This document shows positions 1 through 64,000 of a stretch of 64,000 bases of DNA, in pieces (the stretch's first letter is position 1; every line of letters begins with the position of its first letter). The notes below the pieces were generated by a model. It saw only the letters and a program-made list of their open reading frames with translations, was not told where the DNA came from and did not search any database. This DNA comes from a virus (Duplodnaviria > Heunggongvirae > Uroviricota > Caudoviricetes). The position numbers and the translations under genes are program-made. Location: the IMG/VR virus record IMGVR_UViG_3300018080_000111; one strand, written 5' to 3'.

Positions 1-226
1 TTTTTGCTTTCCTAACTCTGTTTAAGGTTATGGATAGACCTTCCGCAATAAACCCAACAGTAGCATGTGCTTGATTTGTTTTTTGCCAATCGGAGGTGTA
101 AAGAATAAACATATACACGGATAATATGTCCGAAATATTTTTTACTTTATAGTCCCGCAAAGAAAGAATTTTATCAAAAGTACTCTTATGTGTGGCAATT
201 AGATTCTGGGTAGGACTACTCATTAT
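1..226 (-). CDS. hypothetical protein, partial (runs off the window start)
   Basis: Reverse-strand ATG at 226-224 and an open frame to position 1 (at least 75 codons, no stop). Not in the ORF track because it is truncated. Confidence 0.35.
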   Translation of the reverse strand, partial: MMSSPTQNLIATHKSTFDKILSLRDYKVKNISDILSVYMFILYTSDWQKTNQAHATVGFIAEGLSITLNRVRKAK

Positions 227-280
227 CTTCTACTCCTGGAAAAGTTAAAAAGCGAAAACATTATATCATCGCATTTCAAA

Positions 281-326
281 TTATTAGTCTATAAGCATTT
301 ATATTATTAGTCTATAAGCATTTATA
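281..326. repeat. 2 x 23-bp perfect tandem repeat (ttattagtctataagcatttata) in an intergenic region
   Basis: Read directly from the sequence. AT-rich, between two leftward genes. Confidence 0.8.
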
Positions 327-664
327 TGTTATTTCTTTGCCATCTTATTTTCCTACCATCAAAAATATGGCAGATCAAAACAGTCCAACACCTACACGGT
401 CTTTATCTTTTTAATCTCTTCAATATCCTCTTCAGAGAGGTCAAACCACTCTCCTTGTACTCTTTTGTCCTTAAATTCCTCATGAAAGGAGCTTTCTAAC
501 AAAGTACAATATTGACTTTTATCGAAGGAAGAAGTATTGGTGTGGGTTCTGGATAATTACAACCATTTAATTTTTTTACTCTAACTTCGGGATCTTGGGA
601 AGTTTCCCCGATTTTTACATACTTTCCTTTTTAGCAAAGTAGACATATCCTTTTTTCCTTTTAG

Positions 665-943
665 TTATGGATATTTTTGGGGTTTTGTTTCTTGGTTGTG
701 AATATCAATTTCTTTTTGAATTTTTAGAGTTATCTTATCGTTGTGTTCTTGAATTTCATCCGATCCGAAGCTTTTTAGTTCCTGTAAAGACTCTATAAGT
801 AAATTAATTTCTTCTGGAGTTGGCCAATACCCATAGCAATTGCCTACCGATACTCGCCCATCCTCGTATAGTGTAAATGAATATGATTCATTTACCCCTC
901 TGAAAGATTCAGCTATTTGCCCTCTGGATTTAATTCTATCCAT
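665..943 (-). CDS. hypothetical protein (92 aa)
   Basis: ORF in the leftward block. Its start overlaps the stop of the upstream leftward ORF (943), suggesting operon-like coupling. Confidence 0.5.
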   Translation of the reverse strand: MDRIKSRGQIAESFRGVNESYSFTLYEDGRVSVGNCYGYWPTPEEINLLIESLQELKSFGSDEIQEHNDKITLKIQKEIDIHNQETKPQKYP

Positions 944-1398
944 TACTCATCTCCCCCTTCCTCAAGGACTTTCTCAATATACTCCTGAACCCATTGGAGG
1001 CCTACGGCCCCTGCTTTTAGGTTTCGAAGGATTATTTTAAGGTGTTCTGTTTCGGCATCCATTCTAAGTCTCCTCTTCTGGAATTTCTTCAAAATTATTT
1101 GTGTGTAGTCCCCAGATAATTCTTCCGTCTCTGGTTGCGATTGTACAGTGGCCTTCCATATTTGGAATTTCTCCCAGGAATATGAATGGGCCTCTTTCCA
1201 CTCTCCAGTGATTGAGTTCAGGAGGAAAGCATCCCATATCTCCACAGTATCGAACAAGGGAGTATTGTCTTGGGGTTTTGAGGTTAGATAGATGTGTTTT
1301 ATAATACATTTTAATTCTGCTTCTTCTCTTGTGTCGAATGGACCAAATTTGCACGTCCATGTTTCATCCCAGAAGAACCATTCTTGGTTATTGAGCAT
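943..1398 (-). CDS. hypothetical protein (151 aa)
   Basis: Longest ORF in this interval. It overlaps and is preferred to the 1064..1360 alternative frame. Confidence 0.5.
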   Translation of the reverse strand: MLNNQEWFFWDETWTCKFGPFDTREEAELKCIIKHIYLTSKPQDNTPLFDTVEIWDAFLLNSITGEWKEAHSYSWEKFQIWKATVQSQPETEELSGDYTQIILKKFQKRRLRMDAETEHLKIILRNLKAGAVGLQWVQEYIEKVLEEGGDE

Positions 1399-1564
1399 TG
1401 TCGAATTGGGTCTGGATTATACGTCATATCTATTTTCCTAGTATATTGATTTTATCTAACATCTTTCGGGTAAATTCTCTCTTTAAAAAGCCGACTCGGT
1501 ATCTTTCGCCCTCTCAACCGATAGTTTACGTGAAAGTGTTGGACATCGGCTGCTCTACACCGCA

Positions 1565-1636
1565 CTAACCCCCCAGGACTCGAACCTGAATTGTGGGATC
1601 AAAACCTCCTGTGCTATCCATTACACTAAGGGGTTA
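1565..1636 (-). tRNA. tRNA-like gene (candidate anticodon UUG, Gln), non-canonical
   Basis: Reverse strand reads TAACCCC..TCAGG-TTCGAGT-CCTGG-GGGGTTA-G. The 7-bp acceptor stem is perfect and the T-arm carries the canonical GGTTCGAGTCC T-loop. The putative anticodon stem GGAGG/CCCAC has two internal mismatches. No encoded CCA. A TATAAT box lies about 12 nt upstream on the reverse strand. Confidence 0.5.
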
Positions 1637-1651
1637 TAATATTATACTGTT

Positions 1652-1903
1652 TTAGTCTCGTACTTCTCTTGCTTCTTCCTCTGCCGGATCATATTCAAGA
1701 ACCTGTCCAGTTCTATACGTCCCTGCAGGCAGTACAATTGTTTTATGCTCTTGATGGGTTACTTCACTTCCTTGTGGAGCATTTAATTGTAAACTATTAT
1801 CTCCGAATACTTCTTCAAAAACCACAACCTCTTTTCCTGCTGCTGCGTGATAGTGTCCTGTAACTTCTCCTTCTGCCAAATGATTGTTTTCTTTCTTCTT
1901 CAT
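1652..1903 (-). CDS. hypothetical protein (83 aa)
   Basis: ORF immediately downstream (on the leftward strand) of the tRNA. Confidence 0.45.
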   Translation of the reverse strand: MKKKENNHLAEGEVTGHYHAAAGKEVVVFEEVFGDNSLQLNAPQGSEVTHQEHKTIVLPAGTYRTGQVLEYDPAEEEAREVRD

Positions 1904-1918
1904 TTTTTACCCTTTCAA

Positions 1919-3457
1919 TTAAGTTAAAATAGTTGGAAGCGGTTTTATTGAACATTTTTCTTTTGGCGCTATTACAACATCTCCTTGTTGAAACCAATCT
2001 TTCCCGTTTGTATCAATTGGATATTCTTTAAACCAATTTGGTTTTCTAAAGTGTAATGCTTTTTCAACCGTACTACACTCGGGGGGTAATCCTTCAAGAT
2101 GATAGATCAGATTATTTTTGGTGGAAAGGGATGGATTAACCATTTTAAGTAAGGTCCACCCCTTTCCAATATTAAGATAAACTACTTCATAAAGATGTTT
2201 GAATATTTCTTTTCCATTGGAGATTAATAATTCCTTTTTATCCAGAACTTTCCCACCTAATTTATGGTGTAGTCTTTCATATCCTATCTTTCGGACAAAT
2301 TCCCTACGTTGTTCAGCATTTTTTAATTCATTTATTTTTCCTGGATCTATTTTGGTGTCTCTCGTTTCTGCCAACCATTGGGGAACTCTTACCCCGTTTA
2401 AGGACCAAATAGACCAACCGTTCTGATATGTGATTGCAGGACGACCTTCTTTATGCAGCCCATTTTCTCCCAAATGTATTTCTTTTGGTTTTTGGCAAAG
2501 AACACAGAAGTTTTCAAAAGGGTAGATTAAGGATAATTTAGTTGTGTCCCTCCAGGTTTCCCATAGTTTCTTTGGAAAAGAAATACCCAAAATTATATTA
2601 AAGTAGTCATAGAAGGATAAAATTGGGCTGGAAAATTGACCATCCAAATAAGGCCAAGTAAAGTTAGGTACTTGACTCCATACTTGACCCCCTACTTGAC
2701 TCTCTACTTGATCCCTTACTTGACTCCATACTTGATTCCATACTTGACTCCTTACTTGATCCACTACTTGACTCCATACTTGATTCCTTACTTGACTCTC
2801 TACTTGACTCTCTACTTGATTCCTTACTTGACTCCATACTTGACTCCATACTTGACTCCTTACTTGATTCCTTACTTGATTCCTTACTTGACTCTCTACT
2901 TGACCCCCTACTTGATCCACTACTTGATTCCTTACTTGATTCCTTACTTGATTCCTTACTTGACTCCCTACTTGACTCCCTACTTGACTCCCTACTTGAT
3001 TCCATACTTGACTCCCTACTTGACCCCTTACTTGACTCTCTACTTGACTCCATACTTGACTCCATACTTGACTCCATACTTGACCCCCTACTTGATTCCT
3101 TACTTGATTCCATACTTGACTCTCTACTTGATTCCTTACTTGACTCCCTACTTGATTCCTTACTTGACCCCTTACTTGACTCTCTACTTGACTGTCTACT
3201 TGACTCCATACTTGATTCCTTACTTGATCTCCTAGAGAATACAAATAGATTATCCCATACCAAGTTGTGATAGGACAATTAAAGATAAATATTGGAACTC
3301 TTTTCTTTTTTAGAATATTGTCGTATAAACTATAAATAATAGGGGTTGCTTCACTTAGGGTGAAGGGAGCAGTATTCAACCCTATTTTAATCCATTTGTC
3401 CCGAATAATAGGAATTTCTTTTTCTTTTTGTTCTGTTGTTAGTTTTTTAATCATCAA
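1919..3457 (-). CDS. repeat protein with about 47 tandem tetrapeptide [W/R/G/E][S/N]QV units between unique N- and C-terminal domains
   Basis: 512-aa ORF spanning the whole 12-bp repeat array in frame with unique flanks. A 170-aa C-terminal domain is non-repetitive and protein-like. Confidence 0.6.
2669..3233. repeat. 12-bp tandem repeat array, about 47 units (consensus TACTTGA[C/T][T/C]C[C/T]N), inside the CDS
   Basis: Direct reading. The period of 12 equals 4 codons. Most units contain GANTC (GACTC or GATTC). Confidence 0.9.
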
Positions 3458-3638
3458 ATATCCACCTATCTATATTATACTTTTAACCAGGGTTTGATTT
3501 GGGATTTTCCGAACCTCCTCCATTCTCTCGGTAACGTTTGACTAATATACACGTTTCATCCTTACAGTTTTCCGGACCAACACAGTAAGAATACTTTCTT
3601 TTTGGTCCATCACACAGATAAACTTTCATTTTAAGCTC

Positions 3639-3980
3639 CTACTTCAATCTCTTTCGATTCAAAGATCTAAGTTTATTGTAAAACTTGATGGGTTCTTGAA
3701 AAGAATCATATTCTGTATATCTACAATCAAACTCTGGATCAACCAGAGCACCTGGACAATTAGAACACATCGATCCATTCTCCTCTTGATCATATTTACA
3801 AAAGAAACATCCACAACATATATCTGATTCGACATATCCTTCCTTATTAAACCAGATCGACTTTAATTCATTAATATCCCTACTATTCCCTTTTCTCACT
3901 TGATCTGAGATCCATCTCCACATCCTTAGACATTCCTTCCATACATCATCTAACTTAGTTGGCACTTCTATATATTTCAT
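3639..3980 (-). CDS. Cys-rich putative zinc-binding protein (113 aa)
   Basis: Motif CCGCFFC...CSNC...C. Start abuts the stop of the HNH gene. Confidence 0.5.
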   Translation of the reverse strand: MKYIEVPTKLDDVWKECLRMWRWISDQVRKGNSRDINELKSIWFNKEGYVESDICCGCFFCKYDQEENGSMCSNCPGALVDPEFDCRYTEYDSFQEPIKFYNKLRSLNRKRLK

Positions 3981-3981
3981 T

Positions 3982-4491
3982 TTAAGCTCCTACTAGAACC
4001 AGTTCATTGCATGATTGTCTTTTTCTTTTCTTCCTCTTTTTGTAATGGTTTATCTCTTCTTTGGTTTTATTTCCTTTTTTCTGATTACAGGGTTGGCACA
4101 TAACTTGGTAATTGTCTTGATGATTTGGCCCCCTTTTTGATTTGGGAATAATATGATCTTTTGTCATTAAGGTGATTTCTTCCCCATCAATATGGTAGAG
4201 ATTAAGATGGAAAAGAGGTTTCCCATTTTCGGTTTCTCTTTGATCGACACTTAGTACATTTCCGATTTTTCCACAAGAGACACAAATAAGGCTTCTCTCA
4301 AATAGTCGATATCTCTGAGAGGTGATTTTAATTGGAACCAATCCTTTTTCCGATCCAATGAAGATCCTCCTCTTATTCCTATTGTTCTTAGCTGTCCGAA
4401 TATTCCAGAGAAAATGTTTTGGAACAAATCTTAGGATAGAGGTCAGTCCATTTTTCATTTGTATGTTACCAGTTTCATTAATTGGACTCAT
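3982..4491 (-). CDS. HNH endonuclease
   Basis: The C-terminus HIDGEE...DHIIPKSKRGPNHQDNYQVMCQPCNQKKG matches the HNH His-Asn-His/Cys pattern. Confidence 0.75.
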   Translation of the reverse strand: MSPINETGNIQMKNGLTSILRFVPKHFLWNIRTAKNNRNKRRIFIGSEKGLVPIKITSQRYRLFERSLICVSCGKIGNVLSVDQRETENGKPLFHLNLYHIDGEEITLMTKDHIIPKSKRGPNHQDNYQVMCQPCNQKKGNKTKEEINHYKKRKKRKRQSCNELVLVGA

Positions 4492-4817
4492 TTACGTTTC
4501 CTCTAAAACAGGTGAAGCAAAGGGGTTCGTCCTCATACCAGACAGTTTTTCCTGGCTCTAATTCCGTTTGACAGTTGGAACAATTCTCTCCCATAGAATG
4601 TAGTTTCTTTTCAACTTCTTCCAAGGTGGAGCACTTAAACCCCACTAAATTTTTGGAAGATAGATTGGAAAGTAAGAATCCCTCTTCTTGGATTTCAAGA
4701 ACTACAAGTCCTTTTTCACTTGCTCTTTTTCTCAGATTGAATAGTTTCGTAATCTCCCTTTCGCATTAAACCCTATATTTAAAATATAGCCCACTTTTCC
4801 GGGAAGGCCAAATAAAA

Positions 4818-4891
4818 TCTCCCAGGTCAGATTTGAATTGACAACTTCTCGGCCCCAAACCGAGCACTCTGCCAAGTTAAGCTACTGGGAG
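4818..4891 (-). tRNA. tRNA-Pro(UGG)-like
   Basis: Reverse strand reads CTCCCAG-TA-GCTT-AACTTGGCA-GAGT-G-CTCGG-TTTGGGG-CCGAG-AAGTT-GTCAA-TTCAAAT-CTGAC-CTGGGAG-A. The 7-bp acceptor and 5-bp anticodon stems are perfect, the loop is UU-UGG-GG, and the D-loop has A14/G18G19/A21. The T-stem has one A53/C61 mismatch. No encoded CCA. Confidence 0.6.
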
Positions 4892-5118
4892 AAAGAAGAG
4901 AAAAGCATTGAACTCCTAAAATCCAATAGGATCAAATCTCCTTCAGCATTTTCTCTTTTGCTCATATTTCCAATATTTCCCTAATTTTCTTCCATTTCTC
5001 TCCCATTTGTGATATCCGAAGACAGCCTATTAAATCTGTTATCTGGTTTTGTCCTAACATTCCAGGGTCCGACCCATGATACACTTGGCGATGGATAAAT
5101 TGACCATTTTTTCATCTC

Positions 5119-6006
5119 CTACATATCATCTGGGTGACGAAATCCATCAAATACTGGGAATCGGGGAGCCTCTTTCACCCCATAAGGTTGATACCTATAA
5201 CGTGCTATTTGTCCCAGGTACTTATCCGGATTCTCCCAAATTTCCTTTCTCTTCTCATCATCAAAGCCGGTTCCGATGGAGAATTCAATCCCCGTCTTGA
5301 GATCTCGAACCCTCAGATTCCCCAAAGTCCCCGCCGGAACCATTCCGTCTTTGTGGTGACTCCTTTCGGTATGTCCAAAGACATCCTCCTTAGCCTCGTT
5401 TTGGTTATGCATCTTCTCTTCGAACCCAAGTACTACTGCCTCTCCATGTTCAAAACGTTTGATTTTCAACAAATATCCTTCTTTCTCCGTGGATCGTCCA
5501 TTTTTATAGGGTCCTTTGGGGTCTCGGATTATTACTCCCTCATATCCTTCCTCAAGGCACTTCTCTTCAAAGGCATCCAAGACCTCTTGGTTATAGATCC
5601 AGACAGGAAGTACTTTTTTCAGGTGGGGGATACTGTTATTTAGAAGGTCCAGATTGTTCATTCTATCTCCATATGGGACTTCCGTCTTTCCCTGGACCAC
5701 ATAATCAAATACCCAATATTCAAAGTTCTCGGCGTCCTCTGGCTTCCCGGACTTACTTCTCATAATAGTTCCGGTAGCTTCCCCGAAGGCTTTTCCCGGG
5801 ATCATAAGTTCTCCATCACATCCATCCGGAAAGTTCTTTACAACCTCCTCTCGGATATATGGATTAGGAATAGGTTTGAACTTTCTGGAAACCGCCCGCC
5901 CATTGATAACCAGACAACGTACCCCATCCAGTTTAGGGGTCGCAAGGACTGGAAAATTAATAGGCCTATTCGTGTATCTTCCTGCAAGCATTGGTTTCGT
6001 AATCAT
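5119..6006 (-). CDS. ATP-dependent DNA ligase (compact, 295 aa)
   Basis: Motif I KLDGVR (TPKLDGVRC), motif III-like CDGELMI, motif IV-like EGYEGVIIRD, motif V-like LLKIKRFE. The size resembles minimal viral ligases. Confidence 0.75.
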   Translation of the reverse strand: MITKPMLAGRYTNRPINFPVLATPKLDGVRCLVINGRAVSRKFKPIPNPYIREEVVKNFPDGCDGELMIPGKAFGEATGTIMRSKSGKPEDAENFEYWVFDYVVQGKTEVPYGDRMNNLDLLNNSIPHLKKVLPVWIYNQEVLDAFEEKCLEEGYEGVIIRDPKGPYKNGRSTEKEGYLLKIKRFEHGEAVVLGFEEKMHNQNEAKEDVFGHTERSHHKDGMVPAGTLGNLRVRDLKTGIEFSIGTGFDDEKRKEIWENPDKYLGQIARYRYQPYGVKEAPRFPVFDGFRHPDDM

Positions 6007-6015
6007 TTTGTTTTC

Positions 6016-6690
6016 CTAAAGATCAGTCTTTTTGATTTTCTTTAATAATTTTCCTTCGTACCCAAAGAGATACCAGTCATCCCCATTGAATACAGGGATA
6101 ACTCCTCTTTCCCAAAGATCAATTCCAGATTGGTAGGGGTTTTTTCCTTCTGGATGCTTAATGTATTTCCATTTCTTTAGGTTGAAGAAAGAGGAAATAT
6201 AGGCCCCTACAGAATCCACTACAGAATCCCATACAGAAATCCAGGTTTTTAGAAGTTCAAGATCCTTTTTGGAAATTCTGGTTCTCTTTCTGTCTTTAAG
6301 CGGATGAACAATGGGCTTTAAAATTAGTTCCGGAGGAGCCAATTTGGAAAAGTCCAATTGGCAAATCTTCCGAAGAACCTGTTTTTGGTCATCCTCACAA
6401 TTAATTTGATCAACAATAAACCTTCTATCCAAAGGACGATATTCATATTTGTTGACCTTATCATCGTCAAGTCCAAAAAAAGCAGAGATTGAACTATGGG
6501 AATCCGGATAGAAGGTATTTCTGGACTTATCTACTAAAGTTCCTTCTTTGATTTCTTTTCTTTGTTCCCCATTGAAAAAGTAAACTTTTCCTTTTCCATT
6601 GGACACGCATGAAAACCAATTACACATAATTATTCTCCTAATTAATAAAGTCCCCGCACTTTTCCACTCTCCTCCGATAGTCCTCCACAA
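6016..6690 (-). CDS. hypothetical protein (224 aa)
   Basis: ORF in the leftward block. Confidence 0.5.
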   Translation of the reverse strand: MWRTIGGEWKSAGTLLIRRIIMCNWFSCVSNGKGKVYFFNGEQRKEIKEGTLVDKSRNTFYPDSHSSISAFFGLDDDKVNKYEYRPLDRRFIVDQINCEDDQKQVLRKICQLDFSKLAPPELILKPIVHPLKDRKRTRISKKDLELLKTWISVWDSVVDSVGAYISSFFNLKKWKYIKHPEGKNPYQSGIDLWERGVIPVFNGDDWYLFGYEGKLLKKIKKTDL

Positions 6691-6705
6691 AATGTCGTAG
6701 TATAT

Positions 6706-7299
6706 TCAGTCATTTTCAGTTTCCCTCTTCAAATTTGAAAAAGAGTCTCGGCGAATCAAGCCGATGGATTGTTTGTCGCCCCGAAGAGCCAGCGCAACTC
6801 GCTTGCGGCTCAACGGTTTTTTGAACCACGTGGGCGACAAGGATCGCCGTGGGTCTAATAGCTCCGCCGCGCACAACCGTTCGACCGCCTCCTCGATAGT
6901 TGACGGCTTTTCTGCGTCAAATCTCGCTTTTTCTAATAAGAGGTCATAAGCGTACTTTGCGGCCTGCTCGGCGGTTTGAAACCAGTTCTTTCCAAGGAGT
7001 TGTTCACGAACAAACCCTTTACGGCTCATGATGTGATTGGCGTGACCCTCGGATTTACACCCGATTCGTTTGCCTTCGACCGAATAAGCACTGCCTAATG
7101 TTGAGCCAGGAATGACTATATACCACATTAATTCCGGCTCGACCTCCAACTCATCTTCCACAGCTCTTCGCGTAAATATCTCACCCTCCATAATCCTCGC
7201 AGATCTCTTACATATCTCGGCAAACCCTTCGCCCACGTTTTTGGTTCGCCTTACAAACCCAGCGTAAATTGTTATCTTTGCTATTTTCCACCTCAACAA
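6706..7299 (-). CDS. hypothetical protein (197 aa) encoded on a GC-rich island
   Basis: Long ORF. Local GC is visibly higher than the flanks (runs such as gccccgaagagccagcgcaactcgcttgcggctc). Confidence 0.5.
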   Translation of the reverse strand: MLRWKIAKITIYAGFVRRTKNVGEGFAEICKRSARIMEGEIFTRRAVEDELEVEPELMWYIVIPGSTLGSAYSVEGKRIGCKSEGHANHIMSRKGFVREQLLGKNWFQTAEQAAKYAYDLLLEKARFDAEKPSTIEEAVERLCAAELLDPRRSLSPTWFKKPLSRKRVALALRGDKQSIGLIRRDSFSNLKRETEND

Positions 7300-7314
7300 T
7301 TCAAAAATGAACTT

Positions 7315-7557
7315 TTAATTCCAAAACCACCAATCTCGTATCGGTGCCCCATTATTATCACATTTGTGCCAGCCTTCGGATACTTTCTTCTTCCAGTACT
7401 TCTTGGCATCGTCCTTAGTAAGGACTTTATCAATGTAGGAGGTTGCTCCTAAACATCCGTGGATTCCAATAGAGCCAGCGTTCATGGAATAGAACTTGAT
7501 AAAAAGGATGGAAATATTATACCTTAAAGTCCCCATATGCTTTTGTGCCCCTATCAT
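7315..7557 (-). CDS. hypothetical protein (80 aa)
   Basis: First gene of the leftward block. The conserved promoter-like motif is about 30 nt upstream. Confidence 0.4.
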   Translation of the reverse strand: MIGAQKHMGTLRYNISILFIKFYSMNAGSIGIHGCLGATSYIDKVLTKDDAKKYWKKKVSEGWHKCDNNGAPIRDWWFWN

Positions 7558-7582
7558 CCTAAATCCCCCAAAAAGTTTCCCC

Positions 7583-7608
7583 CTTACATTTAAATTATAA
7601 CCTATTTT
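7583..7608 (-). promoter_or_regulatory. conserved 26-bp divergent-promoter motif (plus strand cttacatttaaattataacctatttt; TATAAT on the minus strand), copy 1
   Basis: Identical 26-mer recurs at 31615..31640. Both copies sit in AT-rich divergent intergenic regions, 13-38 nt upstream of a leftward gene's start. Confidence 0.45.
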
Positions 7609-7840
7609 AAAGGAAAAACAAACAAAAAATCCAGAATTTTTAAAATTTTTAGGTATCCAATAATACCCTAATTATTGAACTAAAAACAATTGGTTTCCTA
7701 ATACCATTCCTAAGGCCAAATTATTATACTAAAAAATCCATATTATTTATGCCATTTACTCAATATAATTAATGATATGTAGCAAGGAAGATCACTTTTA
7801 TAGTAAACCCCTTTTTTAATTCAAAAATAAAGGTTTTATA

Positions 7841-9634
7841 GTGGAGATATATAATCCATTTACCCTCCTTAGGGACTTAACCAAAAAGTCCCCAACCATT
7901 TCAGCAGACGTCCTGGATCAAGGAAAGCTCACCCAGAAGGAAAAGGAACTCATCCGAAGGGTGGGAATTACTTTCAGCCAATTGCAAAGGGATATCCAGG
8001 CTGATGTAAGTGTTACGTGGGACCGTCAACGTTACACTGCACAACTAAACCGATCACTTGACCATGCACTTATGGCAGCAGCAGTGAGACTTTACGCGAC
8101 GTCTTCCTGCACAATGTCGCCGATTCATAACGCGTCCGTCTGGGTAACGAGTGAAAGTTCAAAGTACCAAAAGATACTATCGAACTTCCTGGATGATATA
8201 GGTATAGAAGAAAAGATCTATGACTGGGCTTGGACAGTTGCGGCCTTTGGTGATTTGTTTGTAGAGGTAAAAGGACTTCCTAATCTAGGAGTAGTATCCA
8301 TTCAGGATGATAGGAATCCCATTGAAATTAGTAGGGTAGAGCATGATGGTATTTTAGTAGGATTTTATGATACTCCCTTAGGCCAGAGCTCAAATACAAG
8401 TGAACAGGCCTTAATTGAGCCCTGGAAGTATGTACATTTCCGCCTTTTGGGAGCCAAGCGAACCAGACCCCAGTTTGGGGATCCCTCCTACACAGAGTTC
8501 AAAACGATGTCCTTAATGTTAGGGCATGATACTAGACAGGCCTCAACCAGATATGGCACTTCCCTCATATTAGATGCACTTCCTACGTATAGAAGATTGA
8601 GGATGGCAGAGGATAGTTTACTTCTGGCCAGGATGACAAGAGGAATACTTAGGTACATTTATACACTGAAGGTTGATGCAAATAATGCGGAAATGCTTGA
8701 TTCCCTTATTGATCAAATAGCAAATACACTAAAAAGGGCCAGGACGATTAATACATCCGATAGTGACCCTAATTTTTCGTCAAAGGAAAATCCATTCGGA
8801 GTAACAGAAGATCTTTTCCTACCTCTTCCAGATACTAATGATTTGGCCATAGATGAGATAGGTGGGAATCCGGATATCCGTTGGATTGTGGATGTGGAAG
8901 AACTTAAGCAACAATTGGCTTGTGCTCTAAGTACACCACTTTCCTTACTGGGCGGATATGTGGATGAGGCCACCGGGTCCTTAGGATCTGAGGCCATTGA
9001 ACAATTGGACATTGGTTTCGCAAGAAACTCTCGTAGATTACAAAGAGCCCTTATTATGGGGATTAAGAGACTGTGTCAAATTCATCTGGCCTACCAGAAC
9101 TTAGATCCAGATCCAGCACTGTTTGAAGTGAACATGTCTAGTCCAAGTACGGCAGAGGAAAAGCAACTTCAAGAAAATCTGGCCGAAGGAACGGAAACCA
9201 TTGAACGATTTATGGATATGTTGGAAAAAGTGGACTCTGATTTGGACCAAGAAAAGATATTCAATTATCTAAATCAGAAGATCTTAAAGTTAGAGGACTT
9301 CGATCTATCTCAGTTCAAGAAGGGGGCTCAGACCATAATTGTGGGCGAAAGTAAGGAGAATGAGTATAAGAGGTATCCTATTTACAATACGGATTTAATG
9401 TCCTTCTTGCCTTTGACTACTAGGAAGTTACTTAAGGAAGGGAGAGATATTGGTCCATATCTGAGAGAAAGATCAACCCTACTTTTCCAGAACAGATGGG
9501 AGAAGGATTGGAAGGATCGATATGGAAGTGCAGTAATAAAGGAACATAAAAGAGATGAGAAGCCCTCTCGTCAAATGACACTTGAGGATGAACAGAGGAG
9601 AACGGAAGTATCCGAGATGGGGGATCCCAGGTAA
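7841..9634 (+). CDS. portal protein (T4 gp20-like)
   Basis: 597 aa. The segment DEIGGNPDIRWIVDVEELKQQLACALSTPLSLLGG parallels the T4 gp20 motif ...[25 protein letters not shown]. First gene of the rightward structural block. Confidence 0.7.
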   Translation: MEIYNPFTLLRDLTKKSPTISADVLDQGKLTQKEKELIRRVGITFSQLQRDIQADVSVTWDRQRYTAQLNRSLDHALMAAAVRLYATSSCTMSPIHNASVWVTSESSKYQKILSNFLDDIGIEEKIYDWAWTVAAFGDLFVEVKGLPNLGVVSIQDDRNPIEISRVEHDGILVGFYDTPLGQSSNTSEQALIEPWKYVHFRLLGAKRTRPQFGDPSYTEFKTMSLMLGHDTRQASTRYGTSLILDALPTYRRLRMAEDSLLLARMTRGILRYIYTLKVDANNAEMLDSLIDQIANTLKRARTINTSDSDPNFSSKENPFGVTEDLFLPLPDTNDLAIDEIGGNPDIRWIVDVEELKQQLACALSTPLSLLGGYVDEATGSLGSEAIEQLDIGFARNSRRLQRALIMGIKRLCQIHLAYQNLDPDPALFEVNMSSPSTAEEKQLQENLAEGTETIERFMDMLEKVDSDLDQEKIFNYLNQKILKLEDFDLSQFKKGAQTIIVGESKENEYKRYPIYNTDLMSFLPLTTRKLLKEGRDIGPYLRERSTLLFQNRWEKDWKDRYGSAVIKEHKRDEKPSRQMTLEDEQRRTEVSEMGDPR

Positions 9635-9929
9635 GTCCTCTTTCAACTAAACAAAGTGCGTTCCTGATTAAGTTCGGGGACGCCATATTTTCATCTTAGG
9701 AGAAGAAAAATGATTGATCTCACAAGAATAAAAACCAATATAGTCGAGGAGGACCCATATGTTCCTGCACGATTAATTGGTTTCCGAAAGGATGGGTCTA
9801 AGGTAGAGTCGGCGGATAGGTTCCTGGGATCCTCATTAATAACTCTATTCTCTCTCATAACAGGAGAACAATTAACTCTTAGGGCCATCTCAACCATTAT
9901 AAGGAAAAAGAAAATTAAGGTGGATAATC

Positions 9930-10181
9930 ATGTTTTATCAGTCCTCTAAAGTAGGGAATTCTCTTTTGAATATCTTACCCGCCCTATTTGGTGGCCTAAT
10001 TGGGATGTATCTCATATTTGTTGAGAAGGATATCCTTTTGGCCTTTATTTGTGTCGGACTGGGTAGTCTATTTCTTTTCTTTCGATATCATGTAGAACAG
10101 GAAGAGAAGAGGAAGACGGAGATCTGGAAATTATTGGAACAGAGAATAAAAGAAATTGAAAAGTTAGGAGAAGAAGAATGA
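9930..10181 (+). CDS. small membrane protein, holin-like (2 TM segments plus charged C-tail)
   Basis: Hydrophobic stretches LLNILPALFGGLIGMYLIFV and LLAFICVGLGSLFLFF, then an EEKRK-rich tail. Confidence 0.4.
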   Translation: MFYQSSKVGNSLLNILPALFGGLIGMYLIFVEKDILLAFICVGLGSLFLFFRYHVEQEEKRKTEIWKLLEQRIKEIEKLGEEE

Positions 10182-10375
10182 AATTACTTCTTTGGTGTAT
10201 CTTTTTAATCTCCCTTTGGGGAGTTTTTGGGGAGAGCTATTGGTTAGCTCGGATTGCTCCCTGGCATTGGTTGTCCATGATTTGCCAAAATATGCCGGAT
10301 AGGCTACAATACTATTCGATACCGATAATTATAGCCCTTTTGTTGACAAAGAATAAAAAAGGAGAAACAAAATGA
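10178..10375 (+). CDS. small membrane protein (65 aa)
   Basis: N-terminal TM segment. Translationally coupled to its neighbours. Confidence 0.35.
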   Translation: MKLLLWCIFLISLWGVFGESYWLARIAPWHWLSMICQNMPDRLQYYSIPIIIALLLTKNKKGETK

Positions 10376-11043
10376 AAAAGTTCTTAGTAATTTTGGTAAG
10401 TGCTTTAATGCTCGTTGTAGGAATTGGGTGTGCTACTCTTAGTCATCTTATGACCCCCACAGAAGTAGACCAGAGATCAAAGAATTATGTAATTGAAAAA
10501 GGAGCCGGAGAGGAAGGGGACTATCGCAGTTGGCTTTGGCCTAATCTTGCAGATGCCCAGAAGTTGGATGAAGATTTGGATATTGCCCATGATATGGAAC
10601 AGTTCCGTCTGGATCAGGCCAGGGCTAAGGATATAAAGGATTACTCTCATTGTAAGAAGGTTAGTTCTCATAATGTGAATTCTGGACTACAAAGAGAAGA
10701 GGCCTTATTTGGTGAAAAGGGATTACTTTCCTTAGGACTAAGTTTAGCTGGAATGGGTACTTTAACTGGACTTCTGGGTCTGATGAGAAAGAGGCCTGGT
10801 GATATGACTCCTCAAGATATGGAGAAGGCCTTAGCAGAAGCTACCGGAAAGACAGCAGAAGAGTTGTCTGCCAAACAGAAACAGTTTGTCCAAGTTATCT
10901 CTGGGGTTAGCACTTTGATGAAAGATTGGAAGACCAATAGCCCAGAATTGTATGAGAAGGCAAAGGCCGTCTTTAATACAACTCAGGATACGGAGACTCA
11001 GGTAGCGGTGGCAACAGCAAAGAAAGAAAGTTTGATAGGGTAA
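10372..11043 (+). CDS. putative lipoprotein (223 aa)
   Basis: Signal peptide with lipobox-like LVVGIGC-A. Confidence 0.5.
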   Translation: MKKFLVILVSALMLVVGIGCATLSHLMTPTEVDQRSKNYVIEKGAGEEGDYRSWLWPNLADAQKLDEDLDIAHDMEQFRLDQARAKDIKDYSHCKKVSSHNVNSGLQREEALFGEKGLLSLGLSLAGMGTLTGLLGLMRKRPGDMTPQDMEKALAEATGKTAEELSAKQKQFVQVISGVSTLMKDWKTNSPELYEKAKAVFNTTQDTETQVAVATAKKESLIG

Positions 11044-11237
11044 CCTCTTTTACTTTTAGGAGAACAAAATGTATGATGCGATAGCCAATGTAGATTGGTC
11101 TCAGTTTGGAAAGATAAAGGATAATTGGCATCCAAATGGAACTTGGGTACCACCAAAACCTTGTCTGCATCCACAACATAATCCTCCCGGAATGATGGTA
11201 GTGTAACTTTCATGTAATCTGTAATTGGAGAAGAAGC

Positions 11238-11873
11238 ATGGATAAATCAAACGTAACTAAATTGGCACGGCTACTGAAGAACTTTACAGAACTGGAATCC
11301 TCCTTCGTTCTAACTTCAGAAGTCAAGGCCATTTGTGCCCATAGGAATGATAAAGGGGAAATCGAAGGAATGGATGTGGTTACACCTCATGGAACTTTCC
11401 ATGATAGTATGGACTTTAATACTTTTAAAACCAGGGTAGGAGATATCCTGGAAGTCCTAAAAGATGAGATGCCCAGTCCTCCTGATCTTAATCAGAAGAA
11501 GAGTGGTAGGATAGTTCCAATATCTCCACCACCTCCCCAGGAAGGTATTCCAATCCAACAACCTAGTACCATCGCTCCGCCAATAGGAACAGTAGGTGAA
11601 GCACAGCCAAAGGAGTCCACTTTAAACCTTTCTGATAGTGGATTTACCGGGGACCTATTTACTGATCCTGGTTTGAAAATAGTGAACAGGGGCCAAATCA
11701 CAATTCATACTATGTCAGGTGAAGTAATTTCCACAGGCACTCCGGGTGGGAATATCCAAGGAGAAATGATCTCCGGTGTAATCTATGAGAATGGAAAGTG
11801 CCGATTGGCGGCCAAGAACTTTAATGGTGGAAATCAGGTAGTTGTAAAGTATCAAGTGGCACGAAAGGGATAG
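11238..11873 (+). CDS. hypothetical protein (211 aa), Pro-rich middle
   Basis: ORF with SD-like ggagaagaagc upstream. Confidence 0.5.
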   Translation: MDKSNVTKLARLLKNFTELESSFVLTSEVKAICAHRNDKGEIEGMDVVTPHGTFHDSMDFNTFKTRVGDILEVLKDEMPSPPDLNQKKSGRIVPISPPPPQEGIPIQQPSTIAPPIGTVGEAQPKESTLNLSDSGFTGDLFTDPGLKIVNRGQITIHTMSGEVISTGTPGGNIQGEMISGVIYENGKCRLAAKNFNGGNQVVVKYQVARKG

Positions 11874-11978
11874 TCGGTTCTTAATGGAGATCAACCCAAT
11901 TGAAAATTTATTGGTTGCTCTGGTTGTGCCCTACTATGTATATATGGTATTAAGGACTTGGGATTTATTTAGGGAGAA

Positions 11979-12371
11979 GTGATGTCCAACTGTTGGCCGA
12001 AAATCTGGGGAACGAATGACGAGATCTACAACAATGATCTCTGTAGCGTTAATGTACTAAAAATAAAGAAGGGTGGGACTTGTTCCCTACATACTCATAA
12101 AGCAAAGCATAATGTGTTCCATGTGATTTCAGGACAGTTGAAGATAAAGACAGATAAAGGCGACTCGGTCCTGTCACCTGGGCACAGTTTTACAGTCTTT
12201 GCCGGAACAAAGCATCAGTTTCAGGCCTCAGAGGAGACTATTTGCATTGAAGTGATGTTTGTAAGATATGATGAAAATGATATCCAAAGGGAATCAGTTG
12301 GATTTATAGGTAAGCTTGCTGGTAGGGTAGGACCAGTAATCTACGAAGATTTGGAGAAGAATGATGGGTGA
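11979..12371 (+). CDS. cupin-fold protein (130 aa)
   Basis: HTHKAKHNVFHVISGQLKIK...GHSFTVFAGTKHQF resembles cupin beta-barrel His motifs. Confidence 0.45.
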   Translation: MMSNCWPKIWGTNDEIYNNDLCSVNVLKIKKGGTCSLHTHKAKHNVFHVISGQLKIKTDKGDSVLSPGHSFTVFAGTKHQFQASEETICIEVMFVRYDENDIQRESVGFIGKLAGRVGPVIYEDLEKNDG

Positions 12372-12588
12372 AAAAGTATACTTAGAAGAGATGGATATAT
12401 TTAGTACCGTAGTCTGTAGGCAGATGAAGGATGAATCAGAAAAGCAAAGGGAAGAAAAAAGCCAACAAAATCAGGAAAAGTAACAAAACAAAAGGCCATT
12501 ATACAATATAAATAGAGGCACGCGGTACTATATTCCCTAGTTGAGATTCAGTCTTTCTTAGGGAAAGGAAGGGAGTAAGCTCAAGCCA

Positions 12589-12762
12589 ATGAACGATTTC
12601 TGTCTTTTTTGTACCTCCAAGGATGTGGAAGAAATTAAAGGGTGTGAGGACCGAAAATGCCCTTTTTGGACCTGCAGAATGTCAAATCTAGGTTATCAGC
12701 ACAGAAAAAGAAGGGATAAGGAAGTCCAATTACAAATTCCATTTGATGGGAATATAGCGTAA
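12589..12762 (+). CDS. small Cys-rich zinc-ribbon-like peptide (57 aa), not in the ORF track
   Basis: ATG at 12589 after a GGGAG SD-like sequence. CLFC...GCEDRKC...TC. Its stop overlaps the start of the downstream phosphoesterase gene (taATG). Confidence 0.4.
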   Translation: MNDFCLFCTSKDVEEIKGCEDRKCPFWTCRMSNLGYQHRKRRDKEVQLQIPFDGNIA

Positions 12763-13529
12763 TGCGTATCTTCATATCCGATATACATTTAGGCGATGGA
12801 ACTGGAATAGATGATTTCCATCGGGATGATCTTTTCCTCAACTTCCTGGACTATGCAGATAGGAGAGCCTCAGAGTTAATCATTCTTGGAGATCTATATG
12901 AACTCTGGCAATCGGATCTGGAAAAGATTTTCTGGTCCCATCCAGCAATCATTCAAAAACTTCAAGGCATGAAAAATGTCACCCATATCTATGGAAATCA
13001 TGACTATATCCCTTTCTCTAGACTATGTCCAGAAATATATGAGGGTGAAAAAATTGTGGCTCTCCATGGTCATCAGTATGATCAATTCAATAGATTCAAA
13101 AATCCGCTGTTCAACTTGAAGTGGCCCATCGGAAAGTATATCACAGTCTTAGTGGGGGAACTGGAACGATGGGTTCACCCAGATATGGATACTTGGTTAT
13201 TGAAGATGAAGGAGAAGTTCGGTGATTTTCTGGTAGAGTCCGCCACCATTCAAAATAATGCACATAGCCGAGGAGATTTAGATCAGTTAGCTCTGTCCAT
13301 TCAAAAGCAAAGAGACATCAATTTAGCTCCTATTAGTATCTTTGGTCATACCCATGAACCAGAACTTTCTGTTATTGAGGAAGAGGGTAAGAAAAGGATA
13401 TATGCAAATACGGGAGCATGGACGGATGAAGCATATCCCACTTTCATAGAACTTACTGACTCCAGAATCCGCCTTTGTGATGGAAATGATTTGGATGTTC
13501 TTGAAGAACTCCGATTGGATATTCTGTAA
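12762..13529 (+). CDS. calcineurin-like metallophosphoesterase
   Basis: Motifs DIHLGDG, GDLYELW and GNHD are present. Confidence 0.75.
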   Translation: MRIFISDIHLGDGTGIDDFHRDDLFLNFLDYADRRASELIILGDLYELWQSDLEKIFWSHPAIIQKLQGMKNVTHIYGNHDYIPFSRLCPEIYEGEKIVALHGHQYDQFNRFKNPLFNLKWPIGKYITVLVGELERWVHPDMDTWLLKMKEKFGDFLVESATIQNNAHSRGDLDQLALSIQKQRDINLAPISIFGHTHEPELSVIEEEGKKRIYANTGAWTDEAYPTFIELTDSRIRLCDGNDLDVLEELRLDIL

Positions 13530-13540
13530 GGAGTTATGTG

Positions 13541-13687
13541 ATGTCTTCTGGGAAAGGGGGCATGTATTGGGAAGTCCGAAAGGATTGGGTTTGCCCCAGA
13601 TGCGGTTATAAGGAGAATACATCTGGGCACTTTTGTATCCGATATTGTAAAAGATGTAGGGAAAGGATGAGAGAAGAAGATGATGCA
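13541..13687 (+). CDS. small Cys-rich zinc-ribbon-like peptide (48 aa), not in the ORF track
   Basis: Contains CPRCG...FCIRYCKRC. Overlaps the start of the next ORF. Confidence 0.35.
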
Positions 13688-14072
13688 GCAAGATGATGAA
13701 GGTAGATGGTTACCTACCAAAGTGTTCCCTTGCGATTGCGGATCGGAAGGAGTAGCTGTGTCGGTAGAAGATGATGAAGATTTCTGTGATTGTGCCGATG
13801 CTCCATTTATTAACTTAGCCTTCTGGGAACATTGTACTCCTTTGGAAAAGGATAAGGGATTGGCTTACAGGCAAAGGATTAAATATGCCTGGAGAATTTT
13901 GAGGGGTAAATCTTTATGGACTTCTATGGTATGTATGTCTGGATCAACCGCCAAAAATTTTGCACATCATATACTTTATATTATTAGTAAGTCCACTAAG
14001 AAGGAAGAATCAAAACCCTTAGTAGATTGGCCAAAGAATGAACAAATTCAGGAGGATGGTCCAGATGTCTAA
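13680..14072 (+). CDS. hypothetical Cys-containing protein (130 aa)
   Basis: ORF with a CDCGS...FCDC motif. Confidence 0.45.
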   Translation: MMQQDDEGRWLPTKVFPCDCGSEGVAVSVEDDEDFCDCADAPFINLAFWEHCTPLEKDKGLAYRQRIKYAWRILRGKSLWTSMVCMSGSTAKNFAHHILYIISKSTKKEESKPLVDWPKNEQIQEDGPDV

Positions 14073-14208
14073 GTTACTTTGTGCATGTAATGGAAAACTC
14101 TGTGATGGGATCTGTAAGGAAAAGAACCTCTACCGGAAAAGAAAGGATTTAGATAGGTGCCCAGCAGCTTTTGAAAAACAGAAAGAGAGAAGGAGAACCA
14201 ATCGATGA
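14065..14208 (+). CDS. small basic Cys-rich peptide (47 aa), not in the ORF track
   Basis: MSKLLCACNGKLCDGICKEK...RCP. SD GGAGGA upstream. Overlaps the protease gene start. Confidence 0.35.
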   Translation: MSKLLCACNGKLCDGICKEKNLYRKRKDLDRCPAAFEKQKERRRTNR

Positions 14209-15125
14209 GGAAGATAACCCAAATAGTTTTAGCATTGGTCCTTTTATTCGCTGCCTTTAATATCTGGAACATAAAAAAGGATGTAGTAAATCTCCAAGAG
14301 GAAATGATCCAAAGGGATCTTGATATAGCACATTTTGTATCTAAAGGTTTCTCTGCGGTCCATGAAATGAATCAGAGAAGTAAATTAGAAAGCAAAGCCC
14401 TCATAGAGTCAGTATCCAAAGGAGCTATTGAATACACAAATACAATGCTGGATCTTCAATCTGATCAGGTGAATAGAGTATATAAGGATACATACTTTTC
14501 CCTTGTTAGTATTGAGGGTTTGGTGGAGAAATGGGGTCAATATGGGTCCGCCGGAGAGTATGAATGGATGATTGGTGGAACCGGGGTTGTTTTAAACAAT
14601 CAAGGACTTATTCTTACTGCGGGACATATGTTGAATTTGGATATGGGTAGAGTAAAGGATATCCGTGTCCGAATGGCTGATGGGAGTATCCTGGAAATTT
14701 TGGATTCGTCCTACCTTAATTTGGAATCGGGTGAAGTCGATCTTGGAATAATAAAAGTGGATTTTCCAAAGGGTTGTCGTAAGTATACACCAATTTCCCT
14801 GGGCAACCTTACAGATCTGAATTTTGGTCAAGAAATGATTGTTATTGGAAACCCTCACGGATATGAGCATTCTGTAACTAAAGGAATTCTTAGTCGTCTT
14901 TGTCATGAAGGTTTTAGGGAGGGAAGAAAACAATTCTATATCCAGACAGATGCTCCAGTTAATGGAGGAAATTCTGGCGGTCCTGTTTTTGGTTTAGATG
15001 GAAGATGTTATGGAATATGTTCTTGGGGGGTCCTGAATTCTGATGGATTAAGTTTCTTTGTTCCAGTAAATGTAATCAAAAGGACAATACCCATACTAAT
15101 CAAGAAGATGTATGAGGACATTTAA
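14205..15125 (+). CDS. trypsin-like (S1/DegP-type) serine protease with N-terminal membrane anchor
   Basis: TAGHM (His), GNSGGPVF (catalytic Ser). N-terminal hydrophobic segment. Confidence 0.75.
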   Translation: MRKITQIVLALVLLFAAFNIWNIKKDVVNLQEEMIQRDLDIAHFVSKGFSAVHEMNQRSKLESKALIESVSKGAIEYTNTMLDLQSDQVNRVYKDTYFSLVSIEGLVEKWGQYGSAGEYEWMIGGTGVVLNNQGLILTAGHMLNLDMGRVKDIRVRMADGSILEILDSSYLNLESGEVDLGIIKVDFPKGCRKYTPISLGNLTDLNFGQEMIVIGNPHGYEHSVTKGILSRLCHEGFREGRKQFYIQTDAPVNGGNSGGPVFGLDGRCYGICSWGVLNSDGLSFFVPVNVIKRTIPILIKKMYEDI

Positions 15126-15145
15126 AGGTTTCACAGGAAGATAAA

Positions 15146-16384
15146 ATGGGATTTGGTGATAATAACGATTCCGTAATAAATCAAAGGACTTATTCGGACT
15201 TTGATCAAGACGGGAATGGGAAAGTTGATTTGCAGGCGGGTGGTGCCGATATTGATCTTTCTGGCCTTCTGGGCATGATGTATATCGAGGGAGGGGAATG
15301 TAATGTTTACTCGGGGGCCTCTGCGAGATCAAAGTTACAATTAGCAATTGGATCTGATATCCAAGCTTATGATTCTAATCTGACAACTTTAGCCGGATTA
15401 GATAGTTCTGATGGTAATTTTATTGTGGGCAGTGCTGCAGGATGGGTAGTCGAATTCGGATCTACTGCCAGAAACAGCTTGGGAGTAGGTGAGGGGGATA
15501 CTCCAACATTTACAAGCCAAATCTTGACGAATGCCAGTGGTACATGCTTTAATCAGGTAAATTCAGCAGTAGACTCTGCAGGATATTTCCGGTTTAGAGA
15601 TACGGGACCAACTAATGTTAATTTTTATCTGGGCTTTAATGGATCGCCTGGTACACTACCAGCAGGTAGTGTTGATTATTCTTTCTCTTTGTGTAATTTC
15701 GAAAATACACCAATCCACTTTGCCACCAGTAATGCTATAAGGATGACAGTAGAAGCTGGGGGTAATATTAACATACAAAACAGTCTTACGGATGGTAGTA
15801 ATTCACTCACTATAGCTAATGCAAAGACAGCATATGATCATTCTCAAATTGCAGGTGGTGATAGTGTTCATGTGTCCGTCGCAGAAAATTCAAATTGGGA
15901 TTCTGCTTTTACACATGTATCAAATAATGGGACCGATCATTCTTACATAGATCAGGATGTAACTCAAACTGGAACTCCTACATTTGCAGGTGGTGATCTA
16001 ACCAATATAACAGATGATTATATTCCTTATATTTCTTCTTCTGGATGGGCTAATTCTAGAGTTAAAGCAAATGGGTCAACGGCTACGCCAGAATTGCAGC
16101 TTTCTGGCACCTCCCAAGCTTCAATAAGTCTGTTTGATAGCGGGGCTACCGCTAATTCAAAAGAAGGACGTTTTATCGTGGACGGCGATCATTGGGAAGT
16201 GCAAACTATAAATGACGCACGAACCGTCGCTACCACAAGACTCGATGTAGATTTATCAAATGGTGACGTCGATGTCCCCGGTAACTTCACTGCTGGAACA
16301 ATAGAAGCTGATAATGGGGCTGATTTCAATGGATTGGTTACAAATATAACCGTTGTTGGTGGTATTGTCACAGCTATTTCTTAA
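15146..16384 (+). CDS. fibre-like structural protein sharing a domain with the 51962 tail fibre
   Basis: HVSNNGTDHSYIDQDVTQTGTPTF parallels SHVSSDGSDHSFIDQDVTATGDPQF in 51962..54232. Gly/Ser/Thr-rich. Confidence 0.55.
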   Translation: MGFGDNNDSVINQRTYSDFDQDGNGKVDLQAGGADIDLSGLLGMMYIEGGECNVYSGASARSKLQLAIGSDIQAYDSNLTTLAGLDSSDGNFIVGSAAGWVVEFGSTARNSLGVGEGDTPTFTSQILTNASGTCFNQVNSAVDSAGYFRFRDTGPTNVNFYLGFNGSPGTLPAGSVDYSFSLCNFENTPIHFATSNAIRMTVEAGGNINIQNSLTDGSNSLTIANAKTAYDHSQIAGGDSVHVSVAENSNWDSAFTHVSNNGTDHSYIDQDVTQTGTPTFAGGDLTNITDDYIPYISSSGWANSRVKANGSTATPELQLSGTSQASISLFDSGATANSKEGRFIVDGDHWEVQTINDARTVATTRLDVDLSNGDVDVPGNFTAGTIEADNGADFNGLVTNITVVGGIVTAIS

Positions 16385-16398
16385 ATAGGATTATAAAA

Positions 16399-16947
16399 TT
16401 GTTTATATTAGAATATAAGAACGGAAAAGATATGAAAATTATAGAAGAAAATGTTATTTTTGTTCGTCCTGAAAACGAGGAAACTTCATTCCTTCAAATT
16501 CAGGATTTTCAAGCTAATCCAACAGTTCAGGTTGATATTAATAACCGAAGAGTAGGAATTAATACGAATGCTCCAATATGCACATTTGAGGTTCAAAATC
16601 CTGAGGATTATCTTTGTGTTCGATTAGAATCTAAATCTGGAAAACATTGCTATATTAACTTTAGGGATGAGGGAGGCCAAGGTTCCAATACATATTTTGG
16701 TGTGGAAAATAGTGTTGGTGGTGGGATTAATCAAGGAACATCTCCACATGCTTGCGTGTTAACCGTACATCCGGACAACAGACCTTTTGAACTTTGTACG
16801 GGCAATGCCGTTCAAATAAGAGTCGCATCGGATGGTGGTGTGTATATGTTTAATCTTAAGTCTGGAACGAGTCAACAGGATGCTGGAGCATCTTCCAGCG
16901 AATTGTGGTTTGACTCTTCAAGTCAATCAGTTAAAATGGGAATTTAA
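16399..16947 (+). CDS. hypothetical protein (182 aa)
   Basis: ORF. Confidence 0.45.
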   Translation: MFILEYKNGKDMKIIEENVIFVRPENEETSFLQIQDFQANPTVQVDINNRRVGINTNAPICTFEVQNPEDYLCVRLESKSGKHCYINFRDEGGQGSNTYFGVENSVGGGINQGTSPHACVLTVHPDNRPFELCTGNAVQIRVASDGGVYMFNLKSGTSQQDAGASSSELWFDSSSQSVKMGI

Positions 16948-17002
16948 AGTTAAGTTCCTAAATTAATATAAACATTTATAATCCTGTTTAGGAGAGAAGA
17001 AG

Positions 17003-17422
17003 ATGTTAGTAGATTTCAGTAGAAAATTGTACACAGTAGGAAAAGAAGTAATTCAAGAAAGTTCTGGATCTAAGGAACTTATTTGTCCTCATTGTAATAA
17101 AGTTGTATTGGAATCAACTTCTCGTAAAGTAGATTTAACAATTCGATCGATCGTGTCTGCTGCTCTACAAACCCCAATGCAGGAGGACGCCAAAAAATCT
17201 CCAAAGGAAAGAGAAGAGATGTTTGACCTTCTTATGAGGATTCATGGAGATCCAGTTGTTGATTTAAGTTCGGAGGAACAAACCAAACTGAAAGATCGAG
17301 TATCCAAAGTCGCTTATAATAATCTTATTACTGGTCAGGTTCTTCGAGTTTTAGAAGGAAAAGAAAATCCATTTGAACCCAAAGAGGATACTACAGAGGT
17401 AGAAGATGGGACCAAGGAATAA
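17003..17422 (+). CDS. hypothetical protein with CPHC zinc-ribbon motif
   Basis: ORF. Confidence 0.45.
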   Translation: MLVDFSRKLYTVGKEVIQESSGSKELICPHCNKVVLESTSRKVDLTIRSIVSAALQTPMQEDAKKSPKEREEMFDLLMRIHGDPVVDLSSEEQTKLKDRVSKVAYNNLITGQVLRVLEGKENPFEPKEDTTEVEDGTKE

Positions 17423-17798
17423 AAAGAAAATTCATTTGAGAAATAGGATAGAGGAGTCCAAAAGATACTTTGCTACCGATCAGTATCAGACGGTCCTTTC
17501 TTTGGCGGAATCCTTTCTATCCCAGGGAAATCTGGTGTCCTGCTCAAATATGCTGGATAGGCTTCCCACTAAAGATCAACTCTTGGAGTCTTTGGTGGCT
17601 AAGTTAAAGGGGAAGTCAGTGTATAAGACTCTCCGCCAGATTCATGAGAAGGATGGGGTAAGTCCTCTTATCAAGATCAAGGGGATCTCCTCTCTATTGA
17701 CACATTGCATTATCGAGATGGAGTCAGGACGAAAAGAATATGGAATCCTCCTCCCTATTCTATTGGAAAAGCAGAGTGAATTGATTTACGGACTCTAG
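17406..17798 (+). CDS. hypothetical protein (130 aa)
   Basis: ORF. Confidence 0.45.
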   Translation: MGPRNKKKIHLRNRIEESKRYFATDQYQTVLSLAESFLSQGNLVSCSNMLDRLPTKDQLLESLVAKLKGKSVYKTLRQIHEKDGVSPLIKIKGISSLLTHCIIEMESGRKEYGILLPILLEKQSELIYGL

Positions 17799-17799
17799 T

Positions 17800-18042
17800 A
17801 TGTTTGAGGAAACCTTAAATGATATAAATAAAAAGTTGGAAGAGGAAGTGGATACTCAAAGTCTGGTCCGGAAGATTGACAAATTGCTGGATAAAATGAG
17901 TTTGGCCACTTTTGATGAAGATGAGTTAGGAAGAGCAATTGATGATCTTTCTGATGAAAGTAAATATGAATTGAAACAAGCAGTAAAGGAAAAGAATACG
18001 GAAAAGATATTTCATATTCTTGGGGTAGAGAATATTCAGTAG
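17800..18042 (+). CDS. hypothetical acidic protein (80 aa)
   Basis: ORF. Confidence 0.4.
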   Translation: MFEETLNDINKKLEEEVDTQSLVRKIDKLLDKMSLATFDEDELGRAIDDLSDESKYELKQAVKEKNTEKIFHILGVENIQ

Positions 18043-18050
18043 GAGATATT

Positions 18051-19241
18051 ATGGAAGGTCGAGACGCATTATTTGGTGATATGTTAGAAAGTATTTCTCA
18101 GAAGGTGGAAACTGCTGAGTCTAAGGACAGTAAAGCCAAGGATCCCTTGAAAACTAAAAGTCCGAAGGAACTCAAAGGGGATGGAAAGAAGGACACAAAA
18201 CTCCAAAAGATGGGAGAGAGGGAGGAATCGAAGGAGACAAAGACCGAGGAAGGTATTGATCCCACCAGCGATAAGAAGGGCGACTATGGTCAGGATGAGG
18301 CCGAAAAGATTAAAAAGCTGACAGAGGGCGAAGATGTGGCGGAGGAGGTCAAATCCCTTATCACGAAAGCAAAGGAAGCTTTGGACTCTGGTGACTATAT
18401 TGAAGCACAAGATTTGGTTTCTCGTCTGAGTCAAGTCAAGGCGGCCGTCTCGGAACCTGAGGAGGTTGAAACTGAGCCGGGAAATACGGGTTTGGGTATG
18501 CCTGCAGTTGATGTAGATGATGGGATGGAAGAGTCCAAAGTAAATGAATCTGAGGATATCTTTTATGTTTATTCTGCATTAGGTCAAAGATATGGTGGAA
18601 TCGAATCACAAAAGGAAGGAACAGCCACTTTACCGGAGATTGAAGAGGTTCTTCAGGAGGAGTCCGGGGATTTGGAGAATGATGCTTTACGGCTTGTCCA
18701 AGGAGCTATTTCATTTAATCCCGATTTAGGTGCAGATGAAATTATAAATACTCTAAAATCCGAAGGAGAGGTGACTCTTGAACATGAGGAGGGTGGAATT
18801 GGAATCTCTAGGGATGAAAAGAGAGCTAAGGAACTTGCTAAAATTGGATATGTAGATGATGAGATGGAAGAATCTAAAGAGGACCACTCTGAATTTATTA
18901 TGGACGATAACCTCCAAGAGATGATTGATACCGCCCTGGATTCTGATGTAGAATTTAAGATTGATGAAGCAAAGAAAGATCCAAAGGCAAAGACCCGGAA
19001 TCGGGGTGATGTGGTGTTTCCGGCCGAATCCCCCAAAGTGAAGGATGATAAGGACCACTTCCCTATTAATTCGGAAAAGCAGGCAAGGAATGCTTTAGCC
19101 CGAGCCAATCAATATAAATCTTCTCCTAAGTGGTACGATGGATCCTTAAAGACCTTGGTAACTAAGGTTGCCAATGCGGTTAAAAAGAAATATAAAGGAA
19201 TTGAGGTATCTAAAGAAGCTAAAACTCCTGGAAAAGGATAA
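18051..19241 (+). CDS. highly acidic protein with basic C-terminus (possible internal head or scaffold-type protein)
   Basis: Extreme Glu/Asp content, Lys-rich tail. Confidence 0.5.
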   Translation: MEGRDALFGDMLESISQKVETAESKDSKAKDPLKTKSPKELKGDGKKDTKLQKMGEREESKETKTEEGIDPTSDKKGDYGQDEAEKIKKLTEGEDVAEEVKSLITKAKEALDSGDYIEAQDLVSRLSQVKAAVSEPEEVETEPGNTGLGMPAVDVDDGMEESKVNESEDIFYVYSALGQRYGGIESQKEGTATLPEIEEVLQEESGDLENDALRLVQGAISFNPDLGADEIINTLKSEGEVTLEHEEGGIGISRDEKRAKELAKIGYVDDEMEESKEDHSEFIMDDNLQEMIDTALDSDVEFKIDEAKKDPKAKTRNRGDVVFPAESPKVKDDKDHFPINSEKQARNALARANQYKSSPKWYDGSLKTLVTKVANAVKKKYKGIEVSKEAKTPGKG

Positions 19242-19244
19242 AAG

Positions 19245-19739
19245 ATGAGTAGAAGAAATTACAAAATCAATGAATCTATAAAGGTGCTTTTTAAAGCGAC
19301 TAATGGATCTACATCTGTGAACATGGATGTGTTTGATGAGACGGATACCCAAGATGTTGCCCAATCGGGGGCAATGACCCAGTTAGGGGCATCTAATCGT
19401 TGGATAGCATCATTTACTCCGGATGCAAATGGCGATTGGTCCATCCTGTGTTCGGATAATAAAGGTGGAGAAGTAGTTAAGCATTTCTCTGTTGGGGACT
19501 ATAATATTCAGTCCATAGGCGCTAATGTCCAATCTGTTGAGACCAAAGTTGATAATTTAAATGATATTTCAGTTTCTGAGGTTAATAGTGAGGTTGATAC
19601 AGCACTTGCCGACTACGATGCTCCAACAAAAGCAGAACTCGATATTTCAGAGCAGAATATTCGGGGGACCGATGGTGATGATTTAAAATCTTTATCAGAT
19701 CAGATTGATGGTTTATCCTCTCCGCCTATGATAGGATAA
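19245..19739 (+). CDS. hypothetical protein (164 aa)
   Basis: ORF. Confidence 0.45.
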   Translation: MSRRNYKINESIKVLFKATNGSTSVNMDVFDETDTQDVAQSGAMTQLGASNRWIASFTPDANGDWSILCSDNKGGEVVKHFSVGDYNIQSIGANVQSVETKVDNLNDISVSEVNSEVDTALADYDAPTKAELDISEQNIRGTDGDDLKSLSDQIDGLSSPPMIG

Positions 19740-19757
19740 GCTGGTTCGATTTATCTT

Positions 19758-20060
19758 ATGGCTGAGAAATATAAAAGGGGTATCCAGAGATTATATTATC
19801 GATCTTCTTCTTTTAAGGAAGAGGTTGAAGTAACCATGGATATTTTAGATCCTTCCTTGGTTTGGTTTTCTGGATTTCAGTTCATAGAAGTTGGAAAGGG
19901 AGTGTACTTTTTGGATTTCAACTTTTCTATGTTGGGCAGCTATTATGCGATTTTATACGAGGATGGGGCAAAGAAAACTTCCACGAGTTATTACGTATTC
20001 GAGGATGATTTTGTATTACCAACGCCGATGGGAAAGGGACCTTCTGTAATTAATAATTAG
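19758..20060 (+). CDS. hypothetical protein (100 aa)
   Basis: ORF. Confidence 0.4.
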   Translation: MAEKYKRGIQRLYYRSSSFKEEVEVTMDILDPSLVWFSGFQFIEVGKGVYFLDFNFSMLGSYYAILYEDGAKKTSTSYYVFEDDFVLPTPMGKGPSVINN

Positions 20061-20323
20061 TGATGAACAGAAAAGAAAAGAAAAAGTTAGCTCTTTTAGT
20101 CTCCAAGGTTATCGACTGTTCAGAAATTTTACATGCTCCCTCTGGGGGCATTTTATTTGATAAGATTTCTGAAAGTTTGGATGAAGATATTCTAGATGTT
20201 CTCATGGATCATATGGATATGATCAAATTGTATCTGGTCTACGAAAGATTTAATCGGGAGGCATCCGCAAGGGACATAAGTAAGCTTATGTCAATTATTC
20301 GGGAATCCGGGAAAGGAAAGTGA
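20060..20323 (+). CDS. hypothetical protein (87 aa)
   Basis: ORF. Confidence 0.4.
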   Translation: MMNRKEKKKLALLVSKVIDCSEILHAPSGGILFDKISESLDEDILDVLMDHMDMIKLYLVYERFNREASARDISKLMSIIRESGKGK

Positions 20324-20324
20324 T

Positions 20325-20528
20325 ATGATGGAACAGGAGTCTAAGGAAAGAAGTGATCACGATCTCTTAATTGAAGCCATAACCATCTTAAGAGAAGTTA
20401 AGAAGGGACATGAAAACCACTTAGAGCATCATCGAAGACATGATTCGGTGATGTTGTCGGTGACTTTAGGATCTTTATTCACCGCAGTTATTGCGGTTGC
20501 AAGTTCAATACTAGCATACATGAAGTAA
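20325..20528 (+). CDS. small membrane protein (67 aa, C-terminal TM segment)
   Basis: ORF with a hydrophobic C-terminus. Confidence 0.4.
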   Translation: MMEQESKERSDHDLLIEAITILREVKKGHENHLEHHRRHDSVMLSVTLGSLFTAVIAVASSILAYMK

Positions 20529-20538
20529 GGGATACAAA

Positions 20539-20868
20539 ATGGGACTTAGCTATACTCACAGAATCTTATATGATTCCTTAGGACATACTGGAAATACTTA
20601 TTATTATCGATTAGTTCAGAAGAGAACCGGACTTATTTGGGATAATGTAAACGAGCAACTTTCTGCGAATCCAAATTGGGAGGATTCCGCTATTTCAATG
20701 ACGGAGACGGGAACGACCGGACAGTATCCTGTGATAGTTCCAGAGGATGTCCCAGCAGGTACATATGACTTCATTGCACATAAACAAGCGGGTAGCGTTC
20801 CTCAGAATACAGATGATATAGAATTACAATGGGACGCTCCTCCTATTGGTGGCGCTTTGGGATTTTAA
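20539..20868 (+). CDS. hypothetical protein (109 aa)
   Basis: ORF. Confidence 0.45.
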   Translation: MGLSYTHRILYDSLGHTGNTYYYRLVQKRTGLIWDNVNEQLSANPNWEDSAISMTETGTTGQYPVIVPEDVPAGTYDFIAHKQAGSVPQNTDDIELQWDAPPIGGALGF

Positions 20869-20889
20869 TACAAAAGGAAGGATAAAGAA

Positions 20890-22755
20890 ATGTACGAAGA
20901 TTTACTTCGAGCAACTTTAAAAGTGGTAAGTTCTGGGGATGAGATCCTAAAGAGGACTTCTCGAGTCAAGAAGGAAAGAAGGAAGTTGGATGAGAAGGTG
21001 GAGACCTTTCCTCTGGATTCCGTAGGAGTATTTTTTATTGGTGGTAAATATGAGATTGCCCTTTTCTCTTCTAAGAAGCCAGATGTCCAAAAGGATTATA
21101 TAGGATCTTCAACGGATGAAACTGAAGCAGTGGAAACTGCCCGAAAGCTCGCTTCTGCTCTAGATATCAACTTTAAGGGATTGGTCGAAGGAAAAGTCCC
21201 TGACGACTATAAGGACCCAGAGGATAAGAAAATTGAGAAGTTGACTGAGCAGGATGAAGTAGAAGATGAAGATATTGTTGAACCTCCTGAGGAAGAACCA
21301 GAAGAGGAGGAAGTTCCTGAGATAAAACGACCTGAGGAAAATGAAGCTCCAGAAATTACCAAAGAGTATATTGGGAATACAGAGGATATAAACTACTATC
21401 TTATCTCCGAAGAAAATGATGCTGGAGAAGTTTCTGATCTTAAGATCGTGGATCAGGAAGGCGTTGAAAAATTCTCAGCAAGGGCCAGTTCTATTCCTTT
21501 GGAGAATATTCCAGAATTCCTTTATGTGGGAATCCACGAATTGAAGATTGCGGATATTGAATTTGGTATCTTTGATAAATACCTCTACCCTGCTTATATT
21601 GAGGATGAGCGGGGGGAAGAGGAGGAAGCGGCTCCTGAGGAGATGGAGGAGTTGCCAGAGGAACCAGGCGAAGAGCCGGAGGAGCCCAGAGAGAGTAAGA
21701 AGAATGAATCAGTTGATGTAGTTGAAAATCTAAAATGTCCCGAATGTGGAGCCAAATTAGAACTTGTTAATGACTGGCTATCTTTGGCAGAAGATAAAAA
21801 GGAAGTGGGGGAATCCAAAAAGAATCTAAAGGAAATGAAATTTACGGACCACGAGAACAATTCCTTCAACGTATTCTTAGTGGATGACGGCTCTACAGAT
21901 ACTGTGATCGATGTCAATGGAAAAGAGTTCCGCTTCGATTCTGAATTTGCTTCCATGTGGAGAAATGAGGAAGGTGAGTTAACTGAGGAAGGTTTGAAAG
22001 AACTGGCCTTAGATGCCCTTTCCAATATGGAGGAAGATGATTATAATCAGTTAGTAGCAGCCAGTCCAGAAGAGGAGAATGCAGCTCTTCCTCCTGAGCC
22101 GATTAAGAAAGGCACGGAGTATGAGTCTAAAACAAATGAGGCTCTTTCAATCCAAGGGGTTCAGGAACTATTTGCCTCAATAGATCCGAACTTTGCTAAG
22201 TATATGACCAGTAAGTATGAAACTCCTCGAGAGGCTGCCCTTCTGGGTGAGGCAATGGGCTTAGAGTTATCTGATAAGGGGAGAGAGGCACTGGGTAGGA
22301 ATGAATCAAAATTAACCAAAGAAGAAGCAGCTAAGTATGGGTCTTTAGGTAAAAGAGGTAAAAAGAAAAAAGAGAATAATGATAAAGAATCCAAAACGGA
22401 TGAAGGATACAATAAACCCGGAGTTCGAACTGGAACTGGTCCTGCTAAACGTTCTTTGCAAAGGAAGAAAAAAGGTAATGTGGGTAAAAGGAAGGAACGA
22501 GGAGAAAAGTGTCCTAAGGAATCTAAAACTGATGAAAGAGGTGAAGACGTCAGTTTTATGAAGAAAGTCTTCCAAGTAGACTATGAAGAGGATGGAGAAA
22601 ATAAATCCACTAGAGTGATGGCCTTTGATGATTCTGACGCCAAGAAAGAAATGGAAAAGAAACCTGGAATTACTGTCGTAAAGGTTACAAAGGTTTCAAA
22701 GAATGAGTCCCGAGATATGAATCTAACCAGAGCTCTGTTGGAGATGTTAGACTAA
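20890..22755 (+). CDS. large acidic protein with CPECG zinc ribbon and Lys-rich C-terminal region (possible internal head protein)
   Basis: 621 aa. EPEEEEVPE-type acidic tracts. Confidence 0.5.
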   Translation: MYEDLLRATLKVVSSGDEILKRTSRVKKERRKLDEKVETFPLDSVGVFFIGGKYEIALFSSKKPDVQKDYIGSSTDETEAVETARKLASALDINFKGLVEGKVPDDYKDPEDKKIEKLTEQDEVEDEDIVEPPEEEPEEEEVPEIKRPEENEAPEITKEYIGNTEDINYYLISEENDAGEVSDLKIVDQEGVEKFSARASSIPLENIPEFLYVGIHELKIADIEFGIFDKYLYPAYIEDERGEEEEAAPEEMEELPEEPGEEPEEPRESKKNESVDVVENLKCPECGAKLELVNDWLSLAEDKKEVGESKKNLKEMKFTDHENNSFNVFLVDDGSTDTVIDVNGKEFRFDSEFASMWRNEEGELTEEGLKELALDALSNMEEDDYNQLVAASPEEENAALPPEPIKKGTEYESKTNEALSIQGVQELFASIDPNFAKYMTSKYETPREAALLGEAMGLELSDKGREALGRNESKLTKEEAAKYGSLGKRGKKKKENNDKESKTDEGYNKPGVRTGTGPAKRSLQRKKKGNVGKRKERGEKCPKESKTDERGEDVSFMKKVFQVDYEEDGENKSTRVMAFDDSDAKKEMEKKPGITVVKVTKVSKNESRDMNLTRALLEMLD

Positions 22756-22770
22756 GTTGAGGATATAGAT

Positions 22771-25700
22771 ATGAATATTATTGAAAATCTGAAGAATAAA
22801 CCAATAATTGAAGAGAAGGATCAGGGAAACCTTCCGGATGCTGTCCTTTGCCGGGTTACTTACAATATATGTAATCTGGGAGAAAGGAATGCAAACAATC
22901 GCATCTATGAGAGAGGGGTCTTTGATAAAGTCCTTGCCGATGAAACTCTTCAGGAAATGATTCAGAATCGAAGACTATTTGGTCAGGCGGAACATCCTAC
23001 GGAGACTCAATCTGATCTTCAACTTACTTCTCATGTTATCCATAAGATGTGGATGGATGAGAATAATGTTTGGCAGACCATGGACGTTCTGGATACTCCT
23101 ATGGGTAGAATTGTGGATAGTTTAATCCGGGCTGAGTGTGGTGTTGGTGTTAGCACTCGGGCAGAGGGAGACCTGGAAGAGTCTGAGGATGACACCGGAA
23201 AGTTCAGTAGGGTGATTCCGGAATCATATGTTTACCGCACGACTGATTTTACTGCGGACCCGAGCACGTTCGGAGTTTTACCTGCCTCTATTAAAAGGAA
23301 TGTACTACCTACGGTTCAGGCCGAGATGGAGAACAAGAGTGCTACATCGGCAGAGAGGGACTTTGCTAAGCAGTTGTTTGAGTCTATTTCTAAGACAGAG
23401 GAATCCAAGGAATCTAAAACCACCGTCGAATCCCTTCTTAAAGAAGATAAGATCAAAGAAGGAACAGAACTCCTTTATGGTGATCAGGAGGTCAAGATAA
23501 TTAAGATTGATGAAGGAAGAGTTCTGGTTGGACTCCCAGGAAAAGAAGGAGACATTGCTATCGAAGGTGCAGAGGTTGCTACTATAGAAGTAGACTCTGG
23601 AAAAGTTCATGTCTGGCCGAAGGAGGAGATGGATATAGATGTTCCTGAGGCAGAACCGGTTGGAGATTTTGAGCCTGAGATGGAGGAGAAAAAGGAGACT
23701 AAGGAGACGGTCAGCCATAAAGGAAGAATTGTCATAACTAAGGATGATTTGAAGTTTGCTGATTCTGAAGATCTTCAAAGATTCCGTAAGATGATGGAAT
23801 TGGATAGAGCGGATCTTGAGGATGGTTTAACTTTAGAGGATCTGGAAGAGAAATGTAGTAAGTCCCACCCCAAGAAGAAAAAGATGAAGGAAGGAATGGA
23901 TCAACTCGTGGCTCGTAAGGAAGAACTCCTGGCCAAAAAAGAAGCTGGAAAATGTACTGAGGATGAGCGAAAGGAGTTGGTAGATATTGAGTCCAAGTTG
24001 AAAGATATGGATGTTGATATTGAGGAAAAATCTCTTCCTACTGAAGGAGGAGTCAGCTCTAAGGTTGCACAAGGAAACGTTCTGAAGAAAGGTGAGGAAA
24101 CTTGGATTGTGAAAAATTCAGACGCTTCTGGAGTTACTGTAACACAACCAGGTGAACCCGCTTCTGAGAAACATATTTCATGGGAATCCTTAGATGATGA
24201 GGACTTCGTAAAGATTGGTGAGAAGGTTGAAATTACAGAAGGATTTGATGTAGGAGACATCGTTCAGATAAAGGATAAAGAAGGAAATACTACAGTTGTT
24301 CCTGAGGCTACCGTTGCTAAAAAAGAGGAACAACAGGAAGGAGTAATGGCGGTAGAAGTTACTGGATCGGATAATGAGGATGAAATGCAATGGTACTCTG
24401 AAGATGAATATCAGATTATTCCTTTGAATAGGAAGAAATGGGAATCTAAGGTAGATGAATCTATTGATGAGGGATTCAAAACTGATCTGAGGAATAAGGA
24501 CAAGGCGGCCATCAAGAAAAGAATTTCAAATATTACTGACAAGATTCTTGCTGGTGAAAAAGTATCTTCTTCTGATAAGAGGTATTGGGAGGACTTCCAC
24601 ACGGCTGTGGAGAAGGTGAAAGGGGATGAGCCTAAAAATGAATCTGTTAATGAAGCAAAGGATGGATTCCTTTGGAGTGACCCAATTTCTGGTGCAAAAT
24701 ATGAGTTGACCAAAGATGACGACGGTTATATCATTTATGCTGATGAACAAGAAATTCTTACAACTAAAGGTGGGGGAGTTAAAATTATTGATGAATTCCA
24801 GGTTGGGGATGGGTTTATTAATATTCTATCAGAAACTGGATCTCACCAATATAGTGAATCTAAAGAAAGTAAATTAATTAAAGAACAATCGGATGAGGGC
24901 ACTGTTTATAGATTTAGTTCTTCTTCCGGATATGATTACGTGGCCAGCTTTAAGGAAGATGGGAGTTTTACTATTGAGGATGAGGAAAATGTATTAGCTC
25001 AAGGAACTTGGTCTGGCGCTGGGGTTACCAAAGTTGGCATAAATGATCCAATAAAGATTATTAATTTCCTACAAGAGCTCCTGTTCGATGGGGGTTATGA
25101 GGAAAGACCGATAGAATCCAAAGACATTAAAATCCAAGAGGCCATCTCCAGAGCAGAAAAGGAAAAGGCCTTAGAAACCATTGAGGAACTTTCCAATGAG
25201 TTGGATTCACAAAAGAACGAAAGTTCGGATTCTAAATTGAGGCTCAAGATGCTTATGAAGAAGATGAAGGAATCCCTCCAGGTTTATGATGAGGTATCCG
25301 CTCTTCGGACTAAGTTGGAGGAAAAGGCCAAAGAGGCCCACAGTCTGAGAGAATCCTTGGAGGAATCTAAATCTAAGTTAGATGAGGAGAAAAAGAAAGG
25401 GAAAGAGCAAATCTTAACCATTTCAGAAACACATAAGAATAAAGTAAATGCTATTGTTGAAAGTAACCAAAATCGTATTAAGATAGTAAAGGAGGAATAT
25501 GAGGAAATAGTTGAAGAGTCTAAAGCGCTAGGTATCACTGAAGGAAAATCAAAGGTCCTCAGTGAATACATAGATCGTAGACTTGCTGAGATTGGTCTGA
25601 GTATTGGGGAAAATACTCGAGCACTTCTCGATGGATGCGAATCCATTGGTGACGTGGAGGATATCCTGGAAAAAACTAAGGATATCCAACGCCGGAATGC

Positions 25701-25812
25701 ACTTCATTCTGAAGGAATCAAGGAAGTTCGCATAAGGAACCATCGTCAGATTGATCCTGAACAGGCAAGGGTGAAAGATGATGTGGATAATGCACTCGAC
25801 GGTATGATGTAA
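22771..25812 (+). CDS. prohead protease (T4 gp21-like N-terminal domain) fused to a long acidic coiled-coil scaffold-like region
   Basis: N-terminal NANNRIYERGVFD...LFGQAEHPTE resembles the gp21-family N..R.Y and G..E.DHP motifs. The remaining 800 aa or so are E/K/D-rich. It lies between the portal and the capsid gene, as in T4. Confidence 0.6.
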   Translation: MNIIENLKNKPIIEEKDQGNLPDAVLCRVTYNICNLGERNANNRIYERGVFDKVLADETLQEMIQNRRLFGQAEHPTETQSDLQLTSHVIHKMWMDENNVWQTMDVLDTPMGRIVDSLIRAECGVGVSTRAEGDLEESEDDTGKFSRVIPESYVYRTTDFTADPSTFGVLPASIKRNVLPTVQAEMENKSATSAERDFAKQLFESISKTEESKESKTTVESLLKEDKIKEGTELLYGDQEVKIIKIDEGRVLVGLPGKEGDIAIEGAEVATIEVDSGKVHVWPKEEMDIDVPEAEPVGDFEPEMEEKKETKETVSHKGRIVITKDDLKFADSEDLQRFRKMMELDRADLEDGLTLEDLEEKCSKSHPKKKKMKEGMDQLVARKEELLAKKEAGKCTEDERKELVDIESKLKDMDVDIEEKSLPTEGGVSSKVAQGNVLKKGEETWIVKNSDASGVTVTQPGEPASEKHISWESLDDEDFVKIGEKVEITEGFDVGDIVQIKDKEGNTTVVPEATVAKKEEQQEGVMAVEVTGSDNEDEMQWYSEDEYQIIPLNRKKWESKVDESIDEGFKTDLRNKDKAAIKKRISNITDKILAGEKVSSSDKRYWEDFHTAVEKVKGDEPKNESVNEAKDGFLWSDPISGAKYELTKDDDGYIIYADEQEILTTKGGGVKIIDEFQVGDGFINILSETGSHQYSESKESKLIKEQSDEGTVYRFSSSSGYDYVASFKEDGSFTIEDEENVLAQGTWSGAGVTKVGINDPIKIINFLQELLFDGGYEERPIESKDIKIQEAISRAEKEKALETIEELSNELDSQKNESSDSKLRLKMLMKKMKESLQVYDEVSALRTKLEEKAKEAHSLRESLEESKSKLDEEKKKGKEQILTISETHKNKVNAIVESNQNRIKIVKEEYEEIVEESKALGITEGKSKVLSEYIDRRLAEIGLSIGENTRALLDGCESIGDVEDILEKTKDIQRRNALHSEGIKEVRIRNHRQIDPEQARVKDDVDNALDGMM

Positions 25813-25849
25813 AATATCTAGAGGCATTAATTTAAGGAGATTATTTATT

Positions 25850-26781
25850 ATGTTAGCTGGTAAGCAAATTGTTGAGTCTCGGATGAAACAAATCGAGACG
25901 GAACGGGACGCCCTTCTGAGTGATCCGACTATTAAGCGGTATCTTTCGGCAGTGAGCGAATCCGTTCAGGATAAGAAAGGCAGAGAGATGACTCTGCATG
26001 AGCAGCGTGTGGTTGCTCAGTGTCTCCGGAACGCTATTGATGATGCAGCCATGCGTTCCAGTAAACCGACCTTGTCAGAGACCACGACTGAGGATGCTGT
26101 AAGTTTCCTCGGGGTCCAATTGCCTGTGATAGCGGCACTACTTCCTTCCTTAGTGCTACCCGAGGTTGGAATTGTGCAGGCGATGGACCGGAGAACGGCC
26201 GCGGTCTTCTACTTCGACGTGAAGTATGGAAGCACCAAGGGTGCGGTTACTGCGGGTGACACGATGTTGTCGGCTACGACTGGCCATGCGACTTCAAAGT
26301 CCGGCCGGATGTATGCGATCGCTCGAGTGGTTGATGAGACTATTGGTACTAGTGACGGAACTAAGTCCGGTACCTTGGAGTACGCTCCTGGTCTGATTAA
26401 TCTTGAGAACATTAAGTTCGAGTCCGTTAGTGGATCGACGCGGACTACCCTGGGTACTTCTAATGCCAGCGGTACTGTTACTGGAGACTATGTCACTTCT
26501 GGTACGGTCACTGCGGCTGGAGTTTATAATGTGACGTTTTCAGGGTTGACGAGTGGAACGACCATTTATATTACGTACGACTATCAGTACGATAAACCGG
26601 TTGATTCGTATAACAATCGGGATGGTGTTCCTGAGGTCGATTTCTCGATTACCCAGAGCTCACTTGAAGCTATTGACTTCCCAGTGAGATCGCGGTATTC
26701 GGTTGGGGCGGCTTTGGATATGATGAAAGCTCACGGTGTAGATCTCGAAAAAGAGGTCGTAAAGTATCTTGGTCACGAGAT
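25850..26781 (+). CDS. major capsid protein (T4 gp23-like), exon 1
   Basis: AALDMMKAHGVDLEKEVVKYLGHEI aligns with T4 gp23 AQDLRAVHGMDADAELSGILATEI. GC is elevated, about 50%. The frame terminates at TAG 26792 just inside the intron. Confidence 0.7.
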
Positions 26782-27087
26782 TAGCTTAAATTAGTCTCGT
26801 AAGCAGCTCAATTCGGTGAAAACCTGATCAGAGAAATCTGAAGGCAATACCGAGCCAGATTATTAAAAAGAAGTATAATATGACTTTCCTAATTTGGACA
26901 GAGGATTTTCTTTTTAATAAAAATGGTGTAACGACTACTTTTCCTCAGGTGACTGGGGAAGATACGGCTGCCAACTCAATAGAGTTGAAGGGATAGTCTG
27001 AGCTGCATGGAAACATGCAGAGATGAGCAGAAATGACTCATCCGCCTATTAAATGATTTGGATAATAGGTTAACAAGCAACAGAATG
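26782..27087 (+). mobile_element. group I intron 1 (306 nt, ORF-less)
   Basis: P1: exon CGAGAU (26776-81) pairs with intron GUCUCG (26794-99) with a terminal U.G at the splice site. R-like aacgactac at about 26925. S-like gatagtctg at about 26993. P9 hairpin CTGCATG-GAAA-CATGCAG. P9.1 GATGAG...CTCATC. Candidate omega-G at 27087 in context aacagaatG. Length is a multiple of 3. Confidence 0.6.
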
Positions 27088-27271
27088 TAAATTCACAGTC
27101 GACCAAGTCGGGCTGGATTTAATCGACGAAGCTGCAAGTGGCAGCGGAGCTGCTACGGGAACCACAGTGTTCGATACTACTCTTTCAAATGGCGAGGCAT
27201 GGATTTGGCGTAAGCATATGTTGAAAGATAGGTTCGAAGAAGGTAAATATATTGCCTCTTTATTCAGCAAT
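27088..27271 (+). CDS. major capsid protein, middle exon (3' boundary uncertain, somewhere 27250-27289)
   Basis: Open frame 27074-27289 encodes ...KFTVDQVGLDLIDEAASGSGAATGTTVFDTTLSNGEAWIW..., matching the T4 gp23 segment VVDWINYSAQVGKSG..GSKAGVFDF..GARWAG that is absent from exons 1 and 3. Confidence 0.5.
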
Positions 27272-27529
27272 GAATATCGAAAATCTGCTTAAACGGAGAA
27301 ACTCCTAACAGATGATGCTGAGGACAATTCCGTACTAGAATATCGAAAATCCATTATGGATAGAACAGATATAAATAGTGTAGAGACTAAGTTGATGGAA
27401 GCGATTCCATTGGCCATGGCAGACATCCCAAGTGGATGAAGAAATAGTCCGAGCTGTATGGAAACATGCAGAGATGAGCAGAAATGACTCATCCGCCTAC
27501 TTAGGTAGGTCACAAAAAGTAACAGATTG
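27272..27529 (+). mobile_element. group I intron 2 (about 258 nt, ORF-less; 5' boundary uncertain)
   Basis: R-like tagagactaag at 27379-27389. S aagaaatagtccg at 27438-27450, a 12/13 match to AAGATATAGTCCG. P9 CTGTATG-GAAA-CATGCAG. P9.1. Candidate omega-G at 27529 in context aacagattG, paralleling intron 1. Confidence 0.55.
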
Positions 27530-27847
27530 AGTAACAACATCTTCGCAAAGACCAAGAGGGCAATCGCGAACTTTATCATTTGTGGCAACAATGTTGCTCG
27601 TGTCATTAAGCAACTTCAGCCTGATTTTGTTCCGGCACCGGGTCTGAATAAGACTCCGCCTACTGGTCCGATTAAGATTGGTGAGTTGAATGGACGTACG
27701 GTTATCCAGAATCCTTTCAAGTCAAGCAACTACTACACGATGGGTTATAAGGGTGATAATTACCTGATGGCTGGGTCAACACACATCAGGGAAATGGTAA
27801 AAGAACTTTGTTCAGATCAGTATAATAGTATGAACAAAGCTGCATAA
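27530..27847 (+). CDS. major capsid protein, exon 3
   Basis: NFIICGNNVARVI aligns with T4 NFIIASRNVVNVL, and YYTMGYKGDNYLMAG with YFTVGYKGPNEMDAG. The frame is open from 27509 and shared with exons 1 and 2. Confidence 0.7.
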   Translation, partial: SNNIFAKTKRAIANFIICGNNVARVIKQLQPDFVPAPGLNKTPPTGPIKIGELNGRTVIQNPFKSSNYYTMGYKGDNYLMAGSTHIREMVKELCSDQYNSMNKAA

Positions 27848-27878
27848 ACATGGGCCCAGTATAAAGGAATTAAATTCG

Positions 27879-28982
27879 GTGAAGGCTAAGGAAGAACGTA
27901 ATTTTGTGGAAAAGGATGGCAAGTGGATCTGCCTTCTTTGTGATCGGGAATTTAAAAGCAAGGCCAGTGTAGGAAGCCATTTGAGTTGGCATTCCAGCGG
28001 TCCCCGTTCCACGGATCATCTTGAGTATGCCAGATCTTGTGTTAATAAGGAAGAACAGATCAAGTCTATGCATAAGGCCTTACGAAAGAAGTTTGAGGAT
28101 AAGGAATGGGTTGAAGATAAGTATAAAAGGACTTCTGAAAGTATAAAGAGTTCTTTTTACTTTAGCGAAGAGAATAAGGAAGTAAGAATAGTTAATGCCA
28201 GGAAAGGCTCAGATTCCTTGTGGAGTAATCCAGAATCCAAGGATAAATGGATGGAAAGTCGGTTTGATAACCAATTTAAGCAGAACCATTACATCTATAA
28301 TGGAACTCATTTTAGAAGCACCTATGAAGTGAAGTTCGCTTATATTTTGGATGTTCTAGGTTTCAATTGGGAATATGAGACGGGATATTTTAATTATCAT
28401 CTGTATGGAAAAGAGAGAAAATACCTTCCAGATTTTTACCTTCCTGAGTTAGATATTTGGGTTGAGGTTTTTGGAAGATATACAGATGAGAAGGGATTAA
28501 AGATTTATCTTACTTCTAAGGAAAACAATATTACTATCTTCGCTACCACATTAGATGACTTTCACTCATTTGAGTTAAATGATCAAGATATCATTTTTTC
28601 TCAGGATGGGGAGAAGGAAAACTTCTTCTATGCTAATACCGAGCCAAGCCAAATAAGAAATTATTTGGAAGGTGTAGAGACTAGAATCGAAAGTCTAAGG
28701 AAATATATTATTTCTAGGGCAAGTAGATTCCACGAACAGTTCCTCGTAGATGAAAACTACGAAAGATATAGTCCGACCTTACAAGAAATTGTAAGAAATG
28801 AGGATAAAGAGCCTCATGATAACATAAATGTCATGTACTGTCCGTACATCCCCTTATTCGCTACTCCAACCTTAATTACCAGTGATCTTATCTCTCAGAA
28901 GGGCTTCTTAAGCTCGGCTGGATTTAAGGTGATCAACGCTGGTATGTTCTGTGAGGGGTACATCAGTGGTACGATTTCTTAA
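27879..28982 (+). CDS. C2H2 zinc-finger plus PD-(D/E)xK-like nuclease (candidate free-standing homing endonuclease)
   Basis: N-terminal CLLCDREFKSKASVGSHLSWH (C2H2). Core PDFYLPELDIWVEV resembles a PD...E.D restriction-like motif. Sits directly 3' of the intron-bearing capsid gene. Confidence 0.5.
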   Translation: MKAKEERNFVEKDGKWICLLCDREFKSKASVGSHLSWHSSGPRSTDHLEYARSCVNKEEQIKSMHKALRKKFEDKEWVEDKYKRTSESIKSSFYFSEENKEVRIVNARKGSDSLWSNPESKDKWMESRFDNQFKQNHYIYNGTHFRSTYEVKFAYILDVLGFNWEYETGYFNYHLYGKERKYLPDFYLPELDIWVEVFGRYTDEKGLKIYLTSKENNITIFATTLDDFHSFELNDQDIIFSQDGEKENFFYANTEPSQIRNYLEGVETRIESLRKYIISRASRFHEQFLVDENYERYSPTLQEIVRNEDKEPHDNINVMYCPYIPLFATPTLITSDLISQKGFLSSAGFKVINAGMFCEGYISGTIS

Positions 28983-29100
28983 TCGTATGTTTAGTTAACT
29001 AGGTTAAATTTTCAGGTATTTTCGAATAGTTGGAAACTCAGGGTAGGACTTCTAAGGAAAGGGGTTCTGCCCTGGGCCTTTAGTATTTTAGGAATGAATA

Positions 29101-29913
29101 ATGTTCAACGAACTATACGAAAACATTCCTACTGAAATCAGTAAATCTGAATTCGAAGAACTTTTTCAGCCCATTTCTCAAGAAGAAGTAGAATCCAGAT
29201 TAATGGACTACATCAAGTCCGTCTGTACTGAAAATCCAGATGGCACTTGGAGTGCCAGTGGAGATGTGGATTTATCCAAAAGGGGTCTAACTAAGTTACC
29301 CATCAAATTCAAGGAAGTAGGTGGAGGCTTTTATTGTTCTCATAATAATCTAACTTCTCTAGAAGGAGCACCTCAGACAGTAGGTGGAGGCTTTTATTGT
29401 TACAACAACTCTCTAACTTCTCTAGAAGGAGCACCTCAGGAAGTAGGTGGAAACTTTGATTGCTCCTTCAACTCTCTAACCTCTCTAGAAGGAGCCCCTC
29501 AGACAGTAGGTAGTTTCTTTGATTGTTATAACAACTCTCTAACTTCTCTAGAAGGAGCCCCTCAGACAGTAGGCGGAGGCTTTTTGTGTTCTGACAACAA
29601 ATTAACTTCTCTAGAAGGAGCACCTCAGACAGTAGGTGGAAACTTTTTGTGTTCTGACAACAAATTAACTTCTCTAGAAGGAGCACCTCAGACAGTAGGT
29701 GGTTTCTTTGATTGCTCCTACAACTTACTAACTTCTCTAGAAGGAGCACCTCAGACAGTAGGTGGTTTCTTTGAGTGTTCCTTCAACTCTCTAACTTCTC
29801 TAGAAGGAGCGCCCCAGGAAGTAGGTGGATCCTTTCATTGTTCCAACAACAAACTTTCAGTTGAAGAATTAAAGAAAACAATAGATAGACCTTATTTGGA
29901 TAGAATAGGATAA
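29101..29913 (+). CDS. leucine-rich-repeat (20-aa LTSLEGAPQxVGGxFxCSxN units) protein, paralog 1
   Basis: About 9 tandem 60-bp repeats. The N-terminal 60 aa are near-identical to ORFs 43661 and 45334. Confidence 0.6.
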   Translation: MFNELYENIPTEISKSEFEELFQPISQEEVESRLMDYIKSVCTENPDGTWSASGDVDLSKRGLTKLPIKFKEVGGGFYCSHNNLTSLEGAPQTVGGGFYCYNNSLTSLEGAPQEVGGNFDCSFNSLTSLEGAPQTVGSFFDCYNNSLTSLEGAPQTVGGGFLCSDNKLTSLEGAPQTVGGNFLCSDNKLTSLEGAPQTVGGFFDCSYNLLTSLEGAPQTVGGFFECSFNSLTSLEGAPQEVGGSFHCSNNKLSVEELKKTIDRPYLDRIG

Positions 29914-29934
29914 TATCGGAAGCGTAAATAATAA

Positions 29935-30405
29935 TTGGAGAAGATTATGATACAGGTAAAAGTAAAAGTTTTGAAAGATATGGAATTTAGAAATGTCTTA
30001 AATTCCTGCAATTTGGTTGAGGGAGATATTTGTACCCTTCGGTTTAAGAATGAGGCCGATTTGAACTCCCATTTGGATTTAGGTAACTTTGATATGGTAC
30101 TGGATGACATGGTTGAGGAAAGATCCATACCTATCATCCACCCAACAGAAAGGGGAGTGGCCAAGAACGAACTTCATGAAATATTGGATTTGTCTGGTAA
30201 TTTAGATAAACTTACATCTGTTGAGCCTGAAGCGGAAGAGGTTCCCGAGGAAGAGATGAACTTTGAGGAGGATCTTGGAGAGCGGCCCGAAACAGAAGTG
30301 GTCGAGGAAACTGAAGAGGTTGATATCCCAGAAAAGGATACGGAAGATGAAGACGAGGATCGAAGTAGACAAAGAAGAGGTACGGGATCTTTTGGGAGAG
30401 GTTAA
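29935..30405 (+). CDS. acidic hypothetical protein (156 aa)
   Basis: ORF. Confidence 0.45.
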   Translation: MEKIMIQVKVKVLKDMEFRNVLNSCNLVEGDICTLRFKNEADLNSHLDLGNFDMVLDDMVEERSIPIIHPTERGVAKNELHEILDLSGNLDKLTSVEPEAEEVPEEEMNFEEDLGERPETEVVEETEEVDIPEKDTEDEDEDRSRQRRGTGSFGRG

Positions 30406-30531
30406 CACCAAACTCTTCCTATTAGAAGGGGAGGAAGATTCAATGAAGAGACAGGTTATCCTAGACTATCTACTTGAATCTAAGGAAAGTCCAATAAAAT
30501 CTTTAGCAAGAATTCTTGAGGTACTTGCATA

Positions 30532-31227
30532 ATGGCTCGTAGTTACACATCTTTTTTGACTTGGATTGCAGCGGAATTCGCTCCTCGTACTTTGGCTACG
30601 CCAGAGGCTACTCTGAAGCAGATGTATGAAAATGCTATAAGGTACTGGAATACCCATTCAGGTTATAAAATTGCTGGGGTATATGATTATACGGCCGGTT
30701 CTTCCAGACTTCAGTTAAGTACAAGTTTTAAGACCGTGTCTGATGTTATGCCGACAAGTACTACGACCTATATTTGGAATGACCACCCTCTTTGGACCTT
30801 GACGGGCATAACAATCTTGGACAATGTGACTACTGACCTGATTATGATGTCCGAAGCATTCAGGAACTACCGAATTTATGTGGGAACAAATTTTCGGTGG
30901 CATTATGAGAAATCAGATGTTCCATCTGTTGCTGGGTATCTTTATGTAGAAAATGTTCCTAGTGGGGTTCAGAGTTTATATGTTGAGGGGACTCGAAGGA
31001 TTACTGAAGATGAGGATATCTCCACAGAACTGATTTTAAATTGGATTTACTACTATACAAAGGCCTTAGTGAAGCAGATAGAAGGACATACTCTAAGGGC
31101 TGCTGGAATGGTGGATATCCCCACAGACGGCCAAGTATTAGTAGATGAGGGGAGGGAAGAGCAGAAGGACTTACAGGAAACATTAAAGCGGGAGTCATGG
31201 TGGACGGTCTTCCCAAAGCGTTTCTGA
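30532..31227 (+). CDS. hypothetical structural protein (231 aa)
   Basis: ORF, moderately GC-enriched. Confidence 0.5.
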   Translation: MARSYTSFLTWIAAEFAPRTLATPEATLKQMYENAIRYWNTHSGYKIAGVYDYTAGSSRLQLSTSFKTVSDVMPTSTTTYIWNDHPLWTLTGITILDNVTTDLIMMSEAFRNYRIYVGTNFRWHYEKSDVPSVAGYLYVENVPSGVQSLYVEGTRRITEDEDISTELILNWIYYYTKALVKQIEGHTLRAAGMVDIPTDGQVLVDEGREEQKDLQETLKRESWWTVFPKRF

Positions 31228-31391
31228 GCTGTGTCGTATTTTGATAAGATCTCTCTTCCTGGTAGTGTTTGGGAAGGAATTAGAGAGATTTGGGCCGTTG
31301 TTTGGTAAGTTAATAGGAAAAGAAAAGCCGTCCGTGGCTAACGGGGATTTGCTTTTAGGAGAAGCAAGGGGAAAATTAGAAAATTTAAAAC

Positions 31392-31583
31392 TTAAACTCG
31401 GTTTTTGTAATCCTTCGGCAACCAGGATATATGTTCGATGGGAAGTTCGTTTCGGGTAAGAAAGGTTCGAACCGCTTCGGTTATCTCGATTCGATTCGTT
31501 GGATCGATAATAAATTCGGCTTCGATACTATTAAAGAATTTGTCACTGATTTCAGCGTGTTGTTCCAATGTTACGATATCCAT
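31392..31583 (-). CDS. small leftward-encoded protein (about 63 aa from ATG at 31583) isolated within the rightward block
   Basis: AAAGGG RBS-like sequence 8 nt upstream of the ATG. Conserved 26-bp motif copy 2 lies 30-57 nt upstream. Confidence 0.4.
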   Translation of the reverse strand: MDIVTLEQHAEISDKFFNSIEAEFIIDPTNRIEITEAVRTFLTRNELPIEHISWLPKDYKNRV

Positions 31584-31614
31584 TATCAACCCTTTCAAAA
31601 TATAGTTCCTTGTC

Positions 31615-31640
31615 TTACATTTAAATTATAACCTATTTTG
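31615..31640 (-). promoter_or_regulatory. conserved 26-bp divergent-promoter motif, copy 2
   Basis: Identical to 7583..7608. Confidence 0.45.
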
Positions 31641-31741
31641 GATAAAAGGCAAATAAAATACGGTGAAAAATCAATATAAATAAGGATAAAATAATACTTG
31701 TTTGTTGCCAATAATATCCTTGTTTTTGAAGGAAAAACTTA

Positions 31742-32275
31742 ATGTGGTTGGAAACCCTCCTAGAAAAAATAACCTCATTTATCCCTAGGATAATGATAAT
31801 CCGACCTGATGAAAGTGGATTCAGACAAACCATGAAGCCCTGGGGAGGTTGTTGGATCACGGAAACAAAACCAGGAAATTGGTACTGGCTTCTGCCTATA
31901 GTTATGGAAGAGGAAGTTTGTAAGATCAAACCACAGGTAGTTGATATCCGATCTCAATCTATTCTAACTAAGGATAATATCGATATAATGGTGAGTGCAT
32001 CGATCAGATATTATGTCAGGAATGCGGTGAAGGCACTTCTGGAAGTTCTCGATTATGATGAGAGCCTACAGACAACTGCACTGGTTGCAATTGAGGAATA
32101 TATAGAAGGCCACACCTTAGAAGAACTCAAGAATAGTAGAAGCACTCTTCGGGAAAATCTTTTGAAGGCAGTGAGGGAGGAGTCCAAGGGATGGGGATTA
32201 TGGGTTTCCAGTGTTGGAATCACGGATATTGGAAAGGCCAGAAACTTCCGATTGTTAGGAAATTTAGGATCTTAG
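31742..32275 (+). CDS. SPFH/band-7 (stomatin/prohibitin-like) domain protein
   Basis: QSILTKDNIDIMVSASIRYYV matches the stomatin-family core pattern. Confidence 0.55.
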   Translation: MWLETLLEKITSFIPRIMIIRPDESGFRQTMKPWGGCWITETKPGNWYWLLPIVMEEEVCKIKPQVVDIRSQSILTKDNIDIMVSASIRYYVRNAVKALLEVLDYDESLQTTALVAIEEYIEGHTLEELKNSRSTLRENLLKAVREESKGWGLWVSSVGITDIGKARNFRLLGNLGS

Positions 32276-32463
32276 GAAACAATAATGGTTCTTAATAATC
32301 CAGTGGCTATAGAGAAGATAAGAGGGATACAAAGAAAAGAAGGAAATGTGGATTGTTTTAGGACAGACAAACCTTTCTGTTGTGAAATGAATTGCTGTTG
32401 GAGAGAAATTTGCTTAGGTGAGTTTAAACCGAAGGCATTAGTTACTTTTAAAGTTGTCAAATA

Positions 32464-33138
32464 ATGGACCTATTCGATCAAATACATGAAGCAACTACAA
32501 AACAGTTGCAAAGGAAACAGAAGTCTATTACTCGTCTCTTCCCCACTTTTCCGGACAGGGTTCAGGCGGTAGCTTCAAATGGGGGAGTCCGCCTACAAGG
32601 AGTGGAGGATGAACTCTGGAAGTTTCGGATTAGTTCAGGAACGACAAAAGGCGTCTGGTATGATATTTATCTGAAGTTCTTGGATATCATTCCTACTCTA
32701 GTTAAGATAGTTAAGGATCGAAGATTGTGGATTAGGGATAAGTCTAGAATTGATCGAAGGAAGTTGGCACGAAAATTTTTGAATATTGTCAATGTTCAGT
32801 TGAAGTGTTCATGTCCTGCGGACCTTTATTATGGTGGGTATTACATAAGAAGTTTAGGAAAATATAATGCTCAATTTGGGAATCGGGAGATTCGGCCGCC
32901 TAGAATTAAGAACCCGAAACAGTACGGGGCACATTGCAAGCACATTGCTAATTTGATGAAGGTCCTCCCATTCTACACCGACACGATGATGAAATGGTTG
33001 GAAGACTTCTATGGGGATGATATTTCCCGGATTGAGAAGTCTACTCAGGATGAATTTAGTTGGGCCAAGAAGGCTGGAAAGGTTTTGAGAAGGAAAAAAG
33101 AGAAAACCCGGAAAGAGGATGAGGAGAAGGAAGAATAA
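32464..33138 (+). CDS. SWIM zinc-finger protein
   Basis: CSCPADLYYGG...AHCKHIANL fits the SWIM pattern CxCxnCxH. Confidence 0.5.
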   Translation: MDLFDQIHEATTKQLQRKQKSITRLFPTFPDRVQAVASNGGVRLQGVEDELWKFRISSGTTKGVWYDIYLKFLDIIPTLVKIVKDRRLWIRDKSRIDRRKLARKFLNIVNVQLKCSCPADLYYGGYYIRSLGKYNAQFGNREIRPPRIKNPKQYGAHCKHIANLMKVLPFYTDTMMKWLEDFYGDDISRIEKSTQDEFSWAKKAGKVLRRKKEKTRKEDEEKEE

Positions 33139-34022
33139 TGGGGTACTTTGAAACTCTAGATCGAATGGATAATCATTTCCGGAAAAAGGTGGAAACTTCC
33201 CCAATTTTTGAAACAACCACATCTGATGATGTTTCCTTCCTTCCGGCACATCTGGGGATGGTAAAAGCAAAAGTTGCGGATCTGGCCAAGAAGAAAAAAG
33301 ATTGGAAGATTGAAATTCTGGAGCAGGATGATGAAAGGGAGGTCCAATTTGAAAATGATCTTCGAGTTCTGGTCCCGAATGAACATTGGGAATCCTTCTG
33401 TTCCATTTTTGACAATACAATTAGCAATAATACATACCTTAATTTAGGGTTTCTTTTGAACGAAACCATGGAAGAGGAAATGAATGATCTCCGAGAAGAA
33501 CTCCGGGTAGCTCTGGCCAATATGTATGATCAGGCAGAGTTCCGAAAGTTAAATCTTTCTTCCGGAACTTGGAAATGGAGATTCGGTGTAGTTTCTTTTC
33601 ATTCAAAGAAGAATTTGAAGGTTGCCGTAACTCAGGAGAGGAGATCTAAGGACATACAAGAGTTATACTCCAGACTACTCGAAGTATATGGAAATGACAG
33701 AGGTAATCTGGAAATGATCATTGAGGCTATAAAGGATAAAAGTCCATTAAATACATATAGGGTTTTCAAGAATTATGATTATCTGTATGGGACAAGGATT
33801 CATAGCAGGTATCAGAAGGTAGATCTCTATTTTGAGGCCTTAGTGGATACAAATTACCATCTTACGGAAACAATTTTTTGTAATAATTCTGATCTTCTAA
33901 ATGCTATAGAAGAGGAGAGTAATGAAATAAAAAGGGTTCGATCTGTCATATATCCTAAAGGGGGGAAATTTACTAGTAGATTCTTTCGGGTTTTGGCAGA
34001 TACTATTGAGGATTTGGAGTAA
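33138..34022 (+). CDS. hypothetical protein (294 aa)
   Basis: ORF, translationally coupled. Confidence 0.5.
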   Translation: MGYFETLDRMDNHFRKKVETSPIFETTTSDDVSFLPAHLGMVKAKVADLAKKKKDWKIEILEQDDEREVQFENDLRVLVPNEHWESFCSIFDNTISNNTYLNLGFLLNETMEEEMNDLREELRVALANMYDQAEFRKLNLSSGTWKWRFGVVSFHSKKNLKVAVTQERRSKDIQELYSRLLEVYGNDRGNLEMIIEAIKDKSPLNTYRVFKNYDYLYGTRIHSRYQKVDLYFEALVDTNYHLTETIFCNNSDLLNAIEEESNEIKRVRSVIYPKGGKFTSRFFRVLADTIEDLE

Positions 34023-35044
34023 TGGCAGAATTCGTAAACCCGTTCTCTGGAATGACTCCAGATAGACGACTAACAAAAGAAGAGTTGATTAGGGCAATCC
34101 GTCTGGATATAGCAGCGGAGGAAGAAGCGGCCCACCTTTATGAAGCACAGGCCGATGCAACAGATGACCCAAGAGCAGCAGAAATTCTTAGAGATATAGC
34201 AAAGGAGGAGATAGTTCATGTTGGGGAGTTTCAAAAACTTCTTGTCCAATTGAATCCAGAAGAGTCAGATTTACTGAATAAGGGAGCTGGAGAAGTAGTT
34301 AATAAAGTGGGGATTACAGGATTTCCGGTGGAGAGAAAGATGAAGGAAGGAAAATCGATGGATTCCTATGTCGATCGATTCTTATATATGTGGCAGGAAG
34401 CCGGGGAACTTCCTAAGCCATTTGAAGAAGCAATACGAACCTATTGGAAGAATTGGAAAAAGAGTTGGTTAAGTGGGAAACTTCAGTTTTTGTCTGAGTT
34501 AGAAAAGAGAATCCCAGATTTTTCTGATGATATTGAAGATCTAAAGGATGATGTGATCAGATATTCTAGAAAACCTGAATCTTATAAATCACAACTCAAA
34601 TTGGAAAGAAGGAAGATGAATATATTCGAAGCAAAAGATATGCAAGTATACAAACTTCTTTTGAAAGTTCTTGGTGAATACAGCGATAAGTTCCCCGGAA
34701 CTGGGGTAGGTCGGATGTTTGATCAGTGCCTGGAACATGGAAAGAAGATACTTCCAAAGGAACAATTGGCAGTAAGTATACTTCATCACATTCTGAAAAG
34801 TAATTCTGTTCCTGCTGCGGTTCATAAGCTTTTGAATCTTAGATTTTCTGGACTTCCAATTGAACTTCGTCCCATAGTTAAGAACGGCAGGAGAAAGGAA
34901 GTCGCTCATTGGACTCGGGCGGCCTTGGTGAGTGATAAAATCAAGGATCTAATAGATTGGACTGGAACAGGAAAGAAGGGCCATTGGTCTGATGTGGATG
35001 GAGAAAAAGCCTCTCTTGTGGATATGTCGGTGGAGAAAGATTAA
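34022..35044 (+). CDS. protein with N-terminal ferritin-like (two ExxH) motif
   Basis: AAEEEAAHLYEAQ and AKEEIVHVGEF are about 35 aa apart. Confidence 0.45.
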   Translation: MAEFVNPFSGMTPDRRLTKEELIRAIRLDIAAEEEAAHLYEAQADATDDPRAAEILRDIAKEEIVHVGEFQKLLVQLNPEESDLLNKGAGEVVNKVGITGFPVERKMKEGKSMDSYVDRFLYMWQEAGELPKPFEEAIRTYWKNWKKSWLSGKLQFLSELEKRIPDFSDDIEDLKDDVIRYSRKPESYKSQLKLERRKMNIFEAKDMQVYKLLLKVLGEYSDKFPGTGVGRMFDQCLEHGKKILPKEQLAVSILHHILKSNSVPAAVHKLLNLRFSGLPIELRPIVKNGRRKEVAHWTRAALVSDKIKDLIDWTGTGKKGHWSDVDGEKASLVDMSVEKD

Positions 35045-35198
35045 TGTTTGGGGATCTGTTTGAAAATGTTTTTGGTCTTCGTCTTGTCGAAGTCCGGTTG
35101 GAGGAAAGCGAGAAAATATCCCGGACTATCCATAAAGATCGGGAAGGTGTTTCGGATCTGGAAGAGAATATACTTGAGAAAAATAAAAAGGAATAAAT

Positions 35199-36866
35199 AT
35201 GTTTCGTGATGGAATTTTCGATAACTTTGGTGAATTTTTAGATAGAATTAATGAATCTGTCCCTCGAATAGATGAGGAGGAAATACAAGAACAGACCAAA
35301 TCATATGTGGTAACCTGGCAAAATTTGGATGAACCCCAAAGAGATTTTCATTTTGTTACCGTTGATGCAAATAGTGAACTTCATGCGGAAGCAAAGGCGG
35401 AGGAGATATTAAAAAGAGATGGTATCCCAGAAGGGTTTATTGAGATAAAATATGTGGAACTTAAAGAATCTAAACTTCAAGAGCAGGAACGAAAAAAGGC
35501 TGAACAAACCGAACAACCCACAGAGGAAACTCCTAAGGATGATGCCGAAAGATTAAGCATGGAGGATTGGTCAGATACAGATAAGGGTGGTGTTCCTAAA
35601 AGGGTAGACAAAGTTGAACGTCCAACTGAGCTGAATCCAGTAAAGGATGAGGAATTGAGTCAGGAAGTGACATACGAAAGGAAATCTGACCCACTCTACC
35701 TATGTAATGAATGTTTTAAAACTTTCCGAGCCAGTTCTCCTGTTTGTAAATGTGGTAGTAAGGTTGTGGAGAGAATCGGGAAAGTAAAAGAATATCAGGA
35801 TATCACGGATAAATCTCCGTCAGATTACGTAGAGAAACAGCCAGGAAGATTCCGGGTAAACTTTTATGATGGAACGAAGTTGGAGGTAGAAGCAGATAGT
35901 AAATGGGATGCTAAACAAAAAGCGGAAAAAGAAACGGGAAAGAAGTCCGCTCAGATAAATCCTTTGTCTTCAAATGAAAGTAAAGTAAATGAAACCGTTC
36001 AAGAACTGGTGGGGGAAACCCCTGGAATAAATCGACACGCTCAGGAAATTCTAAATTGGGCTATTGAAAATAAGGTTATTCCAAATGAATGGCCTGAGTT
36101 ACAGGACATGATTGACGAAGTAATAGAAACGGATGTAACTGATAAATATTCAGTTGAGGATCTTGATCAATTGGATCTTGGGGATATTGAAGCAGTCTAT
36201 CTAAAATATGTTCTTTTACCTCAAGCTAAGAAAGAGTATAAAAAACAGGATGAAAGGGAACCTCTTCAGTGGACTAAAGAAGGAAAGGAAGAACTAACTG
36301 CTCCTAAGGTAAAAATGTCTACTGGACAAGGTTCTTCGTATTATGCTGACTGTCCTAATTGTAATACGACGAATTGGCTTTCTGTGGAGTTGAATACTGG
36401 AAGAGTTGTTTGTAAGAAATGTGGAACTTCTTTTACTCTGGGAGATGAAATAGAGCATGAAGTATATGTAGAGGAGATTCCTGAGAGTAAAGTTAATGAA
36501 GGAAATTGGTGGCAGGAATTGATTGACCAGATTCAGAAGGACAAGAAGTTTGAAAAGTTAATGTCCAAATATGGGGTGAAGAGTAAGGAAGTTCTGGACT
36601 ATTTTGGAAGGAAATACTGGTCTCAAACTGCGGATGAGAATTCGACTAAGGCGGCTCTGGAGAATGTGATTAATGATTTGAATCTTGAGGAGTCCAAACT
36701 TCAAGAGCAGGATGATGTGGAGGCTCTAAGGAAACGAAGAATGGACATCGAGCAGAAGATGTTGGACGCCGAAAAAAGATATCAGGAAGATCAGAATCGG
36801 ATGGCAGATGAGGTTGATCGTCTAAATCAGCAAATTAAAGCAAAGGAAGGATCCGGGAATAATTAA
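35199..36866 (+). CDS. acidic protein with two zinc-ribbon motifs
   Basis: CNECF...CKCG and CPNCN...CKKCG. Confidence 0.5.
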   Translation: MFRDGIFDNFGEFLDRINESVPRIDEEEIQEQTKSYVVTWQNLDEPQRDFHFVTVDANSELHAEAKAEEILKRDGIPEGFIEIKYVELKESKLQEQERKKAEQTEQPTEETPKDDAERLSMEDWSDTDKGGVPKRVDKVERPTELNPVKDEELSQEVTYERKSDPLYLCNECFKTFRASSPVCKCGSKVVERIGKVKEYQDITDKSPSDYVEKQPGRFRVNFYDGTKLEVEADSKWDAKQKAEKETGKKSAQINPLSSNESKVNETVQELVGETPGINRHAQEILNWAIENKVIPNEWPELQDMIDEVIETDVTDKYSVEDLDQLDLGDIEAVYLKYVLLPQAKKEYKKQDEREPLQWTKEGKEELTAPKVKMSTGQGSSYYADCPNCNTTNWLSVELNTGRVVCKKCGTSFTLGDEIEHEVYVEEIPESKVNEGNWWQELIDQIQKDKKFEKLMSKYGVKSKEVLDYFGRKYWSQTADENSTKAALENVINDLNLEESKLQEQDDVEALRKRRMDIEQKMLDAEKRYQEDQNRMADEVDRLNQQIKAKEGSGNN

Positions 36867-37774
36867 TGTATAATCGTCTTTTTGATAAAGTAGTTCAGGA
36901 AAGCAGTATTGATTTCCCACGAGCCGACCTCTCGGAAGATATTTGGGAAAAAGAAGACGGATTCTATTTTCTTCGAGAGGAAGTAAAGGACAAGATTCTG
37001 AATCTTCTGGATCAATATCCGGAGGAGGATCTCCTTCAGGAAGCCGGGGAAATTCGGATCGTGGGATCTCTCGGAAGTAACCTTTACGTGGATGATACTG
37101 ATTTGGATATTCATGTCATCCCGGAGGACTTCAGCAAATGGAATGAGGATAGAGTTAAAGAAGTGATGGATTGGTTTAAGGAGAATGAAGATCTGGATAA
37201 TTTTGTCGGGGAACATCCTATTGAAGTATATGTTCAAACGAACCCATCTCAGGATTTGATGTCTGTTGCTGTGTATGATGTTTTAGAGGATACCTGGTTG
37301 GTTGGGCCTAAATTGACTCCACTAAACTACGATCCATATACTGATTTTAGTTCGATTCTTCCTCAAGTAAATCAGATGGTTCAGGATGCAGACCTTCTTA
37401 TGGGGGAACTAAAAAGGGATGTTATCGACTATGACACAATTATAAATGCGGTTAAGCATCTTCCTAAGGAGCACCAAAAGAGACTCCTACTAAAGTCCAG
37501 AAATAAGTTGGGGGAGATAGAACAGGACATTAAGAAACTCTACCAGAAAAGGAAAGAGTGGGTAGATACCAGGCATGGTGCTTCCAGACCGAATAGTCCA
37601 GAAGAGGCAAAGAATGATGTTGAACTGGCAAAAAAATGGAAGGACATCAATGCCATGTTTAAGTTTGTCAACCGCTACCAATACCTTAGAATTATTAGGG
37701 ACCTCGAAAAGTTTGTAGAAGATGATAATGAAATAACTCCTAGTGAAGTTGATCTAATCAAAGGAATAATATAA
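36866..37774 (+). CDS. nucleotidyltransferase-fold protein (pol-beta superfamily)
   Basis: VGSLGSNLYVDDTDLDIHV fits the NTase motif GS-x(9-13)-DxD. A downstream acidic residue sits in EVYVQTN. Confidence 0.55.
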   Translation: MYNRLFDKVVQESSIDFPRADLSEDIWEKEDGFYFLREEVKDKILNLLDQYPEEDLLQEAGEIRIVGSLGSNLYVDDTDLDIHVIPEDFSKWNEDRVKEVMDWFKENEDLDNFVGEHPIEVYVQTNPSQDLMSVAVYDVLEDTWLVGPKLTPLNYDPYTDFSSILPQVNQMVQDADLLMGELKRDVIDYDTIINAVKHLPKEHQKRLLLKSRNKLGEIEQDIKKLYQKRKEWVDTRHGASRPNSPEEAKNDVELAKKWKDINAMFKFVNRYQYLRIIRDLEKFVEDDNEITPSEVDLIKGII

Positions 37775-38022
37775 TGAGTGAATTTGAAGATCTATTAGAG
37801 ATAACCACAAAAGTTCGGAATCAAAAAGTTTCCTTGGAAGAGCATGCAGATGCCCTGTCTAATATGATGGCTATTAAAGTAAACGGTGTTCTGGAACAAC
37901 ATCAGAAGGAGTTTATGGCCTTGGATGAAAAGATGAGGGAAAGGATTAAAGAATCTCTACGTTCTCGATTGGAAGAGACCTTTAAGAAAGTGGAAGACTA
38001 TCCTAAAGGGGGTATTCTGTAA
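37774..38022 (+). CDS. hypothetical protein (82 aa)
   Basis: ORF. Confidence 0.4.
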   Translation: MSEFEDLLEITTKVRNQKVSLEEHADALSNMMAIKVNGVLEQHQKEFMALDEKMRERIKESLRSRLEETFKKVEDYPKGGIL

Positions 38023-38510
38023 TGTCTCTAATGATACCTAGAGAGACAATCGATGCTCTTAGGCGAAACACAGATATCATTTTATCTTCGGTGGGGATCG
38101 ACTGTACAATATATATCCCAACTACTGCCTCCTTGAATGCGGATGAAGGTAATGATATCTTCGAACATCCGGATAATCTCACTTACCTATCTTATTCTGG
38201 AAAGTGCTTCATTGTCTGGAATCCGAGTAAGTATAGACTTCGGAAGTTTGGGATCTACGTGGAGAATGACCTTCCCATGGTCATTTGGATGCCAAATACT
38301 GCTACCGCTTTAGAGGGCTCGGAAGCGGGTACTGATGTATCCATTGATGTGGTCCAGAGAAGTTATATTAAGGTGAATCCGGAGTTTATTCCAAATAATA
38401 CGACGGATGTAACAGAATATGAATTGGTCGATCTAAGTGTGAGGGGTTTCCACGATGCAGTAGTGGTGAAAGCATTCAAAGGTGTCCCAAGAAGAATGGA
38501 GAGAATTTAA
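38022..38510 (+). CDS. hypothetical protein (162 aa)
   Basis: ORF. Confidence 0.45.
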   Translation: MSLMIPRETIDALRRNTDIILSSVGIDCTIYIPTTASLNADEGNDIFEHPDNLTYLSYSGKCFIVWNPSKYRLRKFGIYVENDLPMVIWMPNTATALEGSEAGTDVSIDVVQRSYIKVNPEFIPNNTTDVTEYELVDLSVRGFHDAVVVKAFKGVPRRMERI

Positions 38511-38940
38511 CGTGTTTGATGAAATATTTGAAAATGTGAGAAAAGTGAATGAAGAAGACACCATGTTTTCCAATCCAGTTCCCTTAGATTCCTGGTGGAA
38601 CTCTGCCATCGGCGAACTTAAGAGTGGGTATGAAGGTGAAGATGATCCTGGTCTTTTGAAAAAAGTTGAACAACTAGAATCCTTGGAGCCTGGGATTGAA
38701 AATCTTTTCCAGTGGATGAAGGGAGCTGGTTACGACCGCAACGCGGCGATACGAACCATCGCCAGGTTCATTTTCCCGAATGCAAAAGGATTAGAATGGG
38801 CTTCTCCAGTTGATTTATGGAGAGAATTTTCAGATCATGGTTTAGTCAGTTCTCCCCGTATTCCCCGTGGGGGTATCCCGGGTGGTTGGAATGAATCTAA
38901 AGGGACAAAAACTAATGAGAGTCAAAAAGATCAAAAATAA
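38482..38940 (+). CDS. hypothetical protein (152 aa)
   Basis: ORF. Confidence 0.45.
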   Translation: MSQEEWREFNVFDEIFENVRKVNEEDTMFSNPVPLDSWWNSAIGELKSGYEGEDDPGLLKKVEQLESLEPGIENLFQWMKGAGYDRNAAIRTIARFIFPNAKGLEWASPVDLWREFSDHGLVSSPRIPRGGIPGGWNESKGTKTNESQKDQK

Positions 38941-39083
38941 ATCTAACGAAGATGTCCAATTGAATGTTGGGGATGGATCTAAATTAACTCTATCTCCTGG
39001 ATCCTCCTTCAATAATCTTCGAGTGGAGAATCTGGATCAGATCAGATCCAAAGTTGAAATAACTTCCGATTTGGGAGAAATTT

Positions 39084-39344
39084 GTGAAACGAATAGTGGT
39101 CCGGTTAAATTGTACGACTGAGCAAGAATACTTTAAGATGCTTGGAATTCTCTTGGTGGCCCAGAAACTTTTGAATGATTACTTGGCCCGGGCCAGAGAT
39201 GAAGGAATAGGGCCAGAGGGATTTGCAGAAGGATGGATAAAGGATTTTGGGGGTACCGGACCGGATAAAGATCTGGTTCTTCAAGCATTCTTTACTTCTT
39301 TGGTAATTGTAGGAAAAGATGGCTTCAATCGGGAAAGAATATGA
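39084..39344 (+). CDS. hypothetical protein (86 aa)
   Basis: ORF. Confidence 0.4.
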   Translation: MKRIVVRLNCTTEQEYFKMLGILLVAQKLLNDYLARARDEGIGPEGFAEGWIKDFGGTGPDKDLVLQAFFTSLVIVGKDGFNRERI

Positions 39345-40227
39345 TACAGGTCTGAAATCCCTTCTATATAATAGATTTAAGACTATTTTGGAAGTGGATG
39401 ATTTAGCCCAGAAATATGCTATAGTTCAGGCTCCTCTCGAAGTCGCACAACGTGAGATGGCGGAGCATAGGCAGGAGAACTTCCTAGATTTTATTTCCTT
39501 CTACCGATCCTCTTTCGGTCCAAGTTGGTCAAGGCAGAGAACCCCCCTGGCTCGAAGAGGACTTTGGGTAGATAAGAATACTCACATAAAGGCACAGCCC
39601 ATCGATATCAATTACGATGTCTGGTTCTGGAGTAAGGATGTGGATAAACTTTATGAAGCAATAGAGCATTATATTTTTTGGCAGCAGGACTATCCAAAAA
39701 TATCCCTTACTTATTCAGATACATATGAAATAACTCCAGACCTTCATTTTGGCGATATCGTCGATGAGGGCACATATGGGGAGAAATACACGAAGGGCGT
39801 CATATTTAAGTTTAGAATGCCAATAAAGGTAGATGGTTGGATACTAAAATCCGATTCAGATGTGGGGGTTGTGGAGAAGATTCGGTTAACCGTATACGAT
39901 AAAGATGATTTGGAGAGTGGGGATTATTCCACTATAATTGTGGAGGACTCCTCCCAGGACACAGAATTAGAGCAGGCCTTGAGATTCTTTCGTCGGCATT
40001 TATATAATATATCTTCTATTGATCTGACGGGTAATTATATACTTATTGAGGGAGATTGGGTTAGTGAGTTTACGGTTGATGAGACTGTGAACATTCAGGG
40101 ATCTACCAACAATAATGGTCCATACACGGTTTCAGCAGTAGTCCTTTCTGGCGAATATACTAAATTGACTTTGTCAGAGTCATTAACAAGTACAACGGCA
40201 GATGGTGTGATTTATAGGAAAGATTAA
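39319..40227 (+). CDS. hypothetical neck/tail-terminator-region protein (302 aa)
   Basis: ORF immediately upstream of the sheath cluster. Confidence 0.45.
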   Translation: MASIGKEYDTGLKSLLYNRFKTILEVDDLAQKYAIVQAPLEVAQREMAEHRQENFLDFISFYRSSFGPSWSRQRTPLARRGLWVDKNTHIKAQPIDINYDVWFWSKDVDKLYEAIEHYIFWQQDYPKISLTYSDTYEITPDLHFGDIVDEGTYGEKYTKGVIFKFRMPIKVDGWILKSDSDVGVVEKIRLTVYDKDDLESGDYSTIIVEDSSQDTELEQALRFFRRHLYNISSIDLTGNYILIEGDWVSEFTVDETVNIQGSTNNNGPYTVSAVVLSGEYTKLTLSESLTSTTADGVIYRKD

Positions 40228-40646
40228 TGTTTGATCTCATTCAATCAACTCTGGAAAAACTCATCGAAGGTAGAATAGATGAGGTCTTCGATCTTGGAGA
40301 AGCAGTAGATCTGGTAGGTCTGGCTACTCCTGATCCTCGCCCCCTAACTTCGGAAAAGACCATCTTTGATTGGATAAGAAGAATTGAAAAATGGGGAGAT
40401 CTGGTTTTCTATCATAAGGATCCAGAAAACTTTTGGGGGAAGAAAAAAGTTAATAAAAGGGAATTTATTCGACGCCTTACGGATGAAGAAGTCAATAAAT
40501 TATTTGGACGATGGCAGATAAAAAAGAATTCCCTAACAAAGAAAATGTGGGGATGTACAATTCGAAGGGAGTATGTGAACTTTAAAGGGAAGAAATATAC
40601 AGAAACATTCATAGTGGAAATTCACTTGAAGAAGGATTTCAGATAA
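40227..40646 (+). CDS. hypothetical protein (139 aa)
   Basis: ORF. Confidence 0.45.
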   Translation: MFDLIQSTLEKLIEGRIDEVFDLGEAVDLVGLATPDPRPLTSEKTIFDWIRRIEKWGDLVFYHKDPENFWGKKKVNKREFIRRLTDEEVNKLFGRWQIKKNSLTKKMWGCTIRREYVNFKGKKYTETFIVEIHLKKDFR

Positions 40647-40666
40647 GAAGATGAGGAGAATTTAAT

Positions 40667-42304
40667 ATGTCAATTTACATGTCTCCGGGTGTGTACAGTC
40701 AGGAACTTGATCTTAGTGATATCGTCCCCCGGGTAGCAACAGCCCCTGCGGCAATAGTGGGATATTCGGTAAAGGGGGATGTAAATAATATTCGGTTGAT
40801 AACTAGCGATCAACAGTTTATTGAACAATACGGAGAACCAGATCCATCATCTGGACATTTCTTCCATTATTCGGCCTTAGCATACTTGAAGAAAGGGAAT
40901 GCCCTTTATTGTCTTCGGGTGCATAATGGAGCGCTTTGGGGTGGTGTCAATATTATGAAGAGCACATCTTCGTATAGCAATGCTGCTCTAAGTGCCGGAC
41001 AGGCCACGGACTCCTTTACAGCGGCTTCCGGGTATCTTAATGATACCTTGTTCCAGATTCTGGGTGCAGATCCTGGAGCTTGGGACAACCGGATAGGTAT
41101 TAAGATTCAGAATGTTAAGGATGGATCAGAAACGGTTGCTACCGATCAGTATACTTTTGAAATTGTTGTATACTGGCAAGATGATGATGGAAATTGGTCT
41201 CAAGTTGAGCTCTGGAAGGTATCTAGAAAAACGAAAGTCGATGGGTATGGAAAGCAGCTCAATCTTGAGGATAAGATCAACGGCTACAGCAACTATATTA
41301 TCGTTAAGGACAATACCGCTCTTGCTGATACTGTCGTTCCTAAGGCACAAGCTACCCGGTTAGATCTAGAAGGTGGAGATGACGGTAGTGATATTTCTGC
41401 TTCGGATTTGGTTACGGGTTGGGGTGAGTTTGAAAATCCAGATGATATAGATGTCCGCATCCTTATTAATGGAGGAGAGACCAGCGTCACGGTACAGACG
41501 GAGATAAGGGACGTTGCGGAAGCGAGGGCGGACTGTATTGCCGTTCTGGATATGCCCTACGCCAGCACGAATTCCTCAACTAGTATGCTGACTTTCCGGA
41601 ACACAACCCAGAACTTCAATACAAGCTATGCGGCCTTGTATACTATCTGGCCGCGGATTCATGATGAGTTTAATGATCTTTTGATCCGAGTTCCCCCGTC
41701 CGGATATGTTGCAGCCCAGTATGCCTACAATGATTATGTCCAGAATGTCTGGTTTGCTCCGGCTGGATTCAATCGAGGGGTTCTGGATGGTGTTCTTGAA
41801 TGTACGAAAACGGATGGAAAGCCTCTGTCTCAGGGGGATCGGGATGTCCTTTACCCGGCTCAGATAAATCCTTTGCAGACGTTTAGGGGAGAGGGCCATG
41901 TAATTTGGGGCCAGAAAACTCTACAGAAGAAAACTTCTGCTTTAAGTTCTGTTAATGTCCGAAGGCTCTTAATTGTTATTGAAAAATCGATGGCCATATC
42001 TTTACGGTCCTTTGTGATGGAACCCAACAACGATTTAACCCGGTTTAGAGTAGAAGCCTTGCTGAATGGATATTTAAGCGGATTATCTGCTCAAGGGGCT
42101 TTTCAGACCGAAGCTGGAGATCAAGGATTTCATGTGGTATGTGATACTACGAATAATACTTCAGAAGTTATTGATTCAGGGGAGCTTCGGGTGGATGTAT
42201 TTGTGAAGCCGTCCAGAGCTGCGGAGTATATCCGGCTCAGGACAATAATTACCACCAGTGGCGCAAGTTTTGAAGAACTTTCATCTAAAGGATTGCTTCT
42301 ATAA
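40667..42304 (+). CDS. tail sheath protein
   Basis: N-terminal MSIYMSPGVYSQELDLS, the SPGVY...E.D.S signature of contractile-tail sheath proteins. 545 aa. Confidence 0.8.
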   Translation: MSIYMSPGVYSQELDLSDIVPRVATAPAAIVGYSVKGDVNNIRLITSDQQFIEQYGEPDPSSGHFFHYSALAYLKKGNALYCLRVHNGALWGGVNIMKSTSSYSNAALSAGQATDSFTAASGYLNDTLFQILGADPGAWDNRIGIKIQNVKDGSETVATDQYTFEIVVYWQDDDGNWSQVELWKVSRKTKVDGYGKQLNLEDKINGYSNYIIVKDNTALADTVVPKAQATRLDLEGGDDGSDISASDLVTGWGEFENPDDIDVRILINGGETSVTVQTEIRDVAEARADCIAVLDMPYASTNSSTSMLTFRNTTQNFNTSYAALYTIWPRIHDEFNDLLIRVPPSGYVAAQYAYNDYVQNVWFAPAGFNRGVLDGVLECTKTDGKPLSQGDRDVLYPAQINPLQTFRGEGHVIWGQKTLQKKTSALSSVNVRRLLIVIEKSMAISLRSFVMEPNNDLTRFRVEALLNGYLSGLSAQGAFQTEAGDQGFHVVCDTTNNTSEVIDSGELRVDVFVKPSRAAEYIRLRTIITTSGASFEELSSKGLLL

Positions 42305-42350
42305 GGATTGAAGTGTTTGTACTCAGATGTTTATGGTGATAATTTAAATC

Positions 42351-43661
42351 ATGTTTGGATATTTATTTGAAAAATTATTCTGTTTGTTGGAATCTCCAGT
42401 AGAATCTCCTACGGAGACGCCAAAGAAGCTTCCGACGGAGGAACCCGGGAGGACGGTTCCTGTACCAAGAAGAAAGCGAAAGCATCCATTGGAGCCAGAG
42501 CCAGGAATTTCTCCTGAACCTAAGGGAATTTCTGCGGAGATAAATAAGTTTCTACAGTCCAGAAATCTTGGAATTGAGGAAGCTTTTGATCCTGGAAAAT
42601 ATCCTTCTTTTGTTCATCCGGATAAAGAGAACTGGATTTCTAGTGGGGATGATCAATTGAAGGAAATTCTTCCTAACCTTTCGGATTCAGAGCAGTCGTA
42701 CCTTGAGATGATAGCGAGTAATTCGTATCAGGAGATGTTGGGTAGATTAGAGAAATATACTTCGGTTCAAATTACCCAGGAATCTCTTCCAGGATTAGTT
42801 GGTTTGCTTCAAAGCACCCTGAGGAAGGTATTAGGTATAGAAGCTGACCGAAAGGACTACCTAGAACAATTGGCTCTATCTTCTGTTTTGGATTTACCGG
42901 AATTTGAGATGGTAAAGGACGCCTATGAAAATGGCCTTGTTGATTTTGATGTAAAATTAGATCAACCTGAGCTTAATTGGGATGTGGATATTGAGAAGGA
43001 AGAGGACCTTTCGGGAGAAGAAACTTTAAATTTGGAATTAGCAAAAGAGTTTGAGGAGGTTAGAACAGAAGAGGAACTTCGAAGAAGAATGGCAAATCTT
43101 CTAATTCAGGGATCAAGTGTTCTTAAATTGTATCTTTTTAATCTGGTTAATCCAGAATTGAAAGAAATTGATTCGAATCTTCCTAATATGTATGGAATAC
43201 TTGGAGCTCTTGCTCAATTGGGTTACTGGATAACCCCTGATGGGATAGAACAATCAGCTCGAGGAGAGGGTGAGGCAGGATCTGCCCAGGTAGTTCCCCA
43301 AGGGGACACTTACACTATAAAAGTTAGAGCAATCACTTTTCCATATCTAGTTCATGAATTAACAAAGGGAATATATGAATGGGTTTCTTTGGATCCAGAA
43401 CTTCGTAGAGTGATGAAGAAGGAGACTCCTGAAAGTGAAACAAAGGATATAATGATCGGATCAGAATTATTTAAGATCATTTCGTCCTATTTGGGGAAGG
43501 GAAAAGAATCTCTTCTACCCTTGGTTCATAAGAAGTTCCTGGGATTAAATAAAATGGAAAAGAGAGATATTTTATCTAAGAACTCTTCTGGGAAGGATAT
43601 AATGGATGATTTAATAGGAGAAGCTGAGGAGGAGTGGAAAGAGTATTTTAGGAACGAATAA
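42351..43661 (+). CDS. hypothetical protein (436 aa)
   Basis: ORF. Confidence 0.45.
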   Translation: MFGYLFEKLFCLLESPVESPTETPKKLPTEEPGRTVPVPRRKRKHPLEPEPGISPEPKGISAEINKFLQSRNLGIEEAFDPGKYPSFVHPDKENWISSGDDQLKEILPNLSDSEQSYLEMIASNSYQEMLGRLEKYTSVQITQESLPGLVGLLQSTLRKVLGIEADRKDYLEQLALSSVLDLPEFEMVKDAYENGLVDFDVKLDQPELNWDVDIEKEEDLSGEETLNLELAKEFEEVRTEEELRRRMANLLIQGSSVLKLYLFNLVNPELKEIDSNLPNMYGILGALAQLGYWITPDGIEQSARGEGEAGSAQVVPQGDTYTIKVRAITFPYLVHELTKGIYEWVSLDPELRRVMKKETPESETKDIMIGSELFKIISSYLGKGKESLLPLVHKKFLGLNKMEKRDILSKNSSGKDIMDDLIGEAEEEWKEYFRNE

Positions 43662-44164
43662 TGTTCAACGAACTATACGAAAACATTCTTACTGAGATCA
43701 GTAAATCTGAATTTGAGGACCTATTCCAGCCTATCTCTCAGGAGGAACTGGAATCCAGACTAATGGACTACATCAAGTCCGTCTGTACTGAAAATCCAGA
43801 TGGCACTTGGAGTGCCAGTGGAGATGTAGATGTAGATCTATATGGTAGAGGCCTAACTAAGTTACCCATCAAATTCAAGGAAGTAGGCGGACACTTTGAT
43901 TGTTCCAACAACTCTCTAACTTCTCTAGAAGGAGCACCTCAGAAAGTAGGTGGTTTCTTTATTTGTTCCCACAACTCCCTAACTTCTCTAGAAGGAGCCC
44001 CTCAGACAGTGGGTGGATCCTTTTATTGTTCCAACAACTCTCTAACTTCTCTAGAAGGAGCCCCTCAGACAGTAGGTGGTTTCTTTATTTGTTCCCGGAA
44101 CAAACTTTCAGTTGAAGAGCTAAAGAAAACAATTGATAGACCTTATTTGGATAGAATAGGATAG
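43661..44164 (+). CDS. leucine-rich-repeat protein, paralog 2
   Basis: Same N-terminal domain and 20-aa repeats as 29101. Confidence 0.6.
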   Translation: MFNELYENILTEISKSEFEDLFQPISQEELESRLMDYIKSVCTENPDGTWSASGDVDVDLYGRGLTKLPIKFKEVGGHFDCSNNSLTSLEGAPQKVGGFFICSHNSLTSLEGAPQTVGGSFYCSNNSLTSLEGAPQTVGGFFICSRNKLSVEELKKTIDRPYLDRIG

Positions 44165-44248
44165 TGGATTAATTTGGAAAGAAGTTAAATAATCCAACAT
44201 AATAAAGTCCAAAATTTGGATTAAAAATCAGAAATTGGAGATTAACTT

Positions 44249-44761
44249 ATGTCAATGAGTGCAGATAATTTAAAACAAGATCTCAGCAATGCCGCACGGT
44301 TATATCTGTGGGATATTGTCCTTTCTAGTTTGCCAGGTGGGGGGGATCGAGATCATCTGGAAGTACGTGCACAAAGCGCGGCGATTCCGGGAAGAAGTTT
44401 TGGCGAGATCCTGGTTCCCTTTAAGGGAACCCCTGGAATAAAACTACCAGGGAAACTTACCATGACACATACCTGGCCGGCAGTTTTTATCGAAGGAACC
44501 GATCAGGCGGTATTCGATGCGATTTACGGATGGAAGCAGCTTATCCAGGATGCCCAAAGTGGTATAGGGTCTCTGGACTTGGACATAAAGACTGATATAT
44601 ACCTGCGTCTTTTGAATCCTATGGATACTGTGGTCAAAAAATTCAAGTTGGTGGGTTGTTACCCCCAGGCGATGGATGATACTCCCGTAGCATATGACGA
44701 TGAAGGAGTTATCATGTATGCTGTCACATTTTCATATGATTATTGGACCGCGGAGGATTAA
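44249..44761 (+). CDS. tail tube protein
   Basis: 170 aa, immediately after the sheath cluster. Similar to the downstream paralog (C-terminal D[DE]GV[LI]M.A.[IV]T[LF]S.D). Confidence 0.65.
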   Translation: MSMSADNLKQDLSNAARLYLWDIVLSSLPGGGDRDHLEVRAQSAAIPGRSFGEILVPFKGTPGIKLPGKLTMTHTWPAVFIEGTDQAVFDAIYGWKQLIQDAQSGIGSLDLDIKTDIYLRLLNPMDTVVKKFKLVGCYPQAMDDTPVAYDDEGVIMYAVTFSYDYWTAED

Positions 44762-45291
44762 TGCCTTTTGGGTTGGATATATCTGGTTTAGGTTTCTTTC
44801 TATCTTCGAAGACTTGGAACCTACAGAGGGCCTACAATTGGTCTCTAATGATGCCCAGTGATTTTTCTGGGGTCTTGGGATATTTGGTCTCTCAATATTG
44901 TCAGGACGTAACCTTTGGAGACTATAGTATTTCCGAGTTGTCCGTGATGAAGTCTGGAGCCTTCCAAAAGTTCTATGCTGGATTACAGACGATAGATACT
45001 GTCACCTTACTCTTTTTGGTCCCTTCCGATAACTCCTTGCGGGAATACTTCTACGGATGGTATGAGAGGATGATCGATAAGGAGGGCTACTACTACCCCA
45101 AATTGAATTATAAGAGGGATGTATATTTGATGTTTTACGATCAAAGTGGCCTTGAAAATGTTCGGTTTTTAATGAAGGGATGTTTTCCGAAGACCCACCT
45201 TGTCGAGCATCCCTCATATACTGATGACGGAGTTCTAATGGCTCAAATTACTTTGAGTATTGATAAAATTGAACCTACTGGGGGGCTTTAA
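44743..45291 (+). CDS. tail tube protein paralog
   Basis: Shares the C-terminal pattern with 44249. Confidence 0.55.
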   Translation: MDRGGLMPFGLDISGLGFFLSSKTWNLQRAYNWSLMMPSDFSGVLGYLVSQYCQDVTFGDYSISELSVMKSGAFQKFYAGLQTIDTVTLLFLVPSDNSLREYFYGWYERMIDKEGYYYPKLNYKRDVYLMFYDQSGLENVRFLMKGCFPKTHLVEHPSYTDDGVLMAQITLSIDKIEPTGGL

Positions 45292-45333
45292 GTTTTGTTC
45301 GATCAACTATTTCAGGAGCTTTAGGATTTTAAC

Positions 45334-46578
45334 ATGTTCAACGAACTATACGAAAACATTCTTACTGAAATCAGTAAATCTGAATTTGAAGACCTTTTCC
45401 AACCCGCTTCAGAGGAGGAACTGGAATCCAGATTAATGGACTACATCAAGTCCGTCTGTACTGAAAATCCAGATGGCACTTGGAGTGCCAGTGGAGATGT
45501 AGATCTATTTGAAAGAGGTCTAACTAAGTTACCCGTTCAGTTTAAGGAAGTAGGTGGTTTCTTTGAGTGTTCCTTCAACTCTCTAACTTCTCTAGAAGGA
45601 GCGCCCCAGGAAGTAGGTGGATCCTTTTATTGTTCCAACAACTTACTAACTTCTCTAGAAGGAGCACCCCAGAAAGTAGGTGGAACCTTTGATTGTTCCT
45701 TCAATTCTCTAACTTCTCTAGAAGGAGCCCCTCAGACAGTAGGTAGAAACTTCGATTGTTCCCACAACTCTCTAACTTCTCTAGAAGGAGCCCCTCAGAC
45801 AGTAGGTGGTTTCTTTATTTGTTCCCACAACTCCCTAACTTCTCTAGAAGGAGCCCCTCAGACAGTAGGTGGAACCTTTTGGTGTTCTGACAACAAAAAA
45901 CTTTCAGTTGAAGAGCTAAAGAAAACAATTGATAGACCTTATTTGGATAGAATAAAAGAATCCACCCTAAAAGAAGGAAAGAAGGAGGATCTCCATAAGC
46001 AATTTGTGGAAACAAATAAAGTTCCAGAAAAGGTATTTCACGATTTAGTTAAGTCTGATCGAACCGGAAAACAGAAGTATCTTTCTTGGATGTTGAAACA
46101 GTATGTTCTTAATCCAAGAAGACATACTCATATAAAAGACGTGGTCGAGTTATTTCATAAATTGGTCTCTAAAGGAAAAATCAGAGGATCTGATTCAGAT
46201 ATCTTTCTGTATGATTTAGAATCTTTAGATCAAAAGATTTCTGAAATTCCGGAAGAGAAAAGTAAAAGTGAAATCAAAAGAGAAAAAAAATCTGAATCGG
46301 AAAAAATTAAAGAAACAGATAGATACTTAATTGTTGTTCCCAAAAACCATGAAGCTTCCTGCTTCTACGGGTCAAATACTAAATGGTGTATCTCATCAAG
46401 AACCTCAGAGTATTGGGATAGGTATTGGAATATGGGATCCATTATCTACATCGTCATAGATAAGAAGGAAAACAAGAAGTATGCTGTGGCGACCTATCCG
46501 GATGGAACAAGGGAGGTTTATAATGAGAAGGACGAAACAATTCCCTTTAGTTCTTTGGTTAAAAAATTAGGAATGTAG
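45334..46578 (+). CDS. leucine-rich-repeat protein, paralog 3, fused to a C-terminal 200-aa domain
   Basis: Same N-terminus and repeats, with a C-terminal extension (..CFYGSNTKWCISSRTSEYWDRYWNMG..). Confidence 0.6.
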   Translation: MFNELYENILTEISKSEFEDLFQPASEEELESRLMDYIKSVCTENPDGTWSASGDVDLFERGLTKLPVQFKEVGGFFECSFNSLTSLEGAPQEVGGSFYCSNNLLTSLEGAPQKVGGTFDCSFNSLTSLEGAPQTVGRNFDCSHNSLTSLEGAPQTVGGFFICSHNSLTSLEGAPQTVGGTFWCSDNKKLSVEELKKTIDRPYLDRIKESTLKEGKKEDLHKQFVETNKVPEKVFHDLVKSDRTGKQKYLSWMLKQYVLNPRRHTHIKDVVELFHKLVSKGKIRGSDSDIFLYDLESLDQKISEIPEEKSKSEIKREKKSESEKIKETDRYLIVVPKNHEASCFYGSNTKWCISSRTSEYWDRYWNMGSIIYIVIDKKENKKYAVATYPDGTREVYNEKDETIPFSSLVKKLGM

Positions 46579-46602
46579 GTTTATTTTATCAGGAGAAGAA
46601 GA

Positions 46603-47352
46603 ATGGATGATTTTGTACCCATCAATTTACCATCGAAGTGTCTGACTTATTCTAATCAGGATGGTTCAAAAGTAGATCCTGGTTCAGTTTTAGCCAGATC
46701 ATATCAAGGTAGAGATGAACTCTATCTTTCTCAAATCAATCCAATAAACTTAGAGAGAAACTATCTCGAGGTTCTAAAATCCGTCCTACAAGGAGTAGAT
46801 CCTCTTCAATTAACTTTGGGGGATCGTCTGTATTTAATCCTATGGGAATACGTGAACTCCTATGATTGTATGATGACGGTCAAATCTGTCTGTTCTCATT
46901 GCCTTTCAGATATCGAAGTTCAGGTTGATTTGAGAAATCTGGAGACGGTGGATCTTCCGGATAACTATAAACAACCTTATGAGGTTCCTCTTCCGGTTTC
47001 TGGGGAGAAGATACAATTGAGGCTGCTTACTGTTGGAGATGAGGTAGAGGTTGAGCGATACGCAAAAAAGAATAAGAATGATGTGGACCTATACCGCTAT
47101 GCCCGAACGATAGTTGATTCTTCCTTGGATGTGGTCGCTCGGATGAAAAAATTAGCTTCTATGAAAGCCAAGGATTATCTGACAGTAGTTTCTTTTCAGG
47201 ATAGGTTTTTCCACGGTCCAGAAATGAAGACGAAGTTTAAATGTACAGATGATGCTTGTGGGGAGGAGGATATTTTGGATATTCCCTTTCGATCTAGTTT
47301 CTTTGTACCGGAGATCTCCCAGTTTTCGAACTTTGATGGAGAGGGAGTTTAA
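46603..47352 (+). CDS. tail assembly chaperone candidate (gpG/E-like position)
   Basis: Located between tube and tape measure. Overlapped at its 3' end by a +1-frame ORF that ends exactly at the tape-measure start. Confidence 0.45.
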   Translation: MDDFVPINLPSKCLTYSNQDGSKVDPGSVLARSYQGRDELYLSQINPINLERNYLEVLKSVLQGVDPLQLTLGDRLYLILWEYVNSYDCMMTVKSVCSHCLSDIEVQVDLRNLETVDLPDNYKQPYEVPLPVSGEKIQLRLLTVGDEVEVERYAKKNKNDVDLYRYARTIVDSSLDVVARMKKLASMKAKDYLTVVSFQDRFFHGPEMKTKFKCTDDACGEEDILDIPFRSSFFVPEISQFSNFDGEGV

Positions 47353-47479
47353 CTTATTGTATTACCTGCATTTAAGTGTTTCGGATCAAAGAAAAATGGA
47401 TGTTCGGATGCTGGAATGTCATTACAATAGAATATACGAGCAAAAGAAATCCGAGAAGGAAAATAAGGAAAGAAGTTAA
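47249..47479 (+). CDS. +1-frame overlapping ORF (possible GT/E'-like extension, or a small independent gene from ATG 47336)
   Basis: Overlaps 46603..47352 by 104 nt in the +1 frame. SD-like GGAGAGGGAG immediately precedes the UUU-UAA stop context. Confidence 0.35.
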   Translation: MMLVGRRIFWIFPFDLVSLYRRSPSFRTLMEREFNLLYYLHLSVSDQRKMDVRMLECHYNRIYEQKKSEKENKERS

Positions 47480-49053
47480 TGTATCAAAAGCGTAAGTATA
47501 GATATGAAAAAGATGCTTTTGGCAAGAAACACCGAAAGTATTTTTTGGAGAATATCTTTGGGGTAGATGTCTTTGATATGAAGACCTTCCGGGCCTTAAA
47601 GTTGAAACTCTCTCGCGATTATGTGACGTTCTTTCGTTCTTTAGGGGATCTATATAAAAGGGGGGAGTTTAAAAGGATTACTAATGAATCGGTTTTATTG
47701 GCTCTAGAGACAATAAATCTTCTAGAAAATCTGATAGAATCTGGGACTTTTAATAAGAATGATGTAAACCTTTTGGTAGAGAATGTAGATAAGTTGAATT
47801 CCAGAAGAGATATTTTGTTGGAGAAGTCCAACCAGGTTCAAGCTTTGAAAGATCGGATGAATAGGGTTAGAAATGAAACCGGGATCGATCCAAAGAATTT
47901 AAATATTACCCGGGAGATTATCCGAAAAGGAGCCCGAGGAGAGATGAAGAAAAAGAAGGAGGGGGTTTTCCCATTTTTGAAACGAACAGCTCCTCGGACA
48001 GTAGAGACGATTCGGGATGTTTTTGGTGGTGTAGCAACTGGACTTCTTGGTCCTCTTACCCCCTTTGCTGAGATGGGAAAGGATATCTTTGGAGTTGGAA
48101 AAGGTATTTTTCAGAAGTTGGGAGAAAGAAAAGAGGAAAGACTGGGCAGACTCTTGTCACCATTATCCCCTCAGGGATCGGTAGGTGGTGCTTTTGGTGG
48201 GTCTCCTGGGATAATGGCCGGGGGGGCCACATCTTCCGCAAGTAGAAGAGCCGGATCAAATGTTCTTTTAGATTTCTTCAACAGAGGGGCATATAAAGCA
48301 AAGTGGACTAAAGAACTCCTTAAAAGAATGAAGGGTTTTGGGACGGCCAAATCCGGATTTTCATTCGGGGGAATTCTTAGTGGGGTAGTTGAAAAATTTA
48401 AAGATCTTTCTTTATCTTTAGTCCCCTTAATTGGTCCAGCAGGAAAACTTATGCTACTTGCCGGGGCAATTGCTTTCGCCTCGGATAGAATTTATACCCT
48501 TATGGGGAAATTTGAAGAGTGGAGAAAAACTAAAGAGGATGTTGAAAAAGAAATAGAGAAATACAAAAAAATTCAGAAAGAACAAGAAGGAAGACTTCAA
48601 TCAGCCTTGGGGAAGAAATTACAAAAGGGAGCTAAGGGGGATGAGTCTAGTAGGGTAGATGCACTAAAAATGATCCATTCCGTTGAGATGGAAAGGGCAA
48701 AGAAAGTTGAGGAAGAGTCTTTAACGTGGGGGGAAAGATTAGTATCCCCCCTCACCAAACCATTCTATAAAGAACCAAGGAAAACGTTTTGGCCGCAGGC
48801 AGAGGAAAAGAGCCGGGTTTTTCCATCTGTTCCTGAATTTTTCCAGAGGCAGGGAAAGGGAAAACAAGAAATTGAACAAGAACTTTTACGGGCCATAAAA
48901 AAATTAGATGAGACTGCTCTTGGTCTGCATAAGGGGGTCGACAGAATGAATAGGAAACAACAAATGGGAGAACCGGGATTAGGGAATCCGTATGACTCTA
49001 GTGATCCGTGGGTTAATGCTTTGGCTTCATCTGAATTGGAATTAGAGGACTAA
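47479..49053 (+). CDS. tape measure protein candidate
   Basis: 524 aa, in the tape-measure slot of the tail module. Gly-rich hydrophobic core (GGILSGVV..GPAGKLMLLAGAIAFA) and coiled-coil-like charged regions. Confidence 0.55.
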   Translation: MYQKRKYRYEKDAFGKKHRKYFLENIFGVDVFDMKTFRALKLKLSRDYVTFFRSLGDLYKRGEFKRITNESVLLALETINLLENLIESGTFNKNDVNLLVENVDKLNSRRDILLEKSNQVQALKDRMNRVRNETGIDPKNLNITREIIRKGARGEMKKKKEGVFPFLKRTAPRTVETIRDVFGGVATGLLGPLTPFAEMGKDIFGVGKGIFQKLGERKEERLGRLLSPLSPQGSVGGAFGGSPGIMAGGATSSASRRAGSNVLLDFFNRGAYKAKWTKELLKRMKGFGTAKSGFSFGGILSGVVEKFKDLSLSLVPLIGPAGKLMLLAGAIAFASDRIYTLMGKFEEWRKTKEDVEKEIEKYKKIQKEQEGRLQSALGKKLQKGAKGDESSRVDALKMIHSVEMERAKKVEEESLTWGERLVSPLTKPFYKEPRKTFWPQAEEKSRVFPSVPEFFQRQGKGKQEIEQELLRAIKKLDETALGLHKGVDRMNRKQQMGEPGLGNPYDSSDPWVNALASSELELED

Positions 49054-49057
49054 TAAA

Positions 49058-49969
49058 GTGGCAGATAATTTTGTTCCTAGAAATACTGAAAAAAATCCGA
49101 AATGGTACTCAACCAGACTTTCTAATGAGGAAAGGAAAAAGAAACGCCTTCTTCATCGAACTCATAGGTTGTCCTCCGGATTCACCGAATACGGGTATGT
49201 GGTTTCTGATGGGGATAGGGTTCCTCCTGAATATCTTATACGAATAACAAGCTATCGGAACAATTGTACCGTGATCTCACCATTCCAGGAGGATGGAATT
49301 TCCATGACGGTAGAATCTCAATGGGAACCGATTCTACCAACTTCCATTTTGAGAAGAGCTAATATTTTTGTTCAGGCCACAACCCAAAGGTCCGCAATAA
49401 CCAGCTCTACTACCAGGAGGTTGTGGTCGGGAACCACTCCTATGGGTATCTCAATAAAAATGAAATTTGAGGCGGTTAATGATCCATTTGTTGAAGTTGT
49501 TGAACCCTGCAGACTTCTTCAGTTAATGGCTCTTCCATCTAATCCATCTGGAAAAAGTGGTCCGGATGTATCTGGGATTGCTGAAGCTGTTGGAGAACTC
49601 CGTTTCGGGGATGCATATAGTATGACTAAGGAGGCAATTACAAATCTACCCATGTTGCAACCACCAGGACCGTCCCCATTTACCTGGGATAGCCTTTTAT
49701 CGGGGCAAGTCAATTATCCGGATAGAACCAGATCGGATATAGATAATGCTAGAAAAGGTGGAGATTTTATCATCTTGGAGTTAGGAACCTTCTTGACTTT
49801 CTGGAATGTGATTGTCCGGGAAGATCTGGTTAACTTCAAGACAAAATTTGGTCCGGATGGTTTGCCCATTTCGGCCGAAGCAGAAATTCGTTTTGAAACC
49901 TATGAGATGCCGACGAAGGAAAGTTTGGATCATTCCTATACTCAGATAGAAACACCTTCAGGAGGGTAA
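49058..49969 (+). CDS. tail protein (P2 gpU-like or DNA-circularisation-like position)
   Basis: Position after the tape measure, 303 aa. Confidence 0.4.
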   Translation: MADNFVPRNTEKNPKWYSTRLSNEERKKKRLLHRTHRLSSGFTEYGYVVSDGDRVPPEYLIRITSYRNNCTVISPFQEDGISMTVESQWEPILPTSILRRANIFVQATTQRSAITSSTTRRLWSGTTPMGISIKMKFEAVNDPFVEVVEPCRLLQLMALPSNPSGKSGPDVSGIAEAVGELRFGDAYSMTKEAITNLPMLQPPGPSPFTWDSLLSGQVNYPDRTRSDIDNARKGGDFIILELGTFLTFWNVIVREDLVNFKTKFGPDGLPISAEAEIRFETYEMPTKESLDHSYTQIETPSGG

Positions 49970-49970
49970 G

Positions 49971-50282
49971 ATGAGAAGGACTTTATTCTATAAGAAATTT
50001 ATTACAGATGGGGTGGAGGAGTTGGATTTTTTATATAATTCCCTTTCCGAATTCACCATGAAATACTCTCCAACTTATTATCGGGTAGAAGAATCTGATC
50101 TTCCGGATCCAGCGCTGATTAGTTTTCGAAATTATGGAGATGCTTGTTTTTGGTGGGTGATTTTATCTGTGAATGGAATACAGAATCCATTTGATGAGTT
50201 AACTGCTGGACTTATTTTAATAATTCCAAATATTTTGGATATTTACAATTTTCAAAGAAAAAGTAGGGTTCGTAGGTCCTAA
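49971..50282 (+). CDS. tail protein X-like (LysM-like)
   Basis: 103 aa between the gpU-like and gpD-like genes. YRVEESDLPDPALISFRNYGD resembles tail-X LysM-like proteins. Confidence 0.45.
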   Translation: MRRTLFYKKFITDGVEELDFLYNSLSEFTMKYSPTYYRVEESDLPDPALISFRNYGDACFWWVILSVNGIQNPFDELTAGLILIIPNILDIYNFQRKSRVRRS

Positions 50283-51460
50283 TGGAAATAGTTGGAAATT
50301 ATAATCTGGAAATTCAGATAGGTAAGAATATCGTCCCAGCTACTCCTCAAATGATAGAGGAATTGACAATATCTCAGGATATTGAACGCCTTGTTCCCAC
50401 CTTCAAAATGCGTCTGAAGGATAATACAGGAATTCTGGGAAATATTATGCCATATGACAGGGAGTCTAATGAAGTAACTTTATCCTTTTACCGAGTAGGA
50501 AGTTCTCCTGACAAAAGAAATGTGTTCGTATTTTATGTAAAGAGAAGAAGATATCTTTCTGATGGATCTTATGAGGTTGATGGACTTCTAAAAACTGAGG
50601 GACTATTCTCCCCTTATCGGAATAGGGCCGTCTCTGGCAATCTAAAAACTCAAATAGAAACAATTGCATCAGGAGAGTTGGGATTAGAAAATCATGAAAT
50701 AGGGGATTCCCTGTCCTACGTAAAAACGGTTCTTCAGCCTTATTGGGATAATGGTTTTTTCCTTCGCTACCTGAAGGATAGAATAGAAGGAAAGACCGGC
50801 GAAACCTGCTATTATTGTTTTATTAAGAATGTTCAGGGAGATCCCATTCTAGTTTTTAAGAGTATTGATGAGATCCTTCTTTCTGAGATAACTTATAGAT
50901 TCATTGTGGGAGCTTCCCCATACGAAGGACTCTATCCGGTTTCTGACTTTAGGATTTTTGATAATTCCCAATTTCGGGCTTCTTTTTGTTCCAGAAAGGC
51001 AGACTATAGATATTTTGATTACGAAACTGGAACATATACGTCTTCACAATCAATAGAACTTGAGGGATGCCCCTCGCTTTCTGAATACTATTTGGTGGAT
51101 AAGGAAGATGATACGAATATGTCCGTTTGTTATCTGGGACGGAGTAATGATTTCACATCAGATTTTTCTGGGAGGGTAGGACAAAAGTTTTACGATGCTT
51201 TATCCAATTCAATATATATGTGGATATCAACATGGGGAATTGAAAACATTGCCCCCGGCGATATCACCCAAGTTCTTTTTTCAGAAGCATTGAATCGAGG
51301 TAAAGTTTTTGTTTATCAACATTCGGGGTTCTGGATGGTAAAAAGAGTTGTCCATATTTTGGGAAGCTCTTTTATGACCAACCTACTTTTGGTCCGTTGT
51401 GGGGTTGATACGGATATAGAAACCTCCTTAACCCAGGCAAAGGAGGTTCGAAAGGTTTAA
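50282..51460 (+). CDS. late control D-like tail/baseplate hub protein
   Basis: 392 aa in the P2 gpD position. Confidence 0.5.
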   Translation: MEIVGNYNLEIQIGKNIVPATPQMIEELTISQDIERLVPTFKMRLKDNTGILGNIMPYDRESNEVTLSFYRVGSSPDKRNVFVFYVKRRRYLSDGSYEVDGLLKTEGLFSPYRNRAVSGNLKTQIETIASGELGLENHEIGDSLSYVKTVLQPYWDNGFFLRYLKDRIEGKTGETCYYCFIKNVQGDPILVFKSIDEILLSEITYRFIVGASPYEGLYPVSDFRIFDNSQFRASFCSRKADYRYFDYETGTYTSSQSIELEGCPSLSEYYLVDKEDDTNMSVCYLGRSNDFTSDFSGRVGQKFYDALSNSIYMWISTWGIENIAPGDITQVLFSEALNRGKVFVYQHSGFWMVKRVVHILGSSFMTNLLLVRCGVDTDIETSLTQAKEVRKV

Positions 51461-51461
51461 G

Positions 51462-51950
51462 ATGTTGGGCCTGAAAAAATCAAAATTGGATAACTATACT
51501 GGGTTTTACCGGGGAAAGGTTTTATCTAATTCCGATTCAAGTCAACTGGGAAGAATAAAGGTGAATATCCATGGGGTCTATGATGGGATTGATTCTTCTG
51601 ATCTTCCATGGGCAGTTCCAGCATCTTCCGTTTTTGTGGGTGCAGGATCCGATCAGGGTTGTTTTTGCGTTCCGGATGTAGGAACCTATGTTTGGTGTTT
51701 CTTTGAAGCAAATAATTTATATCAGCCGGTATATTTTGCCTCTGCTCCATCCGGCGTGCACGGGCTTCCTTCCGAGAGAACGACTAATTACCCAAATCGA
51801 AGAGTTCTAAAGACTGGAGCGGGTATAGTAGTTTTAATCGATGATTCAGCAGAATTAATAAAGGTTGATCATCCTTCTGGAGCATTTGTAAGTATAGATA
51901 ACGCTGGAAATATATCAATAAGCGGAACAAAAGTGGAAATCAATCCATAA
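51462..51950 (+). CDS. baseplate spike protein (gpV/gp5 N-terminal OB-fold family)
   Basis: CVPDVGTYVWCFFEANNLYQPVYFASAP resembles the gpV/VgrG OB-fold motif. Confidence 0.65.
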   Translation: MLGLKKSKLDNYTGFYRGKVLSNSDSSQLGRIKVNIHGVYDGIDSSDLPWAVPASSVFVGAGSDQGCFCVPDVGTYVWCFFEANNLYQPVYFASAPSGVHGLPSERTTNYPNRRVLKTGAGIVVLIDDSAELIKVDHPSGAFVSIDNAGNISISGTKVEINP

Positions 51951-51961
51951 GATAGGAAACA

Positions 51962-54232
51962 ATGTCTTTTATTCGTAAGAATTTTGCCAGGGGAACATTA
52001 GCTTCAGATCTAGGAGCTGGTGCTGTCCAACTAGAAGTCCAGGCAGGACATACCCTCCCTACTTCGGTAGGAAGTTTCCGTCTTGTCATTTGGGACAATA
52101 CAAATTTTCCCGATCCAGCGGACGACCCTCTTTTGGAAATAGTCACGGCATCTTATTCTGGAACCCCCAATTTTTATGACATTGTACGTGCTCAGGAGGA
52201 TACTTCAGACGTAGCACATTCTACTGGAAACAGAGCCGCATTACACTATACGGCCGGAATGTCAGAAGATGATATTTATACTTCCTCTGATTTTGATACT
52301 GATTTCGCTGGAAAGGATCTGGATGATCTTGCTGCTGGGGTCACAAATATCCATTTAACTGTAGCATTAAAATTGGAGTATGATGCAGCATACTCCCATG
52401 TTTCCAGCGATGGCAGCGATCATAGTTTTATAGACCAGGATGTAACAGCTACAGGGGATCCCCAATTTAATTCTATATCTTCTTTGTCCACTCCATTATC
52501 CGTTTCTAATGGTGGTACTGGTGCAGCCACGTTTACAGATCATTCGTTACTTGTTGGTTCTGGTACAGATGCTTTTACAGCTTTAGGTGCAGCCACTAAT
52601 GGCCAACTGCCTATTGGTTCTACTGGTGCTGATCCAGTTCTTGCTACCTTAACTGAAGGGGCAAATATTACAATCACAAATGGAGCAGGTAGTATCACTA
52701 TTGCTGCGGATGTAGATTTCGCTACAGGTATTGATGGAACAACTAATCAGATTACTGTAACAGATGATGGGGATGACACTATTACTCTATCTCTTCCACA
52801 AGATTATGACACTGGTGCAACACCTACTCTTGGTAATCTTACTCTTAGTGGTACTGAGAATGTAGGACTTGATCTATCTGGTGGTACGTGGGCCAATGCT
52901 AATATTAATCTTGCAGCTAATCCAGTTATTCAACATGGTGGTATTCAACTATTGAAAGTTGACGACACAAATTCTAATTTCTTCCTTGGTTCCGATGTGT
53001 TTCAAAATGACAATGGACAATACAATGTAGGAATTGGATACCAAGCCGGTTATTATAATGATACTACCGGAGGAGTAAATAATGGAGACCACAACACTTA
53101 TATTGGATATTGGGCTGGATATGGTAGTGGTAGCTCTAATAAAGGAGCAAACAACACAGCTATTGGGTCCTCTGCATTAAAAAATAATACCACTGGTCAA
53201 AATAATTTAGGGCTTGGAAAGGAAGCTTGTTACTATAATACAACAGGTATTTATAATACTGCAATTGGTACATTTGCCAGCCGAGCAAACAGAACAGGTA
53301 GTTACAACGTAGCTATCGGATCATCGGCGTTACTCAATAATACATCAAGTGTTAATTTAGGAATTGGTTACTCGGCATTAGGTAGTGAAGCTACAAATGG
53401 TGAAAACATTGCTATTGGTACATATGCTGGCAGGTATCAAAATGGCGGCTCATATAATACTATTATTGGTCGAGACGCCTCTTACCGAAATGTGACGGGA
53501 GATCGAAATGTAATTATAGGCCACTCATCCGCGTATGGTGTAGCAGCACAATCGCACTCCAGAAATGTGTTTATTGGTGAAAGATCGGCTTATTCAAATA
53601 CAACTGGTTCAGACAATGTATTTCTTGGGTATCGGTCAGGTTATCGTCAAACCACCAACTCTAATCTTCTTATTATTGATAATCAAGACCGTGGTTCGGC
53701 AGCTAACGAAGCCGCTAATTCATTGTTATATGGTGTGTTTAACGCAGCACCCTCCAGTCAATATCTAAAGGTAAACGGTGATCTATACCTAAGCGGTGAC
53801 AACCGTAAGATATATATGGGTGCTGGCAATGATGCTGAGATTTATTATGATGGCACTAATCTTATACTTAGTACCAAAGTAGTGGGCACAGGTGGATTAT
53901 CCATTACTGGTGGTTTTATAGCAACACCGGATGAGATTACTGCTACAGACGCCGGAGTAGCTGCTTCGATATATACAACCAATACTGAAGTCACAACAAA
54001 TGGAGACAGTGACCTTGATAATGTTACATTAGCAAATGGAACAAGCGGACAAGTCAAACATATTTATTGTGTAGCCCAAGGCAATGCGGCAGACACGTGG
54101 AAGATTACACCAGCCAATATGGTAGGCGGAACACAGATTACCTTTTCCGGTGCTGGCGAAGGCTGCACTTTAGTCTATGCCGACAACGAAGGGTGGGTTG
54201 TGGTTGCAAACAATGGCGGAACAATAACATAA
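51962..54232 (+). CDS. tail fibre/spike with extensive short NxxIGxxAL-type beta-helical repeats
   Basis: 756 aa. Repeats ...NTAIGSSALKNNTTGQNN.G.G... N-terminal domain shared with 15146. Confidence 0.6.
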   Translation: MSFIRKNFARGTLASDLGAGAVQLEVQAGHTLPTSVGSFRLVIWDNTNFPDPADDPLLEIVTASYSGTPNFYDIVRAQEDTSDVAHSTGNRAALHYTAGMSEDDIYTSSDFDTDFAGKDLDDLAAGVTNIHLTVALKLEYDAAYSHVSSDGSDHSFIDQDVTATGDPQFNSISSLSTPLSVSNGGTGAATFTDHSLLVGSGTDAFTALGAATNGQLPIGSTGADPVLATLTEGANITITNGAGSITIAADVDFATGIDGTTNQITVTDDGDDTITLSLPQDYDTGATPTLGNLTLSGTENVGLDLSGGTWANANINLAANPVIQHGGIQLLKVDDTNSNFFLGSDVFQNDNGQYNVGIGYQAGYYNDTTGGVNNGDHNTYIGYWAGYGSGSSNKGANNTAIGSSALKNNTTGQNNLGLGKEACYYNTTGIYNTAIGTFASRANRTGSYNVAIGSSALLNNTSSVNLGIGYSALGSEATNGENIAIGTYAGRYQNGGSYNTIIGRDASYRNVTGDRNVIIGHSSAYGVAAQSHSRNVFIGERSAYSNTTGSDNVFLGYRSGYRQTTNSNLLIIDNQDRGSAANEAANSLLYGVFNAAPSSQYLKVNGDLYLSGDNRKIYMGAGNDAEIYYDGTNLILSTKVVGTGGLSITGGFIATPDEITATDAGVAASIYTTNTEVTTNGDSDLDNVTLANGTSGQVKHIYCVAQGNAADTWKITPANMVGGTQITFSGAGEGCTLVYADNEGWVVVANNGGTIT

Positions 54233-54246
54233 GAAAGGTAAATAAA

Positions 54247-54558
54247 ATGGCAGAAGCAAGTGATTGCAAAAGACAGTTGGTTAAGATTGCAGAGAACAAT
54301 GTAGAGTTGCAGTATTATCTGTTGTCCCCTGTAACCGGGGAAAAGGTTGTTCTTTCTGAGTATACTGTATCGTATGGCCAACAAAAGATTGATGATGATC
54401 GTGCTGTTGCGGATCAGGAATGGGCTTTCTGGGAAGGGTTGGATGCCAGAGGCATTGCGGATAAAATTGCATTAGCGGCAAAAGAAGTAGAATACTATGA
54501 TAAAGTACAAAACATAATGGGTGCAGTAGATGGAACAATAGTTAATCTGGAGGATTAA
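54247..54558 (+). CDS. hypothetical protein (about 103 aa, start re-assigned to ATG 54247)
   Basis: The ORF-track start lies inside the previous gene. An internal ATG follows that gene's stop. Confidence 0.45.
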   Translation: MAEASDCKRQLVKIAENNVELQYYLLSPVTGEKVVLSEYTVSYGQQKIDDDRAVADQEWAFWEGLDARGIADKIALAAKEVEYYDKVQNIMGAVDGTIVNLED

Positions 54559-54559
54559 T

Positions 54560-54889
54560 ATGAAGATATCATTTGAAATTCCGGAAAGTAGAAAAGATCT
54601 TGTATTAGAGATGCTGAAAAAATCTTCTGGGAAGGTTGTGACTCTTTCTTCGGATTTGGTAGATTCTCAAGGTAATTTTAATTATTCTTGGAAAGGAGAA
54701 GAGGAATCAGAGGAAGATTTCGTTCTTAGATCAATTCAATCTATTATTGAAGGGGTAGTAAAGTGGGGTCTTCTGGTAAAGGACACCAATAGATTTAATT
54801 TAGAATTAGAGTCTAAAAGAAAAGAAGTCGTACCCATTGTTGTTGACATCCCCCCTAATTTATTTTTAAGAGTTAAAAATGTACGGTAG
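54560..54889 (+). CDS. hypothetical protein (109 aa)
   Basis: ORF. Confidence 0.45.
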   Translation: MKISFEIPESRKDLVLEMLKKSSGKVVTLSSDLVDSQGNFNYSWKGEEESEEDFVLRSIQSIIEGVVKWGLLVKDTNRFNLELESKRKEVVPIVVDIPPNLFLRVKNVR

Positions 54890-55214
54890 TTTTGGATCTA
54901 AGACTTTTGCATCCCCTTGGATTATTCTTGAGGAACCACCTGGAGGTAAGCGGATAGCTTTGCTGGGGGACCGTTCAAGTCACCAGGGGACCATTATAAC
55001 AACAAATCAGGATGGTAGATTTAAAGTTTCTGGTAATGAAGTTGCTGTAAATGGGGCACTTCATTCTTGCCCTTTGCCGGGACATGGGATTACTCAAATT
55101 ACGGCGGTTACAGTTATAAGTTTTTGTAATGGAAAGTTGATCCTAACTAAGGGAGCGGTTGCAGGTTGTGGAGCTGTAATATCTCCCCCAGATAGAAACG
55201 TATATGTAGAGTAA
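54879..55214 (+). CDS. PAAR-repeat spike-tip protein
   Basis: LLGDRSSHQGTIIT...LHSCPLPGHG fits the PAAR GD..H.G and Cys/His metal-site pattern. 111 aa. Confidence 0.65.
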   Translation: MYGSFGSKTFASPWIILEEPPGGKRIALLGDRSSHQGTIITTNQDGRFKVSGNEVAVNGALHSCPLPGHGITQITAVTVISFCNGKLILTKGAVAGCGAVISPPDRNVYVE

Positions 55215-55217
55215 AAT

Positions 55218-55610
55218 ATGGCGACAAAAATATCTACAATCTGGTCGGAAATTGATCCAAACTTTGTTCCAGACTCTAAAGGTCTTTTAAAGACAGTTAC
55301 AAATGTGGACTCCGTGAAGGCAGCGATAAATAATATCCTGAAGACTCGGAAGGGTGAGCGGGTAATGATTCCTTCCTTTGGGTCCTCTCTTCAGGATATT
55401 CTTTTTGAACCCTTAAATTCTACTGGGATTAAATTGCTTTCTAGAACAATAAAAGAGGACATCGAAAGATGGGACGATCGGGTGGTGATAGAGAATGTGG
55501 AGATTTATCCAAACCCAGATGAATCTAGTTTATCCTTAACAATTGGATTCCGAATAAAGGGATTTACAAATATATTCAGCCATTCGGTTGATTTTGGAGG
55601 TGAGATGTAA
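55218..55610 (+). CDS. baseplate wedge protein gpW/gp25 family
   Basis: ILKTRKGERVMIPSFGSSLQDILFEP matches the GPW_gp25 core. Confidence 0.7.
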   Translation: MATKISTIWSEIDPNFVPDSKGLLKTVTNVDSVKAAINNILKTRKGERVMIPSFGSSLQDILFEPLNSTGIKLLSRTIKEDIERWDDRVVIENVEIYPNPDESSLSLTIGFRIKGFTNIFSHSVDFGGEM

Positions 55611-57343
55611 TGACAGCTAATCCTCTAAGTTACGTGGCATATGATTTCGATCAACTTGTAAGTCAAATACAGAATCGACTTTCTGCCCAGGATGCCTGGA
55701 AGGATATTTATAGAGACGGCGCTGGGCAGATGTTAATTGAGTTCTTAGCGTATGTGGCAAATTTAGGACTTTATTATACAGAGAGAAGAGCAGAGGAGAC
55801 ATATCTCCCGACTGCAAAATTGCTTTCTAGTGTTAAGAATATTGTAGCAGTTTTGAACTATCAGGCTCGGAGGAAAACCTCCTCGACTGGAGTTCTGACT
55901 TTTAGTATTGATACAGCTCTTAGTAAGATAGTATATATTCCAAAATATACTGAGTGCCAAACAACTGGGGGAACTAAATTTGTTACGAATGAATCTGCGG
56001 CAATAGAAAAAGGTCAGACATCTGTAGACGTTAATGCGGTTCAGGGGGAGCTTGTTCAGAAACAGGTTACTTCGGATGGTTCCACAGAACAAGAATATCT
56101 TGTGAATGATGAGGATGTGGAGAATTCCGCGGATACAGATAATCCAACTTTTCGAGTCATTATTGATGGAACAGAATGGACAAAAGTTTCGTCCTTTTTA
56201 TACTCCACATCAACTTCAGAACATTTTCGAGTGATCAATGAGCCCGAAGGAACCATTAGCGTTCTTTTTGGGGATGATGTGAATGGAAAATCTCCTGAGG
56301 CGGGATCCACTATTGTGATACAGTATATTCGAACAGATGGAGCAGATGGAAATGTGACCTATTCTGGATCTCCCTCTATAACGACGGTCAATTCAACCAT
56401 CTATGATGAGGATGGGGATATAGTTACCGTCTCAGTAACCCACGACTCCTCTTTTTTGGGAGGAAGTGATGAGGAGACCATTGAGGAAATTCGGTACAAT
56501 GCTCCTCGGGTATTCAGTACCGGAGAGCGTGCGGTAACAAAGGACGATTTTATCGCAATTTTGGAGAACTACTCTAGCGTTGCCAGTGCAAATGTTTGGG
56601 GAGAAAATGAGGAGGCCGAAGCTTCGGGGGAAACCGCAGACTACGAAATGCTAAATAAGGTGAAGATGTGCCTAGTTTTACAGAGCTGGGAGCTACCAGA
56701 TGCAACATTTAAGTCGACCTTATCAGATTACATTTACGAGTTATCTATGTTGACGGTAAAGTATGAATTTATTACCCCCACCTTCTTGTTAGTAATTCCC
56801 CGTCTTAATGTGAAGGTCAGTCAGGGATACTCTTTATCTCAAACCCAGGCGGACATTGAAGAGGAATTAGCAGACCAGTTTCTTCTAGGAACTACCACCA
56901 AATTAGGAACCAGGATCAAGTATAGCAATGTTCTTTCTGCAGTGGATGATCTGGAGGGTGTTTCGTATACTTCCATGGTTCTAGAGATAAAAAAGGTTCT
57001 CAGCAGTTCATACGATTCATCCTATGATTGGGGAGCCGCTTTGGACGCGGTTGATATTCTTCCAGAAACAGCCCGGGTATTTATTGATGGTACATATGTT
57101 ACTGTGGATGAAAATGGGGGATCTGGAACGGGTTCTTTTGATGGAACTTCTGGCGGATATACTATATCAGGAAGTAGTATAAATTATTCCACAGGAGTGG
57201 TTCTTATGAATATCTCCCCTACTCCAAGTTCAGTTTATATTTTGTATCAGCAAGATGAGGAGAGTCAGTCGATTGTTCCATCTTTCAACCAGATTTGTCG
57301 GTTGTCCGATGTTAATATTGAATCCATTTCCATGGAATCTTAG
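55610..57343 (+). CDS. baseplate J-like protein
   Basis: 577 aa immediately after gpW, as in P2/Mu-type baseplates. Confidence 0.55.
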   Translation: MTANPLSYVAYDFDQLVSQIQNRLSAQDAWKDIYRDGAGQMLIEFLAYVANLGLYYTERRAEETYLPTAKLLSSVKNIVAVLNYQARRKTSSTGVLTFSIDTALSKIVYIPKYTECQTTGGTKFVTNESAAIEKGQTSVDVNAVQGELVQKQVTSDGSTEQEYLVNDEDVENSADTDNPTFRVIIDGTEWTKVSSFLYSTSTSEHFRVINEPEGTISVLFGDDVNGKSPEAGSTIVIQYIRTDGADGNVTYSGSPSITTVNSTIYDEDGDIVTVSVTHDSSFLGGSDEETIEEIRYNAPRVFSTGERAVTKDDFIAILENYSSVASANVWGENEEAEASGETADYEMLNKVKMCLVLQSWELPDATFKSTLSDYIYELSMLTVKYEFITPTFLLVIPRLNVKVSQGYSLSQTQADIEEELADQFLLGTTTKLGTRIKYSNVLSAVDDLEGVSYTSMVLEIKKVLSSSYDSSYDWGAALDAVDILPETARVFIDGTYVTVDENGGSGTGSFDGTSGGYTISGSSINYSTGVVLMNISPTPSSVYILYQQDEESQSIVPSFNQICRLSDVNIESISMES

Positions 57344-57359
57344 ATTTAGAGGTAGAAAT

Positions 57360-57872
57360 ATGAGTTGGCGTGATGCTTATGAATGTTTGTGGACATTCCA
57401 ACATATTCGGGATGGAAAAGTAATTTACGAATTTAGGGACAAGAAAAATATACTTGTAGATGAAGGGGAACTTGCAACCATCGACACCTTTTTTAGGGAC
57501 AATGCTTCTCTATATTTTCCAGGGGATTACTTCTATATTGGGCTATATAAAGGGACAGTGGTGGAAACTAGTACCTTGGCCACAATACCAAATGAACCCG
57601 CAGCAGCAAATGGATATGCCAGAATTGCTGTCGAAAGATCCTCGGTGGGATTCCCTACAATTGAGCAGAATGAGGATGGGAATTGGCAGGTTGTGTCTAA
57701 GGAGGTCACATTTACTGCGTCTGGTGGGAATATTGGACCAGTTAATGGGGCGTTTCTCTGCACCTCATCAGATAATACCGGATCTCTTATTGGGGCCGTG
57801 GCGGCAAGTGTGGAAAGAACCATATTGTCTGGTGATAATTCAAAACTTTCCTTAACGTTTAGGCAAAAGTAA
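57360..57872 (+). CDS. tail-fibre-associated adaptor-like protein, paralog A (start re-assigned to ATG 57360)
   Basis: GAGGT RBS 7 nt upstream. Related to 59027..59422 (NGYAR motif). Its C-terminus AVAASVERTILSGDNSKLSLTFRQK is echoed by the remnant at 58921. Confidence 0.5.
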   Translation: MSWRDAYECLWTFQHIRDGKVIYEFRDKKNILVDEGELATIDTFFRDNASLYFPGDYFYIGLYKGTVVETSTLATIPNEPAAANGYARIAVERSSVGFPTIEQNEDGNWQVVSKEVTFTASGGNIGPVNGAFLCTSSDNTGSLIGAVAASVERTILSGDNSKLSLTFRQK

Positions 57873-57875
57873 TTT

Positions 57876-58934
57876 ATGGCTTCAATTTACGATTATTATA
57901 ATACAGGGAATGATAGTTTTCATTCATTAAAAGGATCTGATAATTTAGCAGCACAAATTTTTACTGCCTCTGATGATTACAAGATTTTGTCTGTTAAGTT
58001 GCTATTGCAGCGTAGAACAGGAGATCCGGGGACTGTTACTGTTGAATTGCAAGGGGTGGGAGACTTTGGATCTGGAGAAGTGCCTGATGGTAATGTATTT
58101 GCAACTGGGTCGATTGCAGGAGGGGGTATTACACTTGCTGATGGAGGGGAGTGGGTAGAAATAACTTTTGATTCTGAATATTCATTAACTTCAGGATCTA
58201 AATACTCGATTGTATTGTCAATTTCAGTTGATCAATTTTATCTTAGATGGTTGAATGATAGTTCCTCTCCTTCCTATGCTGGCGGAGCAGCTGCGGTATA
58301 TGCTTTGGGTTCCTGGTCAACAGCAGCTACCCGGGATGAGTTGTTTGAAACTTGGGGAAACCCTGCTGGTACCCCTCCAACTATCACCGATCAAACATCT
58401 TCTCCCCAAGATGCAGATTATGAAGATGATATAACATTCTCTGTCACAGTTACAGGCACTGAACCTATAACATACCAATGGTATAAAGATGGTAGTCCAA
58501 TTTCTGGGGAGACAAATTCTACCTTATCCCTTTCTTCCGTAGACGCAGATGATGGGGGAACTTATTATTGCATAGCAACAAATGCAGGGGGATCTGCTCA
58601 ATCATCTGATATAGATCTTAGAATTATACCCTATATAACTGCACAATCCTCCAGTACTTCTTTTTCTTTGGGGGCATTATCCTCTATCTCAGTTACGGCG
58701 GATGGTTTTCCTTCAGTAACTTATCAATGGTATAAAAATGGAAGTCCTATTTCTGGAGCTACTTCTTCAACATATTCTTTTTATGCAGCATCTTCAGATG
58801 CAGGAACGTATAAATGTATCGCAACAAATGCGGCTGGATCCGCAACTTCTAGTGATATTGTTTTAACTATTGTTTCTAATCCTTATGTATATAGCTTCTT
58901 TAATCTTCCACATGATATAACAAGGGAGCAGTAG
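57876..58934 (+). CDS. receptor-binding/fibre protein with two Ig-like domains and conserved C-terminal FFNLPHDITREQ
   Basis: TYQWYKDGSPISGE..GGTYYCIATNAGGSA appears twice (Ig I-set-like). Confidence 0.55.
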   Translation: MASIYDYYNTGNDSFHSLKGSDNLAAQIFTASDDYKILSVKLLLQRRTGDPGTVTVELQGVGDFGSGEVPDGNVFATGSIAGGGITLADGGEWVEITFDSEYSLTSGSKYSIVLSISVDQFYLRWLNDSSSPSYAGGAAAVYALGSWSTAATRDELFETWGNPAGTPPTITDQTSSPQDADYEDDITFSVTVTGTEPITYQWYKDGSPISGETNSTLSLSSVDADDGGTYYCIATNAGGSAQSSDIDLRIIPYITAQSSSTSFSLGALSSISVTADGFPSVTYQWYKNGSPISGATSSTYSFYAASSDAGTYKCIATNAAGSATSSDIVLTIVSNPYVYSFFNLPHDITREQ

Positions 58935-58994
58935 CATCTTCGGTTGAGAGAACAATTCTTTCTGGGGATAGTTTAATAATTTCATTAAAGATTC
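58921..58994 (+). pseudogene. remnant 3' end of an adaptor-like gene (paralog of 57360..57872)
   Basis: Translates AVASSVERTILSGDSLIISLKIRQK*, against the C-terminus of 57360..57872, AVAASVERTILSGDNSKLSLTFRQK*. Confidence 0.55.
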
Positions 58995-59026
58995 GACAGA
59001 AGTAGTAACTACGATTGGAGATATAA

Positions 59027-59422
59027 ATGGCTGGTTTTTCTAATTATTTAAGAAATGAACTTTTGGACCATCTTTTTGGAAAAGATACATACTCTTCTCC
59101 ATCCAATATATATGTTGCTCTTTCAACTACTGCACCTTCTGGGGATGGGTCTGGGGTCACAGAACCTTCCGGAAATGGATATGCAAGAGCATCTACAGAT
59201 TCTGCGGATTGGTCTTCTGCATCTTCTTTTGAAATACAGAATACCTCAGAAATCTCATTTCCGGAATCCACCGGATCTTGGGGAACAATAACTCATTTTG
59301 TATTATATGATGCTGCGTCTGGTGGGAATATGTTGGCGTATGGTTCTCTTTCTGCCTCGCAAAGTGTAGCTGCTGGGAAAACCGCAAGATTTTCATCGGG
59401 GGCCTTATCGGTAACCCATTAG
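59027..59422 (+). CDS. tail-fibre-associated adaptor-like protein, paralog B
   Basis: 131 aa. Shares ..P.GNGYAR...and overall pattern with 57360..57872. Confidence 0.5.
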   Translation: MAGFSNYLRNELLDHLFGKDTYSSPSNIYVALSTTAPSGDGSGVTEPSGNGYARASTDSADWSSASSFEIQNTSEISFPESTGSWGTITHFVLYDAASGGNMLAYGSLSASQSVAAGKTARFSSGALSVTH

Positions 59423-59431
59423 GATTTATAA

Positions 59432-61090
59432 ATGCCCATCGAAGATTTTACAACATACAGTGAAACTGATCCAGGATCCACTGTTACAAAAACCAGTGAT
59501 ACAATCACCTGGGCCCTTCTCTCTACTAGGAATACAAGCAGTTATGTCTATAAGGATTTTGGCGCGGGTTACTTTGGTGGAGATTTTTCTCATAGGTTTG
59601 AAGTAACCGCCACTGGGTATGGGGGAGTCACCCCTTATGCCTCCGTTTGGGGACTTGCAAATGCGGTTGATGATTTTCAAGGGATAGATGACTCAGGGGG
59701 GGATTATCAGTCGGTAGTTCTAGTAAACAGCGGTGGTACGTACTTTCTGCAGCTGAGGATTTGTGAGGATGGCGGGGTATCCTTATCCAATCAAGCAATC
59801 TCAGTTAGCACTAAGTACTATGTAACCGTTGAGAGGGATGATGATGGTGGAACAAATGGAACCGGTAGATTGACCTTGCGGGTATACACAGGAAATTACT
59901 ATGGGGAATCCGGGGCGGTAGAAATAGGAACGGTTACCTTGGATTGTGGGGTTGGTGAGCAGAATGATTTCCGATATCTATATGCGACATCCTCATTCAA
60001 TACCGGAGACGCTGGAAAAACCCTAAATGCAACCATAGAGAATTTGGATCTACTTCTTGTAGTTGAGCTAGAATCTGCTTTTCCAACCGCAACGGCGTTA
60101 ACGAATATTCCAGAACCAAAGGAACAATTTGGATTTGAAGAGTTAAATGGCGTCTTATATGCAGTCGCTGGGATAACCACTGGGGACACCCATTCAAAAA
60201 CAACTTACGCATTCGATATTTCAGCCGGAACATGGTCTCAAAAAACTGATGCTCCGGTCTCCTTACAGAGTCCAGTTTTAAGGGCTGTAAATGGAAAACT
60301 ATATTTAATAGGTGGGTATAGGAGTGATTTAGGAACTTATTACGACACAGTCTATGAATATGATCCGGATCTGGATTCTTGGACCGCGAAAACTTCTATG
60401 CCGGTAGCGAGAGAAGATCATGCATCCGCCGTTATTAATGATAAGATTTATATTTTTGGTGGTCTGAAATCTCCTCCCCACACCCTGGTTCCTTATGTCG
60501 ATATATATGATCCGGCACTGGATACCTGGGGAACCAGAAGGGCTTGGGCCGCCCCCAGGGCTTTAGGGGATTATGCCTGCTCCTATGAATATAATGGGAA
60601 GATCTATATAGTAAGTTCTACAGCGGACATGTCTGGATACTCCGCTGATTTGAAAGCTACCACAGAAGTATTTGAATACGATCCAGAAACAGATATATTT
60701 ACAGCAAAAACAAATTGTCCTGAGGCAGTTTGTTATAAAGAAGTTTCAAATATAGATGGGGTTCTATATGTGGTAAGTGGGGCTACTGACGATACTGTGA
60801 CATATTCTTTATATGATCAGGTTTATGACATATCCTTAGATTTATGGAAGAAGAGACCCACCTCTTCCTACTCGGCAAGAGGAATCAGCATGGCGGCTTA
60901 TAGTGGAAGTATTTATATCTGTGGTGGATTTGATAATGATTCTGGTCAGTTGGATAGTTTTTACCGATTGACGCCCCCACCAGCTTCCTCTATTTCGGGT
61001 GCTTCTGGAACTTTATCTTTGGTTTCTCGGGTTGATCCGGTAAGCTCCCACTTTTTTAATTTGCCATATGACATAACGAGGGAACAGTAG
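59432..61090 (+). CDS. receptor-binding protein with Kelch-type beta-propeller and C-terminal FFNLPYDITREQ
   Basis: Repeated GKLYLIGGY, DKIYIFGGL, GKIYIVSS, GVLYVVSG and GSIYICGGFD blades. Confidence 0.6.
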   Translation: MPIEDFTTYSETDPGSTVTKTSDTITWALLSTRNTSSYVYKDFGAGYFGGDFSHRFEVTATGYGGVTPYASVWGLANAVDDFQGIDDSGGDYQSVVLVNSGGTYFLQLRICEDGGVSLSNQAISVSTKYYVTVERDDDGGTNGTGRLTLRVYTGNYYGESGAVEIGTVTLDCGVGEQNDFRYLYATSSFNTGDAGKTLNATIENLDLLLVVELESAFPTATALTNIPEPKEQFGFEELNGVLYAVAGITTGDTHSKTTYAFDISAGTWSQKTDAPVSLQSPVLRAVNGKLYLIGGYRSDLGTYYDTVYEYDPDLDSWTAKTSMPVAREDHASAVINDKIYIFGGLKSPPHTLVPYVDIYDPALDTWGTRRAWAAPRALGDYACSYEYNGKIYIVSSTADMSGYSADLKATTEVFEYDPETDIFTAKTNCPEAVCYKEVSNIDGVLYVVSGATDDTVTYSLYDQVYDISLDLWKKRPTSSYSARGISMAAYSGSIYICGGFDNDSGQLDSFYRLTPPPASSISGASGTLSLVSRVDPVSSHFFNLPYDITREQ

Positions 61091-61092
61091 AA

Positions 61093-62361
61093 ATGAGTGA
61101 ATGGCGATTTGATGGTGGCTATCGTTATGACGCTTCCGCAGCTGCTGTGATCGAAGCGGAGATGGAGGTGGAAATCACCTGGCAGTATACTCACCGCCCC
61201 TTTGATGGTTTGGCCGTCGAAATGGAAATGGAGATTGATGTAAATTGGGTCCATGCGGTTTCCCTAGATCTTCTTCGCCTCCTTCCTGAATGGTTCCACA
61301 ACAAACAGATTCTACAAGATTATGTGGATGAGGTTGAACTAGAGGTTGGTAGTTGGTTAACTTATGTCCGAGATATGGTAAAGTTGAACAATCCGAATTC
61401 GGTAGCAGATAGAGAATATCTAAAGAATTTGGCTTCTCTAATTGGTTTGGACATTCCTCCGGAGGATGACTCTACTGAGGATGAAATACGTAGAACAATA
61501 GCTCAGGCAATTGATTGGTATAAGATAAAAGGTACCTATGAATCCATATTAGTTATAGCTCTGATACAAAAGTTTTCAGTCAATATATATGATATGTATA
61601 CTAATGACTATGAAACCTTTTATCTTACAGATTGGTTTGTAGGTGAAGAAGATGAGAATCCCCCCGGGTTCGACTCGACATACTATAAGAGTCCTCATTT
61701 TGGGATTGAGATTCTTTTAAACCAGGTATATACATCGGGCTCTGGATCCGGGGGTTCTGGTGGTAGTGGTTCTGGGGGTTCTTCGGCCAATCATTTATGG
61801 AGAACCACATACCTGGATAACTTTTATGATAACGTGGAACTAACTAGACCGGTTCATACGGTTCCTCATTATATTTTATATTTGAACCCAAAGACGGATG
61901 AGTTTGGGCATGTTATTGAGGTCGATGGAAATATCCAAACCCGGGTTTTAGATGGTTGGGAATTTGCTACAAAATATTTTGATTCCGTTGTAGATAGTTC
62001 TGCTTGGTATTTTGATGATCTGATTTCCTACTTTGATGATTCGGCTACCTCCTTTTTAAATAGCATTACGAAATGGGTGTTAGGTACTGGAAGTGGGGAT
62101 ATTAATCAATCTACTTGGACCCCAGTGTCCCCGGCTCTTACGGGAGCGGTGGATAGTGGAGATATTGAGGTGGATGATGAGAAGATAAGTATTTCCTTCT
62201 TGGTCCCTAAGAATGTGTCTCAAAATGGGATTCGTGAATTAGCGCTTTATACGAATACAGATGTAATTGTATTGGGGGGTACCTTCCCATCGATTGACAA
62301 GGATTCGAGGGTAGAATTAAAGGTAACCATCCAAATTTATAAAGAAGATTTGAGAACATAA
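61093..62361 (+). CDS. tail fibre/baseplate protein with internal GSGSGGSGGSGSGGSS linker
   Basis: 422 aa. Gly/Ser linker at 61738-61790. Confidence 0.5.
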   Translation: MSEWRFDGGYRYDASAAAVIEAEMEVEITWQYTHRPFDGLAVEMEMEIDVNWVHAVSLDLLRLLPEWFHNKQILQDYVDEVELEVGSWLTYVRDMVKLNNPNSVADREYLKNLASLIGLDIPPEDDSTEDEIRRTIAQAIDWYKIKGTYESILVIALIQKFSVNIYDMYTNDYETFYLTDWFVGEEDENPPGFDSTYYKSPHFGIEILLNQVYTSGSGSGGSGGSGSGGSSANHLWRTTYLDNFYDNVELTRPVHTVPHYILYLNPKTDEFGHVIEVDGNIQTRVLDGWEFATKYFDSVVDSSAWYFDDLISYFDDSATSFLNSITKWVLGTGSGDINQSTWTPVSPALTGAVDSGDIEVDDEKISISFLVPKNVSQNGIRELALYTNTDVIVLGGTFPSIDKDSRVELKVTIQIYKEDLRT

Positions 62362-62371
62362 GAGGTAAGAA

Positions 62372-63499
62372 ATGGCCACTAATATTGGAAATCAGGTCGT
62401 GAACTTGTTGTATCACTCTCGTGCCGATAGTGGTACAGTGAATAAAAGATTCGTTGGAATACGAAAGACTGGAATATATTCTGGGGGATATCTCTCTATT
62501 GTGGACAATTCTCATGCAAGTTTATCCACTTTAGTATGTGAGATTACTGATGGGACATATCAAGTAAAAATCTTAACTGGATCTGCGGTAAGTATAGCGG
62601 TAGCTTCTGCGACCCCCTATCTGGTTTTGAGGTGGGTGTATACTGGAAGCGCAACGGCGGATTACATGTCTATTCTGGCGGTTGCTTCTCCGGCAACAAA
62701 TGATTTAGTTGTTGGTATGTGTACCTTCACTGGAGGTGGGAATTTACAAGGATTCGATTACTCCGAAAGAACGTCCCCAAATACCCAGGACCTGTTTTTG
62801 AAGGTCGAGCCAACTGAGGATACCGAACTCCGGGTTCGTGTCAGAGCCGGCCGGATTCAAAATGGAAAAGAAACTATCAGTATTCCTGACCAAAAAACAA
62901 GTCTATTTACTCTTCCATCGTCGAATAGCAAAATTTATTTGGTTTATGTAAATCGAGCAACCGGGGCGATATCAATTGATAGTTCTGGAACTGCTGCGGC
63001 ATCTCCGGTAGCTCCTAATTACGACGGAAAATTGGTCCTTGCTGAGATAACTCTAACATCTACTGCTACAAATATCACATCAAGCAATATTCAGGATGTT
63101 CGGGATTTTACAAACAACTCATATGACCCGGACGATTCCACCCTTGAGGTGAATAGTAATGGAAAATTATCTCTAAAAGATTCTGGTATTCCTTCCACAA
63201 AGTTTAAAACATACGATAGTGGTTGGTTTGCGGTGAGCACCGGAACTACCTATACGAAGGCACACGGGTTGGGATATGAGCCTTTTATGGTCCAGTTGTG
63301 GTTAAGTGATTCTCCCTTTGGAACTGATTTAGTTCTTCCTCCACCACATGGGAGGCAATTTCTTTATGGGATGTGCGTCGTAGATTTGGATTCCACAAAT
63401 ATTAGAGTCCGGGGATCTGGAAGGATCTTTGATTGTATCGACAAAGATGGAAATGTGAAATCGGTATCATCCGGATACGCCAGAATAAAGGCCATATAA
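62372..63499 (+). CDS. tail fibre protein, tandem paralog 1
   Basis: PYLVLRW..Y.......Y..I.A.AS....NDL..G.C.F.G.....FDYS.R paralogous to the next ORF. Confidence 0.5.
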   Translation: MATNIGNQVVNLLYHSRADSGTVNKRFVGIRKTGIYSGGYLSIVDNSHASLSTLVCEITDGTYQVKILTGSAVSIAVASATPYLVLRWVYTGSATADYMSILAVASPATNDLVVGMCTFTGGGNLQGFDYSERTSPNTQDLFLKVEPTEDTELRVRVRAGRIQNGKETISIPDQKTSLFTLPSSNSKIYLVYVNRATGAISIDSSGTAAASPVAPNYDGKLVLAEITLTSTATNITSSNIQDVRDFTNNSYDPDDSTLEVNSNGKLSLKDSGIPSTKFKTYDSGWFAVSTGTTYTKAHGLGYEPFMVQLWLSDSPFGTDLVLPPPHGRQFLYGMCVVDLDSTNIRVRGSGRIFDCIDKDGNVKSVSSGYARIKAI

Positions 63500-63522
63500 T
63501 AGGGGAAGGATAATGGGAACAA

Positions 63523-64000
63523 CTAATCATGGAACACAATCTATTTCGGTAGCATATTACGAGGAAGCTACTTCTTTAGAGGCCAATAAACGTAATTTAG
63601 ATATAGTCCCTAGGGGGATATACTCTGGAGGATATCTAACTCGGGTATCCGATGTAGCAGTCACTTTATCTACCTTTACCGCGGAGTTGGGAGATGATAG
63701 TTCTCAGATTAGTGTGAAAACATCCTCTTCAGCAACCTTAAATGCCTCGACATTGGATTCTGGGGATATTGATCCTAGCACTCCCTACTTGGTTTTGCGA
63801 TGGTCCTATGCTGCGGCACAGAATAATTATGTAGAGATTCATGCCATTGCTTCTGTCAGTGCGGCTCAGGATAATGATCTTATTATTGGAAAATGTGTCT
63901 TCTCTGGGGCTACCCTAACAAGCTTTGACTATTCCGATAGAAGTTTTTTAAATGTTCAGGATTTAATTCTAAAAGTTATTGATGATAGTGGGCTGTATGT
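63523..64000 (+). CDS. tail fibre protein, tandem paralog 2 (partial, runs off the window end)
   Basis: ATG 63523. Same conserved blocks as 62372..63499. Confidence 0.45.

Follow-up and report, generated by a model that had tools for sequence, protein, structure and literature searches.

Host-range modules of phages are usually described as a constant N-terminal anchor followed by a variable C-terminal tip, and wedge subunits of the gpI/TssG/gp7 type hold peripheral proteins resembling receptor-binding proteins (RBPs) by flexible extensions. In phage A-1(L), the gpI/gp32/TssG-type subunit lies at the wedge periphery and helps hold the fibres, whose shoulder binds an insertion of gp31B and, in the gpI-like subunit gp32, the C-terminal loop (PMC10966104). 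The T4 Hoc protein is organized differently: a conserved C-terminal virion-binding element carries a variable, outward string of Ig-like domains, and this holds across many phages (PMC10385173).

Here we describe an uncultured myovirus of about 145 kb in which two unrelated putative surface-binding proteins share their C-terminal 12 residues. The tail-bearing clade to which it belongs, composed of uncultured large myoviruses of sediment and anaerobic habitats, runs opposite to the usual arrangement: a C-terminal peptide of 12–18 residues is constant and everything before it changes. As in Hoc (PMC10385173), a conserved C-terminal element is joined to variable Ig-like domains, and binding is predicted for it here. 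One of our two proteins, RBP1, and most relatives carry one to three Ig domains and then the tail; RBP2 has none. The Hoc binder is a folded C-terminal domain on capsid hexamers, whereas the element described here is an unstructured tail. Again unlike Hoc, the genes lie in the baseplate module, where they are translationally coupled to the wedge gene or, in relatives, fused with it, and the bodies include Kelch propellers. No sequence relationship to the Hoc capsid-binding domain was detected among the Pfam matches of the tailed proteins (Ig and Kelch, with weak DUF4082, sortilin/BNR and discoidin-type matches). With P2 gpH, T7 gp17 and the A-1(L) fibre they share the combination of a constant, baseplate-matched anchor with an exchangeable part and the wedge periphery as attachment site, but the polarity is reversed, the constant part being C-terminal and the variable part N-terminal. 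Moreover, the N-terminal fibre anchor is a trimeric domain, whereas here it would be a peptide with the N-terminal arm of a gpI-like protein as its proposed socket. The proteins are not N-terminally anchored tail fibres or tailspikes, since their conserved element is the extreme C-terminus.

The stretch of DNA analysed (64,000 nucleotides, hereafter the window) shows the gene order gp25/W - J - I - fibre, represented by genes at 55218 (GPW_gp25), 55610 (Baseplate_J), 61093 and 62372 (fibre-like), with four extra genes between J and I (Table 1). Megablast of 55–64 kb against the phage collection gave no match.

Table 1. Features of the adhesin locus (positions in the window)
Feature	Coordinates	Strand	Basis
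Baseplate J-like wedge protein	55610..57343	+	Pfam PF04865; context
Gp80-like protein #1 (gp80#1), 170 aa, MSWRD start as in homologues	57360..57872	+	Pfam PF23140 29.7 bits (cut-off 27)
RBP1, 352 aa: beta-sandwich, linker, two Ig domains, tail	57876..58934	+	Pfam, AF2
Full family tail NPYVYSFFNLPHDITREQ of RBP1	start 58878	+	
Dodecapeptide FFNLPHDITREQ, RBP1 C-terminus	58896..58931	+	six-frame search
Relic of gp80#1-type gene, last 26 codons, GAVASSVERTILSGDSLIISLKIRQK and stop	58925..59005	+	
Gp80-like protein #2 (gp80#2), 131 aa	59027..59422	+	Pfam PF23140 144.9 bits; PDB 8jou_a E=6e-12
RBP2, 552 aa: N-terminal domain, Kelch beta-propeller, tail	59432..61090	+	Pfam
Dodecapeptide FFNLPYDITREQ, RBP2 C-terminus	61052..61087	+	six-frame search
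P2 gpI/TssG-like baseplate wedge protein	61093..62361	+	Pfam Tail_P2_I, gene order, Foldseek
Wedge protein N-terminal arm, 57 aa, beginning MSEWRFDGGYRYD	61093..61263	+	conserved; predicted disordered in isolation

A preliminary description of this DNA had reported that the same dodecapeptide ends two otherwise unrelated proteins, and this was borne out. A six-frame search of the window finds exactly two copies, each followed by the stop codon, at the ends of RBP1 and RBP2 (longer form of the latter, VDPVSSHFFNLPYDITREQ). BLASTP aligns only the last 25 residues of the two proteins (15/25 identical, E=2e-5 for the pair) and finds nothing with E<=1 outside them. The codons had correctly been called diverged: the DNA copies differ at 7 of 36 nt (81% identity), five of the 11 shared residues (F, L, D, T and E) have different, synonymous codons, Leu being ctt in one copy and ttg in the other, and the single non-synonymous codon difference is H/Y. 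The protein-level selection then proposed for a conserved C-terminal tag on swappable modules is supported.

RBP1 consists of an N-terminal beta-sandwich (residues ~24-125), a linker and two Ig_3 domains (169-333), matched by Pfam as Ig_3/I-set and complete in the AF2 model. Residues 334-352 are coil, with pLDDT falling from 81 to 43 past the last Ig strand. In RBP2, an N-terminal domain (~1-215) is followed by the Kelch propeller and the tail, with no Ig domain preceding the latter. The closest relatives, L001 and L150, have RBP2 orthologues (553 aa, tail FFNLPHDISREQ) and lack RBP1, which is therefore a recent insertion; an RBP1 homologue (P0124) lies between gp80 and I in L153. The gp80 relic lacks a start codon, is read in the -1 frame with respect to RBP1 and overlaps the RBP1 stop codon; it marks the right-hand junction of the insertion, which coincides precisely with the end of the tail-coding sequence. 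There is no support for a programmed -1 frameshift that would lead from RBP1 into the frame of the relic: the relevant 17 nt, from the -1-frame stop (58913-58915) to the RBP1 stop, contain no X_XXY_YYZ slippery site, the downstream RNA fold has z=-1.36, and no enrichment in promoters or terminators was found.

With just two copies in the window, one of them in a recently acquired gene, chance or a very recent functionless duplication of a 3' gene end might be invoked. We give this a negligible probability: the synonymous divergence of the two copies looks saturated and, decisively, tails recur in relatives. When the motif was looked for at RBP C-termini of related phages, it was present in 46 distinct proteins from about 150 related loci, with wedge proteins down to about 45% identity. 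This recurrence is far beyond chance. The consensus of the 46 tails is TV..NPY.YN-h-F-N-L-x-PHI-D-x-x-R-xx-COOH, ending 2–6 residues past the Arg without a hydrophobic segment. The bodies preceding it vary (DUF4082, Kelch, sortilin/BNR, discoidin and one to three Ig domains, the DUF4082, sortilin/BNR and discoidin-type Pfam matches being weak), and the tail is a clade-wide C-terminal feature of proteins with variable N-terminal and central parts. A set of 120 generic Ig-domain matches to RBP1 has the tail in just three members: the query itself, P0124 and P0160. Broader searches returned little. A degenerate, back-translated DNA pattern of the dodecapeptide had no match in a collection of viral contigs, as this precise subtype is uncommon and that collection does not include the window. 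A 48-aa tail profile gave 43 candidates and one match in a set of 5.8 billion proteins in which a word index restricts the candidates. A 5-row alignment used for a HMMER search of representatives drew 336 profile positions from two long rows; the search was swamped by giant multi-Ig proteins and is no census.

The tailed gene immediately precedes the wedge gene in 41 non-redundant loci. RBP1 and the first adhesin genes of L011 and L099 do not adjoin it, a point against the docking proposed below. The wedge protein itself has a marginal Tail_P2_I match (PF09684, 22.8 bits against a cut-off of 20.6, E=9e-5). Its AF2 model (pLDDT 79.6) matches the baseplate chains 9gtp_A, 9h4p_BD, 8kea_c, 9gb2_M and 9vzk_k with a Foldseek probability of 1.00; for the first four, E is 1e-4 to 7e-4 and TM-scores are low (0.15-0.39) because the target chains are much shorter. 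There is a weak fold match to TssG 6n38_G. The N-terminal arm includes the motif W-x-PHI-D-x-G-x-x-PHI-D (61102-61131), of which D13 is invariant and D7 nearly so. On its own it has no secondary structure in the AF2 model (pLDDT 50-59); arm and tail are alike in being conserved yet low-confidence coil when predicted alone. The arm is absent from wedge proteins that directly follow J with neither gp80 nor an adhesin. It is present, with its PHI-D units, in lineages without a tailed protein (L014/L029, L046, L154, L125 and others) and must therefore have some tail-independent function. Its near-invariant Trp is not tied to the tail either; joint loss of the two was rejected, as L155 and L156 are tailed in spite of W -> L or I. 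The arm has no conserved Lys, and isopeptide (SpyTag-like) Lys/Asp chemistry is not indicated.

On balance, we think that the tail probably serves as a short C-terminal docking peptide for this arm. The basis is observed: tail conservation and position, synteny, covariation, fusions and the predicted disorder of both segments. From it we infer the physical contact between tail and arm and its stoichiometry and, from domain content only, the receptor-binding role of the bodies. The tail of 12–18 residues, with the dodecapeptide as its core, would dock adhesins at the baseplate periphery, its cargo being variable, monomer-like modules (Ig, Kelch, DUF4082, BNR and discoidin bodies) and its socket most likely the arm of the P2 gpI/TssG-like protein encoded immediately downstream. 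The arm carries two aromatic-x-PHI-D units, W-x-PHI-D and Y-x-PHI-D, to which the tail would add a third like unit, L-x-PHI-D-x-x-R, and the three might fold together only in the complex. Recombination could then exchange the bodies without disturbing the match between tail and wedge protein. The socket being constant within a genome, one phage could mount several adhesins, here RBP1 and RBP2. A wedge-subunit extension holding a peripheral protein would resemble T6SS TssG-TssK and T4 gp7, but in T6SS loops of TssG engage TssK trimers at their N-terminal shoulder, whereas an N-terminal arm and a C-terminal peptide are proposed here.

Tail subtype goes with the wedge protein rather than with the adhesin body. 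Kelch bodies encoded beside WRFD/WHFD arms have the tail FFNLP[HY]DI[TS]REQ (window, L001, L150) and those beside WYLD arms have ILNM.LD..R (L041, L112); RBP1-like bodies show the same matching. Tails within one genome are identical at 9/10 (window), 8/10 (L099) and 7/10 (L011) positions, against a between-genome mean of 4.8; only 0.8%, 2.5% and 8% of between-genome pairs reach 9, 8 and 7 of 10. Among about 3,500 position pairs (17 tail positions by ~270 variable wedge columns, in 39 sequence pairs), the two highest values of normalised mutual information (NMI) join tail residue -1 with wedge W+2 (0.82) and W+8 (0.81), positions that lie in the two PHI-D units of the arm. After clustering at 70% identity, a tail Leu accompanies wedge Leu/Leu in 12/12 states and a tail non-Leu accompanies wedge non-Leu/Leu in 7/8 (Fisher p=1e-4), in a sample of 39-41 related pairs with about 8 independent non-Leu lineages. 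The substitutions are like-for-like: F/Y/H with F/Y, S/T with S/A and I/V with I. Tail covariation with gp80 and with J, computed on only 16-20 pairs, yields many spurious values of NMI=1.

Adhesin and wedge are also joined in cis. L053/P0113 and P0055 encode in-frame adhesin-wedge fusions, which lack both the distal portion of the tail and the initial ~35-43 residues of the arm. The tail HMM detected tail-like segments at the wedge N-terminus of P0099/L157 (MSEETSLFEVISDISREGVIADLRSDDGYYSD; no adhesin gene) and of L072, and a tail continuing in frame into the wedge gene in L031; a first regex for read-through fusions with tail, Arg and W-motif had found none. P0099, L072 and L031 thus carry in cis the unit corresponding to the tail. 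It is conceivable, though rather doubtful, that the tail duplicates the first of three arm PHI-D units and supplies it in trans, in a natural split 'plug-and-socket' for which ~12 residues would suffice. In L054-L060, the boundary between adhesin and wedge genes falls inside an Ig domain, strand G being supplied by the first codons of the wedge gene: appending the wedge N-terminus extends the Ig_2 profile cover from 5-66/79 to 5-78/79 and gains 3-4 bits (L054, L058). Encoding the last Ig strand of the adhesin at the wedge N-terminus is reminiscent of split tags and of donor-strand complementation in chaperone-usher pilins, where a beta structure of one chain is completed or extended by a short terminal piece of another; in the window, by contrast, RBP1 has intact Ig domains, to which the shared tail is an addition.

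The preliminary description had named other partners, the two Gp80-like proteins, as adaptors. They belong to the same family as the fibre I protein gp80 of GP4 (PF23140; PDB 8jou), but GP4 is a podovirus with gp80 fibres around the tail adaptor, whereas here the family occurs in a myovirus baseplate module. We consider it unlikely that the tail docks on a Gp80-like protein, or that the three units fill equivalent pockets of a threefold-symmetric partner (a Gp80 trimer or J), in which case the adhesin would be bridged to the wedge and not bound to it directly. Equivalent pockets could also account for the like-with-like covariation of three similar units; moreover, a gp80#1-type gene is a constant component of the clade, separating J from the adhesin genes in nearly every tailed locus, each adhesin gene of the window is preceded by a Gp80 paralogue, and the wedge arm persists in tail-less loci with gp80 only. 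However, gp80 number does not track tail number: L001/L150 have two gp80 genes and one tail, L011 and L099 have two tails with one or no intervening gp80, and many loci have gp80 and no tailed protein. In L096, L137, L141 and L143, gp80 is present with a wedge N-terminus of only 14-25 residues. Furthermore, gp80#2 is restricted to positions upstream of Kelch-type adhesins (tblastn matches only in L001, L150 and L112) and stays with the Kelch body whatever the tail subtype. The related loci yielded several adhesin-wedge fusions, the cis tails and the split Ig domains, but no fusion of an adhesin with gp80. Synteny, translational coupling, fusions and covariation point instead to the wedge gene.

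Part of the conservation of the last residues lies at the nucleic-acid level. The RBP2 stop codon (TAG, 61088-61090) ends 2 nt before the wedge ATG, and the RBP2 codons AGG GAA read as a Shine-Dalgarno-like AGGGAA located 8-13 nt ahead of this start. TAATG overlaps occur at 11/40 tailed-gene/wedge junctions, most others having a spacer of a few nt. The invariant Arg is encoded by AGG/AGA in 39/40 junctions, against about 60% genome-wide (AGG alone, 55% against about 20-23%) and, where a G-initial codon follows, the sequence reads AGGG/AGAG at 8-14 nt upstream of the wedge start. The Arg codon serves at the same time as the Shine-Dalgarno sequence of the wedge gene. A more radical reading, in which the peptide has no binding role and the adhesin 3' end is a ribosome-binding or coupling signal for the wedge gene and a recombination linker for cassette swaps, would accommodate these features and the position of the RBP1 insertion junction, but it strikes us as quite improbable. 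Before the Arg, residues are conserved with free codon choice, both between the window copies and among the 46 DNA-diverged tails; the identity of the window copies over 36 nt is too little for efficient homologous exchange; RBP1 keeps its tail with no wedge gene next to it; and P0099 retains D-I-S-R-E in its cis tail although the Arg codon is CGA and no start codon follows. The like-with-like covariation with wedge residues would also be left unexplained.

Phage fibres are known to carry chaperone and auto-processing modules at their C-termini, the intramolecular chaperone domains spanning about 100-150 residues. With this precedent, a short, terminal tail, predicted to be disordered and with an invariant D and R at which it might be recognized or cleaved, might act as a signal for folding, chaperone recognition, processing or sorting that the mature virion either loses or does not need. 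To this we attach an equally small probability. The shared element has only 12–18 residues and no Pfam match to an intramolecular chaperone family, including Peptidase_S74-type auto-cleaving domains with their catalytic Ser-Lys; no conserved chaperone or protease gene lies beside it, the only constant neighbours being gp80 and the wedge gene; and subtype matching to the wedge, the cis tails and the joint deletion of tail and arm in fusions would be unexplained. Nor does the tail resemble LPXTG, PEP-CTERM or T9SS CTD sorting signals, in which a hydrophobic stretch and basic tail come after a motif or the CTD is a beta-sandwich of ~80 residues: it has no hydrophobic segment and belongs to a phage structural module. 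Of the roles first suggested for it, attachment is therefore the one we retain, no evidence having been found for a chaperone or processing signal.

Several unrelated bodies share one tail within a genome. Docking of the tail on the gpI-type wedge subunit, if the peptide suffices for it, would explain how two or more different adhesins are accommodated at one baseplate position, and would provide a sequence rule, tail residue -1 being matched to two wedge residues. The tail would then also constitute a very small tag for engineering baseplate display. Should the tail further prove to be the detached part of a split plug and socket, any folded binder could be mounted on a contractile-tail baseplate by about 12 residues, several adhesins could be displayed at once and exchanged by recombination with the socket fixed, and the peptide would be a portable tag with which phages and tailocins might be retargeted or decorated. 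A single protein family documents intermediates between covalent fusion, split domain and the proposed peptide docking.

Two adhesins of the window, RBP1 and RBP2, had been described as otherwise dissimilar proteins sharing a C-terminal dodecapeptide with diverged codons, and both parts of this description proved correct. RBP1 terminates in ...IVLTIVSNPYVYSFFNLPHDITREQ and RBP2 in ...LSLVSRVDPVSSHFFNLPYDITREQ, each followed by the stop codon. A six-frame scan of the window located the motif at these two sites only, and BLASTP alignment of the two proteins is confined to their last 25 residues. Pfam identifies two Ig_3/I-set domains in RBP1 and Kelch repeats in RBP2; the "receptor-binding" role of such bodies is inferred from domain content only. 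The 36-nt tail sequences differ at 7 positions, with five synonymous codon differences (Leu is ctt versus ttg) and one H/Y change. In the AF2 model, RBP1 is composed of a beta-sandwich, two Ig domains (pLDDT 97-98) and the tail, a coil where confidence falls to 43.

The preliminary description had also proposed a search for the motif in related phages, and this was positive. Among 157 related loci, anchored on the Baseplate_J protein (J) and then on the P2 gpI-like protein, all metagenomic and without known host, a recognisable tail occurs at the C-terminus of 46 distinct proteins of 215-896 residues. Its consensus is (T/V)V..NPY.YN-h-F-(N/D)-L-x-PHI-D-x-x-R followed by 1-6 residues. The bodies include DUF4082-like, sortilin/BNR, discoidin and Kelch types and one to three Ig domains. 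In most tailed proteins an Ig domain lies just ahead of the tail. This is not so for the Kelch proteins, which have only the last ~12 residues in common with the others, making the dodecapeptide the minimal common unit. Nor is the tail a general appendage of Ig domains, since among 120 Ig-domain proteins retrieved with RBP1 it is carried by the query, P0124 and P0160 only. The same baseplate module is also present on a 179,096-bp contig (L097, JAHQJS010000001.1) assigned by binning to the Asgard archaeon 'Candidatus Borrarchaeum weybense'. It encodes a 704-aa tailed adhesin ending in ...NPFNLPLDADRVT, and its wedge protein shares 51% identity with that of the window. Either a phage contig was mis-binned or the assignment hints at the host. 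Another related locus (L098) is a short contig within a Caldisericota MAG.

Coordinates of the features discussed in the window
Feature	Coordinates	Strand and frame	Remarks
Long ORF with protease domain	22771-25812		1013 aa
gp25/W	55218		first in the baseplate gene series
Baseplate_J	55610		after gp25/W
Gp80-like #1 (gp80#1)	57360-57872		between Baseplate_J and RBP1
RBP1	57876-58934		352 aa
Relic of a gp80#1-type 3′ end	58925-59005	+, -1 frame relative to RBP1	26 codons, GAVASSVERTILSGDSLIISLKIRQK then stop; overlaps the RBP1 stop
Gp80-like #2 (gp80#2)	59027-59422		between RBP1 and RBP2
RBP2	59432-61090		552 aa
RBP2/wedge junction	61079-61095		included in the Arg-codon survey
P2 gpI-like protein (wedge protein)	61093-62361		after RBP2
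Fibre-like protein	62372-63499		after the P2 gpI-like protein
Second fibre-like gene	from near 63516		paralogue of the preceding gene
Direct repeats of the fibre-like pair	62471/63615, 62612/63780, 62031/63923		

The window is a portion of a myovirus structural module, with a T4-type prohead protease domain and a tail sheath encoded upstream of the baseplate series. A megablast of its 55-64 kb portion found nothing similar at the DNA level in the phage genome collection; an identical gpI-like protein (P0001) is encoded on a 144,859-bp metagenomic contig. Assignment of this protein as gpI-like rests on a marginal Pfam match, on a fitting gene order and on an AF2 model (pLDDT 79.6) which Foldseek matches with probability 1.00 to baseplate wedge chains of a Streptomyces CIS, HFTV1, cyanophage A-1(L), phiCD508 and P1. 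The counterpart subunit of A-1(L), gp32, has a peripheral position in the wedge and contributes to holding the long tail fibre (PMC10966104).

Several other features of the module were recorded. The protease domain (Peptidase_S77) occupies the N-terminal ~140 residues of an ORF much longer than usual prohead proteases. Both ORF orientation and GC skew switch at ~7.8 kb, positions 1-7800 being on the minus and 7841-64000 on the plus strand. The two fibre-like genes are tandem paralogues linked by direct repeats, and L153 also has two genes of ~375 aa at this position. Beyond the point corresponding to the window end, a run of sugar-modifying genes (glycosyltransferase, methyltransferase, sulfotransferase, pyruvyl-transferase and epimerase-like), an unusual load for a structural module, directly follows the tail-fibre genes in L150 (6851-14614), L151 (14211-21788) and L153 (8686-13134).

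The tailed gene lies immediately upstream of the gpI-like gene in 41 non-redundant loci. Stop and start overlap as TAATG at 11 of 40 junctions, and most others have a gap of a few nucleotides (2 nt in the window). Where the gpI-like gene directly follows J, the wedge protein starts at a conserved LDLL.L.PEKF helix; in loci with gp80 and/or adhesin genes it usually carries an additional N-terminal arm of ~57 residues. Each of the 41 tail-associated pairs in the J- and gpI-anchored locus set has an arm that begins M..W-x-PHI-D-x-G-x-x-PHI-D. Over 109 sequences D13 is invariant and D7 nearly so, and AF2 predicts the arm as coil (pLDDT 50-59). The arm must have another role besides, since it also occurs in lineages that have no tailed protein (L014/L029, L046, L154 and clades farther away, where it has three or four PHI-D units), and its Trp is not strictly coupled to the tail (L155, L156).

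Conservation of the tail could in principle originate from a nucleic-acid signal at the adhesin 3′ end. Of the 40 junctions surveyed (the window and 39 relatives), 39 use AGG or AGA for the invariant tail Arg (genome-wide AGR fraction ~0.60), AGG alone representing 55% of junction Arg codons against ~20% genome-wide. The following codon usually starts with G, so that the two make up an AGGG/AGAG element 8-14 nt ahead of the wedge start codon. The Arg codon thus doubles as the wedge-gene Shine-Dalgarno sequence, the last two or three tail residues are doubly constrained, and the adhesin and wedge protein are likely to be translationally coupled. Such a signal covers only these residues and cannot explain the rest: it does not account for amino-acid conservation farther upstream, and the RBP1 tail is kept though no wedge gene follows RBP1. 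Moreover, the wedge protein P0099 (L157 5001-6284), whose start, MSEETSLFEVISDISREGVIADLRSDDGYYSD, includes a tail-like segment in cis directly ahead of the arm motif, uses CGA for this Arg.

The tail also varies with the wedge protein. A single body type can carry different tails by lineage, each in agreement with the local arm: Kelch proteins have FFNLP[HY]DI[TS]REQ tails with WRFD/WHFD arms in the window, L001 and L150, and ILNM.LD..R tails with WYLD arms in L041 and L112. In genomes with two tails, these are identical at 9/10 (window), 8/10 (L099) and 7/10 (L011) positions, against a between-genome mean of 4.8. In particular, the residue before the invariant tail Asp (-1) mirrors the PHI residues of both arm units. 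Tail L is matched by arm L/L in 24/24 cases, F/Y/H by F/Y (window lineage, L009), I/V by I (L073, L008, L052, L032, L033), T by S/S (L044) and S by A (L024). Over 39 pairs and ~3,500 position pairs spanning the whole wedge protein, the highest normalised mutual information values, 0.82 and 0.81, link tail -1 to the second and eighth positions after the arm Trp (W+2 and W+8); comparison with the remaining wedge columns controls in part for shared ancestry and is no proof of contact. After clustering at 70% identity, the 2x2 table is 12/0 and 1/7 (Fisher p=1e-4).

We therefore consider it probable that the tail attaches the adhesin to the baseplate, whatever the exact socket, and lean towards the N-terminal arm of the wedge protein as the site at which it docks. 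Tail and arm segments would fold together in the complex. Docking accounts for unrelated bodies sharing one tail, for the near-identical tails of two adhesins in one genome, for tail subtypes that follow the wedge protein, for segments that are conserved yet disordered alone and for the dispensability of both in fused proteins. The three like PHI-D units could equally each fill one of three equivalent pockets in some other, symmetric partner, for example a Gp80 trimer; complete adhesin/wedge/gp80/J quartets available for covariation number only 16-20.

The preliminary description had named the Gp80-like adaptors as candidates for complex prediction with the adhesins, but they are not the favoured tail partners here. 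Both belong to PF23140, and gp80#2 matches GP4 gp80 (8jou), but gp80 gene number does not track tail number. In addition, gp80#2 (131-133 aa) occurs solely as the direct upstream neighbour of Kelch-type adhesins (window, L001, L150, L112) whatever their tail subtype, and is thus more likely to partner the Kelch body than to be a tail receptor. This suggests that the two genes form a cassette. As a constant component, gp80#1 is a possible co-receptor.

A relic between the two tailed adhesins of the window may explain how they came to lie together. The closest relatives, L001 (J 89% identical) and L150 (wedge protein 81-84% identical by BLASTP or global alignment), have the order J-gp80#1-gp80#2-Kelch-I, where I is the wedge gene, without RBP1, and L153 has J-gp80-RBP1-like-I. 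The relic lacks a start codon; downstream of it come a spacer and gp80#2 shared with L001. Its DNA has 78% identity with the L001 gene end and 67% with that of gp80#1 in the window, with mostly synonymous differences, and its ending, GDSLII.LKIR.K, is also found in intact gp80 genes elsewhere (e.g. L046). One unequal crossover at a 9-nt microhomology (GGAGCAGTA), between putative parent genomes of the J-gp80-RBP1-I and J-gp80-gp80#2-Kelch-I types, would be the simplest explanation; it would have stacked two adhesin cassettes in one phage. The lineage-specific FFNLP.DI.REQ form of the RBP1 tail agrees with selection for a match to the wedge protein already present. A frameshifted extension of RBP1 into the relic (RBP1-GAVASSVERTIL...) is unsupported, with no slippery site and an RNA fold z of -1.36.

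A narrow literature search found no description of the tail. TssG and gp7 hold peripheral proteins by loops, and canonical fibres differ from the tailed adhesins in having N-terminal anchors. The closest functional analogue is T4 Hoc, in which a conserved C-terminal part binds the virion and carries variable Ig domains (PMC10385173), although the Hoc anchor is a folded domain on the capsid. The tail system would represent an anchor-plus-variable-module architecture of reversed polarity, with a peptide-sized anchor and the wedge arm as its proposed socket.

Linkage of the adhesin C-terminus to the wedge N-terminus is a recurrent theme among the relatives, and may be covalent, through a split domain or, as in the window, through the tail. 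Adhesin bodies are joined in frame to the wedge protein in L053 (1019-4885, 1288 aa) and P0113 (720 aa) and in an independent fusion, P0055 (L104 3949-, 534 aa), with DUF4082-like, beta-propeller-like and three-Ig bodies. In both fusion types the last Ig domain runs into wedge residue ~35-44, with loss of the distal tail and of the W-PHI-D arm (its first ~35-43 residues). In L054-L060 (L054 2268-2360 and L058 5812-5900; also L056, L057, L059 and L060) a genuine gene boundary, with stop, AAGGA Shine-Dalgarno and ATG, interrupts an Ig domain in its F-G loop. Strand F is the last one encoded by the adhesin ORF (...YTCRVTN(T/D)A), and strand G (M(S/G)TVI..PITIT) opens the wedge ORF, followed by another Ig domain and then the wedge protein. 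Coverage of the Ig_2 profile increases from 5-66/79 for the adhesin alone to 5-78/79 with the wedge N-terminus appended, a split which resembles donor-strand complementation. Tail-like segments in cis begin the wedge proteins of L157, whose J-gp80-I layout is without an adhesin gene, and of L072 (2125-), which is similar to P0099 (MSEETSLFEVISDISREG..., ENLFALNFDMGW...). In L031 (1-60) the tail continues in frame into the wedge ORF, and in P0009/L027 an additional DUF4082-like domain is fused ahead of an intact W-motif with a tailed adhesin gene still upstream. A single protein family thus shows covalent fusion, split domain and tail forms side by side.

What the first reader, a model, noticed from the sequence alone, without database searches (positions are those of the whole stretch)
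58921..58994. Fossil 3' end of an adaptor-like gene between two RBP cassettes
Directly after the first RBP stop, one frame encodes AVASSVERTILSGDSLIISLKIRQK*, clearly homologous to the C-terminus of 57360..57872 (AVAASVERTILSGDNSKLSLTFRQK*). An intact paralogous adaptor-like gene (59027) follows. This marks a recombination junction. RBP modules appear to be exchanged as [adaptor][RBP] cassettes, with conserved gene ends as cross-over points.
Basis: seen in the sequence. Interest (0 to 1): 0.5.

Follow-up and report, generated by a model that had tools for sequence, protein, structure and literature searches.

The report
Recombination scar between two phage receptor-binding modules
A dead 81-base copy of the end of a small baseplate-fibre gene sits between two receptor-binding genes of an uncultured myovirus; it marks where two alternative receptor-binding modules seen in relatives were joined in tandem, an ordinary kind of phage mosaicism.

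Summary
Window 58925-59005 (26 codons plus stop) is an orphan copy of the 3' end of gene A (57360-57872): 20/27 codons and 54/81 nt match, and tblastn over the whole window gives E=4e-6. It has no start codon, and it overlaps the last 10 nt of RBP1.

About 35 related contigs show what it is. The stretch between baseplate genes J and I has alternative states:
- **X-type:** J-A-[Ig-type RBP]-I.
- **Y-type:** J-A-B-[Kelch RBP]-I.
- **Without an RBP:** J-A-I or J-I.

The window carries both modules in tandem (A-IgRBP-fossil-B-KelchRBP-I). Its nearest relative, L001, is plain Y-type. The fossil, the spacer and B are colinear with L001's A-end, spacer and B. The fossil resembles L001's A end (22/26 aa) more than the window's own (19/26).

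The junction is a 10-nt overlap (GGAGCAGTAG) shared by the RBP tail (...REQ*) and the interior of A (GAVA...), so recombination at a microhomology is the likely cause.

"[adaptor][RBP] cassettes" holds only for B plus the Kelch RBP, because A is a fixed backbone gene. No function for the fossil is indicated. This is an ordinary, well-documented example of phage RBP mosaicism.

The parts
55610..57343 (+). Baseplate J-like gene; conserved left anchor of the locus
   Evidence: Pfam Baseplate_J E=1e-12 and phrog_219 baseplate wedge E=6e-70. It is 49-89% identical in 16 viral contigs.
57360..57872 (+). Gene A: 170-aa Gp80-like protein, a conserved backbone gene immediately after J
   Evidence: PF23140 at 29.7 bits against a cutoff of 27. 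AlphaFold model pLDDT 82; Foldseek hits 8jou_a (GP4 Fiber I) with TM 0.51/0.61. At least 138 homologues found. Present in X-type, Y-type and RBP-less loci.
57792..57872 (+). Intact copy of the repeated 81 nt (A codons 145-170 plus stop)
   Evidence: Aligned to the fossil at 54/81 nt and to the L001 A end at 63/81. In the A model these residues are the last two beta-strands (143-155 and 160-169).
57876..58934 (+). RBP1: 352-aa canonical Ig-type receptor-binding/fibre protein (N-terminal domain, two Ig domains, C-terminal tail)
   Evidence: Pfam Ig_3, I-set and Ig_2. Its N-domain and Ig domains match the gene that follows A in X-type relatives. It is absent from L001.
58896..58934 (+). RBP1 C-terminal tail FFNLPHDITREQ*
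   Evidence: Differs from the RBP2 tail at 7 of 39 nt but at only 1 amino acid. The tail motif NPYxYxxFNxxxDxxR ends the Ig-type RBPs in relatives; its last part, FNxxxDxxR, also ends the Kelch RBPs.
58925..58934 (+). 10-nt junction overlap GGAGCAGTAG, read as ..(R)EQ* in the RBP1 frame and as GAV(A) in the fossil frame
   Evidence: Homology to the RBP2 and L001 tails runs up to 58934. Homology to A 3' ends starts at 58925. The stretch also carries the Shine-Dalgarno-like GGGAG that precedes the I start codon downstream of RBP2.
58925..59005 (+). Fossil F: orphan 3' end (26 codons plus TAG) of an A-type gene
   Evidence: There is no in-frame start codon and no listed ORF. Its nearest known A C-terminus is that of L001, at 22/26 aa.
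59006..59026 (+). Spacer with the ribosome-binding site (GGAG) of B, colinear with the A-B spacer of L001
   Evidence: Alignment A2; 12/21 nt identical to the L001 spacer.
59027..59422 (+). Gene B: 131-aa bona fide Gp80-family protein, partner gene of the Kelch RBP
   Evidence: PF23140 E=2e-42. PDB 8jou_a E=6e-12. It always lies directly upstream of the Kelch RBP in L001, L111-L115 and, in an unrelated contig, L029.
59432..61090 (+). RBP2: 552-aa Kelch beta-propeller receptor-binding protein with the same C-terminal tail (61052-61090)
   Evidence: Kelch Pfam families. 68% identical to the L001 orthologue. Full-length homologues occupy the same J-A-B-Kelch-I context.
61093..62361 (+). P2 gpI-like baseplate gene; conserved right anchor of the locus
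   Evidence: Pfam Tail_P2_I E=9e-5. It follows the RBP in all X-type and Y-type relatives whose contigs reach that far.

Best explanation
The 81-nt fragment is a non-functional scar, and the mechanism has four parts.

1. **Two alternative modules.** In this group of uncultured myoviruses, the space between baseplate genes J-A and I holds one of two alternative receptor-binding modules. One is a single Ig-type RBP gene (X-type). The other is a two-gene module, B (Gp80 family) plus a Kelch RBP (Y-type). In both, the last ~13-25 codons of the RBP are a backbone-specific 'tail' that abuts gene I.

2. **How the window arose.** An X-type and a Y-type genome of the same clade recombined ectopically. 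The end of the X-type RBP gene (...AGG GAG CAG TAG) paired with a near-identical 10-nt string inside gene A of the Y-type genome (GGA GCN GTA GC, codons 145-148). Strand exchange or template switching there joined J-A-RBP1 to [A codons 145-170]-spacer-B-Kelch RBP-I.

3. **The result.** The phage has both modules in tandem. The 26 carried-over codons of A lost their start and the first 85% of the gene. They survive only as the native upstream flank of B and are decaying.

4. **Shown versus inferred.** Shown here: the homology; the colinearity with L001; the alternative X and Y states; the overlap at the junction; and the absence of coding or RNA signals. Inferred: the order of events and the microhomology mechanism.
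For: 1. The homology is significant and runs end to end, with coincident stop codons.

2. The nearest relative, L001, is sister to the window at J (89% aa), A (84% aa) and the first ~75 codons of I, the part its contig holds (69% aa). It has J-A-B-Kelch-I. Relative to L001 the window carries a 1,133-nt extra segment flanked by the two 81-nt copies.

3. The fossil, the spacer and B are colinear with L001's A-end, spacer and B. The fossil is closer to L001's A end (63/81 nt, 22/26 aa) than to the window's own A end (54/81 nt, 19/26 aa). This includes a shared TCN serine codon where the window's A has AGT.

4. Y-type loci exist independently in several backbone lineages (L001, L111/L112, L113, L114, L115). 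X-type loci are the majority. On an A-protein tree the Y-types are interleaved with X-types, so both parental forms are real and co-circulate.

5. The 10 nt at 58925-58934 belong to both homologies.

6. The fossil encodes only the last two beta-strands of the A fold. It has no start codon. It shows no unusual RNA fold (z=-1.4), no terminator-like site, only a weak promoter-like match (9 of 12) in a region with no excess of such matches over shuffles, and no Rfam match.

7. Among the 34 related loci scanned by motif, only the window has an orphan A end.
Against: - The 81-nt segment cannot resolve a tree. The window's A end and the fossil are equally distant from L001 (18 differences each), and fossil-specific and A-specific changes are equal in number (10 each). 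'The fossil came from a Y-type parent' therefore rests on colinearity and a few shared states.
- Window and L001 are about 22-32% diverged in DNA everywhere. No parental breakpoints can be mapped, and no X-type genome with a close RBP1 was found (best 46% aa).
- A history by tandem duplication followed by module replacement, with later deletion in L001, explains the same anatomy.
- The microhomology was identified after the fact, from descendant sequences.
- The junction could not be re-observed in an independent contig.
Confidence: 0.65

Rival explanations
1. Intragenomic tandem duplication followed by replacement. An X-type ancestor duplicated the segment [A codons 145-170 ... RBP end] by ectopic exchange between sister genomes at the same 10-nt microhomology. 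The body of the second RBP copy was then replaced by a foreign B-Kelch module. L001 later lost RBP1 by recombination between the two 81-nt direct repeats.
For: The structure is exactly a direct-repeat-flanked unit: A end ... tail, then A end ... tail. Both tails and both A ends carry clade-specific states, with REQ* in RBP1, RBP2 and L001. L001's A end sits midway between the two window copies, with only 1 unique change, and it looks fossil-like at its ends and A-like in the middle, as a repeat-mediated deletion product might. Direct repeats favour such deletions.
Against: It needs three events instead of two. It also requires a separate origin of the Y-type arrangement, yet Y-type loci without any fossil exist in at least three other backbone lineages, so a Y-type parent was available. 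The mosaic pattern in 81 nt is confounded by multi-base codon changes and has no statistical weight.
Confidence: 0.22
2. A whole [A2-B-Kelch RBP] block from a Y-type phage was first inserted downstream of RBP1. The redundant second A copy was later truncated by an internal deletion that removed its first 144 codons, up to the RBP1 stop.
For: It gives the same end product. Redundant paralogues are often trimmed in size-constrained phage genomes. L115 shows a partly duplicated, broken B gene in the same locus, so such intermediates do occur.
Against: No intermediate with two complete A genes was seen among the 34 related loci scanned for A-type C-termini. The first step would itself need an illegitimate junction between the RBP1 stop and the A2 upstream region, so it adds an event.
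Confidence: 0.08
3. The fragment is functional. It could be translated as a -1 frameshift extension of RBP1, giving RBP1 the two C-terminal strands of A, or it could act as an RNA or regulatory element for B.
For: The frame is still open with the original stop, and differences from L001 are concentrated at third codon positions (4, 3 and 11 by position). The fragment lies in the -1 frame of RBP1, overlapping its stop.
Against: There is no slippery heptamer in the 19 nt (58916-58934) between the TGA that opens the fossil frame and the RBP1 stop. RBP2 and all other RBPs of the group end at the tail without such an extension. Fossil-specific changes are spread evenly over codon positions (3, 3, 4) and include four amino-acid changes in 26 residues. 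The RNA fold is not unusual (z=-1.4); there is no terminator-like site, no excess of promoter-like matches over shuffles, and no Rfam hit at the fragment. The third-position bias is expected if the piece was part of a working gene until recently.
Confidence: 0.03
4. The pattern is chance similarity or an assembly chimera of two co-occurring strains.
For: The contig comes from a metagenome, and the junction could not be re-fetched from a second assembly.
Against: The window-wide E-value is 4e-6, with coincident stops. A 10-nt overlap is far too short to mislead a k-mer assembler. The window's A, RBP1 and RBP2 proteins are each recorded on two contigs, the longest 144,859 bp, from three sources.
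Confidence: 0.02

Closest known systems
Modular exchange of tail-fibre or tailspike genes at conserved flanks (for example P2/Mu/P1 tail-fibre mosaics and T-even gp37/gp38 recombination at conserved motifs, recalled from own knowledge; anchor-plus-exchangeable-RBP architectures in Klebsiella phages, PMC6872550; tailspike modularity and horizontal transfer, PMC10408124, both found and known to me only from title and abstract)
   Same: Non-homologous receptor-binding modules (Ig-type RBP versus B plus Kelch RBP) occupy the same slot between conserved flanks in related genomes. The module type is incongruent with the backbone tree.
   Different: The conserved right flank is a short C-terminal tail of the RBP itself that is specific to the backbone clade. 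The usual conserved part is an N-terminal anchor domain. One of the alternative modules is a two-gene unit. The fossil was made by an ectopic join, not by the regular flank-to-flank exchange.
Illegitimate or microhomology-mediated recombination scars and gene remnants at mosaic boundaries in phage genomes (Hendrix/Hatfull model of phage mosaicism; recalled from own knowledge)
   Same: A truncated gene fragment lies exactly at a novel joint, and a 10-nt sequence is shared by both parental partners at the joint.
   Different: Nothing essential. This is a textbook-like instance, documented here with a relative that shows the un-inserted state.
Ralstonia podophage GP4 Fiber I protein gp80 (PDB 8JOU; Pfam PF23140) and the Bas63 gp5 whisker
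   Same: B is a clear sequence homologue (E=6e-12 to 8jou_a; PF23140 E=2e-42). A shares the fold more distantly.
   Different: In GP4 and Bas63 these subunits hang as dimers on a 'rope' peptide at the neck or collar (PMC12609058). Here the genes lie in the baseplate J-I cluster of a myovirus, next to RBP genes. Their position in the virion and any 'adaptor' role are untested.
Phages with two or more receptor-binding proteins encoded in tandem (K1-5/SP6-like dual tailspikes, recalled from own knowledge; Ackermannviridae branched TSP complexes, bioRxiv 10.1101/2024.03.21.586117, found and known to me only from title and abstract)
   Same: Two intact, unrelated RBP genes lie side by side, plausibly broadening or diversifying host recognition.
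   Different: There is no evidence here for a branching adaptor complex, and expression and incorporation of both RBPs are untested. Other relatives reach dual-RBP states by different joins (L014, L115).

Membership tests
Gene remnant / pseudogene fragment of gene A | Significant homology to part of an intact gene | tested here: met
   19/26 aa at E=1e-10 pairwise, E=4e-6 window-wide, 54/81 nt.
Gene remnant / pseudogene fragment of gene A | Lacks a start codon and most of the coding sequence, so it cannot make a folded product | tested here: met
   The frame is open only from 58916, with no ATG, GTG or TTG and no listed ORF. It covers only the last two beta-strands of the 170-aa model.
Gene remnant / pseudogene fragment of gene A | Relaxed constraint (substitutions even over codon positions, frame damage) | tested here: inconclusive
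   Fossil-specific changes are 3, 3 and 4 by codon position, with four amino-acid changes, but the frame and stop are intact. 81 nt gives no statistical power.
Pfam PF23140 Gp80 (GP4 Fiber I protein) | HMM score above the curated gathering threshold | tested here: met
   B scores 144.9 bits and A scores 29.7 bits against a cutoff of 27.
Pfam PF23140 Gp80 (GP4 Fiber I protein) | Same fold as the solved GP4 gp80 chain (8JOU) | tested here: met
   B matches 8jou_a by phmmer at E=6e-12. The A model (pLDDT 82) hits 8jou_a by Foldseek with probability 1.00 and TM 0.51/0.61, a moderate match.
Pfam PF23140 Gp80 (GP4 Fiber I protein) | Assembles as dimers on an extended 'rope' peptide to form a fibre or whisker | not testable with these tools
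   Known for GP4 and Bas63 only from cryo-EM (PMC12609058). No complex prediction was run.
Module exchange between conserved flanks | Alternative non-homologous inserts between the same conserved flanks in related genomes | tested here: met
   X-type, Y-type and RBP-less loci all lie between J-A and I.
Module exchange between conserved flanks | Module distribution incongruent with the backbone phylogeny | tested here: met
   Y-type loci fall in at least three places among X-types on an NJ tree of 114 A residues, which is a crude tree. Tails follow the backbone, not the RBP body.
Programmed -1 ribosomal frameshift site | Slippery heptamer X XXY YYZ upstream of the overlap, with a stimulatory structure downstream | tested here: not met
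   No such heptamer in 58916-58934. The downstream fold is not unusual, z=-1.4.
Simple tandem duplication | Two adjacent homologous copies of the whole unit | tested here: not met
   Only the unit ends are repeated: 81 nt of A, and about 25 codons of the RBP C-terminus. RBP1 and B-RBP2 bodies are unrelated.
P2-like baseplate gene cluster (W-J-I) | GPW/gp25-like, Baseplate_J and Tail_P2_I genes in order | tested here: met
   J and I are identified by Pfam. The W homologue carries PF04965 in L110 and L111. The order is conserved in relatives.

The most novel reading that the evidence does not exclude
The short backbone-specific C-terminal tail (FFNLPxDITREQ in this clade) may be a portable docking peptide. 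It would plug any RBP body, Ig-type or Kelch-type, into the baseplate through the adjacent gpI-like protein. Together with the conserved end of gene A it would form a dedicated pair of 'linkers'. These would let this phage group swap, and occasionally stack, receptor-binding modules. The fossil would then be a by-product of a recurrent route to dual-RBP phages with wider host range.
Probability: 0.25. Interest if true: 0.45.

Novelty: new member of a known kind. Interest (0 to 1): 0.25.

Why it matters
It gives a clean, base-resolved example of how a phage acquires a second receptor-binding module. The un-inserted state is preserved in a relative, and a 10-nt microhomology sits at the joint.

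It also defines a previously undescribed variable locus in an uncultured group of ~145-kb myoviruses. The locus has three recurrent states: Ig-type RBP, Gp80-plus-Kelch RBP, or none. In every RBP-bearing state the RBP ends in a backbone-specific C-terminal tail.

That is useful for annotating such metagenomic phages and for RBP-swapping designs. It does not change how phage mosaicism is understood.

Tried and rejected
- **Cultured-phage search.** Distant blastn of 55600-62400 against 50,697 GenBank phage records gave no match, so no annotated relative is available.
- **Mapping breakpoints.** Sliding identity of window against L001 is uniformly about 65-85% across J-A and about 53-84% across RBP2. 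No breakpoint is visible.
- **Rooting the three 81-nt copies with outgroups** (L098-L102, L110 and others). They are too diverged: 24-38 differences in 81 nt.
- **Searching for a closer RBP1.** The best full-length homologue is 46% identical (P0003 = L110, X-type).
- **Re-fetching the window's own contig or junction from other assemblies** failed. Exact-protein look-ups for RBP1 and A were not on record. The 29-nt junction string is absent from IMG/VR.
- **RNA or regulatory role for the fragment.** The RNA fold z-score is -1.4. There is no terminator-like site at the fragment, promoter-like matches show no excess over shuffles, and there is no Rfam family.
- **Frameshift extension of RBP1.** No slippery site was found.
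- **PDB sequence searches** with the N-terminal domains of RBP1 and RBP2 gave nothing meaningful.
- **The GP4 structure paper** (J Mol Biol 2023, PMID 37660940) is not held. GP4 Fiber-1 architecture is taken second-hand from PMC12609058 and PMC11445570.
- **Other orphan A ends.** None were found in the 34 related loci scanned.
Full report
**1. The observation**

The region holds these genes on the + strand:
- W (55218-55610)
- Baseplate J (55610-57343)
- A (57360-57872, 170 aa)
- RBP1 (57876-58934, 352 aa, two Ig-like domains)
- B (59027-59422, 131 aa)
- RBP2 (59432-61090, 552 aa, Kelch propeller)
- A P2 gpI-like gene (61093-62361)

Between RBP1 and B, the frame 58925-59005 reads GAVASSVERTILSGDSLIISLKIRQK*. 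The C-terminus of A reads GAVAASVERTILSGDNSKLSLTFRQK*.

Formal tests support the match:
- BLASTP gives 19/26 identical, E=1e-10 for the pair.
- tblastn of A against the whole window finds only A and this fragment (E=4e-6).
- The ungapped DNA identity is 54/81, which is P of about 3e-9 after correcting for all window positions.
- Both copies stop at the same aligned codon.

The fragment overlaps the last 10 nt of RBP1 in the -1 frame. Its frame opens only at 58916, and it has no ATG, GTG or TTG.

**2. What A and B are**

- Both hit Pfam PF23140 (Gp80, 'Podophage GP4 fiber I protein'): B at E=2e-42 and A just above threshold at 29.7 bits.
- B matches PDB 8JOU chain a at E=6e-12.
- An AlphaFold model of A built on 49 homologues (pLDDT 82) hits 8jou_a by Foldseek with TM 0.51/0.61.
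- In GP4 and Bas63, such subunits hang as dimers on a 'rope' peptide to form fibres or whiskers (PMC12609058). 'Adaptor' is therefore an untested label here.
- In the A model, the residues covered by the fossil are the last two beta-strands (143-155 and 160-169), which cannot fold alone.

**3. Relatives**

No cultured phage matches the region. The related loci came from four searches:
- Scans with A, J, RBP2 and B in IMG/VR.
- A scan with A in JGI metagenomes.
- Protein searches with RBP1, RBP2 and A.
- Context look-ups for individual proteins.

Together these gave about 35 loci of the same myovirus group. I annotated them against the window's proteins. The J..I locus has recurrent states:

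| State | Gene order | Loci |
|---|---|---|
| X-type | J-A-[Ig-type RBP]-I | L006, L008-L013, L015/L016, L018, L098-L102, L110, L116 |
| Y-type | J-A-B-[Kelch RBP]-I | L001, L111/L112, L113, L114, L115 |
| No RBP | J-A-I | L017, L103, L105-L108 |
| No A, no RBP | J-I | L019 |

Some of these contigs end inside the RBP gene or before gene I; they are assigned from the genes they do hold. Three loci hold two RBPs, each by a different join:
- The window (A-IgRBP-fossil-B-Kelch-I).
- L014 (J-RBP-A-RBP-I).
- L115 (A-B-B'-Kelch-IgRBP).

Gene A is thus a fixed backbone gene, and what varies is what lies between its stop codon and gene I. On an NJ tree of A, the Y-type loci are interleaved with X-type loci. 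The modules have therefore moved between backbones repeatedly.

**4. The tail**

- Both window RBPs end in FFNLP[HY]DITREQ*. The two 39-nt tails differ at 7 bases but at only one amino acid, so the peptide is under selection in both genes.
- Across the group the Ig-type RBPs end in NPYxYxxFNxxxDxxR, and the Kelch RBPs share its last part, FNxxxDxxR. The variant follows the backbone clade, not the RBP body. REQ* occurs in window RBP1, window RBP2 and L001 RBP2. The Kelch tail of L114 resembles the Ig tail of L016.
- The last tail codons also contain the Shine-Dalgarno-like GGGA(G/A) that sits 9-10 nt before the I start codon.
- The exchangeable segment is therefore bracketed on the left by the end of A. 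On the right it is bracketed by the last ~13-25 codons of the RBP plus the start of I.

**5. The decisive comparison**

L001 is the window's nearest relative on both sides of the locus. It is 89% identical at J, 84% at A and 69% over the first ~75 residues of I (all its contig holds), against 79%, 71-76% and 53-57% for the next relatives.

L001 has A followed directly by B, then the Kelch RBP and I. Aligning the three sequences shows that the window's fossil, its 21-nt spacer and B are colinear with L001's A-end, spacer and B. Relative to L001, the window has 1,133 extra bases, flanked by the two 81-nt copies.

The fossil is closer to L001's A end (63/81 nt, 22/26 aa) than to the window's own A end (54/81 nt, 19/26 aa). 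L001's is the closest of 120 A-family C-termini. The shared states include TCT-TCN serine codons where the window's A has GCA-AGT.

**6. The junction**

Homology of RBP1 to the RBP2 and L001 tails runs through the stop codon at 58934. Homology of the fossil to A ends begins at 58925. The 10 nt GGAGCAGTAG (58925-58934) therefore belong to both. They encode (R)EQ* in one frame and GAV(A) in the other, and both readings are conserved in the respective homologues. This is the signature of an ectopic join at a microhomology.

**7. Best explanation and rivals**

The most economical history has two events:
1. A Y-type arrangement arose earlier, as seen in several lineages.
2. An ectopic exchange (or template switch) occurred between an X-type and a Y-type genome of the same clade at this 10-nt string. 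This placed [A codons 145-170]-spacer-B-Kelch-I behind an intact A-RBP1.

The carried-over codons became a fossil. I rate this at 0.65. Two rivals fit the same anatomy:
- Tandem duplication of [A end..RBP end], then replacement of the second RBP body, with L001 losing RBP1 by repeat-mediated deletion (0.22).
- Insertion of a whole A-B-Kelch block followed by truncation of the second A (0.08).

The 81 nt cannot discriminate between these. The window's A end and the fossil are each 18 differences from L001. Unique changes are 10 and 10. L001 has only one unique change. Window and L001 are about 22-32% diverged throughout, so no breakpoints are visible.

A functional reading (frameshift extension, RNA element) finds no support. 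There is no slippery site, no unusual RNA fold, no terminator-like site, no excess of promoter-like matches and no Rfam match. No other RBP in the group has such an extension. Chance or assembly artefact is very unlikely. The window's A, RBP1 and RBP2 are each recorded on two contigs, the longest 144,859 bp. I could not, however, fetch a second copy of the junction.

**8.

'Fossil 3' end' and 'recombination junction' are right. 'Conserved gene ends as cross-over points' is right for the regular X/Y module exchange, but not for the join that made the fossil, which is ectopic. '[adaptor][RBP] cassettes' is right only for B plus the Kelch RBP. That pair is also adjacent in the unrelated contig L029. 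A is backbone, not cassette.

**9. Novelty**

Exchange of RBP modules at conserved flanks, dual-RBP phages, and gene remnants at illegitimate joints are all well known (PMC6872550 and PMC10408124; P2/T-even literature from my own knowledge). This is a clear new instance in an undescribed, uncultured phage group. Its mildly unusual feature is that the conserved anchor-like element is a C-terminal, backbone-specific tail. Interest is low to moderate.

Noticed in passing
window 57715-57733 and 59313-59331: A and B share a 19-nt exact match (CTGCGTCTGGTGGGAATAT, encoding the ASGGN motif). The proteins are otherwise only about 22% identical. No shuffle of 300 reached 19 nt, and the longest A/B match in L001, L111 and L113 is 8-11 nt. 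It could be a short gene-conversion tract between the paralogues, or convergence on a motif.
   Followed up: partly
window 58896-58934 and 61052-61090; also the C-termini of RBPs in L001, L009-L018, L098-L102, L110-L115: Ig-type RBPs at this locus end in a short tail (NPYxYxxFNxxxDxxR-like); Kelch-type RBPs share its last part, FNxxxDxxR. The variant follows the backbone clade rather than the RBP body. The two window tails differ at 7/39 nt but at 1/13 aa. The tail also carries the ribosome-binding site of gene I. A C-terminal docking role is possible but untested.
   Followed up: partly
L115 222-3208: A Y-type relative has a partial tandem duplication of B. A 177-aa ORF holds B 1-130 plus B 4-51 again, followed by a 78-aa ORF matching B 69-128. 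A canonical Ig-type RBP N-domain starts directly at the Kelch RBP stop. This is a second, independent way of stacking both modules, in the opposite order and without an A fossil.
   Followed up: partly
L014 11736-15138: Another relative carries two Ig-type RBP genes, one inserted between J and A and one in the usual place after A (J-RBP-A-RBP-I). This is a third independent dual-RBP arrangement.
   Followed up: no
L001 4-972; L005 7631-8521 and 10271-11134; L007 4410-4769; L010 1040-1933 and 3660-4406: Free-standing endonuclease-like genes sit at variable positions between W and J or between J and A in relatives, but not in the window. They show weak Pfam hits to DUF559 (Vsr-like fold) or NUMOD3, plus zinc ribbons; L005 10271-11134 has no Pfam hit and L010 1040-1933 was not scanned, and both are listed only because their C-termini resemble the DUF559-hit genes. 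If they are homing endonucleases, they could stimulate recombination next to the RBP locus.
   Followed up: partly
window 51962-54232: The 756-aa tail-spike-like protein (phrog_4636, phrog_23837) shares only its first ~105-117 residues with proteins of very different length at the same position in relatives (L005, L006, L017, L018, L113). This looks like a second modular RBP-like locus, with a conserved N-terminal anchor.
   Followed up: no
window 62372-63499 and about 63510-64000: The 375-aa protein after gene I has a paralogue immediately downstream, shown by direct-repeat families D4, D6 and D11. Most relatives with enough sequence downstream also carry two tandem paralogues with variable C-terminal halves, so this may be yet another variable fibre-like pair.
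   Followed up: no
L029 7280-10036: In an unrelated viral contig, a protein with a B-like (Gp80) C-terminal domain is followed directly by a Kelch protein 45% identical to RBP2. Next comes a separate protein matching the RBP2 N-terminal domain. This supports Gp80-like plus Kelch RBP as a travelling unit.
   Followed up: partly
L036-L097 (62 viral contigs, several of them from a single human-gut dataset): B-like Gp80 genes (38-45% identical) lie in a fixed context between a ~127-aa gene and a ~308-aa gene. PHROGs labels the family 'head protein' (phrog_240). The fold seems to be used at different virion sites, consistent with the neck whiskers of Bas63 and GP4.
   Followed up: no
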